Assembly (NCBI GenBank): GCA_965217865.1
Contig: CBDCJO010000002.1
Span: forward strand, 2,720,001 to 2,784,000
Direction: 5' to 3'
Source of the DNA: Candidatus Latescibacterota bacterium
GTDB taxonomy: Bacteria > Latescibacterota > UBA2968 > SICM01
DNA length: 64,000 nucleotides
Shown here: piece by piece, positions 1 to 64,000 of the stretch
How positions within the stretch are numbered: position 1 is the first letter of the stretch
Layout of the letters: each line of letters begins with the position of its first letter
Notes under the pieces: model-generated
Told to the model about the DNA's origin: nothing
The model's input: only the letters and a program-made list of their open reading frames with translations
The model's database searches: none
Program-made: the position numbers and the translations under genes

Positions 1-368
1 GGAAGCACGGTACCGAAGGACCATACGATCTGATTATGCCCGCCCTGGCCAAGGTTAGGGTCGGTACGATCTCGATGGAATATGCAACCCCGGTGGCCGG
101 CGGCCTGGGATCCCTTGCCAAATTCCCAAAGAACATCCGTTTGGGTCTGGGGTGCATTGATCATTGTGATCGGCGGATCGAATCCCCCGATGAAGTGGCG
201 GGAAGGACGGAACAGGCGATGCGATATGTGGAAAAGGAACGAATCACGTTGCATCCCGACTGCGGATTCTCTCCATCGGTTCAAAACCCCATGGATCTCG
301 ATGAAGCATACATGAAGCTGAAGGCAATGTGCCGTGGGGCTCAGATACTCCGAGATCGTCATGCATGA
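1..368 (+). CDS. Cobalamin-independent methionine synthase II (MetE-like) family protein, C-terminal part; 5' end lies outside the window
   Basis: Frame is open from the window start (KHGTEGPYDLIMPAL...). Motifs LGLGCID, IESPDEV and LHPDCGF are typical of the MetE catalytic barrel. Confidence 0.75.
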   Translation, partial: KHGTEGPYDLIMPALAKVRVGTISMEYATPVAGGLGSLAKFPKNIRLGLGCIDHCDRRIESPDEVAGRTEQAMRYVEKERITLHPDCGFSPSVQNPMDLDEAYMKLKAMCRGAQILRDRHA

Positions 369-421
369 TCATCGGCAGGAAAAGAATCCGTTTATGTATG
401 GGTGCCTGCTGGGGAAACCGC

Positions 422-451
422 TTGACATCCCTCGGAGTTCGTTTGTACCAT
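422..451 (+). promoter_or_regulatory. Putative sigma70 promoter
   Basis: TTGACA-N18-TACCAT upstream of the aminotransferase gene. Confidence 0.4.
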
Positions 452-516
452 CAATTTAAGGTGTCATAACATACTGGAGGAACTGGAGAGATCGATTTAA
501 GGAGTGAGGAGAGGAT

Positions 517-1686
517 ATGAAGCTCGCAAAACGGATGTCACGGCTGGGAACCGAAAGCGCTTTTGAGGTCCTTGTTAAGGCAAGGGCGCTGGAGGCGAAG
601 GGGATGGACGTGATCCACCTGGAAATTGGAGAGCCGGACTTTGACACGCCGGGGAATATTGTGCAAGGCGGTGTCAAAGCGCTCGAAGAGGGATGGACGC
701 ACTATGGACCTTCCGCGGGCCTTCCCGAACTTCGTGAGGCTATCGCCGAATATATCTCTCGGAGTCGGGGCATCTCAACCAACCCCGACCAGATCGTCGT
801 GACGCCTGGGGGAAAGCCGATCATGTTCTTCACGATTATCGCGCTCACCGACGAAGGGGACGAAGTCATCTACCCCAACCCCGGCTTTCCTATTTACGAG
901 TCCGTAATCGAGTTCATCGGGGGAACCCCCGTGCCCATCCGCCTCCACGAATCGAAGGAGTTTAACCTGGACGTCGATGAGCTGAAGCAGAAAATCACAC
1001 CGAAAACCAAGCTTCTGATCCTCAACTCACCCCAGAATCCAACAGGCGGTGTCATCCCTAAGGAAGACCTGAAGGAGATCGCTTCTCTCGCGGTTGAGCA
1101 CGACCTCGTGGTTCTGTCGGATGAGATCTACTCGGAAATCCTTTACGAGGGAGAGCACCACAGTATCGCGGCTTTTGACGGGATGGCTGAACGGACGATC
1201 ATCCTGGACGGATTTTCAAAAACCTTCGCCATGACCGGGTGGCGGATGGGCTACGGCGTGATGCCGGAGAAATTCGCCCACCACATCGCTCGCCTGATGA
1301 CGAATTCGAACTCCTGCACAGCCTCTTTCTCACAGCGGGCCGGCCTGGAAGGGTTGAACGGACCCTGGGATGATGTCCGCAAGATGGTGGGCGAATTTAA
1401 ACTCCGGCGCGATGTGATAGTCGATGGCCTCAACACCATTCCGGGAATCAGTTGCCTTCGACCGAAAGGGGCCTTTTACGTGTTTCCCAACGTCACGGGT
1501 GTCGGGTGGGATACGGAAAAGTTGGCCGATTATCTTCTCGAGGAGGGGGGCGTGGCCGCCCTCTCAGGAACTGCCTTCGGAAGCTATGGAAAGGACTACC
1601 TCCGACTTTCCTATGCCAACTCAGTCGACAACCTGAAAAAAGCCATCGAACGGATGGATTCCCATATCCGGCGTATCCGAAAATGA
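517..1686 (+). CDS. PLP-dependent aminotransferase class I/II (aspartate aminotransferase-like)
   Basis: 389 aa; GEPDF, NSPQNPTG, SDEIY, and GFSKTFAMTGWRMG with the PLP lysine. Confidence 0.92.
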   Translation: MKLAKRMSRLGTESAFEVLVKARALEAKGMDVIHLEIGEPDFDTPGNIVQGGVKALEEGWTHYGPSAGLPELREAIAEYISRSRGISTNPDQIVVTPGGKPIMFFTIIALTDEGDEVIYPNPGFPIYESVIEFIGGTPVPIRLHESKEFNLDVDELKQKITPKTKLLILNSPQNPTGGVIPKEDLKEIASLAVEHDLVVLSDEIYSEILYEGEHHSIAAFDGMAERTIILDGFSKTFAMTGWRMGYGVMPEKFAHHIARLMTNSNSCTASFSQRAGLEGLNGPWDDVRKMVGEFKLRRDVIVDGLNTIPGISCLRPKGAFYVFPNVTGVGWDTEKLADYLLEEGGVAALSGTAFGSYGKDYLRLSYANSVDNLKKAIERMDSHIRRIRK

Positions 1687-2408
1687 AAGCCGTTGTCCTA
1701 GCCGCAGGAAGGGGTAGACGGCTGGCCCCCTACACCGACAACCTTCCCAAGCCGATGGTGGAGGTGGGCGGAGCTCCGTTGCTCGCCCATATCCTCGGTC
1801 GCTTGAAGGCCGTTGGAATCCTTGAGGTTTTCCTGATCGTCAACTATTTGTCGGAAAAGATCGAAGGGCATTTCGGGGATGGATCTCAACATGGTTTGCG
1901 GCTAAAGTATATCCGGCAGGAAAACCCTACGGCGGGTACGGCAAATGCCCTCCTTCTTGCAGAACCTTTCGTCGGAGATGCGTCATTCCTGATGTGCTGG
2001 GGGGATATTGTTACGAACGCCTCTGAATATAGGCGGGTCATCGAACGCTTCAGCGAAGGCGGCAGCGCGATGGCCATGATCGTAAATTATGTCGAGGATA
2101 CGGCCGCAGGGGGGGCGGTATACAAGGATGAGGAAGGGCGGGTGCTGAAAATCGTGGAGAAGGCCCCCGCAGGAACACAAACGACCAAATGGAACAACGG
2201 GGGCATCTTCGTGTTTTCGTCTGGGATTTTCGATTATCTCCGTAGGACCCCGATCTCCCCCAGAGGAGAACGCGAGATACCGCAAACGATTCAAATGATG
2301 GTCGATGAGGGTCTCATCGTCCAATCCATCGAGATGATTCACGAACGGCTCGACCTGACCCGCCCCGAGGATGTCGCTCGAGTTGATGGGATCCTGAGAA
2401 AAAAGTGA
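1683..2408 (+). CDS. Sugar-phosphate nucleotidyltransferase (NTP_transferase family)
   Basis: ATG overlaps the upstream stop (ATGA); MKAVVLAAGRGRRL...PKPM, GTANA, VEK and RGERE motifs. Confidence 0.88.
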   Translation: MKAVVLAAGRGRRLAPYTDNLPKPMVEVGGAPLLAHILGRLKAVGILEVFLIVNYLSEKIEGHFGDGSQHGLRLKYIRQENPTAGTANALLLAEPFVGDASFLMCWGDIVTNASEYRRVIERFSEGGSAMAMIVNYVEDTAAGGAVYKDEEGRVLKIVEKAPAGTQTTKWNNGGIFVFSSGIFDYLRRTPISPRGEREIPQTIQMMVDEGLIVQSIEMIHERLDLTRPEDVARVDGILRKK

Positions 2409-2437
2409 AGCGCAAAGCGGGGCGCTTGGAACATTTT

Positions 2438-3181
<744 letters not shown>

Positions 3182-3452
3182 TCTGACCCTCTGGATCTAG
3201 CTTCTACGAATAGGTGGATTATACGATTATCAATCGGGCAAGGAGCCCCACTACGGACGGATCCCAAATGTAGCAACCTCAGTTGGAGGTGTCAACGGAA
3301 AATCCGGAGAGTCTTGTTTATGGAGGGTGATACGGGAGGCGGGAAGGAACTCAGATAACCATCTTGGAGTCCAAAATTCTTGCGGTGGGAGATATCGGAA
3401 AGGCCCCAGAGGATAACTTTAGAGGGAACGGGGTTGGGGAGGCAGGGACTAT

Positions 3453-4964
3453 TCAACCCCCCTTCACAGGGAAGGAAACCTCAAATCGTGTGCCTTCTCC
3501 GACCTTACTCTCAACTTGAATCTCTGCCCCGTGACGGTCGACTATCGTCTTTACGATCGCCAACCCCAATCCAGTACCCTTTCCTTCGATTTTGGTTGTG
3601 AAAAACGGTTGGAAGACGCGATCGAGATGATCCTCCGGTATCCCGGGTCCTGCGTCGCCGATGCTTGCCTCCACCCACTTTCCGTCGGAGGAGGCCTTCA
3701 AACCCAGAGTCAGGACTTGGGTGGGTTCGCTTTCCATGGCTTGGACAGCGTTTACGATCAGATTGCGTAAGACTTGTTCGATCTGAACAGAATCCCCGAT
3801 GATTTTGGGCAGAGGGGTTTGGAAGTCCGTATCGATCCTGCAGTACTTCACAACGCCTAAAGGCTTGAGCATATCCAGGACCTTGTTCATTTCATCCCCA
3901 AGGTCCAGTTCCACCTCTTTGCTCTCGACGGGTTTGCCCAGATTCAATAACTGGTGAATCAGGTCGAGCATCTGATTCACCGCGGGCTGAATGTGCTCCA
4001 ACCATACGGTCGGCTGTTCAACGTCTCCCTTCTCCAGGAACTCCAATGCCAGTTCGGTACTCCCAGAAATGGCTTGAAGAGGGGTCTTGAACTCATGAGC
4101 GATCCGTGGGGCCAATTGACCAAGGAGGGATAACCTCTCCGCATGCAGTAATTGTCTCTCCATCTGCTCGTGTTCGCTGAGGTCCTCTACGACATAGAGA
4201 TGGGCGATGCACTTTTGTTTTTCGTTAAGGATGTCCCGGCGACGCATCAATACCGGAAATGTCTTTCCATCTTTTCGGATATGTGAGTTCTTCGACTCCT
4301 TGGGACTTTTATCCAGGTCAACTTTTCGTCCCGCAACGTTGTCCTCGCCGAAAAGCTGAGAGGCAGGATGTTTCAGGATCTCGCCAACGGAATATCCATA
4401 CATCTGCTCGGCCACCCCGTTGAAGGTTAGGATATTGCCGTCTCGATCCGTTGAAAGGATGCCGAACGGGGCAGCATCTATAAGTTGTCGGAGATATCGT
4501 TCCCGCTCCACAACCTTCTCCCGGAGGTCGGATCGGGATTGAATCAAATCGCCGAGCAGGAGTCGGGAATCAACGATACGCTTCCGTTCCCTGAGAGCCT
4601 TCTCGATCCTTAGCCTCAGATCCTCTTCAGAAAACGGCTTCATCAGAAAACTTCGGGCTCCCGCCTCCAGTGCCCGAACGGCAGTGTCCCGGTCTCCCTT
4701 AGAAGTCAAAACGATGGGAATCACAGTCGGGTCGGAGGCCCTCAAGTTCTGGATCATCTCAATCCCGTTCATCCCTGAAAGGTTCACCTCGCAAATTACC
4801 ACATCAAAGAGATCCTCAGAAAAACGCTTCAGACCCTCGTCACTGGATCGGGCGAGCTGTATTCGGTGCCCCATTTCCGACAAGCTCTGATCTACGAGCT
4901 TACGAATTTCCTTGTCTTCATCCACAACCAGGATTTTCGCCGGTTGCATCGCTCGCTTCATCAA
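3453..4964 (-). CDS. REC-PAS-histidine kinase (hybrid, atypical receiver)
   Basis: N-terminal receiver, PAS domain, H-box AHEFKTPL, N-box NLIVNA, G-boxes DAGPG/FFTTK/GTGLGL. Confidence 0.9.
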   Translation of the reverse strand: MMKRAMQPAKILVVDEDKEIRKLVDQSLSEMGHRIQLARSSDEGLKRFSEDLFDVVICEVNLSGMNGIEMIQNLRASDPTVIPIVLTSKGDRDTAVRALEAGARSFLMKPFSEEDLRLRIEKALRERKRIVDSRLLLGDLIQSRSDLREKVVERERYLRQLIDAAPFGILSTDRDGNILTFNGVAEQMYGYSVGEILKHPASQLFGEDNVAGRKVDLDKSPKESKNSHIRKDGKTFPVLMRRRDILNEKQKCIAHLYVVEDLSEHEQMERQLLHAERLSLLGQLAPRIAHEFKTPLQAISGSTELALEFLEKGDVEQPTVWLEHIQPAVNQMLDLIHQLLNLGKPVESKEVELDLGDEMNKVLDMLKPLGVVKYCRIDTDFQTPLPKIIGDSVQIEQVLRNLIVNAVQAMESEPTQVLTLGLKASSDGKWVEASIGDAGPGIPEDHLDRVFQPFFTTKIEGKGTGLGLAIVKTIVDRHGAEIQVESKVGEGTRFEVSFPVKGG

Positions 4965-5051
4965 AATCGATCCTTTCTCCGAACGCCTTCCCCCTGTCTC
5001 CGATCTTTACAGCGATGCCTTTCGAATAATTTCCCTTTTCCCGATCCAGAT

Positions 5052-5765
5052 TTAGGAAACCGAAGGCTCGATTTCCTTGACGGTGTCCTCATCCGGGACG
5101 CCGTTTGCGTTTGTGTTGCAGACCTGGTCTTCCAATCGTTCCATGTTTCGTCGTATGTCCGACATCAATCCCGGCATTTCGTTTAAAATAAAATCAACCC
5201 GCCGTTGAACTGCGGGATCCTCCGACCGGCAGGTTTTGAGGTGCCCCCCTAAGGTGTCCCAGAACACCTCGAAGCTCTGGAGATCTTCCATAACCGAAGT
5301 CACCGCGTTTTGTATCTGCAGGTTTGAGGCGGCCGGACTTTCCCCTGAACCCTGCCCGGGACGCAAAAGGTTCTTATAATCCTCCAAAACCTGTGACTCC
5401 AGCCGATTGCGATCCTCGATCCGCTCCACGCAGGTCAGGAACTCATTGAATTTGATCGGTTTTTTAAGGTAGTCATAAGCCCCTTCTTGGAGAGCCGCTA
5501 CAGCCGCGTTTTCGTCTCCATGCCCCGTTATCAAGATAACCGGAGTCCCCGGAAATCTCACCCTGACGGCCCGAAGAAAATCTAGGCCGTTCATCTTCGG
5601 CATGCGAATATCGCTGACGATTAAGCCGATGTCCCCCCGTACTTCCAATAAATTCAACGCCTTCGCACCATCCCCAGCGGAGACTACATTGTGACCGCAA
5701 TCGACCAGAAAATCCCCGACAACCTGAAGGATGGATTCTTCGTCGTCTACTAGCAATATGTTCAT
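5052..5765 (-). CDS. Response regulator receiver with a helical C-terminal domain (degenerate DHp-like)
   Basis: LLVDDE, SDIRMP, ITGHG and KP receiver motifs; no DNA-binding output recognisable. Confidence 0.8.
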   Translation of the reverse strand: MNILLVDDEESILQVVGDFLVDCGHNVVSAGDGAKALNLLEVRGDIGLIVSDIRMPKMNGLDFLRAVRVRFPGTPVILITGHGDENAAVAALQEGAYDYLKKPIKFNEFLTCVERIEDRNRLESQVLEDYKNLLRPGQGSGESPAASNLQIQNAVTSVMEDLQSFEVFWDTLGGHLKTCRSEDPAVQRRVDFILNEMPGLMSDIRRNMERLEDQVCNTNANGVPDEDTVKEIEPSVS

Positions 5766-5837
5766 CGATCCTCTCCTTGAACAGCCCAGAACTTAACCAA
5801 TTTTAACTTACGATCTTCCTTGCCTGGGGTCTTAAAG

Positions 5838-5853
5838 TGCAATTATCGTTCCA
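5838..5853 (-). promoter_or_regulatory. sigma54 (-24/-12) promoter
   Basis: Minus strand TGGAACGATAATTGCA (GG-N10-GC), about 70 nt upstream of the ATG at 5765; an NtrC-type activator gene lies nearby. Confidence 0.7.
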
Positions 5854-5969
5854 CATACGAGAATTTGCCATAATTTGCTTAATTTTCAGGGGTTAAACTA
5901 AATTCTTCCCGGTCTTGATGGAATTCATAATTATCAAATGTTGATAGAAAAAGTTGCTGAAAAGGCGAC

Positions 5970-6350
5970 TTACACCGACCCCAATGGTCCCGTGACCTTC
6001 TCCAAAATGGCATCCAGATCTAACAGGCGAATCGGTTTTACTAGGAGTTCAACCGCCCCAAGCCTCAGGGCTTCATCCGCCATCTCGACATTTCCGTGAC
6101 CGGTGATGATGACCACCGGCATCTCGGGCTGATGTTCCCGAAATCGGGTCAGAAGAGAAATTCCATCGATGCCGGGCATCCTGACATCTACAAAAGCAAG
6201 ATCATAGCTGGAACTTTCCACCGCTTCCAAAGCCGATGGGCCGTCAAAAGCCCGGTCCACCCGGTGACCGCAATCACTCAGGTAGTCCCCGATCGTCTGG
6301 TGGACAATCTCCTCATCGTCAACCAGCAGGATATCCAAGGAGTGCTCCAC
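5970..6350 (-). CDS. Single-domain response regulator
   Basis: 126 aa; LLVDDE, VDVRMP, ITGHG, KP. Confidence 0.88.
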   Translation of the reverse strand: MEHSLDILLVDDEEIVHQTIGDYLSDCGHRVDRAFDGPSALEAVESSSYDLAFVDVRMPGIDGISLLTRFREHQPEMPVVIITGHGNVEMADEALRLGAVELLVKPIRLLDLDAILEKVTGPLGSV

Positions 6351-6427
6351 GTCTTTTGGACCTCCAACCGATTAGAATTCCTGAGCCTCAGATTGACGGA
6401 TAGACCCGTGTGGGTAAACGAAAGGGT

Positions 6428-7807
6428 TCAAGTAATACCAAACTTTTGAAGCTTATACCGCAGAGTTGAATAAGGCATCCCCAGGTCTTTTGCCGCTTGA
6501 CGCCTGTTCCATTTTGCGGCTTCCAGGGCGTTTAAAATTTGGGACCTTTCCTGTTCATGATGATCGCCGCCTAAGCTCGGCGCGGCAGCGGCCGCTTCTC
6601 CCGAACCCTCGGGCAAGTTGAAATGTTCCGCCTGAATCTGTCCTGACCGAGAAAGGATGGCCGCCCGTTCGACCAGATTGCGAAGTTCACGGGCGTTCCC
6701 TGGAAAATGGTATTCCATTAGCATTTTTTTGGTGTCCGGTGAGAAGCCGTCAAATTCAAGGCCTCTCGTCGCCGAATAGATAGAGAGGAAGTGCTCAGCG
6801 AGAGGCATAATATCATCACGGCGCTCCTTGAGCGGGGAAAGATGGATCGAGAAGACGTTCAATCTGTAGAACAGGTCCCGGCGGAATTTCCCGTTATCCA
6901 CATAGGATTCAAGCGGAGCGTTTGTGGCGGCAATCACCCGAATATCGACGCTAATCTCTTTGGCACCTCCCACACGCCTGAGCGTTCGGGTTTCTAGGAC
7001 CCGGAGCAGCGCCGCCTGAGTGGCGCTGCTCAGATCTGCAACTTCGTCCAGGAAGAGTGTGCCTTCGTCTGAGAGTTCGAAATACCCCGCCCTGTCTCCC
7101 GTGGCCCCGGTGAAGGAACCCTTTACGTGGCCGAATAACTCGCTCTCCACCAGGGAATCCAGAAGAGCAGGACAGCTTACTGCAATAAACGGACGATCGT
7201 CCGAACTCCCCTGAAAGTGAATTTCACGGGCAACGACCTCTTTTCCAGTTCCCGTCTCCCCCGTGATCAATATCGTCTCACACTTCGCTTCTACCGCCTG
7301 CCGGATCTGTGCGCGCAATTTTTTGGTTTTGGTGCTGGACCCCACCAGACTTCGATTCCGGGTCCTGATGTCATCCGAAGCTTGAATGCCACCGATGGTC
7401 TCCCGGAGGTGACGCCTGTCCTGGCGCAATTCCCTGATCCGCATTGCTTTTTCCAGCACAGCGTCCAGTTCGAGCAGTTTGACCGGTTTGGTCAGGAAAT
7501 CGGCCGCGCCCATTCTCAAGGCCTGAATCGCCATCTCCATGCTTCCGTGTCCGGTGATGATCACGAACGACAGCTCTGGTCGAATTTCCTGAACCTTTTT
7601 TAAGAGGGTGAACCCATCCATCCCGGGCATCCGGACGTCTACCAGGCCCAGATCATAATCGACCGCTTCCATCGACTTCAACGCGGCAATCCCGTCGGAA
7701 ACATCGTCCACCTGCTGCCCCAATTCACGCAAGTACCCGGAAATGGTCTCTCGAACAGAATCTTCGTCGTCAGCCAGTAGGATGCGAAGTGAACCTTCCA
7801 TGTTCAA
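6428..7807 (-). CDS. sigma54-dependent NtrC-family response regulator (REC-AAA+-Fis HTH)
   Basis: GETGTGKE, ESELFGHVKGSFTGA, FLDEV, FRRDLFYRL, FPGNAREL and a C-terminal HTH. Confidence 0.95.
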   Translation of the reverse strand: MNMEGSLRILLADDEDSVRETISGYLRELGQQVDDVSDGIAALKSMEAVDYDLGLVDVRMPGMDGFTLLKKVQEIRPELSFVIITGHGSMEMAIQALRMGAADFLTKPVKLLELDAVLEKAMRIRELRQDRRHLRETIGGIQASDDIRTRNRSLVGSSTKTKKLRAQIRQAVEAKCETILITGETGTGKEVVAREIHFQGSSDDRPFIAVSCPALLDSLVESELFGHVKGSFTGATGDRAGYFELSDEGTLFLDEVADLSSATQAALLRVLETRTLRRVGGAKEISVDIRVIAATNAPLESYVDNGKFRRDLFYRLNVFSIHLSPLKERRDDIMPLAEHFLSIYSATRGLEFDGFSPDTKKMLMEYHFPGNARELRNLVERAAILSRSGQIQAEHFNLPEGSGEAAAAAPSLGGDHHEQERSQILNALEAAKWNRRQAAKDLGMPYSTLRYKLQKFGIT

Positions 7808-9681
7808 GACCCTTCTTTAGGACTCTCGCTTTTCCCGGCATTGTCCGGTTCTTTGCTTGCCTGCGGGAGATAGATGCTCACATTGGTCCCCTCCCCGGGG
7901 GTGGATTCAACTTGGATGGTTCCGCCGAAATCCTCAACAATCGACTTTGAAATGGCCAGGCCCAATCCCGTCCCTTTATCAGGATCTTTTGTTGTGAAGA
8001 ACGGATCGAAGACCTTTGCGAGGACATCTTTGGGTATCCCGGAGCCCGTATCGATGACCTCGATCCTGACCTGTTGATCCGGACCTTCCCCACCGTTTAC
8101 TCCCGTCCGAACCATGACTTGCCCCTTGGAGATATCCGTGTCATCCCTAGTCTTTCCCTCAATCGCGTCTCGGGCGTTGTTCAAGAGGTTCAGAATCACC
8201 TCCTCCAACGAGAACGGGTTTGCGAAGACCAACGGTAGGCCTTCCGACAATTCCGAAGCCAATTCCAGACCGTGGGACCTGAACTGGGCGCCCAGCATTT
8301 CCATCCCGGACCGGACCACGTCGTTGGCCTGTACGGGCACGGGATTCGGCCTCCCAGCTTCCCTGGCAAACATTCTGACGTGTTCTATGATATGAACCAT
8401 CCGGTCTGCTTGCTCAACCACACGGGTCAGCCTGTCCCGGAGTTTCTCCTCGGTAAGATCCCATCCCCTGTCCATGGCAATCAGGATATGTTCGGCAAGC
8501 CCGCGGACACCCACCAGGGGTTGGTTGAGCTCGTGTGCGATGCCCGCAGCCATCTCTCCCAGAGACCTTAAACGGTCGGAACGCATGCTCAACGCCCGTT
8601 GGGTTTCCAATTCGCGCTGTGCATCCCGCAAGGCTTCCTCTGCACGCTTCCGCTCTGTGATATCCCTATCGATCCCTCGGTATCCGCGAAAAGTACCCTC
8701 TGCATCGAAGAACGGGTGAGCGCTGGTTTCCAAAACGATCAGATCATCCTCTTTACCCAGGTTTGTGTTTTCGAGCAATGTGAAGGGTCTTTGGGAGGCG
8801 ACGGTGGGACACCAGATCCCGGCCACCCGCCGCGCTTCTTCGGGGGGCATAAAATCGAATGGTGTCTTCCCGATCATCTCTTCGGGCTCATATCCCAATA
8901 TCTCTTTTACGGTTGGGCTGACATAGGTGTAGAAAATGTCCTCATTGACCTCCCAAACGAGGTCGCTGGTGGTTTCGACCAGATTGCGGAAGCGCTCCTC
9001 GCTTTCCCGAAGGGCTTGCTCAATCCGTTTGCGTTCGGTTATCTCACTCTCCAAATCGTCGAAAATTTGAACGCTGTTCAGAGCGATTGCAACCTGGCCG
9101 GTGACAATCCTCATGAGCCGTTCGTCCTCGGCGACAAAGGCATTGGGATGGGGATGACTCATGTTGACAACGCCGATGACTTCATTGTCGATAACAAGGG
9201 GAAGGCAGAGGATTGAGCGGATGGAACCAGCGGGTTTCGTGAAGGCCACAAACCGTCTGTCTTTTGTGATGTCTGAAATCGAAATGGGCTTTCGTTGTTC
9301 CGCAACCCAACCTGCAATTCCCTCTCCAACCTTGAAACTCCGTTGGGTGTCCGCCTGGGTATCGTAATAGCTCACGGAAGGATCCGTTTGGCCACGGGCA
9401 GCCTTGATGATAAGCTCACCGGTCTCTTTGTTCATCAACATAAGGGAACAGTTTTCCGCGTTGGTTTCATCGATTATGGTGTCGATGATCAACTCGAACA
9501 CCCGACGGACCTCGCGAGTGTATTTTAGCGAGTCCCCGATTCGTCGAACCACAGATAGTTCTCGGACTTTTTCCTCGAACTGCTGTATCGTCCGGGTCAA
9601 CTCTTTAGCGAAGATCTCCCGCTGGGCTATCGCCCGATTCAATTCGTCGTGGGTCTCTTTAACCTGGTTGGACTTATCCAT
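7804..9681 (-). CDS. GAF-PAS sensor histidine kinase
   Basis: GAF (GEGIAGWVA), PAS/PAC (RDITERKRAE), AHELNQPL, FFTTK/GTGLGL; overlaps the NtrC start. Confidence 0.93.
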   Translation of the reverse strand: MDKSNQVKETHDELNRAIAQREIFAKELTRTIQQFEEKVRELSVVRRIGDSLKYTREVRRVFELIIDTIIDETNAENCSLMLMNKETGELIIKAARGQTDPSVSYYDTQADTQRSFKVGEGIAGWVAEQRKPISISDITKDRRFVAFTKPAGSIRSILCLPLVIDNEVIGVVNMSHPHPNAFVAEDERLMRIVTGQVAIALNSVQIFDDLESEITERKRIEQALRESEERFRNLVETTSDLVWEVNEDIFYTYVSPTVKEILGYEPEEMIGKTPFDFMPPEEARRVAGIWCPTVASQRPFTLLENTNLGKEDDLIVLETSAHPFFDAEGTFRGYRGIDRDITERKRAEEALRDAQRELETQRALSMRSDRLRSLGEMAAGIAHELNQPLVGVRGLAEHILIAMDRGWDLTEEKLRDRLTRVVEQADRMVHIIEHVRMFAREAGRPNPVPVQANDVVRSGMEMLGAQFRSHGLELASELSEGLPLVFANPFSLEEVILNLLNNARDAIEGKTRDDTDISKGQVMVRTGVNGGEGPDQQVRIEVIDTGSGIPKDVLAKVFDPFFTTKDPDKGTGLGLAISKSIVEDFGGTIQVESTPGEGTNVSIYLPQASKEPDNAGKSESPKEGS

Positions 9682-9745
9682 ATCTTGTTCTCAGGTATTG
9701 ATATGGTCTTCAGAACCCATACCCGATAGCGGCAAATGAGCCAGT

Positions 9746-12505
9746 TCACACGTCCCGGGGGATCCTTCCCCTTTCGTCTTCCAGTGCCTGATGTGCAGAG
9801 GCAAGTCGAGCGATCGGCACCCGATAAGGAGAGCAGGATACATAATCCATTCCGGCTCTATGGCAGAATTTTACCGATTCAGGGTCGCCCCCGTGTTCCC
9901 CGCAGATTCCGACTTTCAGCGTTGGCCGGCTTTTGCGTCCGCGGAGGATACCCATGTGGATCAGCTGGCCGAGTCCGGACTGGTCGATGGTTTGAAAGGG
10001 ATCTTCGGAAAGCACCCCCCGCTGGACATATTCTTGCAGAAATTTACCCGCATCGTCTCTACTGAAACCGAATGTCATCTGTGTCAGATCGTTGGTCCCA
10101 AACGAGAAGAACTCAGCCTCCTCGGCTATCTCTTCGGCCACCAGGGCGGCTCGCGGCACCTCGATCATAGTGCCGACAAGGTATTTTACTTTGACCCCTT
10201 TCTCGGCCATCACCCGGTCTGCCATTTCGACCACGATGTCCTTCTGATTCTTCATCTCACCGATCGTTCCCACCAGGGGAATCATGACCTCGGGGAACAC
10301 CTTGATTCCCTTTTTGGTCAACTGGCAGGCGGCCTCGAAAATTGCCCGAGCCTGCATTTCGGTGATCTCCGGATAGGTCAAACCCAGGCGACACCCCCGG
10401 TGGCCGAGCATCGGGTTGAATTCGTGAAGGGAGGCCACCTTGGCCTTGATCTGCTCCACGGAGATCCCCAGTTCCCCGGCCATCTCCTGTTGATTGTAGT
10501 CTTCATGAGGCAAGAACTCGTGGAGGGGCGGGTCGAGCGTGCGAATCGTCACCGGATAACCTTCCATGGCGCGGAGAATCCCGAGGAAATCCGCCTTCTG
10601 GTATGGAAGGAGCTTTTTGAGAGCCCGGCGGCGGCCCCCCTCATCGTCGGCCAGGATCATCTCGCGCATGGCCTTGATCCGGTCCCCTTCAAAAAACATA
10701 TGCTCCGTTCGACAAAGGCCAATTCCCTCAGCCCCGAATTTTCGGGCGACGGCAGCATCCCGGGGCGTATCGGCGTTGGTCCGGACCTTTAACCTCCGGA
10801 TCTCATCCACCCACTTCATGAGGGATCCGAAATCACCTGAAAGTTCGGGTTGTACGGTCGGGATACGCCCAAGCAAAACCTCCCCCGTCGAGCCGTCCAG
10901 CGATATCCAATCCCCTTCCTTGATGACCTGGCCGTCGACTTCCAACGACCGGGAAGCATAATCGATTTTGAGGGCCCCACAGCCCGCAACACAGCATTTG
11001 CCCATACCGCGGGCAACCACAGCGGCGTGGGAGGTCATTCCCCCCCGGGCCGTCAAGATGCCTTGCGCGGCGTTCATACCCCCGATATCCTCGGGGGAAG
11101 TCTCAATACGAACCAGGATGACGCTTTCATCCCGTGTTGACCAGGCCTCGGCGTCGTCCGCGTTGAAGACAATCCTCCCCGCTGCTGCGCCAGGAGAGGC
11201 GGGAAGACCCTTTGCCAGGACATTCCTTTCGGCCTTTGGATCGAAGGTGGGATGAAGGAGTTGTTCCATCTGGTCCGGGGTGATACGGGAGACGGCCTCC
11301 GCCTTCGTGATGTAGCGCCCTTTCACCATATCCACGGCGATCTTGATCGCAGAGGCCGCAGTACGCTTCCCGGTCCGGGTTTGAAGCATCCACAGGCGTC
11401 CACGCTGAACGGTGAACTCAATGTCTTGCATATCCCGGTAGTGACGTTCCAGCATGTGCCGGATCTTATCGAGAGACCGGTATGCTTTCGGCATCACCCG
11501 ATCGAGGGGAACCTGGTCCTCGGCCGTCCTGCTGGCCTCATTGATAGGCTGGGGGGTCCGAATCCCTGCCACCACATCCTCCCCTTGGGCGTTGAGAAGA
11601 TACTCACCGTAGAAATAGTTCTCGCCGGTGGCCGGATTTCGGGTGAAGGCGACACCTGTTGCAGAATCTTCCCCCATATTCCCGAAAACCATTGCCTGAA
11701 CGTTGACCGCGGTTCCCCAGTCTGATGGGATGTTATGGATCTCGCGGTACTTGATCGCTCGAGCCCCCATCCAGGAACCGAAAACCGCATTTATGGCACC
11801 CCAGAGTTGTTCCCAGGGGTCCTCTGGAAACTCAATTCCCTTTCCCTTACGAATGACCGTCTTAAAAGCGCTTACCAGTTCGCGCAGATCCGAGGCCGTC
11901 AGGTCCGTGTCAAGTTGAATCCCCCGCTCACGCTTTTTTTCGTCGATGATCTCCTCGAAGGGGTCGGGTTGATCCGGAGATTCGGGTCGGAGACCCATGA
12001 CGACGTCCCCGTACATCTGGACAAACCGACGATAGGCATCATATGCGAACCGATCATTCTGAGTCTGTTCGATTAACCCTTGAACCGTAAGCTCATTCAG
12101 ACCGAGATTTAGAACCGTTTCCATCATGCCGGGCATGGAGGTGCGGGCGCCGGAACGAACCGAAACGAGCAAGGGATTGTTCGAATCCCCAAAACCCGCT
12201 CCCATCATCTTTTCGATCCGGGCAATTCCGGTTTTCACCTGTTTGTGGGCATCGGATGGATATTTTCTACTCCCCTCATCGTAAATCTGACACATCTCTG
12301 TAGTAATCGTGAATCCGGGGGGTACCGGAAGGCCAAGACCTGCCATCTCGGCAAGATTGGCCCCTTTACCCCCGAGCAGTTCCTTCATGCTCCCCTTGCC
12401 TTGGGCTTTGCCTCCTCCAAAAAAATAGACAAATTTTTTCCTCTTCTTTTTCGTGCTTTTTGCGCTTTTCCGTTTTCCCGACACAGCTTTCTTTCTCCCA
12501 GGCAT
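9746..12505 (-). CDS. ppdK: Pyruvate, phosphate dikinase
   Basis: GGKGANL, LLVSVRSGA, GGMTSHAAVVAR (phospho-His), GTNDLTQ, GICGEHGG. Confidence 0.98.
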   Translation of the reverse strand: MPGRKKAVSGKRKSAKSTKKKRKKFVYFFGGGKAQGKGSMKELLGGKGANLAEMAGLGLPVPPGFTITTEMCQIYDEGSRKYPSDAHKQVKTGIARIEKMMGAGFGDSNNPLLVSVRSGARTSMPGMMETVLNLGLNELTVQGLIEQTQNDRFAYDAYRRFVQMYGDVVMGLRPESPDQPDPFEEIIDEKKRERGIQLDTDLTASDLRELVSAFKTVIRKGKGIEFPEDPWEQLWGAINAVFGSWMGARAIKYREIHNIPSDWGTAVNVQAMVFGNMGEDSATGVAFTRNPATGENYFYGEYLLNAQGEDVVAGIRTPQPINEASRTAEDQVPLDRVMPKAYRSLDKIRHMLERHYRDMQDIEFTVQRGRLWMLQTRTGKRTAASAIKIAVDMVKGRYITKAEAVSRITPDQMEQLLHPTFDPKAERNVLAKGLPASPGAAAGRIVFNADDAEAWSTRDESVILVRIETSPEDIGGMNAAQGILTARGGMTSHAAVVARGMGKCCVAGCGALKIDYASRSLEVDGQVIKEGDWISLDGSTGEVLLGRIPTVQPELSGDFGSLMKWVDEIRRLKVRTNADTPRDAAVARKFGAEGIGLCRTEHMFFEGDRIKAMREMILADDEGGRRRALKKLLPYQKADFLGILRAMEGYPVTIRTLDPPLHEFLPHEDYNQQEMAGELGISVEQIKAKVASLHEFNPMLGHRGCRLGLTYPEITEMQARAIFEAACQLTKKGIKVFPEVMIPLVGTIGEMKNQKDIVVEMADRVMAEKGVKVKYLVGTMIEVPRAALVAEEIAEEAEFFSFGTNDLTQMTFGFSRDDAGKFLQEYVQRGVLSEDPFQTIDQSGLGQLIHMGILRGRKSRPTLKVGICGEHGGDPESVKFCHRAGMDYVSCSPYRVPIARLASAHQALEDERGRIPRDV

Positions 12506-12577
12506 GAACGCCTCCGGACAAATTCAGACTTCTGAGCGCGGCCAATGAAACCACACGAACCGGCTCAAGTTTTTCAA

Positions 12578-12606
12578 TTGACTCCTCGCTTGGATCTATC
12601 TATATT
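12578..12606 (+). promoter_or_regulatory. sigma70 promoter of tRNA-Lys
   Basis: TTGACT-N17-TATATT. Confidence 0.65.
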
Positions 12607-12639
12607 CTTTCTATCCTGATGAGATATTGATCATCTGAA

Positions 12640-12712
12640 GGGCCCGTAGCTCAGTTGGTAGAGCAGCGGCCTTTTAAGCCGTAGGTCGAAGGTTCGATTC
12701 CTTCCGGGCTCA
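12640..12712 (+). tRNA. tRNA-Lys(UUU), CCA not encoded
   Basis: GGGCCCG/CGGGCTC acceptor stem, AGCTCAGTTGGTAGAGC D-arm, GCGGC-CTTTTAA-GCCGT anticodon arm, GGTTCGATTCC T-arm. Confidence 0.97.
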
Positions 12713-12769
12713 TCCCTTCCATTTTAAAAAACCAGCCCGAATCATACATTCCCGGGTAAATTGCTCCCC

Positions 12770-13105
12770 CTATCGGCTATCGGCCGCTATTCCTATTTGG
12801 TCCCCGTTCCCTTTTCCTTCCCCCTCGGTCTCATCGGTTCCATCCTTGATGCCCTGGACATAAGATTCCTGAATATCCACCTCCATATCCGTCACGAAAG
12901 CCCTGATTTTCTCCAGACGCAACTTAGTGGAATTATCCGTCTTTTCCGCCTCAGCACGTTCATTCCTGGCATCGAGGAGAACCTTCCTGACATCCTCCAG
13001 AGACTTTTGTTCCTCATTCGTCTTTGCTCGGAGTTTTCGAAGAGCCGTTTCCGAATAATATTTAGTCAGCAGCAGACCGACCAGAACCATCACCGCAAAG
13101 ATCAT
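12770..13105 (-). CDS. Hypothetical membrane-anchored coiled-coil protein
   Basis: N-terminal hydrophobic helix followed by a charged helical segment; AGG upstream of the ATG. Confidence 0.55.
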   Translation of the reverse strand: MIFAVMVLVGLLLTKYYSETALRKLRAKTNEEQKSLEDVRKVLLDARNERAEAEKTDNSTKLRLEKIRAFVTDMEVDIQESYVQGIKDGTDETEGEGKGNGDQIGIAADSR

Positions 13106-13126
13106 AAACCTGTCCTAAGAATCCGC

Positions 13127-13155
13127 TTGACGCTTCCCTAAATTTCCAATATATT
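13127..13155 (+). promoter_or_regulatory. sigma70 promoter of the cys cluster
   Basis: TTGACG-N17-TATATT. Confidence 0.55.
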
Positions 13156-13331
13156 AGTTTTTAAGTGAATTTCTGTTTTCTGGAAGCGAGCTCCAACCCG
13201 TAAAGAGGATTCCGAAGCAATATATCCAAAATTATAGTGTTCGAAAGTTAGCACACCGACTCAATATACATATTTCCGAACTTTTAATCAATAATGATTT
13301 CACAGACTTAGGTTGAGGAGGACCTTGGATA

Positions 13332-13868
13332 TTGAGGGGGTTCACCCTATGGTTCACCGGATTGTCCGGATCGGGAAAATCGACCCTTGCAGAGCATATA
13401 GCCCCGATTTTGCGGACAAGGGGGCATAAAGTCGAGATCCTCGACGGAGACGAAGTTCGCCAAAACCTGTCGAAGGGTTTGGGCTTCTCTAAAGAGGATC
13501 GCGATATCAATATAAAGAGGATCGGATGGGTGGCCAAGGTCCTTACCCGGAATGATGTTGTGGCCATTACTGCGGCAATTAGTCCTTATCGTGAGGTCCG
13601 GGACTGGTGCCGGAAGCAGATCGGAAATTTCGTTGAGATCTACGTCCACTGTCCTCTAGAAGAGTGCGAAAAACGCGATGTCAAGGGTTTATACGCCAAA
13701 GCACGTGCCGGTGAGATCGCGAATTTCACCGGTATCGACGACCCCTACGAATCACCCCTCCAGCCTGAAGTGGTCGTCGATACCAGCTTGGAATCGGTAG
13801 AACAGAGCGCGATCAAGATTTTGAAAAAGCTGGAAGAATTGGAATACCTGGATTACGGGAAGTCCTGA
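13332..13868 (+). CDS. cysC: Adenylyl-sulfate kinase
   Basis: [35 protein letters not shown]; GGAGG RBS with TTG start. Confidence 0.96.
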
Positions 13869-13894
13869 TCCGAATGGGCGAATTCTGACTGACG

Positions 13895-14623
13895 ATGACC
13901 AGCTCCGAAATAGACATCGATTCCCTCTGCAAGACCTTTGAAAAGCGTCCTCCCCAAGACGTTCTTCTGTGGGCCTATAGCACATTTGGGTCCCGGGTCT
14001 CCATCATGACATCGTTCCAGGCCACAGGCCTGGTCGTTCTCGACATGGCGCAGAAGTTGATTACCGGTTTTCCGGCCTTCACCCTCGACACGGGCTTTTT
14101 GTTCAAAGAGACCATCGACCTCAAGCACAGCCTGGAGGACCGATACGGAATTGAGATCGAGTCCGTGGAACCTTTGCTGTCCGTTGAGAGGCAGGCAGAG
14201 GTTTATGGAGAAGCGCTTTACCGGAGTCAGCCTGACGAATGTTGCAGGATGCGGAAGGTGGAGCCCCTCCTCCGGAAACTGGTCGATTTGGATGCCTGGG
14301 TGACCGGAGTCCGTAGGGATCAATCCGAGACCCGGGCAAACACGCGGGTGCTCGAACGGCATCTGGATCAAGACCGGTCATGGATCAAGATCAACCCGCT
14401 GGCTGGATGGAATAAAAAGCAGGTATGGGATTATATCCTCTCTCATCAGATCCCATATAATCCTCTCCACGACCAGGGATATCCGAGTATTGGTTGTGTT
14501 CCCTGCACCCGTCAAGTCAAACCGGGTGAAGAGGAACGCGCGGGGCGATGGTCCAGTTTCGACAAAACGGAATGCGGAATTCACACGTTTTCCACCCCGC
14601 TTCATCAAATCGAAGAGGGATAA
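13895..14623 (+). CDS. cysH: PAPS/APS reductase (Fe-S type CC...CxxC)
   Basis: LDTG, ECCRMRK, GVRRDQS, YPSIGCVPCT, ERAGRW, KTECGIH. Confidence 0.95.
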   Translation: MTSSEIDIDSLCKTFEKRPPQDVLLWAYSTFGSRVSIMTSFQATGLVVLDMAQKLITGFPAFTLDTGFLFKETIDLKHSLEDRYGIEIESVEPLLSVERQAEVYGEALYRSQPDECCRMRKVEPLLRKLVDLDAWVTGVRRDQSETRANTRVLERHLDQDRSWIKINPLAGWNKKQVWDYILSHQIPYNPLHDQGYPSIGCVPCTRQVKPGEEERAGRWSSFDKTECGIHTFSTPLHQIEEG

Positions 14624-14650
14624 CAGGATTTCTTTACATCGATTGCCAAG

Positions 14651-14682
14651 GGGCGGGTCTACGGACCCGCCCGTTCTGTTTT
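14651..14682 (+). terminator. Putative intrinsic terminator after cysH
   Basis: GGGCGGGTC-tacg-GACCCGCCC followed by GTTCTGTTTT. Confidence 0.55.
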
Positions 14683-14789
14683 GGACCCTGGAACTTCCCT
14701 TTCCCCTACCAGTGAAGACAACCTCGCAAGCTAACCCACTGAGTTCCCCAGAGGCACTTTGCTTTCCACAACCAACTTAGGGGCCGTCC

Positions 14790-15740
14790 TTGACCTACCG
14801 GCGGGGAATTAAGGGGTCGATCCTCGAACAGGTTGGAAATACCCCCATGTTGCGCATCCGGGATTTGACGGGAGATGGGATAGTCCTCTACGCAAAGTTG
14901 GAAATGTTCAACCCGGGCGGATCCGTGAAGGACCGACCTGCCATGCAGATGATCCTGGACGGTGAGGATTCTGGGGATCTGATAAGGGGAAAAGTAGTCC
15001 TGGACTCCACTTCGGGAAATACGGGGATCGCATACTCATGGATCGGGGCAGTGAAGGGTTACCAGGTTGAACTGGTCATGCCCGCTAGTGCGAGTCAAGA
15101 GAGGTTGGCGATCATCAAATCGTTTGGGGCTCGGGTGGTGCTCACAGACGCTTCAGAGGGTTCGGACGGGGCGATCCTGGAGGCCAAACGCATATTCGAG
15201 GACCAACCCCGACGTTATTTCAAACCGGACCAGTACAACAATCCATCGAATCCCAAAGCCCATTACCTGCACACGGCCCCCGAAATCTGGGACCAGACGG
15301 GCGGAAGGATCACCCACCTGATATCCTCCATCGGCACGAGCGGAACGCTGATGGGCACGGGCAAACGGCTGAAAGAGTTGAACCCCGATGTGTGCCTCAT
15401 CGAGGTGGAGCCCCCCGCCTTTCACGGAATCGAGGGATTGAAGAATATGGCCGCTTCCATCGTTCCCGGAATTTACCAGGAGGGATTTGCGGACGAAAAA
15501 GTCACGGTAGAAACCGAGGATGCATATGAGATGACCCGATGGATGGCCAACAAACTTGGGCTTCTTTGCGGCCAGTCCTCCGGCGCAGCCCTGTGGGGAG
15601 CCCTGGAGGTGGCACGAAGGCTCAAACATGGGGTGATCGTTGTGATCTTTCCCGATGGTGGGGACAAGTACATGAGCACACGCGTATGGGAGTGTAATCT
15701 TGCTCAGGCTAAACAGAGAAAATTGGGCGCAACTCTGTGA
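14790..15740 (+). CDS. cysM: PLP-dependent cysteine synthase, probably sulfur-carrier-dependent CysM type
   Basis: NPGGSVKDR, TSGNTG, DQYNN, GTSGT; adjacent to mec-like and cysO-like genes. Confidence 0.8.
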   Translation: MTYRRGIKGSILEQVGNTPMLRIRDLTGDGIVLYAKLEMFNPGGSVKDRPAMQMILDGEDSGDLIRGKVVLDSTSGNTGIAYSWIGAVKGYQVELVMPASASQERLAIIKSFGARVVLTDASEGSDGAILEAKRIFEDQPRRYFKPDQYNNPSNPKAHYLHTAPEIWDQTGGRITHLISSIGTSGTLMGTGKRLKELNPDVCLIEVEPPAFHGIEGLKNMAASIVPGIYQEGFADEKVTVETEDAYEMTRWMANKLGLLCGQSSGAALWGALEVARRLKHGVIVVIFPDGGDKYMSTRVWECNLAQAKQRKLGATL

Positions 15741-16164
15741 CCATGCCACGCATGATTATCCCTCCGAGTGCTGCGGGATCATCACCAGGTCGGAAACAGG
15801 GGAGGTTGAAGTCCGTCGGTGTACGAATATTCAGGATCGTCTACACCAGAAGATGCCGGATAAACATCCGAGGGATTCCCGAATGGCATACCGGATGGAT
15901 GATATGGAGGTGTTTAAGATCCTGGAGGAAGCCGAGGGTTCGGGAAAAAAACTGGCGGGATTCTACCATTCCCATATTGAATGCGATGCCTACTTTTCGG
16001 AGGAGGACCGAAAAGCAGCCCTTTTTGGGGATGAACCGGCTTACCCCGGGGTTGGTTACCTTGTACTTTCGGTATATAATCGTGAGGTAAAAGGCTACAA
16101 GCTTTTTTCCTGGGACTTGGAAAACAGAGGTTATGAGGAGATCCCTGTCATAATCGATTCCTGA
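15700..16164 (+). CDS. mec: JAB/MPN+ (Mov34, M67) metallopeptidase, CysO-cysteine peptidase-like
   Basis: YPSECCG and YHSH...FSEED JAMM motif. Confidence 0.85.
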   Translation: MLRLNRENWAQLCDHATHDYPSECCGIITRSETGEVEVRRCTNIQDRLHQKMPDKHPRDSRMAYRMDDMEVFKILEEAEGSGKKLAGFYHSHIECDAYFSEEDRKAALFGDEPAYPGVGYLVLSVYNREVKGYKLFSWDLENRGYEEIPVIIDS

Positions 16165-16216
16165 TTGCTCCGGGCTTCTACTGAAAACACGATTAAAAAG
16201 CGAATATGCGTGGCCA

Positions 16217-17275
16217 TTGAAAAAATACGATGTGGTTGTAGTGGGATGCGGTCCCGCCGGCTCATCGGCGGCTCAGGCAGGTGCGTTGCGTGGGCTGTCG
16301 GTGTTGATTATCGATAGGAAGCGATCTGTAGGAGTTCCAGTAAGGAGTGGAGGCTATGTCCCTTCAGGGCTTCGGAGAAGGGTGCGGTTCGACGACGAGT
16401 GCATCCTCCAGAAAGTAGAAGGATTCTGCCTCTTCCTCCCGGATGGCAGAACCACCAGGGTTCAGGCCCCTGGATATATCCTGGACCGGTCTCGCTTTGA
16501 CAAGACACTCGCCATCTACGCATTAGAGAGTGGGGCTGATCTTGTGAATGGAACGGTCGTGGAAGTATCGGGGAAGCGGGTACGGTTCAGACGCGGCGGC
16601 CGGGAGGCGGAAGTTGAAGGGCAAGTAATCATCGGGGCAGATGGGCCTCGATCTGCCGTTGGACGCAGCATCGGAACTGCCAACGCGGAATTTTTGGTAA
16701 CCGTCCAGGCGGAGGTGGGGTTGAGGATTCCGTTCACAACGGCTGAAATTTGGTTTGATAGCCGCTGTGTCGGGGGTTATAAATGGATCTTCCCAAGCGG
16801 CCGCACAGCTCGGGTGGGAATCGTGTTATCCGCTCCCAGGGCGAATATGCTCCGAGGGCTGTTAAATGATTTCCTGGATAATTTGGCGGAGGAGGGAAGA
16901 ATTTACCGGAGGAGCATCTTGAGCTACAGTGGAGGTCCGGTTCCGGTAGGAGGGCCTCTTGACCCCCTGCAGAGTGGAAATTCAATCCTGGTTGGAGACG
17001 CAGCGGGTTGCGCCGATCCTGTCACCGGCGCTGGCATCGGCCCAGCAATTTTAAGCGGGACCCTTGCGGGGCGAATCGCTGCTGAGGCTTTATCCGACCA
17101 GGACATCCGGCACCTGATCCAATACAGGAAAACGCTGGAACGGGTTTTGCCTTTTCGTCAAATGGCCTACAAAAAAGCCCATGCAGAACGTTTGCGAGCT
17201 TCGGAGAATTTCGAGGGGCTCGCGGAAACGGCCTGGGGCGCGAGGGATTATCAATTCGAGGGGAACGAAATCTAA
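16217..17275 (+). CDS. Geranylgeranyl reductase-family FAD oxidoreductase
   Basis: VVGCGPAGS, DRSRFD, GADG, GGYKWIFP, GDAAG...DPVTGAGI. Confidence 0.85.
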   Translation: MKKYDVVVVGCGPAGSSAAQAGALRGLSVLIIDRKRSVGVPVRSGGYVPSGLRRRVRFDDECILQKVEGFCLFLPDGRTTRVQAPGYILDRSRFDKTLAIYALESGADLVNGTVVEVSGKRVRFRRGGREAEVEGQVIIGADGPRSAVGRSIGTANAEFLVTVQAEVGLRIPFTTAEIWFDSRCVGGYKWIFPSGRTARVGIVLSAPRANMLRGLLNDFLDNLAEEGRIYRRSILSYSGGPVPVGGPLDPLQSGNSILVGDAAGCADPVTGAGIGPAILSGTLAGRIAAEALSDQDIRHLIQYRKTLERVLPFRQMAYKKAHAERLRASENFEGLAETAWGARDYQFEGNEI

Positions 17276-17335
17276 TCGAAATTCGGTGTTTGTTGAAAAC
17301 AATTGGTGTTGGGATTTTGTAGAGAGGAGGTTAGA

Positions 17336-17614
17336 ATGAGCGTGACCGTTCGGATACCAACCCCCCTTCGGAATCTAACGAAGGATCAATCCGACATTCA
17401 GATCGAGGCTGCGACGATACGGGAGCTCCTTGATAATATCGAGGAACAGTACCCCGGAATAAAAGATCGGTTGATGGATGAACACGGAGAGCTTCGCCGG
17501 TTCGTGAACGTCTACGTCAACGAAGAGGACATCCGATTTCTTGACGGCATCAAAACGGACTTGTCATCCGGTGATAAAGTAGCCATTGTTCCCGCGGTTG
17601 CCGGGGGAGGATAA
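17336..17614 (+). CDS. cysO: Ubiquitin-like sulfur carrier (MoaD/ThiS/CysO family)
   Basis: GAGGAGG RBS; VRIPTPLR, FVNVYVNEEDIRFL, C-terminal PAVAGGG. Confidence 0.88.
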   Translation: MSVTVRIPTPLRNLTKDQSDIQIEAATIRELLDNIEEQYPGIKDRLMDEHGELRRFVNVYVNEEDIRFLDGIKTDLSSGDKVAIVPAVAGGG

Positions 17615-17757
17615 TAAATCGAGTCGTTGGGTGGATTCACGGGTGGGAAGATCGACATAGGAAGTCATGGTCCTGGAATCCAGGAAAAACTTTCGGCTGT
17701 CCGCTTCCCTTTTCTGTTTTCGCTTCCAAAAATCTCAATTCCTGACCCTAACCAGAG

Positions 17758-18690
17758 GTGAAGTCTTTGGCCGCACCGAGGGTAAACAGTGTCCTGGACC
17801 TGGTGAATGAGACACCGATGGTCCGTCTCAACCGGATCCGTCCTGCCGGGGGGGCGCAAATCTGGGCAAAGCTTGAGTTCTTTAATCCCGGGGGAAGTGT
17901 CAAGGATCGAATTGCACTGGCCATGGTGGAGGCAGCCGAGCAAAAAGGTATTCTCAGACCGGGCAGCACCATCGTCGAGCCCACGAGTGGAAACACCGGG
18001 ATCGGACTCGCAATGGTTGCGGCCGTCAAGGGATATCGTTTGATCATCACCATGTTCGAGGGTGTCAGCGAAGAACGACAGAAAGTTTTAGAGGCATTTG
18101 GAGCTGAGGTTGTGATGACACCCGCCCAAGATGGAATGCGAGGGGCGATCAAGGAGGCCTTGGCCCTCAAGAAAAAGCATCCCGAATACTTCATGCCCCA
18201 GCAGTTTGAGAACCCTTCGAATCCCCAGGCCCACCGACGAACGACCGCGTTGGAAGTCCTCCATCAGATGGAGGGACGGATCGATGCCTTTGTAGCCGGA
18301 GTTGGTACCGGCGGAACATTGACCGGGGTCGGGGAGGTCCTCAAACGGGAGTTGCCTGCCGTAAGGGTTATCGCGGTGGAACCGACCGATTCGGCGGTAC
18401 TTTCAGGAGGTCCGGCGGGGCCGACCGAGATCGATGGGCTTGGGGCAGGGATAATTCCACCGGTGTTGAATACGGAGGCCATAGATCAGATCGTTGCGGT
18501 CACAAACACAGAAGCCCGGCAGATGGCTCGCCGTCTTACCAGGGAAGAAGGGCTGCTTTGCGGATATTCTTCCGGGGCAGCCGCCCACGCCGCTGCGGTG
18601 GTATCTGAGGAAATGGGGGAAGGTAAAGACGTCGTTGTGATCCTGCCCGACACGGGGGACCGCTATATGAGTTCGATGCTGTTCGGCTAG
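17758..18690 (+). CDS. cysK: Cysteine synthase A
   Basis: NPGGSVKDRIA, EPTSGNTG, MPQQFEN, GVGTGGT, PDTGDRY. Confidence 0.9.
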   Translation: MKSLAAPRVNSVLDLVNETPMVRLNRIRPAGGAQIWAKLEFFNPGGSVKDRIALAMVEAAEQKGILRPGSTIVEPTSGNTGIGLAMVAAVKGYRLIITMFEGVSEERQKVLEAFGAEVVMTPAQDGMRGAIKEALALKKKHPEYFMPQQFENPSNPQAHRRTTALEVLHQMEGRIDAFVAGVGTGGTLTGVGEVLKRELPAVRVIAVEPTDSAVLSGGPAGPTEIDGLGAGIIPPVLNTEAIDQIVAVTNTEARQMARRLTREEGLLCGYSSGAAAHAAAVVSEEMGEGKDVVVILPDTGDRYMSSMLFG

Positions 18691-18765
18691 AGACCCGAAT
18701 AAACCAACGGACCAGGTCGTGCCGAAACCCAATCCCTAAGACCGATTCAACCCAAAGGGGTGCGT

Positions 18766-20901
18766 TCAATCGTACCCCTTTTTTCGTTCAACGCGTTCTA
18801 TGTGAGCCACCCGTTCTTTCACGAATTCGACAAAGGCGGTGTCGACCCGGCTCAGATTTAAAAAACGCCGGTAGGCGTTCAGGGCTTCAGGATAAAGGCC
18901 CAGATTGTATGAGACATTGCCCAGGGAGAAATAAGCCTTGGACTCTTGGGTATCAATTCTAAGAGCCTGATGATAGTAGACAATCGCGCTGTCCGGCATT
19001 CCCCGGGCGACAAATAGGTTTCCCAGGTTGAGATGAACACCTGCGTTTTTGGATTCGGACTGGAGAATCGACCTGAAGACCTCTTCGGCCTTTTTAATGT
19101 CATTCACACGATAGTAGATCACACCCAACCGTTTCCGAACCTCCGTCGCACTTGGGCAAAGAGAGAGTGCCTTCTGGCAGTGGGTAAGGGCATCCTGAAA
19201 GCGCCCCAGTTGGATATAAACCGAACTCAGACCCGCGTGGACGTACCAGGCGTTCGGCGTGTGGCTCAGGGCTTGCCGGTAGGCGTCCACGGCCTCGGAT
19301 GGGCGTTGCAGGTTTTTTAAAACCTCTCCCTTTGACGCCAGCACGTCCGAGTGAAAGGTTCCGTATCTGGACGAATTTTCCAGTTCGGAAAGGACCGTTT
19401 CCCAGTCCCTCCCTTCCCCCGCCCATGACAGAGCCCGGAAGTAATGCCGTTCGAATTCGATCTGCCGTCGCGAGATTTCTGAGGCTAGCAAGGCAATGGA
19501 CAAAAGGAAGATGGCCAGAATCAACCCCCAACCTGGTCCAGGCGACACCCGGCACCCCCGATCCGCCCCGGCCACGACACCCAGAAGCATGTAAAAAAAC
19601 ATCACGGTCTGGGGATGTTCCTTCGGAAATGCGAAGACGGCCACAACAAGAAAAGACACGAGCGAAATCGCTAACATCGGCGCAGCAATTCTTGCCTCTA
19701 AATCGGGGCTTCGACCCATTTTCACAAGACCCCTAAATCCGGCCGCTATCAGCCAGATAAAGACGGACAGCCCAACCAACCCGTATTCAGACGCGATCAG
19801 GAGGTAGTCGTTGTGTGGGCTGTTCATAAAAGTTCCCGGATGGGTCGTCGCTCCCCGGTCTTGAGCAGGGTAGACCCGCACCCAATCCCCCGGGCCTACC
19901 CCTATGAACGGAAAGTCCGCCACCATTCGAAGGGTTCCCTTCCAAGCAGCCAGACGGTATTCTACGCCGACATCTTTCTTAAAGAACGACGTCGCCGTGG
20001 TGGCAAGATCCGACCTCGACACGGTCAGGAAAGGGAGGGCTTTACCTTGAAGATCTGTTATGGACCTGCGGGCGGGAAGCACGGAAAGAAAGATAAAAAC
20101 GACCACGAACGCACCCGCCATCATCAGTTTACGACGGTCCATCCTGGACCGAATGGACCCCAGGATAGTCCGCCTCAACTCCGGGAAGAAGATCACGGCC
20201 GTACCCACCAAAGCGATCGCGACGGCGATCCCCAGCCACGCGCCTCGAGTTCGGGTATAGGAAAGATAGACCCCCATCAGCGCTGCGGAAAGTCCCGAAA
20301 AGAAGAGACCGGTCCGACGCCGCCCTTGAAGGAACAGAAGAATCGACAGAGGGCCGGAACAGACAAGATACTCAGCGGCAAAGTTACGGTTTCCGAAAGT
20401 CGCGCTGGGTTGCGCGTTGGAGGGGATGTCGAGGAACGCAAATCCGTGATATTGCAGAATTCCTATTGTAGCGACCAAGAGACCCGTAATCGCGTTTGTC
20501 CACAAAATCGGACGGAACCGCTCGAATGAAACCGCGTTGGCCCCGATCAAAAACAGGATGACCATGGCGGCCTGGTTGACCAATTCGGTCTGGGTGTCCA
20601 GCGAGTGAATCCCCTTGTGGGAAGAAATCAGCGCAACGCCCATAAGACAAACCGCAGGCAGGAGGAGTCGACCTGAAACCAGATGGATGTGTTGTCCCCA
20701 GCGCGTTTGGATGATCCAGCCCAGGCATGCGAGTGCGAGACAGACGTGGAGGGTTAGACGCTTTGGCAAAACCGAATATTCGAAGATCCCCGTCATCATT
20801 ACGAGAGGGACTGCTGCGACCATCAGGCAGAGGGCACCGGTCACCACACGTTCCCCGAACGATCCCGTCAAACCCCTAATTCCTTGATCCTCCCCTTGCA
20901 T
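18766..20901 (-). CDS. O-antigen ligase-like (Wzy_C) membrane protein with C-terminal TPRs, array copy F (likely true start TTG 20871)
   Basis: Many TM helices; PSATFGNRN, YTRTRGAW, YRLAAW, GVGPG, PHNDYL; TPR repeats. Confidence 0.85.
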   Translation of the reverse strand: MQGEDQGIRGLTGSFGERVVTGALCLMVAAVPLVMMTGIFEYSVLPKRLTLHVCLALACLGWIIQTRWGQHIHLVSGRLLLPAVCLMGVALISSHKGIHSLDTQTELVNQAAMVILFLIGANAVSFERFRPILWTNAITGLLVATIGILQYHGFAFLDIPSNAQPSATFGNRNFAAEYLVCSGPLSILLFLQGRRRTGLFFSGLSAALMGVYLSYTRTRGAWLGIAVAIALVGTAVIFFPELRRTILGSIRSRMDRRKLMMAGAFVVVFIFLSVLPARRSITDLQGKALPFLTVSRSDLATTATSFFKKDVGVEYRLAAWKGTLRMVADFPFIGVGPGDWVRVYPAQDRGATTHPGTFMNSPHNDYLLIASEYGLVGLSVFIWLIAAGFRGLVKMGRSPDLEARIAAPMLAISLVSFLVVAVFAFPKEHPQTVMFFYMLLGVVAGADRGCRVSPGPGWGLILAIFLLSIALLASEISRRQIEFERHYFRALSWAGEGRDWETVLSELENSSRYGTFHSDVLASKGEVLKNLQRPSEAVDAYRQALSHTPNAWYVHAGLSSVYIQLGRFQDALTHCQKALSLCPSATEVRKRLGVIYYRVNDIKKAEEVFRSILQSESKNAGVHLNLGNLFVARGMPDSAIVYYHQALRIDTQESKAYFSLGNVSYNLGLYPEALNAYRRFLNLSRVDTAFVEFVKERVAHIERVERKKGYD

Positions 20902-23261
20902 ACTTCGATCCGATCCTTTACAAATTGAAGTTGGGTCTTATCACCTTGGGCAACCTCCAAATAAAACCGGTAGGCTTCAATGGCATCCTGGTATCGACGT
21001 TGCGTATACAAAAAATTCCCCAGGGAAAGGTGAACCTCGGAAAATCCGGGTTGTAGTGAGATCGCCTTCCTGAAGGCATCTTCGGCATCTTTCAGTTTTC
21101 CAAGTTTCTCCAACACCAAACCGAGGCCCCAGTGCACGCTTGCATTCTCAGGTTCGATCTCCGCGATCCGCAGGTAGTTTTCGATTGCCCCCTGATAATC
21201 CCCCTTCTTTTGATAAGCCACCGCTAGATTCAAGTGCGCCTGGAGATAAGCCACCGCTAGATTCAAGTGCGCCTTCCTGAAACCTGGATCGATCCGAAAA
21301 ACCTCAAGGAACTCCTCAACGGCATCTCCGAATCGCTCTTGGGCAAGATAGGTGTTCCCCAGATTGAAATGAACCCCCGCGTCGTCCGCATCTACGTTCA
21401 GGACCTTTTGGAATTCCTCCGCTGCGCGATCCAGGTCCCCCCGTTCCAGAAAAATAACCCCCAGGTTGTTCCGAGAGTCCGTGGAAGAGGGACATAAGGC
21501 CAGAACCTTTCTGCAATGATCCATGGCCTCTTCGATTCGCCCCTGCTGCAAGAACAACGAACCCAGGCTCTCGTGGGCCTGCCAGTGGTATGGCGCCAGA
21601 GAGAGGGCCTCTCGATATGCGGCCTCCGCCTCACGAGGGCGTTCCAGGTGTTTCAAGGCGTCTCCCTTGAGGACCAGGATGTGCGGCCGAAAGCTTCCAT
21701 ACTCCAGGGCTCGTTGCGTTTCGGCCAGGAGCGTTGGCCATTCGGTCCGCGTTTTTCCCCAATAGTTGGCCATCAGGTAGTGTCGGTCGAACCACACCCA
21801 CCTCCAGGAGAGTGCTCCTGCGCCGAGAGGAACAAGAAGAAGAACGACCACGAGAAGGAGACCGTTCGTTCTGGAACGGATTTCGATCTGACGTTGTGAA
21901 GTTGACGCGGCCGCGACCCCGAGGATGAGGTGGGGAAACATCGCGGCGTGAGGCCAATCCCGAGGAAAATTTAGAAAGGCGTCTCCCAGATACGCAAGGA
22001 GGGAAAGGGAAAACATCAGCGCAGCAACACGGGTGCGTTTCTCTGGATCCCGGGCCATCCGAAACAGACATAGAAAACCGGCCAAAAGGAACCAGAGGTA
22101 TGTGCCAAACCCGATCAGGCCGTATTCCGAAGCGATCCAGAGATAATCATTGTGGAGATTGTTCATCACTATCCCGGGCGTGTTTGTCACCCCGCGGTCG
22201 TAATGCGGATAAGCCCGTTTCCATCCGCCGGGGCCTACGCCCAGGAGGGGGTGATCTGAGATCATTCGGATCGTAGCGCACCACGTGGAAAAGCGGTAGT
22301 CCACCCCCACGTCCCTCTGCAAAATCGACCTTGCCGTTGTAAGAACATCGGCCTTCGACGGGCTGAGTTGCGCCTCAATGGATCGTTGGGGAGGAAGGAG
22401 GGATAGAACGATAAAAAGAAAAAGAAATCCGAAAGCGAGGACGGATTTTCGACGATTGATCTCCGACCTTAAGGCCTCATACATCGATCGTCGCAATCCA
22501 GGCATGGCGGACAGGAGCCCACATACGAGCAGCACGGCTCCCCCTGCACCCACCCAGGCACTCCGGGTGCGGGTATAGATGAGGAAGACCCCCATCAGGG
22601 TCGTTGACAACCCCGATAGGAGCACGGGCGTCTTCCGCGAGGAGGTCAGAAACTGAAGAATCGACAGCGGGATGGCGCAGATCAAGTACTCTGCCGCGAA
22701 GTTCCTGTTTCCGAAGGTCGCGCTCGGAGGGGCGGCTGAAGGAATCCACGATACGGCCAAGCCGTGGTACTGGAGGACTCCCACCATGCCGACGACCAAC
22801 CCTGTGGCCGAACTTGCCCACAGAATCGGTCTGATCTGTTCCAGGGATAGGGAATTGGCCACAACGACCAAAAGGACGATGAGGGCGGCGTTTTTCGAAA
22901 GTTCCGTAAGGGTGTCCAGGGGATGCGTCGATCCGGGAGCCGAAAGGACGGCGACCCCCAGAAAACAGATCAAAGGAAGAAAAAGCGGGGTGGATACGAG
23001 GGACACGCGCCGCAATCTCAAGATGTGAACGATCCAGCCCAAGCAGGTGAGTGCGATGCAGAAGTTAAGCACCAGATGTTTCGGGGCCCAAACAAACGCA
23101 TATAACCCCGGCAGGTAGATCAGGGGAACAGCCGAAACCATCAGGCAGAGGGGGCCTACGACGAAATAAACGCCATGCGTAGCACCTCCCTGACTCAATC
23201 GAATCCGGCTTTTTGAACCTCCGTTTTTCTCCCGACTGATCTTTTTATCCCCTCTTCGCAT
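20868..23261 (-). CDS. Wzy_C-TPR protein, array copy E (likely true start TTG 23198)
   Basis: Same motifs (PSATFGNRN, YTRTRSAW, HPLLGVGPGGW, LHNDYL) with an extended TPR tail. Confidence 0.85.
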   Translation of the reverse strand: MRRGDKKISREKNGGSKSRIRLSQGGATHGVYFVVGPLCLMVSAVPLIYLPGLYAFVWAPKHLVLNFCIALTCLGWIVHILRLRRVSLVSTPLFLPLICFLGVAVLSAPGSTHPLDTLTELSKNAALIVLLVVVANSLSLEQIRPILWASSATGLVVGMVGVLQYHGLAVSWIPSAAPPSATFGNRNFAAEYLICAIPLSILQFLTSSRKTPVLLSGLSTTLMGVFLIYTRTRSAWVGAGGAVLLVCGLLSAMPGLRRSMYEALRSEINRRKSVLAFGFLFLFIVLSLLPPQRSIEAQLSPSKADVLTTARSILQRDVGVDYRFSTWCATIRMISDHPLLGVGPGGWKRAYPHYDRGVTNTPGIVMNNLHNDYLWIASEYGLIGFGTYLWFLLAGFLCLFRMARDPEKRTRVAALMFSLSLLAYLGDAFLNFPRDWPHAAMFPHLILGVAAASTSQRQIEIRSRTNGLLLVVVLLLVPLGAGALSWRWVWFDRHYLMANYWGKTRTEWPTLLAETQRALEYGSFRPHILVLKGDALKHLERPREAEAAYREALSLAPYHWQAHESLGSLFLQQGRIEEAMDHCRKVLALCPSSTDSRNNLGVIFLERGDLDRAAEEFQKVLNVDADDAGVHFNLGNTYLAQERFGDAVEEFLEVFRIDPGFRKAHLNLAVAYLQAHLNLAVAYQKKGDYQGAIENYLRIAEIEPENASVHWGLGLVLEKLGKLKDAEDAFRKAISLQPGFSEVHLSLGNFLYTQRRYQDAIEAYRFYLEVAQGDKTQLQFVKDRIEVCKGRIKELGV
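21212..21274. repeat. Exact 30-bp direct repeat with a 33-bp period (in-frame AHLNLAVAY x2)
   Basis: GATAAGCCACCGCTAGATTCAAGTGCGCCT at 21212-21241 and 21245-21274. Confidence 0.95.
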
Positions 23262-24464
23262 CTTTCGATCCGCTCTCGGACAAACGCGACACGGGCGGTA
23301 TCCCCCCCAGACAACCCCAGGTAAGCCCGATAGGCCGTCAGGGCTTCCTGAAAATTTCCAATGGCGTAGGTGAGATTTCCCAGGGCAAGGTGAGCCTGAA
23401 CGAGATCCGGGCGTACGGCGATGGCTTTCCGGTACGCGGACCCCGCCTCTTCCAACCTTCCTTCAGCCTTCAGGGAAAGACCCAAACCAAGCTGAGCATT
23501 GGCATCTTCAGGATGCCGATTCACCGCCTTCCGATAGTCCGCGAGGGCTTCGTTAAAACGTCCCTTGCGTAGATGGACATATCCTAGGTTTGAGTGAACC
23601 TCGGAAAGGTTGGGGTCCAGGCTGAGCGCCTCGGTGTAATAAACGAGCGCGCTGTCCAGCCGTCCCTGTACCTGGTGGAGCTTTCCCAAGTCCAGTCGGG
23701 CCTCCGCGTCGTTGGGGGAAGCCCGCACCGCGGATTTGAACGCCTCCTCCGCGAGGACGAGTCACCCGCTGGACTCGGCGGCCGAACTATCGTATCAGGC
23801 TTCACTGGTCCTTCTGTATTTCCTTTCGGCTAACCTTATTGGTTTTCAAAGTTTGCGATCCATATTTTGGGCAAGTGGCACAACGGGGCTGGTCGTTGCC
23901 TCGATCGGGATCCTCCAGTACCACAGCCTCGCTTTTCTCGGAATTCCGACAAATGCTCACCCGAGCGCAACCTTTGGCAACCGGAACCTGGCGGCGATGA
24001 ACCTGGTATGTGCTATCCCGCTGTCCGGATATCTCTTCGTGACGGCACGAGATCGGATCGCACTCATCCTGTCTGGTTTATCGGCATCTCTGATGGGTGT
24101 TTATCTGGTATATACGCGGACTCGAAGCGCGTGGCTGGGGATGGCGGGTGCAATTTTATGCGTGTGTGCGGTCGTTGCCCTCTGCCCTCATCTTCGAAGA
24201 CCCTTATTACGAGCGATTCGGTCGATGTTTGACCGTCGAAAGGTCTTCCTGGGGCTGGGATTCCTGGCCTTGTTTTCCATCCTCTCCGTACTGTCACCCC
24301 GGCAAGCCAGAATTCAAGACCGAGCCCTGCCTACTCTTACACAGGACAAGATCGATATAACCGCCACAGCCGCCTTGGTCTTACAGATGGACGTCGGTAT
24401 GAGAATGGGCTTCCGGAAGAGATTCCGCACGGAGATCGGGGACCACTTGGTCACGTGTACTCAT
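23195..24464 (-). pseudogene. Wzy_C-TPR array copy D, rearranged: short N-terminus, inverted internal TM segment (about 23745-24398, on +), C-terminal TPRs
   Basis: Minus strand MSTRDQVV... from 24464; plus strand TSHPLD...PSATFGNRN...YTRTRSAW...QMDVG; minus strand AEEAFKSAVRASPNDAEARLDLGK to the stop at 23195. Confidence 0.85.
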
Positions 24465-24692
24465 CGAATCCCACCCCTTTGGATCTGGTCTTCGCATTCG
24501 CCGATCCGTTCTCTTACAAACCGGGCGCGCGTTGAATCACATTCGATCAGAGGCAGTAAGGTCCTGTAGGCAGCCTGGGCCTCGCGAAAACGACCTTGCT
24601 CGAAGGTAATGTTTCCCAGAGCAAGGTGCGCCTGTGGCAGACCGGGTCGGATCTGAATGGCAGCCCTGAAGGCCTTCTCCGCCTTCACTAGT

Positions 24693-26524
24693 CCCTATAC
24701 AAGCGTGAATTTTTCTTGGTTTTAGTAGAAAAAAGTTGAAATGCCCCAGTTTTCAGGCCTATAGTTGTAGTATGAAAGACAAAAAGAGGCCATCAAAAAG
24801 GGGCATTTCAGATGAGAGAATACAGGAAGATTCTTCGGAACAGGGAAGCACGAATTGTCCGTCGTTTGCGTCGGAAGCAGTGGTGCAGTCAGGTCAAGCC
24901 TATGATGTCTGGGGGAAACATCCACTACGAGATGAGTGGGAAGGCCGAGGCGATCACGTGTGGGGGGATCGGCGCGTTTCACCACATGGTCCGCAGGGTT
25001 GGGCTGGTGAAAGAGATTGACCGTCATCTTCATCTTTTGAAAGTGCATTTGCCCTGTCACGAATCAGACCACGTTCTGAACATCGCCTACAATGCGCTGG
25101 TTGGTGGTCAACGCCTTGAAGACATTGAGCTGCGCCGGCAGGATGCCACGTTCCTGAACGCTTTGGGCGCTCAGCGTCTCCCGGATCCGACCACAGCAGG
25201 CGACTTTACACGTCGTTTCCGGCCATCGGATATCGAGACGTTGATGGATTGCATCAACCGGGTGCGCACCCGGATCTGGAAAAAGCGCGCCAGGGGCGAA
25301 CTCAAAGAAGCCCTCATCGACATCGACGGCACCCTGGCCACCACTCTCGGAGAACGCAAGCAGGGCATGGCCCTGTCATACAACGGTATCTGGGGATACC
25401 ATCCTCTCGTGGTCTCTCTGGCGAACACCAGGGAGGTGTTGTTTCTTGTGAATCGACCCGGCCATGTGCCCAGCCACGACGGTGCCGTAAAGTGGATCGA
25501 TCGCGCCATCGCGCTGGTCGCCCCTTTCGCCAAACGCATCTGCCTGCGCGGAGACACCGGCTTCTCACTCACCCGGCACTTCGATCGTTGGTCGGAAAAG
25601 GTCGACTTCGTCTTCGGCATGGATGCTTACCGGGGATTGGTCAAGATCGCCAAATCCCTGTCACAGAGCGATTGGGAGCCCTTTGAACGACAACCCAAAT
25701 ACCAGGTCAAGACCTCCCAGAGACAGAAACGCGAGAACGTGAAAGCCCGGATCATCCGGGAGCGCGGCTTCAAAAACATCCGACTTGCCAGTGAACGTGT
25801 TGCCGGGGTTTCGTATCGTCCTGCTCGATGCAGGAAGACCTGTCGACTCGTGATCCTCGAAAAAAACCTGAGCGTCGAACGCGGCGAAAACGCCCTGTTC
25901 GATGACAAGCGCTGTTTCTTCTACATTACCACCCGAAAAGATCTTACGGCCGCGGAAATCGTGAGGCTGGCCAATCGACGGTGCGATCAGGAAAACGTGA
26001 TTGAACAACTCAAGAACGGGGTCAACGCCATGCGGATGCCCGTCGACAACCTGATGAGCAACTGGGCTTACATGGTCATGACCGCCCTGGCGTGGAACCT
26101 CAAAGCCTGGTTCGCGTTGATGATCCGAAAGCGTGAGCGTCGCGATCAACTTCTGAGAATGGAGTTTCGCGCCTTCCTCCAGAATCTGATCTGGATCCCC
26201 TGCCAGATCGTGACCCGGGGAAGACAGATCATCTATCGTGTCTTGGGCTACAACCGGTGGATGACTGACTTCTTCCCGGCCTGGAACAGAATCAGATGGC
26301 TCAAACCGGCCTGACTGCCATGTCAGCACCTGTCGTCGTAACATCACAGGGACAAGTCCGTCCACCCCGGCTAAAACACGTCCGCAAACTCAGTTAATTA
26401 GACAATCGCATGCCGAAACAATCACAAAAACAGCCCAGACATCATCTCCACCAAGTCACAAGTCTGAAATGCTCCGAAATCTTGTATAACACACCGCTCA
26501 ACAAGCCTATTCGCTTATTTTAGG
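24693..26524 (+). mobile_element. IS1380-family insertion sequence (about 1.83 kb) with 6-bp target duplication ACTAGT
   Basis: ACTAGT at 24687-24692 and 26525-26530; imperfect terminal IRs CCCTATACAAGCG and revcomp CCTAAAATAAGCG. Confidence 0.9.
24812..26314 (+). CDS. IS1380-family DDE transposase
   Basis: 500 aa; LIDIDGT, GYHPL, RGDTGF, ENVIEQLKNG, NWAY. Confidence 0.92.
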   Translation: MREYRKILRNREARIVRRLRRKQWCSQVKPMMSGGNIHYEMSGKAEAITCGGIGAFHHMVRRVGLVKEIDRHLHLLKVHLPCHESDHVLNIAYNALVGGQRLEDIELRRQDATFLNALGAQRLPDPTTAGDFTRRFRPSDIETLMDCINRVRTRIWKKRARGELKEALIDIDGTLATTLGERKQGMALSYNGIWGYHPLVVSLANTREVLFLVNRPGHVPSHDGAVKWIDRAIALVAPFAKRICLRGDTGFSLTRHFDRWSEKVDFVFGMDAYRGLVKIAKSLSQSDWEPFERQPKYQVKTSQRQKRENVKARIIRERGFKNIRLASERVAGVSYRPARCRKTCRLVILEKNLSVERGENALFDDKRCFFYITTRKDLTAAEIVRLANRRCDQENVIEQLKNGVNAMRMPVDNLMSNWAYMVMTALAWNLKAWFALMIRKRERRDQLLRMEFRAFLQNLIWIPCQIVTRGRQIIYRVLGYNRWMTDFFPAWNRIRWLKPA

Positions 26525-28613
26525 ACTAGTTGGCCGTCGCCCTTCAGAGATAAGCCGAAGCCCAGTTGAACGTTGGCGTCCTCGGGATAGATCCGCACCG
26601 CATCCCGATAGTGCCGGAGGGCCTCATCGAGACGCCCCTGCAAAAGGTAGACATAGGCGAGATCTGCGTGCATCATAGGAAGATCCGGATTGAGACGGAT
26701 CGCCTCCTGATAATGTACGATCGCGCTGTCCAGTTGCCCCTTGGCCTCATAGAGTTTTCCCATGTTGTATCGCATTTCAGCGTTGTGAGGCGAAACCTGA
26801 AGGGCGGCCCGGAATTCCTGCTCGGCGAGTTCCGGTTTTCCCATCTGCAGATAGATCGCTCCGATATAGTCCCGGATATAGTTCGCGCTCGGACAGAGGT
26901 TCAGGGCGGTTTGACAATGGACAAGCGCATCCCGGAACCTTCCCTGCTTCAGGTAGACGAATCCGAGACCCTCGTGCGCGTACCAGGTATGGGGGGCTAC
27001 GGTGAGGGTCTGTCGATAGGCCTCTTCCGCTTCGGTATACCGCTCCAGATTTTGCAGGGCAAGACCTTTGAAAAACACCAGGTCGGAGCGGAAGGACCCG
27101 TATCGATTCGCCCGTTCGACCTCGGATAGGACAGCAGGCCAGCTCTTTTCTGACACCCCCCAGGAGAAAGCACCCAAATAGTGCCTGTCGAAACCGATCC
27201 GTCGCCGTGAGAGTTCTGCGCCGGCGGCGGATATGAAAAAAAGCGCACAAAGGATCGATCCTCTGATGACCGATCGGCTGGGGAGGATCCGACTTTCGGC
27301 CGTGGCCCCGGCCGCGATGCCGAATAGGAAGAAGGGAAACATTGCGGTTTGGGCTTGCTCCTTGGGGAATCCGAAGCACGCGGCCCCCAGGATCGACAGG
27401 ATCGAAGGTGCAAACATCGGGGCGGCGAGTTGATGAAATCGATCCCGGACCAAAGCCATTTTAAGCAGACACCTGAAGCCTGCCAGGAGAAACCAGATGT
27501 AGATGCCCAGGCCGATCAAACCGTATTCAGCGCCTATCCATAAATAGTCGTTGTGGGGTTTTCGGTGATATCCTTCGGTGGTAATCGTCTGGCCCCCATC
27601 ATACAGGGGATGTTTCCGGATCCACCCACCCGGACCGACACCAAACAGGGGATGGTCGGAGATCATTCTCAGCGTGCTCCCCCAAAACGCGAGACGCTCA
27701 GTGATGCCGGCATCTTTGAGTTCCTCCTTTTTAAACACCGACAGTGCTGTTGTGGCGATGCCGGTCTTGACATCGGGAACGGATCTGTGGCTTCGATGGG
27801 GAGGCAGTGCGGAGAGGATCACGAACATGATCAGGAGTCCCAGTGAAAGGAACCGTTTCCGCCTGTCCATCCCCGAGCGGACGGCCTCCAAAAAAGGAGC
27901 TCGAATGCCCCGACAGAGGATGAGCACCGCCCCGATGATGATCAACGCAGCCACCACTGAGACCCAAGCCCCCCGCGTGCGCGTATAGACCAGATTTACC
28001 GCCATCAAAGTTCCGGCCAGTCCAGAGATGAGCGAGGCCTCCCAGCGGCGGACGAATAGATATAAAAGTCCGGACAGGGGAATGGCGCAGATCAGATACT
28101 CCGCAGCCAGGTTGCGGTTTGCGAAAGTCGCACTGGGAAGGGCGTTGGAGGGAATTCCTGAGAAAGCGAGTTGATGGTACTGCAAAATTCCGATCAGGGA
28201 AACGATCAAGCCGGCGACCGTGGAAGTCCATAAAACAGGGAGGAGGCCTTTCTGGGTGAGGCCGTTCGCAGCCAAAAAAAACAGGATGATCAGGGATGCC
28301 AGGTTGACGAGTTCAACAAGCGTGTCGACCGGATACGTGGTGGCATGGGCCGAAACCAGTCCGACGCCCAAAAAGCACAGCGCAGGCAGGTTGAGGGGAC
28401 TTGATACGAAACCCGCGTCCCTGCCCCATCCCATATGGACAAACCATCCGGCGCAGCCTATGGCCAGGCAGACTTGAAAGGCCAGCCACTTTGGCAGCAT
28501 GGCATACTCATAGATCCCCGGAATATAGACAACGGCAACCGTGAAGGACATCAAACAGAGGGCAGCGACCGTCACGATCGGGCCCGCTATGGAGAAGCGA
28601 TATCCTCCCGCTT

Positions 28614-30879
28614 CTATTTTTCGATCTTCCTCATGCATTGTTCGATACGCCCGCTTACGAATCCAACCCGGACGGAATCCCCATGAGAGAGGTCCAGGTA
28701 GGTCCGGTAGGCCTCCAAGGCTTCCTTAAATTGACCGACTTCGTAAGAGACATTTCCCAGGGCTAAGTGGGCCTGCCCGAGGCCGGGTCGAAGCCCGATC
28801 GCCCGGCGGTATGCCCCGATCGCTTCCTCTGCATGACCTTCTGCTTTCAGCGCGAGACCAAACCCCAGCTGAACATTGGCGTCATCGGGGTACGCCTGAA
28901 CGGCCTTCCTGTAGTGCGCGAGGGCGACCCCCGTGCCTCCCTGAAGAAGATGGGCATACGCCAGGTTGGCGTGGGGCTCGGAGCGTTCTGGAGCAAGCCG
29001 TAGGGCTTCCTGGAAATACACGATCCCGCTGTCGAGCTGCCCCCGTGCCTGATGGAGTTTTCCCAGGTCCAGGTGGGTTTCAGAATCATCAGGGAGGGTG
29101 TGAAGCGCCGCCCGAAACGCCTGTTCCGCTCTGTCGAGTTCTCCCATCCGTCTGTAGATCTTTCCGATATAACCATGAATATAATTTGCATCCGGACAGA
29201 TGGACAAGGCCGTTTGAAAAGGCGTAAGGCCTTCCTGGAAACGGTCCTGCTTCAGGTAGGAGAACCCAAGGCCTTCGTGGGCATACCAGGCGTGCGGCGT
29301 ATAATCCAGGTTCTGCTTGTAAGTCTCCTCCGCCTCGATGTAGCGTTCAAGGTTCTGCAGGGCAAGACCTTTGAAAAACAGGATGTCGGATCTAAAATTT
29401 CCGTATTCCAGAGCGTGTTCGGTTTCCGATAAAACCGATTCCCACTTCCCTTCCGAGTCGGACGCTCCCCAGGAATAGGCGAGAATGAAGTGTCGGTCGA
29501 AGCCCATACGGCGCCGGGTGATTTCTGCCCCACTTGCCGGGAGAATGACCAGGAGGGCCAAAAGGCCCCGCCCGAGCCACGGGGATCGGAGCTGCGCGCT
29601 TCCCCGGTTCGTTCTCCCGGCAGCGATCCCGAAAAGGAGATACGGAAACATGGCCGTTGGAGGTTGATCTTTCGGAAAACCAAAAAACCCCGCTCCAAGG
29701 AGGGAGAGGATGGAAATCGCGAACATCAACCCCGCAATGCGCGATAAGGCATCGGAGTTGAGGACCATGCCACGAAGGCACTTGAACCCCGCGGCCAAGA
29801 ACCAGATATAAACCCCCAGCCCGATCAGGCCGTATTCAGACCCGATCCAGAGAAGGTCATTGTGGGGACGCTTGTGATAGCCTTTGGTGGTAATCGTTTC
29901 TCCGTTGTCATAGAGCGGATGGGTCCGCACCCACCCCCCGGGCCCGACCCCCAAAAAGGGGTGGTCGGCCAACATCCGCTTTTGTCCCGAGTTGGCCGCT
30001 CACACTCTGGGGGGGAAGACTTGAGAGGACGACGAACAGGATCAGGTATCCCATCCCCAGAATTCGTTTCCGTCGGTCGATTACGGACATCAGGGTGTCC
30101 AGCACCTGTTTCCGCAATCCTTTCCAGACGAACAGGAGGACGCCAACACCCAGAAGGGCACCGAACATCCCGACCCAGGAGCCGCGAGCGCGCGTGTAGA
30201 CAAGAAAAGTTCCCATCAAGGCCCACGAGAGGCCGGACAGGTGAAGGGAGGCCCGATTCCGGGAAGCGAGGAAGAGAATCATTGATAATGGGATAGTGCA
30301 GACCAGGTATTCTGCCGCAAAGTTTCGGTTCGCGAAAGTTGCGCTTGGAGGGGCCGCAGAGGGAATATCGAAAAAAGTCAGATCGTTAAACTGAAGAACG
30401 CCGATCGATCCTATGACCATGCCCGTGGCCGTGCAAGTCCATAAAATCGGCCTTGTTTCCTGAAACGATAAGGCATTGGAGACGACGAGAAACAATACGA
30501 TAAGGATACCCTGGTTTGCGAGTTCAACCAGGGTATCCAGGGGATGGGTGGTCTTCCAGGAGGAGAGAATGGCCACCCCAAAAAAACAGATCAATGGAAG
30601 GATAAGGGGCGTATGGATCAGGTGGACTCGCCGGCCCAATCCCGATCGGACAAGCCAGCCCAAACAGGCCAGGGTGAGGCAGAAATATAGGGCGAATACC
30701 TTTGGAGCGAGAGCATATTCATAAATCCAGGGGAGGTAGATCAGGTTGACCGAGGGGATCATCAGGCAGAGTGGGACAACAACCCCGTAACCGGACGGTT
30801 TGTCCCCCGCCTCGTTTTGAATTCTTCTATTCGAAGAAGGGTTCAGTCCGTGGCCTGTTGTTTTATCCTTATTTCGCAA
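28614..30879 (-). pseudogene. Wzy_C-TPR array copy B, split by an internal deletion and frameshift at about 29971-29979
   Basis: N-half ORF 29908-30879 ends ...TKADV; the C-half starts RMLADHPFLGVGPGGW in another frame; the RLxxW segment is missing. Confidence 0.85.
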
Positions 30880-33143
30880 TCCACAACCCGGTCATGAGCG
30901 AATCGTGTGAAAGACGGATCCCCCCTCCAATGATTCAAGAAGGTCCGGTAAGCCTCCAAGGCATCCGAATACCGACCCTGGTCGAAGAAAAGATTTCCCA
31001 GGGAAAACGAGCCTTGAGCGAATCCCGGTTGGATCTCGACCGCTTTCCTGAGTGCGGCTTCCGCCTCGGGCAGGCGTCCTGCGGCCTCAAGAGAGAGCCC
31101 AAGACCCCATTGGATGGCCTGTTTATCCGGGAAAGCCCGGACAGCCTCCAGGTAGTGGGGGAGGGCTTCCTTGAGACGGCCTTGTATCCGGTAGATGTCT
31201 GCCAGGTTGGTGTGGGTGTAAGGAAGCGGGTCGATGCGAAGGGCTTTCTGGTATTCGACGATCGCACTGTCGGGCTGATTCATGGCCACAAAGAGATTGC
31301 CCAGATAGTGGTGCGCCCGGACATCCCTCGGGTCTGCCTTGAGAACAGTCCGAATCTCCTCGAGGGCGCGGGGCAGATCCCCCATCTGATGGTGGACCAT
31401 CGCCAGATTGCTTCGCACATCGAGGGCGTCTGGACAGATGGACAGCGCGACCTGGAAGTGAGAAAGGGCTTCATCGAGCCGGCCCTGCTGTAAATAGACC
31501 GAGCCCAATCCCGAGTGAATGCGCCAGGCATGAGGCGTATACCCCAGGGCGCGCAGGTAAGTCTCCCCCGCTTCCTCAAGTCGCTCCAAGTGCTGCAGGG
31601 CCACACCCTTGAAGGCCAGGATGTGGGGACGGAAAAGACCATTTTCCAAGGCTCGGGGGAACTCTTCCAGGAGGCCGGGCCAGTCCCTCCGGACCTTTCC
31701 CAGATAGAGTGTGTTGAGATAATGCCGGTCGAACCGGACCCGGAACCAGGAGAGTCCGACCCCACTCAACAATACGATAAGCAGAGGCACGAGGATGAAA
31801 AGGCCTTTCTTTCGGAGGTCGATCGGATCCCCCCCAGTAGCCCCCGCAATTATTCCAAAGGCCAAGAAAACAAACATCGTAGCCTGGGGGTGTTCCCTCG
31901 GGAATCCGAAGAAAGAAGTTCCCAGATACGACAGGATGCAGATGGCCAACATAACTCCCAAGATTCGGGAATCGGGTAGGGGATGCCGGGCAAGTTGGAA
32001 CAAGCATCTGAAAACAGCCGTAAGGAGCCACAAATAAACGCAAAGCCCGATCAATCCAAACTCTGCGGCAATCCAAAGAAAGTCGTTGTGAGGCCTTCTG
32101 GGAGTCCCGTACGGTTCGATCGTGGCCCCCCCGTCATACAAAGGATAAACCCGCTTCCAACCCCCAGGCCCCACCCCCAACAACGGATTTTCTGCCACCA
32201 TGGAAAGAGTACTGCGCCACATCGCCAGCCGTTCCCGGTGAGATCGATCGTGGTAAACTTCCAGATCACCCCCAAAGACCGACGCTGCCGTCGTCAGGAT
32301 GTCCGCCTTCGTCTCTGTGAGATAGGGACTCCGCGATCTATGTGATGAGGGATCCGCAGGAAGGACTGACAGGGCCGCGAACAGGATCAAAGCCCCCCCC
32401 GCCAACCATCTCTTACCCCTCAAACCAGCCCTCAAGGCTTCCATCACCGGACGCCAAAGACCCGGCCAGATCGCCACGAAGACTGCCACAAGCAAAAGGG
32501 CGCCGGTCATTCCAACCCACGCACCCCTTGCGCGGGTATAGATCAGGTAAACCCCCATCAAGGTCGTTGAAAGACCGGATATGACGAGGACGATCCGCCG
32601 GTTAGACGTAAAGAAAAGAAACCCTGAAAGCGGAATGGCGCAGACCAGATAATCAGCCGCAAGGTGGCGCTGGGGAGAGCTGCAAGAAGGGATGTCCAGG
32701 AAGGCCAGGCCGTGAAACTGCAAAATCCCGATCACGGCGACGACAAGTCCCGTGACAGAGCTGGTCAAGAGGATGGGGCGAATCTGTTCCGGGGAGAGGG
32801 TATTGGCCACCACGAAGAACAGGACGAATAAGGCGGCCAGGTTTACGACTTCGACCAGAGTATCCAATGGGTGGGTGGTCGACGGAGCGGAGAGCAGGGC
32901 GGCGCAAAGAAAACCGAGCGCTGGTATCAGAAGAGGATTGAAGGAGACGCGGAAGTTGCGGCCCCACCTGGTCTGGATGATCCAGCCCAGGCCGGCCATG
33001 GCGATAGAGAGATGTAGGCTGAAAAACTTTGGGGAAAAAGCTGGTTCGTAAATCCCCCTAGGTAGGACAAGGGGGACGGCACAGACCATAAGACAGAGGG
33101 CACCCACGATAAGACGTGCGCCGATTGAAGAGACGTGGACCAT
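30843..33143 (-). CDS. Wzy_C-TPR protein, array copy A (PSATFGNRN motif damaged)
   Basis: 766 aa; YTRARGAW, RERLAMW, GVGPGGW, PHNDFL, TPRs. Confidence 0.82.
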   Translation of the reverse strand: MVHVSSIGARLIVGALCLMVCAVPLVLPRGIYEPAFSPKFFSLHLSIAMAGLGWIIQTRWGRNFRVSFNPLLIPALGFLCAALLSAPSTTHPLDTLVEVVNLAALFVLFFVVANTLSPEQIRPILLTSSVTGLVVAVIGILQFHGLAFLDIPSCSSPQRHLAADYLVCAIPLSGFLFFTSNRRIVLVISGLSTTLMGVYLIYTRARGAWVGMTGALLLVAVFVAIWPGLWRPVMEALRAGLRGKRWLAGGALILFAALSVLPADPSSHRSRSPYLTETKADILTTAASVFGGDLEVYHDRSHRERLAMWRSTLSMVAENPLLGVGPGGWKRVYPLYDGGATIEPYGTPRRPHNDFLWIAAEFGLIGLCVYLWLLTAVFRCLFQLARHPLPDSRILGVMLAICILSYLGTSFFGFPREHPQATMFVFLAFGIIAGATGGDPIDLRKKGLFILVPLLIVLLSGVGLSWFRVRFDRHYLNTLYLGKVRRDWPGLLEEFPRALENGLFRPHILAFKGVALQHLERLEEAGETYLRALGYTPHAWRIHSGLGSVYLQQGRLDEALSHFQVALSICPDALDVRSNLAMVHHQMGDLPRALEEIRTVLKADPRDVRAHHYLGNLFVAMNQPDSAIVEYQKALRIDPLPYTHTNLADIYRIQGRLKEALPHYLEAVRAFPDKQAIQWGLGLSLEAAGRLPEAEAALRKAVEIQPGFAQGSFSLGNLFFDQGRYSDALEAYRTFLNHWRGDPSFTRFAHDRVVDCEIRIKQQATD

Positions 33144-33200
33144 CGGAAAGGTCTGTTACTCCAAACACCCGTCGTGTGGGGATTGGCATTTGGTTCTAGG

Positions 33201-33461
33201 TCAGGGTGTTCCTATCCCGTTGACCAGTCGCGTTAGACGAGACTTGTAACGGGCTGCGGTGTTGGCGTGGATGACCCCTTTTTGTGCAGTCCTGTCGATC
33301 ACGGGGATTGCGGCCTTCAGGGCTTCTTGAGCGGATCCCGGGTCGGGGGCCGTCCGCACCTTCTTAATCGCGGTCCGCAGAGTAGACCTCAACGCGACAT
33401 TCCGGAGACGAGCTTTCTGCGAAGTCCGGATTCGCTTTCGCGAGGATTTGAGATGGGCCAA
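33201..33461 (-). CDS. rpsT: 30S ribosomal protein S20
   Basis: AHLKSSRKRIR...RN...LRTAIKK...ID...KGVIHANTAARYKSRL; GAGGAGG RBS. Confidence 0.97.
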   Translation of the reverse strand: MAHLKSSRKRIRTSQKARLRNVALRSTLRTAIKKVRTAPDPGSAQEALKAAIPVIDRTAQKGVIHANTAARYKSRLTRLVNGIGTP

Positions 33462-33615
33462 ACAAACCTCCTCAGGAAATTAAACGATAAGATTGTCTCA
33501 ACTCGGCAAGAATTTCCACATTCACACCCTTAAAAGGGACATCCGCGTGACACACATGGTCCAAAATATTTGAAACAAATTAACCATTACCACTATATAT
33601 GACATGGTTTTACTT

Positions 33616-33630
33616 TGGCACAGAGATTGC
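33616..33630 (+). promoter_or_regulatory. sigma54 (-24/-12) promoter, divergent from rpsT
   Basis: TGGCACAGAGATTGC matches the consensus TGGCAC-N5-TTGC. Confidence 0.7.
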
Positions 33631-33867
33631 CTCTGCTTTTTTCCAATCCTCTTAAGGAGCAAAACCTAAATCTATCATACCTGCGAAATTGATCTGGGTT
33701 TGTCGGCTTGTGACAGGCCTGTTTCTAAGGCCTATGGGACACAATTACACCAACATATGAAACATTGAAACTTATGGGCTTTCAACTCCGAAGTCAAGGG
33801 AAAAGACTCCCTTGGCTGCTCTTCGCTGTTTCCTCAACGGTTCAACCTCAAGAAAGAGAGAAAAACC

Positions 33868-34747
33868 ATGAAACCTCGATACCTGGTTAGCCTTCTTGCA
33901 GGAATTTGCCTGGTCTGCGGCGTCGGACGCTCCGCGTGGGCGGCCTCGGCCGTTACGTTGCCCGACGAGTTTCCAAACGGAGCCACGGAAACGCCCGACA
34001 AGAGCATTCACACGCGATTGGAAGCGTATGACTGTTGGGATGCAATTCAACCTGGGGAGTTCGTTTCGTCTCGAGGCCGGACTGGAGAGAGGTTTGTCCG
34101 ATGATTTGCCTGAGCTGACCGGGTTGGTAGGCATTCGGATCGTGGGCCGGGGTGGAAAAAAAGCCAGAAAGCTAGAGATGGAGCGTGAGAAGATCGCCAC
34201 GGAGGAGCTGGGTGGCGTCAAGGAGGGGGAAACCGTGCAGGTGGCCGTGGCGAACTTCGCCGGACTTGAGGATCAACGCGCAGGAAAGAAGGTCGGCGAG
34301 CACATCCGATCCGTCCTCTCCTCTTACAACAAGGTGCGCATCGTGGCCTTACGAGAAGATCCCGTGTTCCTGGATCTGGATGGAGCGCTCGAATTAGCAA
34401 AAGCCAGCGGGGCTGACCTGGTCATCACAGGGAGAATACTCAAATACAACATGGTCCGAATGCCAAGCGCACAGGTCCCCCTCATCGTCGGGTTTCCCAA
34501 GACCGTTTCGGAAGTGGAGGCGGATATTCGAGTCGTCGAACCCAAAAAGGGAGCGATGGTGCTTTCCGGAAGGTTGAACGGGCGGGGGGAGCAGCGACAG
34601 GGTATCCGGTTGCTGCCCACCAGCAGCGACGACCAGATGACCTATCTTGGAGCCCGGGAGAAGGAGCAGCTGAGAGATAAGGCCGTTCGAAATCTGGTGA
34701 CGCATCTGATCGCCGCGATGAGAACAAATTTCAAGTGGATGAGATAA
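33868..34747 (+). pseudogene. Secreted or outer-membrane protein with a CsgG/TolB_N-like C-terminal domain; signal peptide and body are in different frames
   Basis: 33868 ORF has a signal peptide (..AWA-A); the second frame has amphipathic strands then VAVANF...LAKASGADLVITGRI. Confidence 0.5.
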
Positions 34748-34787
34748 TCAGCTGAAAAAACAGGATCTTATAGACCTCTATTTCACT

Positions 34788-35687
34788 ATGAAACTTGCAA
34801 AGGCTTTGGTTATTGCTTATACTCAGCTTAAACGCTGGGCTCGAATCAGACGAATCTATTTCGTAGGAACTTACCTTGTAATAGCCGTGTGCCTTCCCCT
34901 GGCATTATGGATGGGTTGCGGGTCAGGTCCTTTCCAGATCTCAGGTCCCTCGTCCGATGATGAACCGGTCGGTTTTGCCCTCGTCTCGGCCGATGTCCCG
35001 CTCTACATTCGGGGAGTCATTCAAAGGGTCAACGTCGACATAACCACGGCGGACACAAGCCGAATGGCGCCCATCCTCCGTGAGATGAATTTCCCGATTC
35101 CAGGCGGAAGCCTCGCAGCTGGCGAAGTGACCGACATTTCGGTGGGGCTGAGGTTGTTCTCGGTTTCGGCCTTTGATACGCAGGAGGCCCTCCGTTTCCA
35201 AGGTTCTGTCATCGATAGCATAAGGCCCGGGCAGGCAACCACGGTGTCGGTTCCGTTGAATCGCATCGGAGGCACGCTTCGATTTACGGTTTCCCTCAGC
35301 AGGGTCGACATCAGCGACTCTCTGGCGGTGATACTTGAGGGGACATCGGTTCTGGATATCGTCGAATTAGGAGCAAAATCGGATATGCCCAGACTTGCCC
35401 TGGCCTCCACCCCGATCGTCAGTTTTACCCGGGATGGGAGTGTCTTTAGCCGGCAGATTACGATTTCTCAGGTGCCCACAGGACAACGACTATTTGCAGG
35501 CAACCTTCGCGACCTAAGCCTGGGAAGCCGTTTCCTGTCCTTCACAGATACGGTCTCCGCAACCGTGGACACGGAAGGGGTCATCGACGTGAAATTCTCC
35601 ATGCAGCGGGTGGATCGTCTGCTGAGCGACCTCGAATTTGTCTTACCCTCGGACAGCACAATCGTCGTCATCTCTCCTAACTTTTGA
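34788..35687 (+). CDS. Hypothetical lipoprotein (beta-rich; true start probably downstream)
   Basis: Hydrophobic stretch ending WMGC (lipobox-like). Confidence 0.6.
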   Translation: MKLAKALVIAYTQLKRWARIRRIYFVGTYLVIAVCLPLALWMGCGSGPFQISGPSSDDEPVGFALVSADVPLYIRGVIQRVNVDITTADTSRMAPILREMNFPIPGGSLAAGEVTDISVGLRLFSVSAFDTQEALRFQGSVIDSIRPGQATTVSVPLNRIGGTLRFTVSLSRVDISDSLAVILEGTSVLDIVELGAKSDMPRLALASTPIVSFTRDGSVFSRQITISQVPTGQRLFAGNLRDLSLGSRFLSFTDTVSATVDTEGVIDVKFSMQRVDRLLSDLEFVLPSDSTIVVISPNF

Positions 35688-35735
35688 TCTGTATTCCCAA
35701 AACACGAAAGACGGTTAAGATAGGGTGTTACCCAA

Positions 35736-36314
35736 ATGTCCTCTCGATCCCGTAAAAGGTTAATCCGGACCCCGCCCGATTCTCCTCAGATCGTCCTCCC
35801 GTTTCCCGACACGGATCCCCAGCACCCGAAAGGCTCCGGCCAGGCCGTCTGCTTCTACTGCGGCAGATTATTTCAGGCTCCCGTGTGGGTTTCACGTGAA
35901 CGGCTTCAGGTTGTTTTCTGTGGCCAGGCATGCCGAAAGGCGTGGGAGGAGGTCCCCGATGAAGACGTTCTAAGGCTCGGCGGTCGACCTGAACATCGAG
36001 GAGGAGACTGGGAGATTTGGGCAAAGAATGCCCGTGAACGGGATGGGTTTTCCTGTCGGGGTTGCGGAGCAGTAGAGGAGGTCCTTGGAAAGAAACTTCA
36101 CGTTCACCACATCGTTCCCTACCGGCTCTTTCCGCTGGGACGTGAAGCCAATCGCCTTGACAACCTGATCTCATTGTGCCCCGCCTGTCACGCCCGCACG
36201 GAGGCCGAAGGTTTGGATGCGCTCCCCCTTTTCAGTAAGATTCGCCGTCAATCCGGGTTGGAGATACGAATTGAACAGGTTGACCCGAATCCGGAACCAC
36301 CTCCCGGGGATTAG
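35736..36314 (+). CDS. HNH endonuclease with an N-terminal Zn-ribbon
   Basis: CFYC...FCGQAC; RERDGFSCRGCG...HVHHI...NRLDNLISLCPACH. Confidence 0.85.
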   Translation: MSSRSRKRLIRTPPDSPQIVLPFPDTDPQHPKGSGQAVCFYCGRLFQAPVWVSRERLQVVFCGQACRKAWEEVPDEDVLRLGGRPEHRGGDWEIWAKNARERDGFSCRGCGAVEEVLGKKLHVHHIVPYRLFPLGREANRLDNLISLCPACHARTEAEGLDALPLFSKIRRQSGLEIRIEQVDPNPEPPPGD

Positions 36315-36439
36315 GGGCTGTCTCCAAGCAGATCACTTCCACACGTTATGAATATGGCCAGGCTTTTCCCCTCCCTATGGAGGGGTTATTCTTATCCATA
36401 ACACGATATCGACCGACCGGTTGGGGCTGGAAATCTCAC

Positions 36440-36468
36440 TTGATTTCATTCAATAAAATTGATATTAT
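36440..36468 (+). promoter_or_regulatory. Putative sigma70 promoter
   Basis: TTGATT-N17-TATTAT with an extended TG, in an AT-rich intergenic region. Confidence 0.4.
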
Positions 36469-36564
36469 TCGTTTAATTGTGAATTTTTTCCAAACCGTTT
36501 GGGAGCATTCCCCTTCGGCGGATTTTACCGTTACCCCGAAATCGAAAAAGAAGAGCGTCCAACG

Positions 36565-37326
36565 ATGAACAAAGACCTCGGTCCGATCTTGGAAGACTGG
36601 GAATATCACCCGGATGAGGTTTCGGTGCGGAAGATCGTCGGGCTTGACGGGAAAGAGAAGATCCAGCTCCGTTTGGAACTCGGGTTGTATCAGATGGAAA
36701 CCACCGGCAGACCCGACGGCTCCCGGCCTCACGGCAAAAACTCTCTCCTGGATTACTACTTATCGGTTTTGGAAAACCCCCGTCAAAAATACGGATCCAA
36801 TGAACAATTCAAGTTAAGCAGCGAGGACTGCGGTAATCTCCGCATGGAATCCCTGCAATATTACCATCGGCGCATCAGTTTTTTCGAACTGGCAGAATAT
36901 GCGGCTGCGGAGAAGGATGCGGAACATAATCTTCAGATCATGGACCTTCTCAAGCAATATGCCGAAAACGAAGCGGATCGAATGCATTCTGAACAGTTTC
37001 GCGCGTTCGTGCTAATGCATTCCACTAAAGCTCGTGTACACCAGAGCCTGGATCGAAAGGACTACCAATTGGCCATATCCCAAATCGACGAGGGAATCGA
37101 ACATATCGAGATTTTTTTCAAAGAGTACGGCCGGATGGACCTGATCGAGAAAGCCATGGAAATCGCGTTTCTGCGAAATTGGCGGGATGAAATCGTCAAG
37201 GACCGCCCATTGAGCGAACCCGAACGTATCGAACAACAGCTTCAAGAGGCCGTCGAACGGGAGAATTTCGAACGGGCGGCCAAGTTACGGGACCGCTTGC
37301 GAGAGCTTCGCCCAAAGGGACATTGA
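36565..37326 (+). CDS. UvrB/UvrC (UVR) motif-containing conserved protein, paralogue 1
   Basis: QLRLELG...GRPDG.RP.G, LQYYHR, C-terminal LQEAVERENFERAAKLRD. Confidence 0.8.
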   Translation: MNKDLGPILEDWEYHPDEVSVRKIVGLDGKEKIQLRLELGLYQMETTGRPDGSRPHGKNSLLDYYLSVLENPRQKYGSNEQFKLSSEDCGNLRMESLQYYHRRISFFELAEYAAAEKDAEHNLQIMDLLKQYAENEADRMHSEQFRAFVLMHSTKARVHQSLDRKDYQLAISQIDEGIEHIEIFFKEYGRMDLIEKAMEIAFLRNWRDEIVKDRPLSEPERIEQQLQEAVERENFERAAKLRDRLRELRPKGH

Positions 37327-37404
37327 CAAAAACTCGAGTAGCGTCTGATCCGGAGTGCGTTTTTCCGGACTTCTCCATGGATAATCATTGAGTGGAGCTG
37401 TCAA

Positions 37405-40400
37405 ATGTCGAAACACAAAATGATATGGATCGGCATAATGTCTTGGGGTTTGATGGCCTTCCTTCCCCGCGGGACATTCGCACAGTACACTGTGTTCGGC
37501 AAGAATAAGGTGAACTATGTGAACTATGATTGGCAATACATTCAATGCACCCATTTCGACGTCTATTTTTCAAAAGGTTCCTACGGCCTGGCGGAGTTCA
37601 CGGCCAAAGAGGCCGAAAGAGCCCTTATCCGGATCCAGCAGGATCTCCAGTATATACTCCACAACCGCGTACCGCTGGTCATCTACAATTCCCACAACGG
37701 GTTTGCCCAGACCAACATCACGCTTGGGGATCTCCCCGAAGGGATCGGAGGATTCACCGAATTCGCTCAAAACCGTGTCGTAATCCCTTACCAGGGTTCA
37801 TACGACCAGTTCCGACACGTGATTCACCACGAACTGGTCCACGCGGTTACCATCGAGCAACTGACCGGTGGCAATGGGTTGTCTGCTCTGGTGTCGCAGG
37901 CCGCGACCCTGCCCCCCCTCTGGATCGCAGAGGGAATGGCCGAGTATCTTTCGTTGGGATGGGATAAACAGACGGATAACATGATGCGGGATGCCACGAT
38001 TACGGGCTACGTCCCCCCCATCGCGCAGATTTTCGGGGGTTTGTTCGCCTATAAAGGGGGCCAGTCGATCTTCAAGATGATCGAGGAGAAGTATGGGAAG
38101 AAGAAAATCGCGGAGTTCGAGGCGGCCCTTAAGACGGCCAGGATGCCGGACAAGGCCCTGAAGGCCAGCCTGGGGATCGACACGGAGAAGCTCTCGGAGG
38201 ATTGGCACCTCTGGCTGAAGCGGCGTTACTGGAACGACATCAACCTGCGCGACACCCCCGAAGAGGCGGCCGTCAAACTGACCGATCGGAGGTACGACCA
38301 TTCGTTTTACAACCTTGCCCCTGCGATCTCGCCGCAGGGGGACAAGATCGCTTTTCTGACGGACCGGCGGACATACACGGATATCTATCTGATGTCGGCC
38401 ATCGACGGGAAGATCCTGAAGCGTCTGGTGGACGGGGAGAAGTCCTCCAAATTCGAGACGATGTTCCTGCTCAGCCCGGGGATCACCTGGTCTCCCGACG
38501 GCAAGGAGATCGCCTTTATCGCCAAGGCCGGGGACCGCAACGCCCTCTACACGCTCAACGTACGGAAGACGAAGTTGACCCGGAAGGTGAAGTTCGACCT
38601 GGACGGGATGTTCAAGCCCTCCTGGTCCCCGGATGGCAAGCGGATGGTGGTGGTGGGGCTGAAGTCTGGCGTTTCGGACCTCTACATGATAGGCCTGGAG
38701 GATCGGTCCATCCGCCGGATCACGGCGGACCCCTACGAGGAGACCGACCCGGAGTGGTCGCCAGACGGCGAATGGATCGCATTCTCATCGGACCGGCCCG
38801 ATGCGACGGTGACGTTCGAGGGGGACCGGGATTTTCCGTTCGGGCAGTACGATGTATTCGTCATGCGGCCCGACGGGCAGGAGATGCGACGGATCACGAA
38901 CGATCTCTCCCTGGACAGCAAGCCGAGCTGGTCGCCTGACGGCAACCGGATCGCTTTCATCTCGGACCGATCAGGGGTGGGCAACATCTACATCGCCGAG
39001 TTGGACAGCCTGGTTGGCAAGCCCGCAAGATACTATCCGACAAAGGACTCCACGCTGCTGGCCGAACAGGTGGACACGATGATGCTCCCCATTGCATATC
39101 CGATCACCAACCTGTTGGCCTCCTGCGAGGACATTCACTGGTCTGCAGACGGGAAAAAGATTGCCTTCTCCGCCTTCCACAAGGCGGGATACGACATCTA
39201 TGCCATGAAGGATCCTCTGGAACACCGAATGACGGACGACGATATTCCACCCACGATCTTTGCAACCCGCCTGACCCGGAGGGATGCGACCAAAGAAGCC
39301 CCTGCAGGGGACTCGGAAGAAGAAACAGACCCATTTTCAACCCGTTCGGACTCAGCGAACATTAGAGAAGAATCCTCCGGTGATCCGGTGGCACAGAGGC
39401 CTGATGAGAGTCCCGAAGGGGATACGGGTGATGAAGTGTGGACCATCGAGGAGGAGGGGTTTGCATCGGCGAAGTCATCCGTTCCAGAGGCGCCGAAAGA
39501 CCAGGGAGAACCGAAAGAGCAGGAGGAGCCCGAGGCTCAGCAGGTGGAATGGTTGGGCCTGCCCGAAAAGAAATTCGAGGTACACAACTACAAGTTAAAA
39601 TTTAAGCCCGAACTGTTCGCCGCCAACGCCGGTTTCGACACCTTCTACGGCGTTAGCGGACTGGCGCAGCTCTCCCTCACCGACATGATGGGCAACCATC
39701 GTGCAATTTTCGCGACAAGCCTTAACTTCTCGTTGCGGGACAGCGACTTTTTCGGTTCTTACGCCTACCTCAAGCGGAGAACCCAATACGCCGGTCTGCT
39801 CTATCACACCCGTTATTTTTTCTTCACGCAGACCCAGCTGGCGGCTGATCGGATCTACGGGTTCGACCTTCTTTTGGAGCGGCCTTTCAATAGGTTCTCC
39901 CGGCTCGAGTTGAGCAACAGGTTCGTGAACATCAGCCGGGAGATCATAGATGATCGCCAGACCAGCCCGTTCGTCCGCGGGGGCTTCTTCGCGGGCACGA
40001 CACGGGGGCTGAGAGGCCAGACCCTTTCTACACGTCGGGCATATACCACCGCGGCTTCTCTGGTCCAAGACAACACCCTGATGGGATTCTTCGGTCCGGT
40101 CGACGGCTCACGGTCCCGTCTTGCGTTTGAGCGGAGCTGGACAGGTCTGACTTTCAACACAGTGGAACTGGACACCAGACACTATTTTCGTTTCCTGAGC
40201 GATTACACCTTTGCCCTTCGTCTGGCCGGCGGCAGCAGTTACGGGAAGAACAGACAGATCTTCTTCCTGGGTGGTGTAAACAACGAGATCAATCCTATCC
40301 TATCGACAAACAGCCCCCTGAACGACCTGGATTCAGACGAGGTCTTCTTTTCCAAGTTTGTCTGGCCCCTGCGGGGGCTGGGCCTGTTCGAGCAGGCCGG

Positions 40401-40752
40401 GGACACGTATCTGCTCGGCAACGTGGAGTTCCGGTTCCCGATCATCCGGCAACTCGCCCTGGGCTGGCCCCTCCCATTCCTCTTCCAGAACGTGGAGGGA
40501 AGCCTCTTTCTCGACATCGGAGGCGCGTTCGATCGGGACAATTTCGATCCGTGGGATATCCGGGATGGAGGGATTGTCTTAAACGGATTTGAGCCGACAA
40601 AACAGGGCGGTTTTGCTGCCGGTTACGGTCTGGGTATACGCCTCAACTTGGGGATCTTCCTCTTCCGTTACGATCTGGCGTGGCCTACCGACATGGCACA
40701 GACATTTAGCCCGAAACACTACTACTCGGCCGATATCCAGGGACTATTCTAG
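37405..40752 (+). CDS. Omp85/BamA-family barrel fused to an N-terminal gluzincin-like peptidase and PD40 (TolB-like) beta-propeller repeats
   Basis: Signal peptide; HHELVH...EGMAEY; repeated WSPDG; C-terminal LRG...GNVEFRFP...F.DIG...GYGLGIR...FRYDLAWP. Confidence 0.85.
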   Translation: MSKHKMIWIGIMSWGLMAFLPRGTFAQYTVFGKNKVNYVNYDWQYIQCTHFDVYFSKGSYGLAEFTAKEAERALIRIQQDLQYILHNRVPLVIYNSHNGFAQTNITLGDLPEGIGGFTEFAQNRVVIPYQGSYDQFRHVIHHELVHAVTIEQLTGGNGLSALVSQAATLPPLWIAEGMAEYLSLGWDKQTDNMMRDATITGYVPPIAQIFGGLFAYKGGQSIFKMIEEKYGKKKIAEFEAALKTARMPDKALKASLGIDTEKLSEDWHLWLKRRYWNDINLRDTPEEAAVKLTDRRYDHSFYNLAPAISPQGDKIAFLTDRRTYTDIYLMSAIDGKILKRLVDGEKSSKFETMFLLSPGITWSPDGKEIAFIAKAGDRNALYTLNVRKTKLTRKVKFDLDGMFKPSWSPDGKRMVVVGLKSGVSDLYMIGLEDRSIRRITADPYEETDPEWSPDGEWIAFSSDRPDATVTFEGDRDFPFGQYDVFVMRPDGQEMRRITNDLSLDSKPSWSPDGNRIAFISDRSGVGNIYIAELDSLVGKPARYYPTKDSTLLAEQVDTMMLPIAYPITNLLASCEDIHWSADGKKIAFSAFHKAGYDIYAMKDPLEHRMTDDDIPPTIFATRLTRRDATKEAPAGDSEEETDPFSTRSDSANIREESSGDPVAQRPDESPEGDTGDEVWTIEEEGFASAKSSVPEAPKDQGEPKEQEEPEAQQVEWLGLPEKKFEVHNYKLKFKPELFAANAGFDTFYGVSGLAQLSLTDMMGNHRAIFATSLNFSLRDSDFFGSYAYLKRRTQYAGLLYHTRYFFFTQTQLAADRIYGFDLLLERPFNRFSRLELSNRFVNISREIIDDRQTSPFVRGGFFAGTTRGLRGQTLSTRRAYTTAASLVQDNTLMGFFGPVDGSRSRLAFERSWTGLTFNTVELDTRHYFRFLSDYTFALRLAGGSSYGKNRQIFFLGGVNNEINPILSTNSPLNDLDSDEVFFSKFVWPLRGLGLFEQAGDTYLLGNVEFRFPIIRQLALGWPLPFLFQNVEGSLFLDIGGAFDRDNFDPWDIRDGGIVLNGFEPTKQGGFAAGYGLGIRLNLGIFLFRYDLAWPTDMAQTFSPKHYYSADIQGLF

Positions 40753-40788
40753 GAAGGAAACCGGATCTGCCGAACAACGCTTGCTGGA

Positions 40789-40824
40789 TAATAGGCGGTT
40801 CAGACCCATCTGAACCGCCTATTA
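40789..40824. terminator. Bidirectional terminator between convergent genes
   Basis: Perfect 16-bp stem TAATAGGCGGTTCAGA-ccca-TCTGAACCGCCTATTA. Confidence 0.8.
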
Positions 40825-40850
40825 CTTTTCAATATCCCTTGGTACTCAGC

Positions 40851-43211
40851 TTACGGAGCCCCACCCAGATCGGAAATCCGTTCCCTCGCTCTCTGTCTTA
40901 ATCCTTCGTCCGATCCCTGATGGATACAATCCAAGAATGCTTCAATGGCGCCAGCTGTATCCCCGATGGCGGCCAAGGCTCCGCCCAGATTAAAACTGGC
41001 ATCCGGGTAATCAGGTCGGCCTTGGAGCGCCCGGCGAATCTCCACGATCGAACCTTCGATGTCGCCTTTGTACTTCAGTCCGATCCCGAGGTTGTTATGG
41101 GCCTCGGGGTAGCCCGGTTTTATCCTGAGAGCTTCCTGCCACTCACCGATGGCGTTGTCCAGATCTCCTTTTACATACAGAGCGATGCCGAGGTTGTTAT
41201 GGGCTTCCGGGAGATCGGGTTTTATCGCGATGGCCTGTCTGTAGGCATGGATCGCACCATCCAGTTCACCCCTTTCTTTCAAAACCACCCCGAGATTGTT
41301 ATAGGCCTCAAAAAATTCGGGTTTCAATCGTATCGCCTCTCGATGCGCCTTAACGCCTTCATCGAGTTTACCCAACTTGGAAAGGGCGACCCCCCGATTG
41401 TTGTGTGCTTCTGCATAGTCTGGAAAAATCGATAATGCATCTTGACCATAAGAGAGGGCCTCCTCCAGTCGGCCCTGCCGGACATAGATCGAGGAGACGC
41501 CATTCAGGGCTCGCCAGTCGTGGGGCTTGTAAACCAGGGCCTTACGGTAGGCATTTTCGGCCTGGGAAATCCGATTCAATTTCTCCAGAGCATGGCCTTT
41601 GTAAATTAGGATATGCGGCCTGAAGGTTCCGAATGCGAGCGCCCGATTTGCCTCTGCCAACACATCGGACCAGGATCCCTTGTGTGACCAGAAAATACTG
41701 CGGAGGTAGTGTCGGTCAAACCCTATCTGCTGCAACGTCATGTGGATTGCCAGCAGGGGGACCGCCATGGAGAGATAAAGGCCGATGCGACCGACAATCC
41801 GGGAGCTTACCGGGGGATTGTTCTGATCGGTTCTACCGGCAATCACCCCGAACAACAGGTAGGGGTACATGGCGGTATGAGGCTGTTCCTTTGGGAAGCC
41901 GAAGAAGGCCGTTCCCAAGTACGATAACAGAGAAAGGGCGAACATCAGCGCTATGACCCGTGAAAACGGCTCAGGGCTTCGGGACATCACCCCGAGTCGT
42001 CGGAATGCCGTAAAAAGCAACCAGAGATAAACACTCAACCCAAGGAGCCCCAGTTCGGAGGCGATCCAGAGATAGTCGTTGTGTGGTCTATGAAAAGAGT
42101 TCACTGCATTTATCGTTGCGCCCTGGTCGTAGGGAGGATACATTCGCTTCCATCCCCCTGGACCGACCCCCAGTAAAGGGTGATCCACGACCATGCGGAG
42201 GGTAATGCCCCATATCGCGAGCCGTCCCTCCCGAGATTGGTCATAGGGACCATCTTGATCTCCGGTGAAAATGGAAGAGGCGGTTGTGACGAATTCCGCC
42301 TTAGATTCAGAGAGACCAATCGAAGGAGGGAGCGCGGCCATCGCGACAAAAAGGAGAAAGAGTACCACCCCAAGGCCAATTTTTCTTCGATCCAGAGTCG
42401 AACGGGCGATCTCCATTAACGACTGCCGCCATTTTGGGGTGACCATCGGGGCAATCACAAATAGAAGGACAACCGCAGCGCTTATCCAGGAAGACCGTGC
42501 GCGGGTATAGACGAGGAAGACCGCCATAAGTGTGATGGAAATACCTGATACGATAAGTATGGCAAGACGTTTCCCGGTCAAAAAAAGAAGCCCAGCCAGA
42601 GGAATGACGCAGATGATGAACTCGGCGGCCAGGTTCCGATTGATCAATGTGGCGCTTGGCATGGCCCGGGAAGGCACGTCGAGAAATGCGAGGCCGTGGT
42701 ATTGAAGGACGCCGATGATGGACACAACCAGCGCGGTCGCTGTCGCGCTCCAAAGGATCGCCCGCAGACTCGAGAAAGGGAAGGCATTAGCCGCAACAAA
42801 GATCAATACGACAAGGGACACCTGGTTAACCAGTTCTACGATAGTGTTTAGAGAATGGGTGGTGGCCGGCGCCGAAAGCAAGCCGGTTCCGATCAAACAG
42901 ATCGCAGGGACGAAAAGGGGGGATGAGATGAGATGAGTTTCCTTGCCCCATCGGGTCTGTAATAACCAACCCAGTGAGGACAGCGCGAGGCATACTTGGA
43001 GGGCCAAGAATTTGGGAAGGAGCCCAACTTTGAATATCCCGGGATAATAGACCAGGGGAACAGAAATGACCATCAGACAAAGGCCGATTAGAACGAGGCG
43101 ACCCCCTTGTGAACACGGGAAGGAAGCCGACTGGGAAAAGGATCCGGAAATCGGTTCTACTGGACGATGTCGATCCCCTTTGCCGAAGATGGCCTTTATA
43201 TCCATGATCAT
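40851..43211 (-). CDS. Wzy_C-TPR protein, stand-alone seventh paralogue
   Basis: PSATLINRN, YTRARSSW, REGRLAIW, HPLLGVGPGGW, PHNDYL; regular TPRs (EAHNNLG). Confidence 0.87.
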   Translation of the reverse strand: MIMDIKAIFGKGDRHRPVEPISGSFSQSASFPCSQGGRLVLIGLCLMVISVPLVYYPGIFKVGLLPKFLALQVCLALSSLGWLLQTRWGKETHLISSPLFVPAICLIGTGLLSAPATTHSLNTIVELVNQVSLVVLIFVAANAFPFSSLRAILWSATATALVVSIIGVLQYHGLAFLDVPSRAMPSATLINRNLAAEFIICVIPLAGLLFLTGKRLAILIVSGISITLMAVFLVYTRARSSWISAAVVLLFVIAPMVTPKWRQSLMEIARSTLDRRKIGLGVVLFLLFVAMAALPPSIGLSESKAEFVTTASSIFTGDQDGPYDQSREGRLAIWGITLRMVVDHPLLGVGPGGWKRMYPPYDQGATINAVNSFHRPHNDYLWIASELGLLGLSVYLWLLFTAFRRLGVMSRSPEPFSRVIALMFALSLLSYLGTAFFGFPKEQPHTAMYPYLLFGVIAGRTDQNNPPVSSRIVGRIGLYLSMAVPLLAIHMTLQQIGFDRHYLRSIFWSHKGSWSDVLAEANRALAFGTFRPHILIYKGHALEKLNRISQAENAYRKALVYKPHDWRALNGVSSIYVRQGRLEEALSYGQDALSIFPDYAEAHNNRGVALSKLGKLDEGVKAHREAIRLKPEFFEAYNNLGVVLKERGELDGAIHAYRQAIAIKPDLPEAHNNLGIALYVKGDLDNAIGEWQEALRIKPGYPEAHNNLGIGLKYKGDIEGSIVEIRRALQGRPDYPDASFNLGGALAAIGDTAGAIEAFLDCIHQGSDEGLRQRARERISDLGGAP

Positions 43212-43500
43212 TGTTGAACTAAAAACAATGTTGAACCGTCCGCCTTCCGGACGATGCGACGGAAAACCGTCCCCACGACTTAGGTGTGGACACCTTCGGT
43301 TCTGGTTCTAACGCCTTTTGATTATTTATCCCAAAAGGGTATATTAATCGAGGAATCGCCCTTCAAGGAATTTCGTTTGATGAACCACGACATCCCCAAA
43401 ATTCTTCCCCGGTTGATCTTCATGAATTTGTCGTTCGAAACCTCCCCTGCTCTGGGATGATCAATCATGCACACGGGCAACTCATGTCGTGGAGGTTTAG

Positions 43501-44133
43501 GTGGCCAAAAAATTTAAGATCCCGTTATTCCCGTTAAAAGTCGTCCTGTTTCCGGACATGGTCATCCCGCTCCACATCTTCGAGGAGCGCTACAAACTGA
43601 TGATCAACGAATGTCTCGACCAAGAATCCGAGTTCGGGATTGCGCGGGGGACGGATGAACATTTTGAGGGGATCGGATGCGCGGCGTACGTAAAAAAAGT
43701 GCTCGAAAGATACCCCGACGGGAGGCTGAACATCTTGGCTAAAGGCACCCGGCGCTTCCGGATCGCCGAGGGACTCACGGAATCGTCTCTTCCGACACAC
43801 GAAAAACCCTATCGGGTGGCCATCGTTGAGACTCTCGAAGATAAAGACCACGAAGCCGATCCTGCGGTTTTCGAACGGGTCTCCAGTCTGTATCGTGAAG
43901 CCATGCACCTGGCACTGGGATGGATCCATTCCGAGTCCATCAAACCGAATCCAGAGCGCCTCTCCTTTCAAGTTGCCACGAACTTGTCGATGGCCCTCGA
44001 TGAAAAACAGGCCATCCTGGAGATGCGATCCGAAAAAACCCGTCTCCATCGGCTTGCCGAAATTCTAGAAAAATCTCTCTCCGGAATCCGCGAGATGAAG
44101 CGAAGGATCGGGGGAAACGGTCACCTGGCTTGA
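43501..44133 (+). CDS. LON peptidase substrate-binding domain protein
   Basis: IPLFPL..VLFP...PLHIFEERY, DGR.NI...G..RF, KQAILE. Confidence 0.88.
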   Translation: MAKKFKIPLFPLKVVLFPDMVIPLHIFEERYKLMINECLDQESEFGIARGTDEHFEGIGCAAYVKKVLERYPDGRLNILAKGTRRFRIAEGLTESSLPTHEKPYRVAIVETLEDKDHEADPAVFERVSSLYREAMHLALGWIHSESIKPNPERLSFQVATNLSMALDEKQAILEMRSEKTRLHRLAEILEKSLSGIREMKRRIGGNGHLA

Positions 44134-44154
44134 ACGAGACTGAAAATTACTCTT

Positions 44155-44712
44155 ATGGATCGAATCGAAGCCTGGTCCCTGTTGAATGAATATACGAAAG
44201 GAGAGGGATTGAAAAAACACGCCCTTTCGGTTGAGTCGGCCTTGAGGGCTTATGCCCGTCATTTCGGTGAAGACGAAGAGGTATGGGGATTGACAGGCTT
44301 GATTCACGACTTTGATTATGAACGTTGGCCGGACCCACCCGACCATCCCTTAAAGGGAACCGAAATCCTTCGATCGAAGGGCTGTCCTGAGGAAATCATC
44401 TACGCCATACAATCACACGCAAAATATTTGGGCCTTCCGCGGAAGACCCTCCTTGATAAGTCTCTCTTTTCCGTCGATGAACTCACCGGCATGATTACTG
44501 CGACGGTGTTGGTTCAACCCTCCCGGAGTTTGTCAGATCTCAAATCGGGATCGGTGTTGAAGAAAATGAAGAACAAAGGCTTTGCGCGATCCGTAAATCG
44601 AGAGGACATCGTGCAGGGAGCCGCCGATCTGGGGGTGGAACTGGAAGCCCACATAGATTTCGTCATTGATTCCATGCGGGGGATTGCCCCACAGTTGGGT
44701 TTTGAGTCATAA
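44155..44712 (+). CDS. HD/HDIG-domain metal-dependent phosphohydrolase
   Basis: KH...VE, GLIHDFDYE, HP..G, DEL.G, FARSVNR. Confidence 0.88.
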   Translation: MDRIEAWSLLNEYTKGEGLKKHALSVESALRAYARHFGEDEEVWGLTGLIHDFDYERWPDPPDHPLKGTEILRSKGCPEEIIYAIQSHAKYLGLPRKTLLDKSLFSVDELTGMITATVLVQPSRSLSDLKSGSVLKKMKNKGFARSVNREDIVQGAADLGVELEAHIDFVIDSMRGIAPQLGFES

Positions 44713-44719
44713 AATCAAA

Positions 44720-44748
44720 TTGACTTATCTCGACACCTTTCTTATAAT
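44720..44748 (+). promoter_or_regulatory. Near-consensus sigma70 promoter
   Basis: TTGACT-N17-TATAAT. Confidence 0.75.
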
Positions 44749-44754
44749 TTTTTT

Positions 44755-44882
44755 TGTGGAATGCCCGGTGAGACAATCGAAAAAAGATCCCATAAAGAAC
44801 ATCCCTGAACGAACGGATTGGATCACCTTTCAGATCCATAAACCGGGACAAACCGCTGCGAAAGATGCGGTTTTTATTTTTT
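44755..44882 (+). ncRNA. Putative structured sRNA or leader RNA ending in an intrinsic terminator
   Basis: CCCGGT(44764)/ACCGGG(44842) enclose the hairpins ATCC..GGAT and TGGATC..GATCCA; terminator AAACCGC-N10-GCGGTTT plus a U tract. Confidence 0.4.
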
Positions 44883-44932
44883 CGCACCCGGGACGATCCT
44901 TCACCCTGCTGTTAACCGCCGAGGATTAAAGG

Positions 44933-46379
44933 ATGCCTCTCGCGTTCAACCGTACCAGTCCCCTGATATTGGGAATTTTTGCGGTGCTCCTGGTCATCAC
45001 CTTTGCGCTGGGCCTCATCGTGGCGAGGACATCTTATTTCACAAGCATCGGGATCCTGGTAGGGATCATTGTATTTATCCTTTGTTTCGTCAGCACCGAG
45101 ATCGCCATCTATCTCCTGATCTTTGCGACACTCCTTTCACCTGAATTCGGGAGCAGAGAGACTCACGGTGGAGGCGTCACCCTGAGGGCGGAGGATTTTC
45201 TGCTTGTGCTCATCGGTTTTAGCCAACTCGCCCGTTCGGCCCCTTTACAAAGGCGTCGGGCTGTTCCGTTCCACGCCCTTGAACTATCCGATTATATGCT
45301 ACCTCCTTGCCACCATATTCTCCACCGGCCTCGGGATCATGTTCGGCCGGGTAAAGGGCTTGTCCGGCGCATTTTTCGTTCTTAAATACGCCGAATACTA
45401 TGTGGTCTACTTCATGGTGATCAACAACCTCCACACAAAGCAGCAGGCCAAGCAGTATATGGCGGCAATCCTGATCACCGCCGCAATCGTCTCCTTCGTT
45501 GCCATTGCCCAGATTCCGGCCGGCGGTCGAATCACGGCACCGTTTGAGGGTGATTCCGGAGAGCCCAACACCCTGGGCGGCTATCTCCTCTTGATCTTCG
45601 CCGTCGTCGCCTCCCTCTTTCTCAGCGCCCGTCCGCAGGACTCGATGAGGTATAAGTTTGTCCTCCTGGCGATGTGCGGACTGATTATCATCCCGATCCT
45701 GTTCACTCAGTCTCGTGCCACTTGGATGTCTTTCGTTCCCCTGTATATTGCCCTCCTGGTCCTGAGCCAGAGGCGGCTTGTCTTAATCGGCACCCTCATC
45801 GCTTTAGTGGTGATGGCCCCGTTTATCATGCCCGAAGCGGTAAAAAATCGGGTGGGGTATACCTTTTCGGAGGAGCAGGTAAGCCACGCCCGCAAACAGC
45901 AGGAAAAGATAGGGGGAATTACGTTCGACACCTCTTCTTCCGCCCGTCTGAAGATGTGGCGGGCCGTGTTCAAGGATTTTCCAAAACACCCGATCTTTGG
46001 CTACGGCATCACGGGGTGGCGATTTATCGACGCGCAGTACTTCCGGACTTTGATGGAGACGGGGCTTGTGGGTTTGACGGCTTTCCTTTACCTGCTCTGG
46101 GCGATTTTTCGGGAGACATGGCGGGTCTATAAGTCTGCACAGGACCACTTCTTGCGGAATGTGGCCATGGGATTCCTCGTCGGCTTCATCGCCATGACGT
46201 TCCACGCAGTCACGGCCAATACCTTCATCATCGTCCGGATCATGGAACCCTTCTGGCTGTTGGCCGGTATCGTGATTGTGACGCCCGAACTCGAAGCGGA
46301 AGAGGCAGCTCTGGAGCAGGAACCCGAGGCTGAGGCGAAACCCGTTCCCCTTCCCCGCCGGATGATGCCCGCCCGTTAA
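44933..46379 (+). CDS. O-antigen ligase/polymerase (Wzy_C) family protein without TPR; +1 frameshift in the C4 run 45240-45243
   Basis: Removing one C joins ARSA-LYKGVGLF; EPNTLGGY, TQSRATW, ARLKMW, HPIFGYG. Confidence 0.8.
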
Positions 46380-46400
46380 AGGAAGATAAGCCCACGAGAT

Positions 46401-47648
46401 CTATTGGTAACGAATCGCCTCAACCGGTTCGAGAAGAGCGGCGCTTCGTGCCGGAAATCTGGCCAACAGGTAACAAATAACCACCGCTGCCGCGGAAATG
46501 GCAGCGAAATCAGCACCTTGCATTTCGACCGGGAGCGAGCTGATAATATAGACATCTCCGGGTAAGGAAATGAATCGATAGCGTTCCTGGACAAAGCAGA
46601 GGACAAATCCTATCAAATTCCCCAGGACGACCCCCGCCAGACCCACCGTCAGTCCGTTATATGTGAAGATCCGCTGAAGGCTCTTTTGAGTGGCCCCCAT
46701 GGCCTTCAGGATCCCAATCTCACGTCGCTTGTCCATCACAATCATCGACAGGATGCTCATGATATTGAACGAGGCCACCACGATGATCAGACTCAACGCC
46801 AGAAAACTAAACCACTTCTCAAGTCGAATCCAGGCAAACAGGTTGGTGTTTTCACTGATCCAGGAAGTGGCGTACAGACCCGCATCCAGCGTTCTTAAAC
46901 CCCTCCGGAGTGACCCTGCGACGGCGTTGGCCTCAAGGGGGTCGATGACATTCACCCGGATACCCGAAACTTCATCTCCCCACCCCAATATGCGTTGCGC
47001 GGCTTTGAGGGAGATGACGACCAGTCCAGAGTCGAACTCGTAGTAGCCTGTATTGAAAATCCCCGTCAACGTAAATCGCCTGTACCGGGGCATCGCGGGA
47101 CCGGAAAATGTCCACTCGGGGACCATCAAGAAGACCTCCTCTCCCTGTTCCACGCCCAGCTTGTTGGCCAGGTACCGACCAATAACCATCCCCCCCACCG
47201 GAAGCCCATCCACCATTCGATCTTCTAAATCCAACATGCCCCCGTCCACATTCGCTGCCAAATCACTCACTTCTCCGAAGGAATCCACATCCACACCCCG
47301 GATGACCACTCCTGTAAATCGCTGCTCCTTGACGAAAATTAAACCTTCGCTCCGAATGAATGGCGAAACCCCGGTCACCGCAGCGTCCACCAGCGGGAGA
47401 TTTTCCATCACCTCTCCGTAGTTAGAGATCCTCTCCACCCCGACATGACGAACCGTCACGTGTGCGTTTACGCCCAGGAGACGGTCCCGGACCACTCCTG
47501 CAAACCCGTTCATCACCGAAAGCACGATCACAAGGGCGGCCACGCCCAGGGCGACTCCCACCACGGCGATCCCCGCGGTGACTGATATTCTACCCCGCCG
47601 TCGCACTGAGCGAAGATAACGGCTGGCAATGAGTGTCTCGTAGCTCAT
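46401..47648 (-). CDS. Lipoprotein-releasing ABC permease LolC/LolE family
   Basis: IASRYL, GVALGVAALVIVLSVMNGF, REIGILKAMGA, VYIISSLP, PARSAA.L.PVEAIRY. Confidence 0.92.
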   Translation of the reverse strand: MSYETLIASRYLRSVRRRGRISVTAGIAVVGVALGVAALVIVLSVMNGFAGVVRDRLLGVNAHVTVRHVGVERISNYGEVMENLPLVDAAVTGVSPFIRSEGLIFVKEQRFTGVVIRGVDVDSFGEVSDLAANVDGGMLDLEDRMVDGLPVGGMVIGRYLANKLGVEQGEEVFLMVPEWTFSGPAMPRYRRFTLTGIFNTGYYEFDSGLVVISLKAAQRILGWGDEVSGIRVNVIDPLEANAVAGSLRRGLRTLDAGLYATSWISENTNLFAWIRLEKWFSFLALSLIIVVASFNIMSILSMIVMDKRREIGILKAMGATQKSLQRIFTYNGLTVGLAGVVLGNLIGFVLCFVQERYRFISLPGDVYIISSLPVEMQGADFAAISAAAVVICYLLARFPARSAALLEPVEAIRYQ

Positions 47649-47678
47649 GAGATCAGGATTTGAAGGTCAACGGTCCGC

Positions 47679-48062
47679 TTAAGGTCTCGAATCGTGGTAA
47701 GTGTGAAAAATCACCGGCACACCCGCAGCACGGGCTGCAAGACGGCCAAGCACACCGGCCTTTGAAAGATGTGTATGGACAAGTTGGTACCCACCTTTCC
47801 GGATGATACGGAAAAGACGCCAAAAGGTCGTGAGGTCCTTCCCCGGATCGATTCCCCTCTGGAGACTCGGAATGATGTGGACCGGAATACCCACCGCTTC
47901 AGCCTGGTCAGCGATCCCCTCCTCAAAGGGTTCACCCCGCCCGCAGGCGATGGAGACCTCGTAGCGGTCGCGCCGAAGCCCCCCGGCGATGGCGAGCACG
48001 TTTTGGGGTGCACCCCCTACCACTAACCGCGTGATGACATGCAGGATTTTTATTCGACCCAG
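47679..48062 (-). pseudogene. GT4 glycosyltransferase, N-terminal domain only (truncated)
   Basis: IKILHVITRLVVGGA...VHTHLSKAGVLGRLAA...IFHTYH then a stop; the C-terminal domain is absent. Confidence 0.8.
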
Positions 48063-48064
48063 GA

Positions 48065-49018
48065 TCAGAATCCTTTGAAGAATTGCTTGATGTATCGGTC
48101 CCCTACTTTCCGTCTTTCCTGCACGACTCGCCTTTTCCGGACGGTAAGTGGAAGCAAACGGATGAAATCCAGGACGTAGAGTGCAAGATAGGGGATCCGA
48201 AGCGGACGGTGCAGGAAAAGATAAGGCCAGGTCAGGGCCTCGGTAAGCAGGAGGGAGGGGAGAAGAAAGAGGAAGATACCTGGTGAGCAGTTTTTGGTTA
48301 GGGTCATGTAGCGGTTTTTAAGAACGTGACGCTGAAAAAAAGGTGGCTTGTCCCCCAGGGGAATCCTTCCCTCAAGCGAGGCGGAGCCTACGTGGTGAGC
48401 CATCGCCCCCGGCAGGTACAAACACTTCCACCCCTGGAGCTGGGCCCGCCAGGCGAGATCGATATCTTCCTGAAACGCGAAATAGGATTCATCAAAATAT
48501 TCATCAAGGACTTTAACGTCTTCCAGCATCTCACGTCGCTGGAGGACCACAGCGCCGCTTGCCCCAAAAACGAATTCCTCCTGGTCCACGTTCGTGCTGT
48601 TAGTAAGTGAGAGCCTTTTCCGAAGGTAGACCCCGACATTCATGATATCCCGCGTTTTATCGCGGAAGATCCGACCCGCCACTGTCCCTATCTTCTCGTC
48701 TCGCAGCATACCCCCTACTGCGGCCTTGATAAAATTCCGATCCAGAAAGACATCCGTGTTGAGGACCAAAACATAGACGCCTCTCGAGGCCTGGATCGCC
48801 TGGTTGTACGCCGCACCGAACCCGATGTTCGTCCGGTTTTTTATCAGCTTTGCGAGTCGATAATGCTCCTTGACGACCTCGGGGGATCCATCTGTGGATC
48901 CGTTGTCCACAACGATGACTTCAACCTTTGGATATGTCTGATCGAACACGTCATCGAGGCAACGACGGATATAGCGAATGCCGTTCCAGTTAGCGATGGT
49001 CACAGAGACGAGATCCAT
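48065..49018 (-). CDS. GT2 family glycosyltransferase
   Basis: VVDNGSTDGS, NIGFGAAYN, LNTD, EDIDLAWR. Confidence 0.92.
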   Translation of the reverse strand: MDLVSVTIANWNGIRYIRRCLDDVFDQTYPKVEVIVVDNGSTDGSPEVVKEHYRLAKLIKNRTNIGFGAAYNQAIQASRGVYVLVLNTDVFLDRNFIKAAVGGMLRDEKIGTVAGRIFRDKTRDIMNVGVYLRKRLSLTNSTNVDQEEFVFGASGAVVLQRREMLEDVKVLDEYFDESYFAFQEDIDLAWRAQLQGWKCLYLPGAMAHHVGSASLEGRIPLGDKPPFFQRHVLKNRYMTLTKNCSPGIFLFLLPSLLLTEALTWPYLFLHRPLRIPYLALYVLDFIRLLPLTVRKRRVVQERRKVGDRYIKQFFKGF

Positions 49019-49030
49019 GTCAGCGTCACC

Positions 49031-49792
49031 TTAGCGATTTTTATGCTCTATTCTCCGGACCTGGTCCCGGATTTTCGCCGCCCGCTCGAATTCCTCCTGT
49101 GCAATGGCCTCCTGCATCTCCAGATGGAGACGCTGTTTGAGCGTCAGGGGCCGATTCCGTCGCACTTCCTCACCCCATTGTTGCAGGAAATCGATCTCAT
49201 CGCTTGATTCGAGTTCTTCCACCCGACCCGACTTCTTGAGAAAAACTCTGATCTTCTCAATCCCCTCTTCGATCTGGTTCAAAGCCTTCTCATAGTTCTC
49301 TCGCGCGATACTTAACGCCCCTTTTGCCCGGGTGTTCATCATGATAACGTTGGGCCGGTACTCTTCCAACTGGACGCGGTCCTCCTCCGCCTGCGAGTAT
49401 CGATTCACGAAATCGAACAGCCTAAGGTTGCGAGCCGTGTCCCGCTCTACCCCTTGGTAATCCTCCAGCCGGAAAAGGCAAACGTAGCGGTGATAATATT
49501 GTAGACCTTCCTGTCCGAGACGTACTGAAGCCTCCCTGTCAAGGCTGAATCCTTCTTCCAATCCGTGTTTGGAACGATATTCAATCAATTCTGCTTCGTA
49601 ATAATCCAGCAAGGACTCTTTACCAAAAGGTCTCTGTCCGTCGGGCCGCCCCTCTTCCTCCATCTGTAACAGTCCCAGATCAAGGCGGACCTGTAGTTTG
49701 GACGTCCCATCTGAGCCCTTGATTTTCCGGGCGCAGATATCATTTGGATCGAATTCCCAACCCTGGATAATCGGACCAATATCCGAGTCCAT
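49031..49792 (-). CDS. UvrB/UvrC (UVR) motif-containing conserved protein, paralogue 2
   Basis: AAGGAG RBS; QVRLDLG...GRPDG.RP.G, LQYYHR, AIAQEEFERAAKIRD. Confidence 0.8.
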   Translation of the reverse strand: MDSDIGPIIQGWEFDPNDICARKIKGSDGTSKLQVRLDLGLLQMEEEGRPDGQRPFGKESLLDYYEAELIEYRSKHGLEEGFSLDREASVRLGQEGLQYYHRYVCLFRLEDYQGVERDTARNLRLFDFVNRYSQAEEDRVQLEEYRPNVIMMNTRAKGALSIARENYEKALNQIEEGIEKIRVFLKKSGRVEELESSDEIDFLQQWGEEVRRNRPLTLKQRLHLEMQEAIAQEEFERAAKIRDQVRRIEHKNR

Positions 49793-49951
49793 CGCTTTTT
49801 TCTCCTTACTCATCAAACAAAAAAACCGAACCCGGCAATTTGCGCCACCGGTTAAAGGTACCTCGAAAATATCATCAAAACAGAACCTGAAGTCAACAGC
49901 CGGCGGCAAACCACAGAGGGTTGTTCCAGGAAATTTGATCCAGATTATGCG

Positions 49952-51061
49952 CTAAGGTTCAAACGGATAATTAACCGTCCCCACGGGTAAGGGATCGGGA
50001 CGGTCGCAGGTGCTATTCAAGTCCACGTGGCGCCCCTCAAGGGAGGCATCTAAAAAGGAGTTCATGAGGTCCAGTACGTGATAGGCCATTTCGCCGCTTG
50101 CACGATGGGGCCGCCCCGACCTGAGAGCGTGAGCCATATCCGCAACACCCAGTCCCCTGCTTTGTTCCGTATAACCGTGGGTGAGGGGGACTTCCCGCCA
50201 TTCGTCATCCCCCGGCCGTCTGATCCGGACGGTGCCCCCAAAACCGTTCGGATCGGGAAGACTTAAAGAGCCCTCGCTTCCGTACACTTCGATATACGGA
50301 AGCCGAGCGCCCCAGACATCAAAGCTTGTTACGATGGACCCTATGGCACCGCTGGCAAAATCCAGGACCCCCGCCAGATGGGTCGGTGTATTGACCTGAA
50401 TCTTTGTTCCATACCTGGGTTGGCTGGTTATCGTCCGTTCGGGGAAGGATGCTCTGGCTGAACACGTGACCCTTCTAACAGGGCCCATCAACACGATGAG
50501 TGCGGTAAGATAGTATGGCCCCATATCGAACATCGGTCCCCCTCCGGGTTGATAGAAAAAATCAGGGTTCGAGTGCCACCTTTCGTGACCGTGGCACATC
50601 ATGAACGCATTTGCTGCGACAGGTTCGCCGATCCAACCATCGTCCACAAGTTTTCGACAGGTTTGGATCCCACCCCCCATGAAGGTGTCCGGCGCACAGC
50701 CAACGCGCAGGCCCTTTGTCCTTGCGATCTCCAACAACCTGCCGCCATCCTCCCTGGAAATCGCGAGGGGCTTTTCATTATATAGGCTTTTCCCTGCCTG
50801 CAGCGCCTCCAGACCTATTTCGCCGTGCGCGCCTGGAACCGTGAGGTTGATCACGATCTGGATCTCCGGGTCTGAGAGCAGCTCCTGGACGCTGCAAGCC
50901 CGCACGCCGAATGCCTCGGCCTTCGCCTCCGCCCTTTCCGCAATCAAGTCGGCGCATGCCTGGATGTCGAGGACATCAAAAGAACGCACCCCACGGAAAT
51001 AGAGATCGCTGATCGCACCACAGCCAATGATGCCGATCGTAACCGGGGTCGCCAATTTCAA
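49952..51061 (-). CDS. Gfo/Idh/MocA family oxidoreductase
   Basis: [30 protein letters not shown]. Confidence 0.92.
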
Positions 51062-51130
51062 CTCCTTTCAAGAACCGTCGAAACCTGGGAGATCACGCTT
51101 CCCGTATCAATCAGAGATGGGAATAGACGA

Positions 51131-51988
51131 TCAATACAAGGCTCGATACAACCTCTTCTGGTAGTCCCTTACGAGCTCATGATTTTGGCTAAGCAGGTTA
51201 AAAACTGAGACCATGGCATCCTTGACCGCACCGTCCATGAAGTCCTTCTTCTTCTCAACGATGCCCAACCATTCCTGCAAGGCAGCGGCATAGTCCTCCT
51301 CCGCGGCACAACAGACACCGAGGTCAAACCGCGCTCTCAGATCGTCCGGATTCGCGGCCACACGATTCTTGCAGGCCTCGAGGCCACCTGTCGCCCTGCA
51401 GGATTCGATAAATTGGACCTGGGCCAAAAGAGCCTTTGCGCGGTCAAAATAGGGACCGCCTTCCTGGATCCTCCCGGCAAACTCCCGGACCGAACCGAGT
51501 TCTCCCTCGTCAAGACGGGTTCGGGCAAGGCTCAACAGGACCCTTTCATCCCCGGGTCTGTTCGTTAGGACCCGTTCATATATCGCCGTGGCGCCATCCA
51601 GATCTCCCTGTTTAACGAGGGTGTCGGCCTGTTTCACCAGGTCGTCGTTTTCGTCTGGCACAAAGGATTCAAGAATTGACTCGACTTCAGATCGGGGCAA
51701 GGCGCCCACGAATTCCCCGACGATCTCCCCATCCCTGAAGATCTTCACGGCCGGAATGCCTCTAACCTGATACGAGGCCGAAAGTTCGGGATCCTGGTCC
51801 ACGTTCACCTTCGCCAACGATACCCTCTCACCAAGAGAGGTCACGACCTCCTCCAGAATCGGTCCCAGGCTCAGGCAGGGGCCGCACCATTCTGCCCAGA
51901 AGTCAACCACGACGGTTCTTTCGAAAGAAGCATCGATAACCTTCTGGTCGAAGTCGTCCTGTCCTGTTTCGAAGATTCGATCTGACAC
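51131..51988 (-). CDS. Thioredoxin-TPR co-chaperone (YbbN/CnoX-like)
   Basis: VDFWAEWCGPC followed by TPR helices, C-terminal YQKRLYRALY; GTG start. Confidence 0.85.
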   Translation of the reverse strand: MSDRIFETGQDDFDQKVIDASFERTVVVDFWAEWCGPCLSLGPILEEVVTSLGERVSLAKVNVDQDPELSASYQVRGIPAVKIFRDGEIVGEFVGALPRSEVESILESFVPDENDDLVKQADTLVKQGDLDGATAIYERVLTNRPGDERVLLSLARTRLDEGELGSVREFAGRIQEGGPYFDRAKALLAQVQFIESCRATGGLEACKNRVAANPDDLRARFDLGVCCAAEEDYAAALQEWLGIVEKKKDFMDGAVKDAMVSVFNLLSQNHELVRDYQKRLYRALY

Positions 51989-51992
51989 AGGC

Positions 51993-52922
51993 TCAACCCA
52001 ATTTTTTCCGCTTGCCCAGGTAGTTGAACAAAACGGTGTCGAAAGGCTCCGCCGTGTCGATCTGGACATAGTCGATCAGACCCTCCCGACACTCTCGTCT
52101 GTAACGGTCTATCTCATTCGACATGTGTCGGCGGTACTCCTCGGCGATGTGCCACGGTTCCGTGGCGACCTCCGCCCCTTGCTCCAGTCCAACGAACCGC
52201 GTTTCCCGATCGTAGAACAGATCCCGTTCTCTCGGGTCCAGAACGTGAAAGACCACCACCTCGTGTTTCCGATGTCTGAAGTGCCGCAACCCTGAGAGAA
52301 CCCGATCTACGTGGTCGCTGCGCTTCGCCTGGCCAACGCAATCCTCTGGTGGCAGGAAGTCTGAGATCACCACGATCATCCCCCGTCGTTTGATCCTTTC
52401 CGCAAGCTCGTGAAACGTCCCGGACACATCCGTATCCGAACCCGTCGTGGCCGCCTCGACCTCCCGAAGGATCGTGTGGAGATGAGTCGTCACCGAACGC
52501 GGGGGAACGTACCTCCGGATCCCCTTGTCAAACAACACAAGACCAACGGCGTCGCGCTGACGAAGCATCAGATAACTCAGGGCGGCGGCCGTAAGGCATC
52601 CATATCGAAATTTGGTGATCCCCCCCGATCCGAAACCCATCGATCCGCTCACATCGAGGAGAATGTAGGCCTTAAGGTTCGTCTCTTCTTCGTGTTCCTT
52701 CACATAGATCCGATCGGTCTTCCCAAAGACTTTCCAGTCGATATCCCGAACCGAATCCCCCGGCATATAAGCTCTGTACTCGGCAAACTCCACGGAGAAT
52801 CCATGGTAGGGGCTCTTGTGTAGTCCGGTGATGAACCCCTCCACAACCAGACGCGCAACGATATCCAGGCGGGAGAGACGGGAGACCACATCCGGCCTGA
52901 GGAATTCCCGGTAGTCAGACAC
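51993..52922 (-). CDS. DUF58 domain protein (MoxR-associated)
   Basis: GLHKSPYHGFSVEFAEYRAY.PGD, IDWK, EEETN, DVSGSM, ISDF. Confidence 0.93.
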   Translation of the reverse strand: MSDYREFLRPDVVSRLSRLDIVARLVVEGFITGLHKSPYHGFSVEFAEYRAYMPGDSVRDIDWKVFGKTDRIYVKEHEEETNLKAYILLDVSGSMGFGSGGITKFRYGCLTAAALSYLMLRQRDAVGLVLFDKGIRRYVPPRSVTTHLHTILREVEAATTGSDTDVSGTFHELAERIKRRGMIVVISDFLPPEDCVGQAKRSDHVDRVLSGLRHFRHRKHEVVVFHVLDPRERDLFYDRETRFVGLEQGAEVATEPWHIAEEYRRHMSNEIDRYRRECREGLIDYVQIDTAEPFDTVLFNYLGKRKKLG

Positions 52923-52972
52923 GGGGAGCCCCGAAAATATGCGATGGCATTTTCAAATTTGGAATCCTTACG

Positions 52973-53971
52973 TCAAGGTTGTGTCTCATCCAAAAGCCTT
53001 TGGATCAGGTCCACGGGGCCGATCCCGTCCGCTTCCGCATTGAAATTCGTGATAATCCGATGCCGAAAAGTGGGAAGGACCACCGCACGAACATCCTCAA
53101 CGGAGGCCGAGGGCCGGCCATCAAGAACGGCTCGTGCCTTTGCGCCCAGGATGAGGCATTGGGATGCACGGGGGCCTGCTCCCCAGCTGACCATCTCCTT
53201 GATATAGGAAGGAACTCCGTTGTTTCCCGGCCGTGTGCTCGTCACGAGACGCACGGCATGATCGATGACCATCCTTGACACGGGGACCCTTCGAACAAGC
53301 CCCTGGAGATCCACGATCTGATCCGCATTCAGAACTTTCTCCACCTCTCCCTTGTATGCACTTGTCGTTTGCCGAACGATCTCTTGCTCTTCCTCTGCGG
53401 TAGGATAGTCGATCCAGAGATTGAAGATGAACCGGTCCAGTTGCGCTTCCGGAAGCGGATAGGTCCCCTCCTGTTCGATCGGATTTTGAGTGGCGAGAAC
53501 GAAGAACGGCTCCAACAGCTTCATCGTTTCGCCACCGGCGGTCACCTCATGTTCCTGCATGGCCTGGAGGAGCGCAGCCTGTGTTTTGGGCGGGGTTCGA
53601 TTAATCTCGTCGGCCAGAACCACATTCGCAAAGATCGGCCCCTTCACGAACCGGAAGGCCTTGCGACCCGTGGACATGTCCTCCTCCAAGATCTCGGTCC
53701 CGGTGATATCCGATGGCATCAGGTCGGGTGTGAACTGAATGCGATTGAAAGTGAGGTCCAAAGCCTTTGCCAGGGTATTGATCAGCAGGGTTTTGGCCAG
53801 CCCCGGAACCCCCACCAGGAGGCAGTGCCCGCCGCACAACAAAGCGATCAGGAGCTGCTCGATGATCTCCTTTTGACCGACGATCACCTTTTCCAACTCA
53901 CCCAATATGTTACCCTTGGCCTCCACCAACCGCTCCACCGTCTCTCGGTCACCCATCTGGTCCGCTGCCAT
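52973..53971 (-). CDS. moxR: MoxR-family AAA+ ATPase
   Basis: [53 protein letters not shown]. Confidence 0.95.
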
Positions 53972-54197
53972 CTGACCTCCTCTACCAAGACATCCACCTT
54001 AATGGACCAACAACCCTCTTGACATTTTCCATCCTTTGACGTTCATTCACACCTGCGATTGTTGACTACCCAATCCGGCAAGCGCGTGGCCGTAAACAAG
54101 ATAATCGAAAAAGCGGGAGAAATAAAGCCCAAATCTATGCCCAATCTTGAAATCGCTGTCTCTCTGAAATTTCCGATCCGTCGTTAAGGAGGCCGGT

Positions 54198-55040
54198 TTG
54201 AAGCTCGGTTTCAGCACCTGGGGGACACCCGAGGTCCCAATCGAGGATGCCCTCGCCTATCTCGATGGGCTAGGTTATGATGGAGTCGAGTTGACCGTCA
54301 TCCCGGGCTACACGACCGAATTGAAATTTCTCGATAGGATGGAGCGCCGGCGGATCAAGGATCTCTACCACCGCCACAACCTAGATCTCCCCGCCATTGC
54401 AGCCCACACCACATTTCTTGAATCCGAGGCATCCTCGCACAAGGCCAACATGGAGCGCCTCGAAGCTGCGATCGATCTGGCGGTTGATCTGAGTTCGGAA
54501 TCGGCCCCCCCTGCGATCAACACCACGCCAGGCGGTCGGCCAGATGAATGGGAGACCGTCCGCCACTTGCTCGTAGATCGGATCGGAAGCCTCGTCCGAC
54601 ACGCTGCCTCTCGTGGCGTTACACTCGCCTTGGAACCCCACGTCGGGGCAAGCGTCAATAATCCCGGGCGCATCCTGTGGCTGTTGGAACAGATCGATTC
54701 ACCCTATCTCAAGATCAACTTCGACATCAGTCATTTCGATGTGGTCGGCATTTCTATCGAGGAAGCGGTTCCCCAGCTCGCCCCCCATACGGTCCACACC
54801 CACGTCAAGGACCAGCGGGGTCAACATCCGGACTTCGAATTTCTGATTCCCGGGGAGGGGACTTTTGACTATGTCCGCTATCTCCGGGCCATGCAGGAAA
54901 CGGGTTATACGGGTTACATCACCGTTGAAGTGAGCGTCATGGTCCAGCGCCGACCCGATTACGATCCTTACGCGGCCGCGGAACTTTCCTACAGAACGCT
55001 TTTGAACGCCTTTGAACACGCCGGTGTCAATCGAGGTTGA
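54198..55040 (+). CDS. Sugar phosphate isomerase/epimerase (AP_endonuc_2 TIM barrel)
   Basis: GYDGVEL, LALEPH, NFDISH, HTHVKD, GEG, ITVE. Confidence 0.88.
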   Translation: MKLGFSTWGTPEVPIEDALAYLDGLGYDGVELTVIPGYTTELKFLDRMERRRIKDLYHRHNLDLPAIAAHTTFLESEASSHKANMERLEAAIDLAVDLSSESAPPAINTTPGGRPDEWETVRHLLVDRIGSLVRHAASRGVTLALEPHVGASVNNPGRILWLLEQIDSPYLKINFDISHFDVVGISIEEAVPQLAPHTVHTHVKDQRGQHPDFEFLIPGEGTFDYVRYLRAMQETGYTGYITVEVSVMVQRRPDYDPYAAAELSYRTLLNAFEHAGVNRG

Positions 55041-55136
55041 CGGGCTTTCCGGTGCTGTTTATATTATCCACGCGTCCCATGAAATAAATCCCGATTGTAT
55101 GTCACACACCACGATTCAAACAGGGAGGAAACGATT

Positions 55137-55625
55137 ATGTTCCGCACTGTAATATTATCTGGAATTCCGCTGTTTTTGAGTCTTACAATGGCCTTCATCC
55201 CGGCCAGCACCCTTGCAGGAGAACACCCGAGCGAACACCCCCAGGAACATGCCGCAGAGCATCCGGAGACAAAATCAGTCGGGATGACAAAGGAAGCCCT
55301 TGCCCAGGCCATCAGCGGGTATGTACAGAAAGAGACCAAACTCAAAGGGGGCTATTTCCTGGTTTACGACCGGGCGGCCAAGAGTCCGCTTGTTCTCACC
55401 CTGGAGCGCGTGCACGACGAACGCCTGGCAACGGTGAGCGAGGGAATCTATTTTGCCTGCGCGGATTTCAAGGATCCCGACAACCGGGTCTATGATCTGG
55501 ACATCTTCATGAAGCAAGGCGAATCGGGCTTGAAGGTAACAGAGATCTCGATACACAAAAAAGATGGTGCCGTCCGTTATAATTGGTTCGAGAAAGACGG
55601 CGTATGGATCAAGAAGGGATTATAG
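55137..55625 (+). CDS. Secreted hypothetical protein with N-terminal EHP repeats
   Basis: GGGAGG RBS; signal peptide, then GEHPSEHPQEHAAEHPE. Confidence 0.75.
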   Translation: MFRTVILSGIPLFLSLTMAFIPASTLAGEHPSEHPQEHAAEHPETKSVGMTKEALAQAISGYVQKETKLKGGYFLVYDRAAKSPLVLTLERVHDERLATVSEGIYFACADFKDPDNRVYDLDIFMKQGESGLKVTEISIHKKDGAVRYNWFEKDGVWIKKGL

Positions 55626-55664
55626 GGATAAGAGATAGTCCTATGAACAGGGAGGGAACGATCG

Positions 55665-56642
55665 ATGAGAGGAACGCATAGACTCCTGTGGGGAATGTGT
55701 CTGTTTCTGATCCTGTCGCATGCGCTGTCTGCCCACGCCCAGAACGAACGGCACTTTATCTTCACATATGAAGCGATCCTACGAAACCTCCCGGAATCGG
55801 TTGAGCGGGTGGAACTGTGGCTTCCGGTCCCCAAGGACAATCCCGAGCAGGAGATCCTCTCCCTTGAGGTGGATTCACCAATCAAAGGGGCGTTTAAAAA
55901 AGAGGAAATTTACGGAAACCAAATCTGGTATGCGGGTGCAGCACCGCCTCCGGATGGTACTTGGCGCGTAACTCAGCGAATCGAGGTGGTTCGCAAAGAG
56001 CAACATGTCTCGTGGAATAAAAAAGAGGAAGCTATCCGTGAACCCGACGACTTAAACCTGTTCCTGAAATCGAACCGTATGGTGCCGCTTTCGTCAAGGT
56101 TTGATCGGATCGCCTCGGAGGAGACGCACGGTCAGGAAGCTGCCATCTCCCAGTCCCGCTCCCTGTACGACTATGTCATGGAGAGAATGGCATACGACAA
56201 GTCCGGGGAAGGATGGGGGCTGGGGGATGCCGACTATGCCTGCGATATAGGAAAGGGCAATTGCACGGATTACCACAGCCTGTTCATCGCTCTGACCCGT
56301 TCACTGGCGATCCCCGGCCGGTTTTGGATCGGCTTCCCGCTTCCCGCTGAGCGCGGGGAGGGCAGGATTGGAGGCTACCATTGCTGGGCTGAGTTCTGGA
56401 CTTCCACAACCGGCTGGGTTCCCGTTGACATATCCGAGGCCGACAAGCGCCCCGAAAAGAACGACTATTTCTTTGGGACCCTGGACGAAAATAGGCTCGT
56501 TTTCTCTCTGGGCCGGGACCTGATCCTGAATCCCCCGCAAAAAGGCCCCCCGATCAACTTCTTTATCTATCCCTATGCCGAAGTGGATGGAACCCCCTGG
56601 GATCAGGTTGAATACCGCTTCTCTTATCGGGATTTGCCATAG
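55665..56642 (+). CDS. Secreted transglutaminase-like protein
   Basis: Signal peptide (AHA); Cys-His-Asp triad GNCTDYH, YHCWAEF, WVPVD. Confidence 0.88.
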   Translation: MRGTHRLLWGMCLFLILSHALSAHAQNERHFIFTYEAILRNLPESVERVELWLPVPKDNPEQEILSLEVDSPIKGAFKKEEIYGNQIWYAGAAPPPDGTWRVTQRIEVVRKEQHVSWNKKEEAIREPDDLNLFLKSNRMVPLSSRFDRIASEETHGQEAAISQSRSLYDYVMERMAYDKSGEGWGLGDADYACDIGKGNCTDYHSLFIALTRSLAIPGRFWIGFPLPAERGEGRIGGYHCWAEFWTSTTGWVPVDISEADKRPEKNDYFFGTLDENRLVFSLGRDLILNPPQKGPPINFFIYPYAEVDGTPWDQVEYRFSYRDLP

Positions 56643-56669
56643 AGACAGGTTTCCTTGAGGTCTCGGCTT

Positions 56670-57995
56670 ATGACGCCGCTGAATCGATTCGGTTCCGCCT
56701 CGGACCTGGCTGATTGGGTGTCCGACGCTCGGGCGCGGACCTTCGAGCTGGTCGCTGACCTGACCGACGAACAGCTGATGGGTCCGCAGCTCAGCATCGT
56801 CAATCCCCTGTTGTGGGAGATCGGACACCATGCCTGGTTTCAATCCAGGTGGGTGCTCAGGCAGGCCAGCGGCCAAAAGCCCGTTCGCGAGGACGAAGAC
56901 ACCCTTTACGATTCCATCGCCATCCCTCACGGTACGCGGTGGGACCTGCCCCTGCCCTCCCGTGAAGAGACCCTGGCTTACATGCGCGAAGTCAGAGACA
57001 GGGTGTTGGAACTCCTCCAGGCGGGTGAGCCATCCGATGAGCAGGCCTACCATATCATCTATACGACTTTCCACGAGGACATGCACACCGAAGCCCTGAC
57101 ATACGCGCGGCAAACCCACGGTTATCCACCCCCCCTCCTGTCAATCGTTCCTGAACCCGAGGACCAGCCGGCCGTAGGAGATGGATCCCTTTCCGGGGAT
57201 GTCGAGATCTCAGGAGGAAAATTTATGCTCGGGGCCTCCCGGGAAGATCCCTTCCCTTTCGACAACGAAAAGTGGGCGCATACGGTGGAACTGGAGACCT
57301 TCTCCCTGGCTCGAGCCCCGGTCACCCAGGCCGATTTTACCGCTTTCGTGGCCGATGGCGGGTACCGCCGCCAGGAGCTTTGGAGCCAGGAGGGTTGGAA
57401 CTGGCGGGAGACCGCAAACGCAGAACATCCGGTCTACTGGCGGGGGAATTCCAACGCCGAATGGTTCCGCCGACATTTTGACCGATGGGTCCCGCTCGAA
57501 CCCCATCGCCCTGTCCTTCACGTCAACTGGCATGAAGCCGAGGCGTATTGTTGCTGGGCGGGGCGCCGGTTGCCGACCGAAGCTGAATGGGAGATGGTCG
57601 CTGCATCCGAACCGAACCGAATCAGTGGGGGGCTTGCACCCCGGAAGCGGCCCTATCCCTGGGGCGATGAGGCCCCGGCCGGAGGCCCTGCGAATCTGGA
57701 CTGGGGGGCAATGGGGTGTGTGGATGTGGGGGCATTTTCCGCGGGCGATAGTGCCATCGGATGCCGTCAGATGATCGGAAATGTCTGGGAATGGACCAGC
57801 AGTGTTTTTCTTCCCTACCCCGAATTTGTTCCGGATCCATACAAAGAATATTCAGAACCCTGGTTTGAAACCCGAAAGGTCCTCCGGGGGGGGTGTTGGG
57901 CGACGCGTTCCCGGTTGATACGCAACACCTATCGAAATTACTATACCCCCGACCGGCGGGATGTTTGGGCGGGGTTCCGAACCTGTGCGCCATAA
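56670..57995 (+). CDS. senA: Selenoneine synthase SenA (EgtB-like DinB_2 + FGE-sulfatase)
   Basis: IVNPLLWEIGH, LYDS...PH.TRW.LPLP, HEDMHTE iron motif, RLPTEAEWE, GNVWEW, DPYKEYS.PWF; adjacent to senB. Confidence 0.8.
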   Translation: MTPLNRFGSASDLADWVSDARARTFELVADLTDEQLMGPQLSIVNPLLWEIGHHAWFQSRWVLRQASGQKPVREDEDTLYDSIAIPHGTRWDLPLPSREETLAYMREVRDRVLELLQAGEPSDEQAYHIIYTTFHEDMHTEALTYARQTHGYPPPLLSIVPEPEDQPAVGDGSLSGDVEISGGKFMLGASREDPFPFDNEKWAHTVELETFSLARAPVTQADFTAFVADGGYRRQELWSQEGWNWRETANAEHPVYWRGNSNAEWFRRHFDRWVPLEPHRPVLHVNWHEAEAYCCWAGRRLPTEAEWEMVAASEPNRISGGLAPRKRPYPWGDEAPAGGPANLDWGAMGCVDVGAFSAGDSAIGCRQMIGNVWEWTSSVFLPYPEFVPDPYKEYSEPWFETRKVLRGGCWATRSRLIRNTYRNYYTPDRRDVWAGFRTCAP

Positions 57996-57998
57996 ATC

Positions 57999-58952
57999 AT
58001 GAAAATATGCTTGATAACGCCGGCCCCTCCACACTCAAGAAAAGGAAACCGGGTGACCGCCCTTCGATGGGCCCGAATCCTCCGAGGACTTGGCCATCGC
58101 GTGGAGGTCCAGGAGGCGTATCGCGGCCAATCCTGTGACCTGATGGTTGCCCTTCACGCCCGCCGCAGCTTTCCCTCGATAAGTCGCTTTCGACTCGAGC
58201 GCCCCCGTCTCCCGATCGTCCTTGCCATGACCGGAACCGACCTCTATGGGGATATCCATACCGACCCGAATGCCCGCCGGTCGCTCGAAATGGCCTCTCG
58301 CCTCGTGCTCCTTCAACGCACGGGCCTCTTGGAACTTCCAAAACCATTGCGATCGAAGGCCCGGGTGATCTACCAGTCTGCAGGGTGACCGAAGGGTCGT
58401 TTTGCCCCCCGGGCGGGGGTATTCGAAGTCTGCGTTCTGGGTCACCTCCGGGAGGTGAAGGATCCCTTCCGGACTGCCGCTGCCGCCCGGTTGCTCCCCC
58501 CGACCTCGCGCATCGAAGTGCTACAGATCGGAGGCGCCCTCAGCCCGGAGATGAGAGACCGGGCCCGGTCCGAGGAGAGCTCCAATCCCCGTTATCGCTG
58601 GCTTGGGGAATACCCCCGCTGGAAGGCGCTTCGCATCCTGGCGCGTACCCGCCTGCTCGTATTGACTTCACTTATGGAGGGTGGGGCGAATGCGGTCTCG
58701 GAAGCCCTCGCGTGTGCTGTCCCGGTCCTGTCGTCGATGATCTCTGGGTCGATCGGAATTCTGGGCGAGGACTATCCGGGATACTTTCCGGCCGAGGACA
58801 CCTCAGCCCTCGCCAAATTGATGGCCCGTGCCGAGGGGGATCCCGAATTCTACCGGGACCTCAAGCGCCGGTGTAAACGGCTCGCCCCCCTGGTGTCCCC
58901 CACCCGCGAACGGGAAGGATGGAATAACCTCCTCCTGGAACTCTCCCAATAA
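57999..58952 (+). CDS. senB: Selenosugar synthase SenB-like GT-B glycosyltransferase containing an in-frame TGA at 58386-58388 (recoded or pseudogene)
   Basis: ITP...GNRVTALRWA, ALHARRS, TGTDLY; the same frame continues after TGA to GHLR.VKDP and S..EGGAN. Confidence 0.8.
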
Positions 58953-58968
58953 ATCAGCTGGTCATGAA

Positions 58969-59936
58969 ATGCTTAAGGTGGCAATCATCGGTGCCGGTGG
59001 GATCGGAGGGCATCACGCCCACTGGTACCACCTCTCAAACACTCGGGTCACAGCCTTCGCCGGGACCTCGGAGGCAAGCTGCGAAAAGACGGCTGCCCGC
59101 CTTCGGGAGTCATTCGGGTTTTCCGGTAAGGGCTACGCCAACGTTCACCGGATGCTGGAACGGGAACAACCGGACATCGTCGGCATATGCAGCCCCCCCG
59201 ATCGCCATACCGAACACACACTGGCCGCCCTCGAAGCCGGCGCACGGGTCCTCTGCGAAAAACCCCTCGTCGTGGATTTCTCGAAAGATCCCGAGTCCTG
59301 GATCGCCCAAGGGGTTCAGATGGTTGAACGGGCGCTGTCCCTCGAGCGCAGTTTTGGGATGACCCCGCAACTTGCGGCCGCAGCCCCATTCTACTGGCAG
59401 CTCTACCGGAAATTCCGGGACCCTTCAGATACGATTACCGAATTTTTCGGGGAGATGAAGAACAGGCCCCGCCGTGGGGAAAAGAGGTTCGATCAGCTCT
59501 GGTGCGACCTCTCCCCTCACCTGCTTGCCCTTTTAATTCAGTTTTGTCCTGGTGGGGAGATCGATCCGTCCACCATATCCTGCCGGATCGGCGCGCAGGA
59601 CACTCGGGCCGAATTCGAATGGGCGGGCCCTGCAGGCAACATCCACACCCGGATTTTGTTAAGCCAGACCGCCGAAGATCCGCCTGTCCGGAGGTTCGGC
59701 GTCAACGGTTTCCTAGCCGAGTGGACCGGATACAGAGATGAGAAAGGGGTCTACCGGGCCATCCTGAAACACGGGAGGCCGAGATCCGATCCGACGACTA
59801 TTTACACCGCCTGATCGCAGATTTTGTTGCGCACGTTCGCGGTGAGGGGGGAAAAGTCTGGGTGGATGGTGAAAAGGCCCTCCGAAATCTCAAAGCTCAG
59901 GTCCAGTTGCTCCAACACGCCAGGAGGGAACGATAA
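58969..59936 (+). CDS. Gfo/Idh/MocA family oxidoreductase; frameshift at about 59775 (one G missing from a G run)
   Basis: IIGAGGIG, CEKPL; the alternative frame continues EAEIRSDDYLHRLIADFV...ALRNL to TAA at 59936. Confidence 0.75.
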
Positions 59937-60004
59937 GCCCCGTCGGTTCCATGGCCCGATTCCAGTTTCACTTTGAATTTTTTCATGAAAGTATTTGGAC
60001 TTGG

Positions 60005-60590
60005 ATACCCCTTCCTTTGGAAGGGGAGGAAAAGTTTAGCTTGCCGAAGGCAAGCTAAAAGGCTGTCTTATCGTGTGCAGACCACTGAGACACAAATCGA
60101 CTCAGGAGGCATACGATGGGACTCCGACGGACCAGTCACGCAGTCTATGATAGCCAGTATCCTCTGGTATGGGCACCGAAGTATCGGAAATGGATTCTGC
60201 GAGGTGACCTTCGAGCGTATGTGGGCAAGCTGTTTCATCGGATAGCAGAGGATTTTGGTTTTGACATCCAAGAGATGGAAGTGGCCGAAGATCATGTGCA
60301 TATTTTCTTGTCGTTTCCTCCCCGGTATTCGATTTCTAAGGTAGTGGGCATTTTGAAGAGTATTTCGGGCAGCGGGGTCTTCCGAGAACATCCAGAGGTG
60401 AAACGGGAGTTATGGGGTGGAGAATTCTGGGAAGATGGTTATTTTGCCCGCACCGTAGGCGACAAGGTGACTTCTGAAGTGATTGAGCAATATATTCGGT
60501 ATCATCGTCAAGAGCAGAAAGGGCCCCTACAGTTGGATCTGTTTGGGGATGGGAGTGGTTAATGCCCCGCCCTTTGGGCGGGGTGGTTTA
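60005..60590 (+). mobile_element. IS200-like element (tnpA only); ends approximate
   Basis: Related subterminal hairpins CCCCTTCC-TTT-GGAAGGGG (60008) and GCCCCGCCC-TTT-GGGCGGGGT (60564) flank tnpA. Confidence 0.8.
60116..60562 (+). CDS. tnpA: IS200/IS605 Y1 HUH transposase
   Basis: VW.PKYRK, DHVHI, LKSIS, FWEDGYF..TVG, YIRYH. Confidence 0.93.
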   Translation: MGLRRTSHAVYDSQYPLVWAPKYRKWILRGDLRAYVGKLFHRIAEDFGFDIQEMEVAEDHVHIFLSFPPRYSISKVVGILKSISGSGVFREHPEVKRELWGGEFWEDGYFARTVGDKVTSEVIEQYIRYHRQEQKGPLQLDLFGDGSG

Positions 60591-60619
60591 CTTTGCATTT
60601 TTTACGTTGATATCATCCT

Positions 60620-61858
60620 GTGAAACGGGTTCTCTTCATCGCATATCACTACCCCCCGATCCAGGCGGGTTCGGAACGCTCGGTCAGGTTCATAAAGCAC
60701 CTCCCGCCTTTTGGGTATGAACCCGTGGTACTGACCACGTCGGCTTTCGGGAAAAAAAACGCGGGGGGTGCCATCCGGGCTTGGGAACCCCTTGCCCCGT
60801 ATCGTAAACTCTGGAACCCTGAGCGGGAAACGCCGCACATCCGGACGGGGGCAGGGGGTGCCCGCGGGATCATCGATTGGTTCCGCCGTTACATCCTTTT
60901 CCCCGATGCCCAAATCGGCTGGCTCCCCCACGCGATCTTGAACGGCCTGAGATGCATTCGAAAAATGGGAGTCCGCGTCATCTTCTCAAGCTACCCCCCG
61001 GCCTCGTCCCACCTGGTAGGCCTGGCCCTCAAACGCCTGACAGGCCTCCCGTGGGTGGCCGATTTCAGGGACTGCTGGACATACGATCGCCTCGATGCAT
61101 TTCGGGGGGATGAGGGCCTTTGGGCCCAGGCAGAACACGCCGTCGAAGCACGCGTCGTTCGAGAGGCCGACCGGGTTTTGGTCGTCACAGAGGTGTCCCG
61201 GAGGAATTTTCTGAGGAGGTACCCCGAGGCCTCACGCAAATTCGTCTACATACCGAACGGATTTGAGCCGGCGGAGATCGTGAACCGAGACACGACCAAG
61301 AACGCGCGTATGAGGATGGTACACACGGGCTCCTTTTCCCTCAGCCACCCAAGACGAAGTCCGGCCAAGTTGTTCGAGGCCATACGGAGAATGGACGAAT
61401 CTCCTGAGTTGGTCCTTGTCGGGCCCATGACGGAGACGGAAAAACAAATGGCGTCGGACCTGGTGCACCAAGGCCACGTTCGAATGATCGGGAATACGTC
61501 CCGGGAGGATGCCCGTGCCCACCAGCGTTCGGCGGACCTCCTCATCCTGATCGACCACCCCCGGGACGTTCGAGCGTCGAATATTCCCTCGAAATTCTAC
61601 GAATATATTTCCACGGGTCGGCCAACCCTCGCCCTTGTCCCCGATGGGGCCACACGGGAGATGATCGCGGAGTTGAAGGCTGGAATCGCCGTAGACCCGG
61701 AGTCAGTTGAGGAGATAAAAAGTGCGATCTTGAATTTCGCGGAACAATGGCGGAAATCGGGAAACCTCCGATCCGATATTTCTGCGGGCGCCCTCATCCC
61801 TTTTCATTGGGATCGACTCACAGCGCGGCTTGTGTCGACTTTCGAGGAAACCGCTTAA
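60620..61858 (+). CDS. GT4-family glycosyltransferase
   Basis: VLFIAYHYPP, FPDAQIGW, PWVADFRD, IPNGFE, PSKFYEY. Confidence 0.88.
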   Translation: MKRVLFIAYHYPPIQAGSERSVRFIKHLPPFGYEPVVLTTSAFGKKNAGGAIRAWEPLAPYRKLWNPERETPHIRTGAGGARGIIDWFRRYILFPDAQIGWLPHAILNGLRCIRKMGVRVIFSSYPPASSHLVGLALKRLTGLPWVADFRDCWTYDRLDAFRGDEGLWAQAEHAVEARVVREADRVLVVTEVSRRNFLRRYPEASRKFVYIPNGFEPAEIVNRDTTKNARMRMVHTGSFSLSHPRRSPAKLFEAIRRMDESPELVLVGPMTETEKQMASDLVHQGHVRMIGNTSREDARAHQRSADLLILIDHPRDVRASNIPSKFYEYISTGRPTLALVPDGATREMIAELKAGIAVDPESVEEIKSAILNFAEQWRKSGNLRSDISAGALIPFHWDRLTARLVSTFEETA

Positions 61859-61889
61859 ACAACGGGGGGGTTGGGACGGGAAAAAGGCC

Positions 61890-61966
61890 TTGACTTCTAG
61901 GAAAATCGCTTTATATTATCTCTTTGCTGGATCATAATTTTTGCAACCGAAATCGCTCTTTGAAAA
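61890..61966 (+). promoter_or_regulatory. rRNA promoter and boxA antiterminator
   Basis: TTGACT-N16-TATATT; boxA GCTCTTTGAAAA at about 61955; leader CCGAATAACGTGCACG pairs with CGTGCACGTTATTCGG in the ITS (processing stem). Confidence 0.75.
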
Positions 61967-62060
61967 CCGAATAACGTGCACGTGCCTTAATCGCTTGGCC
62001 AGCCTTTCTTCGGAAGGGCGAACTTAGCATGATTACGCTCAATTTTGCGTAACCGTTTTT

Positions 62061-63626
<1,566 letters not shown>

Positions 63627-63762
63627 AGTTTTATCGGGCTTTCGGTGTTTTTTCCTCCGATCGCTCGATCACTCTTAGGTCAATGTCCAAGTGGTTAGCC
63701 GTGCACGTTATTCGGTCTTTGAAGGGCGACTTTTGGGCTAATAGGCCAAGAAGGTTGCTTAA

Positions 63763-63836
<74 letters not shown>

Positions 63837-63873
63837 TTTTTCTGCTTGTTCACGACAACATTTCTATACCTTT

Positions 63874-63949
63874 GGGGATATAGCTCAGTTGGGAGAGCGC
63901 AGCCCTTGCAAGGCTGAGGTCACCGGTTCGATCCCGGTTATCTCCACCA
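63874..63949 (+). tRNA. tRNA-Ala(UGC)
   Basis: CAGCC-CTTGCAA-GGCTG anticodon arm, G3:U70, CCA encoded. Confidence 0.97.
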
Positions 63950-64000
63950 AGGCTCATAATAAGAGTTGTTCAAACGATCCGCCTTCGGGCGGCTGTTCTT

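Follow-up and report, generated by a model that had tools for sequence, protein, structure and literature searches.

A tandem array of diverged Wzy_C-TPR genes in a Latescibacterota bacterium: candidate protein O-glycosyltransferases in decay

Examination of 64,000 nucleotides from a Latescibacterota bacterium (the whole stretch analyzed, hereafter the window) revealed six head-to-tail paralogues between 18766 and 33143, all on the minus strand and all joining a Wzy_C domain to a TPR tail. The interpretation to which we incline, by a modest measure, is that these genes encode protein O-glycosyltransferases resembling WsfB that act on giant secreted surface proteins, and that the array is decaying alongside the loss of its likely acceptor.

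Organization and divergence of the array

An initial annotation made from the letters alone had proposed this six-gene tandem array and one further copy, and both were borne out by ORF coordinates and by profile matches to Wzy_C and TPRs. Copy A (30843-33143) is an open ORF of 766 aa, copy B (28614-30879) is split, copy C (24461-28638) has an intact membrane domain and an interrupted TPR tail, copy D (23195-24464) is rearranged, copy E (20868-23261) is an open ORF of 797 aa, and copy F (18766-20901), intact at 711 aa, was the basis of the structure models. The seventh, copy G (40851-43211, minus strand), is intact at 786 aa and belongs to the same young clade, lying within the window and outside the array. 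An eighth close copy, which the annotation had overlooked, was found outside the window in the organism's own genome (G000:C2:3608265-3610526). A profile search identified Wzy_C (PF04932) in five long ORFs with 72-81 bits and E values of 1e-20 to 1e-22, the curated Pfam cut-off being 31.7 bits, and TPRs in all five; the motifs quoted in the annotation were found in the copies. All copies fell below every NCBIfam cut-off, with the IctB and exosortase-associated ligase models matching weakly. PglL_A and Wzy_C_2 gave no match at E<=0.001 in any copy, a result that counts against the protein O-glycosyltransferase interpretation.

The membrane domains of the copies share 46-60% pairwise identity and their DNA is about 64-68% identical across long stretches, so that the copies are clearly diverged, as had been claimed, and do not represent strain versions of a single gene. 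Gene conversion between copies was also considered and rejected; there was no long near-identical tract, the best being 48-83 nt at 77-81%. Mis-assembly of strain variants, the alternative named by the annotation, might be suspected from the 9.3% contamination of the assembly and from a duplication in copy E that is missing from the contigs of three public runs. It is contradicted by the divergence of the copies, by syntenic arrays in many relatives, and by independent contigs: those from run X1 correspond to 18300-24715 (except for a 33-nt skip) and 26501-38094 with otherwise no differences, and a single contig from run X9 spans the whole array.

A WaaL-type fold in a class lacking the lipid A-Kdo pathway

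The membrane domain of copy F was modeled with a pLDDT of 93.1, and 13 helices were counted from the model. Structure searches returned WaaL of Cupriavidus metallidurans as the best match (7TPG, E 3e-8; 7TPJ, Z 23.1, rmsd 4.2 A, 351 residues aligned, 16-18% identity), far above all others, followed by SEDS proteins at Z 11, while a PDB sequence search with the same domain gave no matches. Full-length alignments or models used as queries gave solely TPR proteins among the matches listed, and the membrane domain was therefore folded by itself. The Arg/Arg/His residues, R219, R316, and H363 in copy F, correspond by motif order to R215, R288, and H338 of E. coli WaaL (PMC3643930, accessible text) and are retained throughout the 69 clade rows save two, those of the broken copies B and D (67 of 69). 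The structural match and the retention of these residues support the earlier assignment of the copies to a WaaL-fold family of Und-PP-glycan transferases. Judged by helix parity in the model, the TPR tail and the active-site loops would share one side of the membrane.

The copies differ from WaaL in having an extra C-terminal helix, a TPR tail, and many members, and in occurring in a class without the lipid A-Kdo pathway. LpxC was found in none of 61 class genomes, the KdtA domain in one of 61, and LpxB was not found in the one genome searched, that of this organism; the controls were positive in each case. A canonical WaaL function is therefore unlikely, even with WaaL as the best structural match, and the annotation's lipid A-core alternative was not supported. 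The reading of the array as either canonical lipid A-core O-antigen ligases or mis-assembled strain variants is thus largely refuted, and we give it very little credence.

From the fold and residues, which are as in WaaL and PglL, we infer by analogy the chemistry of transfer by these inner-membrane enzymes. A priming phosphoglycosyltransferase and a Wzx-type flippase, for which genes were identified, would supply an Und-PP glycan as the presumed donor. The membrane domain would bind Und-PP through Arg219, Arg316, and His363 and move the glycan to a hydroxyl group, while the TPR tail would hold the acceptor, with a separate site, protein, or glycan for each ancestral paralogue. Glycosylation would take place in the periplasm, with export afterwards by the SprA/PorV/PorU machinery.

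Eukaryotic TMTC1-4 are GT-C proteins that also carry TPRs. The comparison that the annotation had drawn with them is an analogy of architecture alone, and no TMTC/PMT-type fold was among the structural matches listed. The closer likeness, by architecture and locus, is to WsfB of Paenibacillus alvei and to WsaB, with the TPR protein WsaA, of Geobacillus stearothermophilus, which are predicted S-layer O-oligosaccharyltransferases (O-OTases). WsfB combines Wzy_C with C-terminal TPRs, and its locus includes a priming transferase gene and that of a large surface protein (PMC2943079, accessible text). It is, however, one gene of a monoderm, whereas the 5-9 paralogues here keep a fixed order and belong to an organism that lacks lipid A and has T9SS-type cargo. 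PglL/PglS and TfpO/TfpM likewise share the Wzy_C core with Arg/Arg/His and have genes that adjoin a presumed target, as O-OTase genes often do (21 of 31 in the accessible text of PMC3643930). Beyond the undetected PglL_A and Wzy_C_2 domains, the array proteins differ from these in their long TPR tails and in having giant cohesin/CTD proteins, not pilins, as neighbors.

The locus in relatives and its candidate acceptors

Syntenic arrays, for which the annotation had suggested a search, were found in many relatives. Their locus of ~45 kb contains nine ordered Wzy_C-TPR paralogues, each with a distinct TPR length. Alongside these are encoded a priming glycosyltransferase and giant cohesin proteins that are rich in Ser/Thr and carry T9SS-type tails. 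In eight genomes (G050, G042, G034, G097, G098, G099, G115, and G117) the array and the giant-protein gene face each other directly, and in L116/L117 they do so across rpsT and ompA. In the window, cysK (17758-18690, plus strand) is the convergent downstream anchor, as in the relatives examined, and a gene at 33201-33461 on the minus strand, which we take to encode a ribosomal protein S20-like product, also anchors the synteny. In families f3 and f4 the locus also encodes a WcaJ-like priming enzyme, of which no full-length orthologue was found in G000, G001, or G002 of this organism's family, f1, a point against the preferred reading. The WsfB type of linkage is thus seen in f3/f4 relatives, whereas the window has a 51-codon remnant of the giant gene alone and no locus priming enzyme was found in f1.

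Tail length is specific to each of the relatives' nine orthogroups, and tails and membrane domains are respectively 41/41% and 57/53% conserved between orthologues and 28/35% between paralogues. For the relatives' orthogroups these observations lend indirect support to the annotation's proposal that the TPRs select different acceptors; for the younger copies of the window they lend none. Phylogeny traced all of the window copies to a single one of the nine paralogues, that at position 7, and the array is accordingly a re-expansion. Within this bacterial family position 7 has re-expanded to 5-8 copies that replaced the other paralogues, which upholds the annotation's view of birth-and-death evolution.

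This replacement bears on an alternative in which each paralogue would add a different Und-PP block and the TPR tails would steer the polymer to a 463-aa protein of the locus for export. The Wzy_C domain occurs in polymerases too, SEDS polymerases are the next structural matches, and the fixed gene order with one priming enzyme per nine ligases would suit such a line. Replacement of all members by one would not be expected in a strict assembly line, however, no chain-length or export gene (Wzz, Wzc, or Wza) was noticed among the annotated locus genes, and 16 of 29 array-less f2 genomes encode the 463-aa protein too. That protein has a weak CsgG-like match below the Pfam cut-off, and an outer-membrane location for it is a guess. 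We regard the assembly line as quite improbable.

The candidate acceptors for O-glycosylation are cohesin/dockerin proteins, rich in Ser/Thr and bearing a C-terminal domain of T9SS type, whose genes lie head-to-head with the array; synteny and co-loss point to the giant surface protein as a concrete candidate. Ser plus Thr make up 15-23% of the giant proteins vs 7-12% of four cytoplasmic controls. The giant protein's N-terminal region matched array genomes alone (seven of nine), with no match in G000 or G002, and an ESM Atlas search with it gave a best score of 0.76 and no useful lead. The sequon D(S/T)(A/I/L/V/M/T) of Bacteroidota was enriched in one of seven giant-protein rows (p 0.004) and in a lipoprotein of the locus (p 0.018), both uncorrected, and not in the rest, which may speak against protein O-glycosylation. 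General O-glycosylation in Bacteroidota, a related group, resembles the present case in its T9SS-type cargo and differs in its sequon, not generally enriched here, and in its candidate enzyme family, YfhO having been proposed for the still unidentified OTase (bioRxiv 10.64898/2026.07.27.740950, accessible text).

An alternative acceptor would be a lipid. TacL (RafX), the lipoteichoic acid ligase of Streptococcus pneumoniae, is a Wzy_C enzyme that acts without LPS on a glycolipid (PMC5727136, accessible text), a precedent that weighs against a protein acceptor here. In such a case the array would place glycans onto a non-LPS lipid, possibly the anchor for surface proteins tied by a PorU-like sortase. 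SprA, a C25 sortase-type protein, and PorV were present in five of five genomes, and with the lipid A pathway missing some other anchor would be required; linkage to cargo genes would also be accounted for. Yet genus g4 has no array in any of 21 genomes, and the one member examined (G012) keeps SprA, C25, and PorV. Moreover, TacL is a single-copy enzyme of 397 aa, about plain WaaL length, whereas nine paralogues with distinct TPR tails suit protein surfaces better than one lipid. We consider glycolipid ligases an unlikely explanation, if one deserving attention, and retain protein O-glycosyltransferases as the preferred reading.

Lesions and loss of surface-protein genes

In the window the giant cohesin/CTD gene is reduced to its first 51 codons, encoding the signal peptide and mature N terminus (33868-34022, plus strand), which over 52 aa share 60% identity with the beginning of a ~1,700-aa protein of G001. 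A deletion at 34021/34022, overlooked by the annotation, joins these codons to the downstream gene and leaves the C-terminal half (residues 226-461) of the 463-aa protein (34022-34747, plus strand). Two further genes of the conserved locus follow on the plus strand, encoding a Ser/Thr-rich predicted lipoprotein (34788-35687), with strong matches in eight of nine array genomes among 61 and two weak matches elsewhere, and an HNH-domain protein (35736-36314). About 10 kb or more has been lost in this strain, surface-protein genes included. Nine other cohesin matches remain in G000, a point against the preferred reading. Other strains combine extra DNA at the joint, as seen in X9 and X12, with intact copies A, B, and C.

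Copy A has gained 1 nt at 32684 and lost 16 nt behind 32660, restoring the frame and removing most of the conserved periplasmic SATFxNRN loop; public runs X3, X5, X9, X12, and X14 carry the intact allele. Copy B has lost ~95 nt at 29970-29978 between 9-nt direct repeats, shifting the frame and eliminating the RLxxW arginine; the extra letters are present in the X9 contig, and P0015, P0110, and P0112 are full-length alleles. In copy C, an IS1380-family element (24687-26524, plus strand; transposase 24812-26314, short target duplication), with 26 near-full-length matches in the genome, sits in the TPR tail and displaces the last ~75 codons to 24461-24691. The X9 contig jumps from 24686 to 26525, giving copy C without the element, and other assemblies hold 779-aa alleles. 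Copy D consists of a start of ~19 codons (24464-24408), a TPR tail (23195-23755), and, between them, residues ~107-324 inverted onto the plus strand (23756-24407) and flanked by two deletions, an arrangement identical in X1, X5, and X9. Three public-run rows of small share (0.11-0.17), including both RNA runs, are labeled sponge metagenome.

The annotation had counted lesions in five of the six copies. Those of A, B, C, and D, which are inactivating, were supported by contigs assembled from public runs, whereas copy E has a 33-nt in-frame duplication (21212-21244) that is skipped by the contigs of X1, X3, and X9 (three of four runs) and absent from other E alleles. It is private to this assembly, and four of the six copies are therefore broken, not five. 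With a background breakage of about 8-16%, the probability of at least four broken copies in six is 0.0005-0.04.

This excess, together with lesions that differ in kind and in the copies affected from one assembly of the species to another, could indicate that strains are selected to switch off different copies and so vary their surface glycans. The frame-restoring indels of copy A would fit, as would a minor opposite-strand joint (23755 to 24407) at copy D in X3, with a depth of 2.8. The lesions are one-way, however, comprising a 95-nt deletion, an IS insertion, and an inversion with two deletions. Copy D was rejected as an invertible switch, in that among the 25 longest inverted repeats listed no long one links the two ends of its inverted segment. 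Also broken in this strain are the gene for the likely acceptor, that for the 463-aa protein, and a Wzy_C gene lacking TPRs (44933-46379). Adaptive switching is accordingly a poor prospect, and of the two explanations offered by the annotation, decay fits better than surface diversification.

Loss of the surface-protein genes may, we infer, have caused this decay. In G042 all three giant genes and four of nine ligases are broken, while in G050 of the same genus all are open, and L116 has an intact giant gene start and five of five copies open. Likewise in favor of co-loss, the X9 strain, with extra DNA at its joint, has two of six copies broken vs four of six here. Against it, those two lesions in X9 (D, broken, and F, frameshifted by +1 at 19578) show that decay needs no such deletion, and in G098, whose giant genes are intact, position 7 carries a stop and position 5 a split start. 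L121 and L126 show separate giant-gene deletions and further point lesions in ligases; these deletions are not independent co-loss because neighbors were removed in one event. General decay of both gene sets in IS-rich genomes may also be involved.

Most known O-OTase and ligase systems rely on a single enzyme or a few. Our search, which left most subscription journals outside its reach, found no literature joining Latescibacter with O-antigen ligase and none on such Wzy_C-TPR arrays, and O-antigen, LPS, and secretion go unmentioned in the accessible main text of a Latescibacterota MAG paper (PMC12993501). More speculatively, and with considerable doubt on our part, this lipid-A-less class may glycosylate a T9SS-secreted cohesin/dockerin coat with nine specialized O-OTases, each having its own TPR arm for a different site or glycan; in one family a single member would have given rise to the whole set anew, and in several lineages the coat, followed by the enzymes, would have been lost independently. 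Since the window array is largely a decaying remnant, the intact relatives G050, G097, G099, and L116 are better experimental material, and strains about 4% apart that differ in joint DNA and surviving enzymes provide a natural experiment. With nine ordered enzymes that have conserved TPR tails, a named candidate substrate, and no lipid A, one could ask directly whether acceptor specificity in WaaL-fold enzymes is set by their TPR arms, a question that bears on glyco-engineering and on telling O-OTases from ligases by sequence.

Array organization and enzyme class

The six diverged head-to-tail paralogues described in the initial annotation were borne out at 18766-33143, where they lie on the minus strand between cysK (17758-18690, plus strand) and a gene at 33201-33461 that we take to be S20-like, with stop and start codons that overlap or abut. 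In transcription order they are copies A (33143-30843), B (30879-28614), C (28638-24461), D (24464-23195), E (23261-20868), and F (20901-18766), and a seventh copy, G, was recovered outside the array at 43211-40851 on the same strand. Pairwise identity among the copies was 46-60% for the membrane domains and 32-50% for the tails, and in a domain scan each of the five long ORFs scored above the Pfam cut-off for Wzy_C and also had TPRs. An eighth close copy (C2:3608265-3610526 of this genome) has a TAG inside the first predicted helix and is therefore either broken or late-starting. Three more distant Wzy_C genes fall outside the array clade (C2:1301336-1303297, C2:~2906500, and C1:404605-405915), the last of which abuts a flippase match and may be a polymerase. 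A 1-nt frameshift near 45241 interrupts a TPR-less Wzy_C gene at 44933-46379 (plus strand); this frameshift is missing from sequencing runs X9, X12, and X14.

The model of copy F (pLDDT 92.5 at full length, 93.1 for the membrane domain alone) was compared with known structures, and the best match of the membrane domain was WaaL (7TPG, E 3e-8; 7TPJ, Z 23.1, rmsd 4.2 Å over 351 residues), far above FtsW/RodA (Z 11). Thirteen membrane helices were counted on the model, a count that places the SATFxNRN, YTRTR, RLxxW/GVG/HND, and FP loops on one membrane side with the TPR tail; this side is probably periplasmic. Of 69 clade rows, 67 retain Arg219, Arg316, and His363, and only the broken copies B and D do not; by motif order these residues were assigned as equivalents of E. 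coli WaaL R215, R288, and H338, the residues named in PMC3643930. Unlike PglL/PglS, the copies gave no PglL_A or Wzy_C_2 match in the domain scan. With respect to class alone, it is very probable that these are Und-PP-glycan transferases of the WaaL fold.

Assignment as lipid A-core WaaL, which the initial annotation had raised against its own proposal, is contradicted by the scarcity of lipid A genes. LpxC was found in none of 61 class genomes, the KdtA domain in one of the 61, and LpxB was not found in this genome (96% complete, two contigs); controls for these searches were positive. SprA, a C25 sortase-type protein, and PorV were present in all five genomes tested, and the class looks like one having a T9SS-type system without LPS. 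This genome retains one priming-transferase domain and seven flippase-family matches. The window itself has Omp85 and LolC/E-like genes. A 1,115-aa fusion of peptidase MA domain, WD40/TolB-like propeller, and Omp85 barrel lies at 37405-40752 (plus strand). Two proteins of ~280 aa (36499-37326, plus strand, syntenic in the related genome G001; 49031-49909, minus strand) have a C-terminal UVR motif as their sole Pfam match, and an IS200-like transposase (60116-60562, plus strand) adjoins a GT4 glycosyltransferase.

An ordered locus in relatives and re-expansion of the array

Syntenic arrays were found in relatives, with 7-14 matches in 8 of 60 genomes and 0-3 in the remaining 52. Across the phylum, 23 of 168 genomes matched at E<=1e-25, 17 of them at least twice, and at this threshold there was no match in genera g4 (0/21) and g13 (0/15). 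Three genomes (G050, G097, and G098) share one gene order, each on a single contig. One side consists of cysK, rpsT, and seven ligase-TPR genes; the divergent side begins with one or two giant proteins (about 1,700-1,800 aa) and a ~1,300-aa protein, continues with a TPR lipoprotein, a 463-aa protein, an eighth ligase, a lipoprotein, and an HNH gene, and ends with a WcaJ-like priming enzyme and a ninth ligase. Four further genomes (G099, G114, G115, and G117) match that order over the retrieved stretches, the array of G114 being six genes. The enzyme architecture is already known, and our literature search turned up no publication describing the ordered nine-gene system.

In the giant proteins, cohesin and FlgD-Ig domains scored above cut-off, dockerin and most T9SS-tail matches fell below it, and Ser+Thr made up 15-23% of residues; matches to their N-terminal region occurred in array genomes only (7 of 9). 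In family f1, to which this genome belongs, one contig (L116/L117) shows the locus: the start of the giant gene faces rpsT, behind which come ompA, five open copies, and lastly cysK. In G001-like loci (L021:650-1399 in G001; L114:106-876; L116:2462-3262, after rpsT) the gene immediately upstream of the first array copy has an OmpA domain; no such gene occupies the corresponding place in the window. An HNH protein (35736-36314, plus strand) occupies the same glycosylation-locus place in three families. Conserved beside the array and PPDK in relatives is a sulfur module (13895-18690, plus strand) of PAPS reductase, CysM-like protein, ThiS/MoaD-like carrier, geranylgeranyl-reductase-like protein, and CysK.

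Quick IQ-TREE phylogenies with SH-aLRT support only were built from 94 rows (pieces under 75% of the profile left out, B read through with X, D as a fragment) and from 63 rows (without G114, D, and position 3 of G099). The ligases of families f3 and f4 fell into nine position-specific groups spanning both families (support 98-100). Tail length is group-specific (e.g. ~187, ~222, ~300, or ~330 aa), with a few outliers and broken copies, and tail conservation equals that of the membrane domain among orthologues and is lower among paralogues. All array copies of this genome, G001, and G002 formed one clade (100), a short-branched radiation within the position-7 group (100), which indicates that family f1 rebuilt its array from a single gene.

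Lesions in the array copies

Contigs, rather than reads, of four public runs from four studies were aligned on 18300-38200, and contigs of four runs, one a repeat, were compared on 27000-46500. Contigs of X1, which may itself be the source of the assembly, equal 18300-24715 and 26501-38094 without differences except that the 33-nt duplication in copy E is skipped. Copy A has two indels 24 nt apart (32660-32684), +1 and -16, that restore the frame, and the predicted product is thus of full length yet probably inactive; the pair occurs in X1 only, the loop being intact in X3, X5, X9, X12, and X14, and it may be a selected suppressor avoiding polarity, or chance. The deletion in copy B, at a 9-nt repeat and ~95 nt by X9 record offsets, is carried by X1 and by the major contig of X3 and is missing from X9. 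The IS1380 in copy C is missing from X9 and a minor X5 contig. The inversion in copy D is bridged by contigs of X1, X5, and X9, and in X3 an opposite-strand joint appears there in one minor contig of depth 2.8. Of the five lesioned copies claimed initially, A, B, C, and D thus stood as broken, but the duplication in E is skipped by X1, X3, and X9. X9 has diverged by about 4% and carries a frameshift in copy F. In other assemblies, clusters at 90% include full-length alleles of A, B, C, E, F, and G as well as alleles broken in different ways; some of the fragments may reflect contig ends or errors of assembly.

The breakage background was estimated from 274 ORFs in 21 regions of G002, of which 94 had matches at >=50% identity: 73 intact, 14 flagged, and 7 partial. 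With 7-8 of the 14 flagged ORFs judged by inspection to be opposite-strand shadow frames, background breakage is about 8%, or 16% counting partials, and the probability of at least four of six broken copies is 0.0005, 0.007, and 0.038 at backgrounds of 8, 16, and 25%. Among 67 listed strain differences in C, E, and F, 40 were synonymous and 27 not, against 25% synonymous sites, giving a ratio near 0.2; more than 1,000 further differences lie outside this small and perhaps biased sample. The ratio suggests purifying selection on C, E, and F until recently, and the lesions most likely record decay.

Loss of the candidate acceptor and a proposed role

At 33868-34022 lies the coding sequence for the N-terminal 51 residues of the giant protein, 60% identical to those of the G001 protein, and the match to the 463-aa protein begins at 34022, at residue 226. 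In G001, whose contigs were joined through 55-nt overlaps, these two points are separated by the giant gene and one of 1,237 aa. Contigs of X9 extend past the joint by 7,382 letters on one side and 2,685 on the other, and one X12 contig does so by 81 letters. The X9 depth at 34021/34022 is 29.5 on one side and 19.5 on the other; the sample may contain more than one strain or arrangement.

Comparable losses occur elsewhere. In locus L121 the TPR lipoprotein is joined to position 2, with a stop in position 6; in L126 the 463-aa gene is joined to position 7, itself interrupted by a stop, and the eighth ligase is in pieces; and in G042 all three large genes are broken and four of nine ligases frameshifted, while all are open in G050 of the same genus. 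Against a reading that couples loss with ligase decay, G098 has two damaged ligases despite intact giant genes, and X9 has extra DNA at the joint, yet its D and F are broken.

We lean modestly toward a scheme in which periplasm-facing transferases would attach an Und-PP-borne glycan to the giant surface proteins that the cell secretes, while the TPR arm grips the acceptor, much as has been suggested for WsfB (PMC2943079). A TacL-like activity with a glycolipid acceptor is unlikely, and a role as a polymerase line more doubtful still. The window contributes the re-expansion of the array from one paralogue, together with strain-level loss of the likely acceptor.

Follow-up and report, generated by a model that had tools for sequence, protein, structure and literature searches.

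The senB gene contains a single in-frame TGA

The predicted selenosugar synthase gene senB in the window (the whole 64,000-nucleotide stretch of DNA that we analysed) is interrupted by a TGA, which raises the question of whether the gene is damaged or whether the UGA is decoded as selenocysteine (Sec) and, in the latter case, what a Sec codon does in this enzyme. The upstream gene senA, encoding selenoneine synthase (56655..57995, +; NF041186, 513.5 bits, cut-off 420), has no internal stop. senB (57999..58952, +; TIGR04348, 399.1 bits, cut-off 300) starts 3 nt past the end of senA and comprises 317 codons, with the TGA (58386..58388, +) as codon 130. Between the ATG at 57999 and the TAA at 58950-58952 this TGA is the sole in-frame stop, which bears out the initial annotation of two senB halves in one frame split by the TGA alone. 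Read through the TGA, the 317-aa product covers positions 1-308 of the 310 in the TIGR04348 profile. The second half (58455-58952) does not, however, hold up as a gene of its own; its start is V153, the nearest in-frame start codon 3' of the TGA, which lies after the first strand of the C-domain and beyond R151.

Folding of SenB from its single sequence reached a pLDDT of only 39, and we instead used an alignment-based structure model (pLDDT 94.8). The model has the GT-B fold and matches PDB 8JJN with a TM score of 0.92, at ~38% identity to the characterised SenB. Residue 130 falls within a loop formed by residues 124-141, in agreement with the proposal that the TGA sits in the linker between two GT-B domains; in Variovorax paradoxus SenB the interdomain linker is placed at residues 131-145 in the accessible text of PMC10891094. 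The same text names N20, T23, H58, R61, T83, T85, D86, Q131, R155, K158, E231 and E239 as substrate-binding or catalytic residues, and, by alignment mapping to the solved enzyme, the equivalents of all 12 are kept in 34 of the 34 TGA carriers in the gene set described below. Column 130 itself aligns with a Ser/Ala stretch of the solved enzyme.

There is no senC beside senA-senB in the window. Both selD and egtD are found elsewhere on the host contig, so that senA, selD and a source of hercynine are all available to the SenB pathway. Upstream of senA (55095-56642, +) are genes for a transglutaminase-like protein and for a protein of 176 aa that is rich in His, Pro and Glu near its N-terminus and had no match in Pfam or NCBIfam, and downstream of senB is a Gfo/Idh/MocA oxidoreductase gene (58828-59814, +) on which termination at the UGA might have a polar effect. 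The window also holds at least five paralogous O-antigen-ligase (Wzy_C) plus TPR genes (18766-33143 and 40851-43211, -) with a DDE transposase among them (24812-26314), an IS200/IS605 transposase (60116-60562, +), and a 16S rRNA gene with tRNA-Ile and tRNA-Ala (62061-63946, +).

The TGA is conserved within the phylum and followed by a covarying hairpin

The UGA in senB is a real, conserved codon. We found senB in 31 of 168 genomes from the phylum. Eight of these 31, the host included, carry TGA at column 130; TGA is found at column 165 in one of the 31 genomes, and Cys at column 130 in one. SenB of the 7 further column-130 carriers shares 58-74% identity with the window SenB, and two carriers of this column have a C-T-U motif. 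Coding constraint across the column-130 set is alike upstream and downstream of the TGA, with pN of 0.233 versus 0.245 and pS of 0.68 versus 0.65. Two database proteins with 94-97% identity to the window SenB end at the same residue, and, from a total of 528 short database proteins resembling SenB, the best 120 include ends at column 129 (12 proteins), column 144 (27), column 170 (35) and column 219 (4). A query with proteobacterial SenB gave 84 matches without clustered truncation.

The TGA is followed by a bacterial SECIS-like hairpin (58397..58426, +; -13.7 kcal/mol). The lower stem pairs TCG (58397-58399) with CGA (58424-58426), the upper stem of 7 bp pairs TGCCCCC (58403-58409) with GGGGGTA (58415-58421), and the 5-nt loop CGGGC (58410-58414) begins 21 nt past the UGA, much as first described (a G-bearing apical loop about 22 nt away). 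The bSECIS model specifies a loop of 3-9 nt, an upper stem of 4-16 bp, a spacing of 16-37 nt, a G within the first two loop positions and an MFE of at most -7.5 (PMC13188914), and the senB hairpin, with G second in its loop, lies within all of these limits. The optional N1-N2 closing pair is missing from the window hairpin (C..C) and is found in some relatives.

Stability alone shows nothing, as the hairpin is not exceptional compared with shuffles (z -0.2 to -1.0); what makes it significant is that it is conserved and covaries. In the 8 column-130 carriers the loop GG is invariant and 5 of 8 pairs are altered on both sides, a level matched by 1 of 500 shuffles, while slid controls gave 0-2 pairs; covariation among homologues, which the initial annotation had asked about, is therefore found. 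In two of the 8 carriers one codon is deleted and the hairpin is bulged, and these fall below the strict hairpin score because of the bulge. The annotation had also considered that relatives might have Arg or Gly at this column without a conserved hairpin, but seven relatives share both the TGA and the covarying hairpin.

The host encodes the selenocysteine machinery

A whole-genome search of the host assembly (6.43 Mb in 2 contigs, 96% complete, 9.3% contamination) identified selA, selB, selD and the tRNA-Sec gene selC, so that all four of the genes to be expected if Sec is inserted are there. Only one selD exceeded the family cut-off, and it has an in-frame TGA itself. We also surveyed the host genome for TGAs followed by hairpins, using the motif only; this survey missed selD and thus gives a partial selenoproteome. 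Candidate selenoproteins with hairpins were found on host contig C2 at 4474866 (-), 3523264 (-), 2144461 (-), 5191520 (+), 5187346 (+) and 3525274 (+), which we take to include three thioredoxin-like proteins, a SelW-like, a DUF3179-like and possibly a peroxiredoxin-like protein. The loops of their hairpins are of the G-G or G-U type, the senB loop and spacing are similar, and the senB hairpin has the top score among the 295 TGA candidates of this motif-based survey.

The host also has TGAs of a different kind. In a gene for a large fibronectin-type-III-like protein, an in-frame TGA (C2:2421205-2421207, -) is followed 17 nt downstream by a GG-loop hairpin, and is missing from the 2 orthologues (G001, G002) found in 4 other genomes. 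This TGA is probably a private nonsense change; that it is a young Sec site is not favoured. A mandelate-racemase-like gene has a TGA (C2:2808858, +) without a good hairpin, and its 3 orthologues at 77-79% identity, from 101 genomes searched, are intact.

TGA occupies nine columns of SenB in different lineages

Extending the comparison to 335 senB genomes, we found 38 with one in-frame stop, which is TGA every time, and 297 without a single-TGA senB. The TGA is found at nine columns, depending on the lineage: 4, 66, 67, 130, about 133, 145, 165, 171 and 220. In Poribacteria (151 genomes searched) 7 of 40 senB genomes have TGA at column 145, and in a Terriglobia order (14 searched) 3 of 6 have it at column 171. 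Blastocatellia (251 searched) have TGA in 16 of 77 senB genomes, 14 at column 220, one at column 66 and one at column 67; a Blastocatellia senB with seven mixed stops, probably due to a frameshift, was left out of the count. In Planctomycetota (351 searched) there are 3 carriers among 50 senB genomes, with the TGA at column 4 in two of them and near column 133 in the third. No stop was found in the 131 senB genomes of a Burkholderiales-type order (Sulfuricella; 351 searched, one unpublished genome included). A scan of metagenomes with a degenerate DNA pattern gave chance matches only, with no senB among the loci fetched.

For the analysis of sites, hairpins and phylogeny we used 147 distinct full-length senB genes, 34 of them carriers, a set without genes from Planctomycetota or the Burkholderiales-type order. 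In a quick IQ-TREE phylogeny, the four TGA columns represented by more than one genome each fall on one side of a branch among the carriers (support 92-100), and non-carriers are interleaved; Sec appears to have reverted many times, either to Cys or to another residue. This pattern implies separate gains and repeated losses of the TGA. In two sister senB genes (loci L342 and L343, genomes G368 and G413) the TGAs are one codon apart, at column 67 in the former and 66 in the latter, and the hairpins differ; both loci contain a UGA-containing selD.

Hairpins are associated with the TGA in each of the columns compared. Based on an in-house SECIS-like score (at most -3 kcal/mol), hairpins are present in carriers versus non-carriers at frequencies of 6/8 versus 6/137 for column 130, 7/7 versus 25/139 for column 145, 3/3 versus 22/143 for column 171 and 13/13 versus 15/134 for column 220, although p-values for this enrichment are overstated because kin are not independent. 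Within lineages, the hairpin-forming codon string of column 145 is found in 7/7 carriers and 6/26 non-carriers of Poribacteria, and that of column 220 in 13/13 carriers and 0/20 non-carriers of the Blastocatellia clade. All three Planctomycetota sites have a GG loop 19-22 nt downstream.

A proposed role for the UGA in gating SenB by selenium supply

These comparisons make it very probable that UGA130 of senB is decoded as Sec. SelB with Sec-tRNA decodes UGA through a downstream SECIS, and SelA uses selenophosphate made by SelD (PMC13188914); selenophosphate is also the donor used by SenB, according to the accessible text of PMC10891094. In the mechanism that we propose, SelB with Sec-tRNA would bind the loop ~21 nt downstream, and Sec would be inserted at codon 130. 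When selenium is low, Sec-tRNA would be scarce and the ribosome would stop at codon 130, yielding a 129-aa N-domain without the UDP-sugar-binding C-domain and leaving selenophosphate for Sec synthesis; when selenium is high, full-length SenB would be made and the surplus would pass to selenosugar and selenoneine. Because SenB and SelA draw on the same selenophosphate and one selD was found, such a gate would rank selenoproteins first.

If the UGA acts only as a regulator, any Sec-tolerant column would suffice, provided that it has a usable hairpin, and this would account for repeated gains at different columns; it also fits the nine positions, the single UGA per gene and the presence of the UGA in SenB and not in SenA. 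We consider it reasonably probable that selenium gating is the selected function of UGA130 and that Sec130 is not catalytic. The broader proposal, that bacteria have repeatedly and independently made SenB, as the committed consumer of selenophosphate on the way to selenoneine, a selenoprotein purely as a regulator, with a movable non-catalytic Sec codon that ranks selenium use (selenoproteins ahead of the small-molecule antioxidant), we place just on the likely side of even. A selenium-gated full-length SenB, as the initial annotation suggested, thus gains support from the nine non-catalytic columns and the stop-free senA, and is still inferred. One argument against the gate is that SenA, too, is useful only with selenium; SenA may lack a UGA because it does not tolerate Sec, and not because SenB is the target.

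The capacity to make Sec is insufficient for the presence of a TGA in senB. selA is found in 37 of the 38 TGA carriers and selB in the remaining one, but nearly all non-carriers checked among the Latescibacterota-type group, Poribacteria and Acidobacteriota have selA too, as do 33 of the 80 genomes tested from the Burkholderiales-type order. Since selA occurs in non-carriers as well, its co-occurrence with the TGA is not discriminating and the gate is dispensable. selD is within the senB locus in 5 of 34 carriers versus 36 of 113 non-carriers, a comparison in which flank sizes are unequal and which gives a weak and confounded indication that the gate takes the place of an adjacent selD. In many of the Poribacteria senB loci L274-L303 a UGA-containing selD adjoins senB and could gate the cluster in a second way. 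For selU, the other consumer of selenophosphate, no gene exceeded the cut-off in 5 genomes.

Alternative explanations for the UGA

The strongest rival to a selected gate, which we regard as unlikely, is that the UGA, though decoded as Sec, is neutral to selection, so that gating is a physical consequence and not an adaptation, and the hairpin is kept merely to preserve readthrough. On this account SenB serves no purpose when selenium is missing, so that a UGA with a usable hairpin next to it would be free of cost and would drift in and out. Such drift is in keeping with the frequent reversions, with the lack of TGA in most Sec-capable senB genomes and with the hairpin string of column 145 in 6 of 26 non-carriers; moreover, several TGA columns are one base away from common codons (TGY Cys at columns 4, 145 and 220; CGA Arg at 66 and 171). 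If the UGA were neutral, however, senA, which is longer and equally dependent on selenium, should be similarly affected. In senA, which could be compared for 113 of these 147 loci, we found 0 stops in 48,527 aligned residues, compared to 34 TGAs in 46,364 residues of senB; by our own arithmetic, at least 6 origins in senB against 0 in senA has a probability of ~0.014 under equal per-residue rates. In addition, the TGA at column 130 has been kept over a near-saturated synonymous distance (pS ~0.68). A survey of neighbouring genes, which was noisy, found no other convincing recurrent in-gene stop, selD aside; we relied on the targeted senA test and not on such surveys.

A second possibility, which we find improbable, is that the Sec side chain is chemically active in SenB, as in ordinary selenoenzymes, for instance in a selenium relay, a redox switch or a selenenylsulfide. 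Selenoproteins are usually predicted from UGA aligned to a conserved Cys in homologues, although this is not a biochemical requirement. Sec and Cys do alternate at columns 145, 220 and 4, and in the column-220 group C145 and U220 are both in C-domain strands; one relative has Cys at column 130, and the C-T-U motif of two carriers points the same way. Alignment with Cys is, however, largely restricted to column 145 (Cys in 121 of 139 non-carriers) and does not hold for column 130, where the 137 non-carriers have P (54), A (32), K (14), E (11) and only one Cys. Non-carriers have Arg at column 171 (124 of 143), L at 165, R or E at 66-67 and L or C at 220, so that Pro, Ala, Arg, Leu or Glu stand in for Sec at columns 130, 165, 171, 66 and 67. 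The nine positions are spread over different structural elements of the model (linker, strands and helix ends), and the accessible text of PMC10891094 lists none of them as a substrate-binding or catalytic residue. The Ser/Ala stretch at the position of column 130 in the solved enzyme likewise argues against a chemical role.

We give even less credence to readthrough without Sec, in which the hairpin would stimulate decoding by a near-cognate Trp or Cys tRNA, or to the production of two chains by reinitiation. A hairpin-assisted case has been proposed for insect SPS1-UGA (accessible text of PMC4561486), and column 130 is in a linker, where a split is structurally thinkable. But all 38 stops are TGA, every carrier has selA or selB, and the loops and spacing resemble those of the host's candidate selenoprotein hairpins and fit the bacterial model. 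Reassignment of the genetic code is ruled out because TGA is the commonest stop codon of the host (1463 of 2743 long ORFs). The split enzyme was also rejected: its first start, V153, is past R151, and columns 4, 145 and 220 are inside domains.

That senB is a pseudogene created by a nonsense mutation or base-call error, which the initial annotation had raised as an alternative and for which the host's private TGAs provide a precedent, is scarcely credible, and an error or dead gene is ruled out because the TGA, unlike those two private TGAs, is conserved in 7 other genomes, independent database proteins of 94-97% identity end there, the halves are similarly constrained, the active site is intact and the hairpin covaries.

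DISCUSSION

The window SenB is of the same family (TIGR04348) and fold as V. paradoxus SenB (PDB 8JJN, 8JJQ, 8JJT, 8RZ3 and 8FBX; bioRxiv 10.1101/2022.04.13.486033, PMC10891094); it keeps the 12 residues checked, senA is directly upstream, and egtD and selD are elsewhere in the genome. V. paradoxus SenB has no UGA or Sec, whereas the window senB needs recoding of UGA at the linker and has no adjacent senC. With known bacterial selenoproteins (PMC13188914) the window gene shares an in-frame UGA, a hairpin with a G-G or G-U loop within 16-37 nt, and the presence of selA, selB, selC and selD. In the families of that catalogue, however, Sec mostly belongs to a redox or metal motif and occupies a fixed site that aligns with Cys, while the site in SenB is non-catalytic, often not aligned with Cys, and found at nine positions. 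The selenoprotein SelD and insect SPS1-UGA (accessible text of PMC4561486) resemble SenB in that an enzyme of the selenium pathway is made via UGA recoding. SPS1-UGA, though, lacks a SECIS and, in the accessible text of PMC4561486, is thought not to insert Sec, unlike our reading of SenB. SelD is a producer of selenophosphate with a catalytic Sec at one fixed site, whereas SenB consumes selenophosphate and has its Sec at a movable site that is not catalytic.

In control of this kind, as in amino-acid attenuators and the SelB/SECIS-like control of the E. coli selAB leader, the ribosome senses the supply of a charged tRNA and thereby controls a pathway gene. The sensing codon of SenB would instead be inside the coding sequence of the enzyme itself, and would act by premature termination, without a leader peptide or 5' element.

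Neither SenB nor any glycosyltransferase is among the 119 families in Table 1 of the 2026 catalogue (PMC13188914; whole table). Term searches for a Sec-containing SenB returned nothing relevant from the main text of BSepDB (PMC13326102), whose searchable supplement gave species names only, from deep-Sep (PMC12013277; main text and 4 supplements) or from the main text of SelCysML (PMC13745706), nor was anything relevant found in the accessible part of bioRxiv 2022.07.06.499078. The accessible text of the selenoneine pathway paper has no mention of UGA or SECIS, and literature searches, whose coverage mostly excludes subscription journals, returned no paper on a Sec-containing SenB. From its sequence, SenB is a probable selenocysteine protein that is missing from the catalogues checked.

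Selenocysteine is usually viewed as an expensive substitute for cysteine that improves catalysis and is confined to fixed active sites. If the reading proposed here is true, the 21st amino acid would serve in SenB as a nutrient sensor in the reading frame, with the Sec codon at nine unrelated, non-catalytic positions, and 'sensor' selenoproteins would form a class invisible to searches based on alignment with Cys. SenB would join the selenoproteome, and searches that demand a Sec/Cys pair would miss such genes. It would also follow that many SenB entries of 129, 144, 170 or about 226 aa in the databases are mis-truncated full enzymes. Finally, the gate would provide a directly testable answer to the question of how a cell splits scarce selenophosphate between selenoproteins and selenometabolites.
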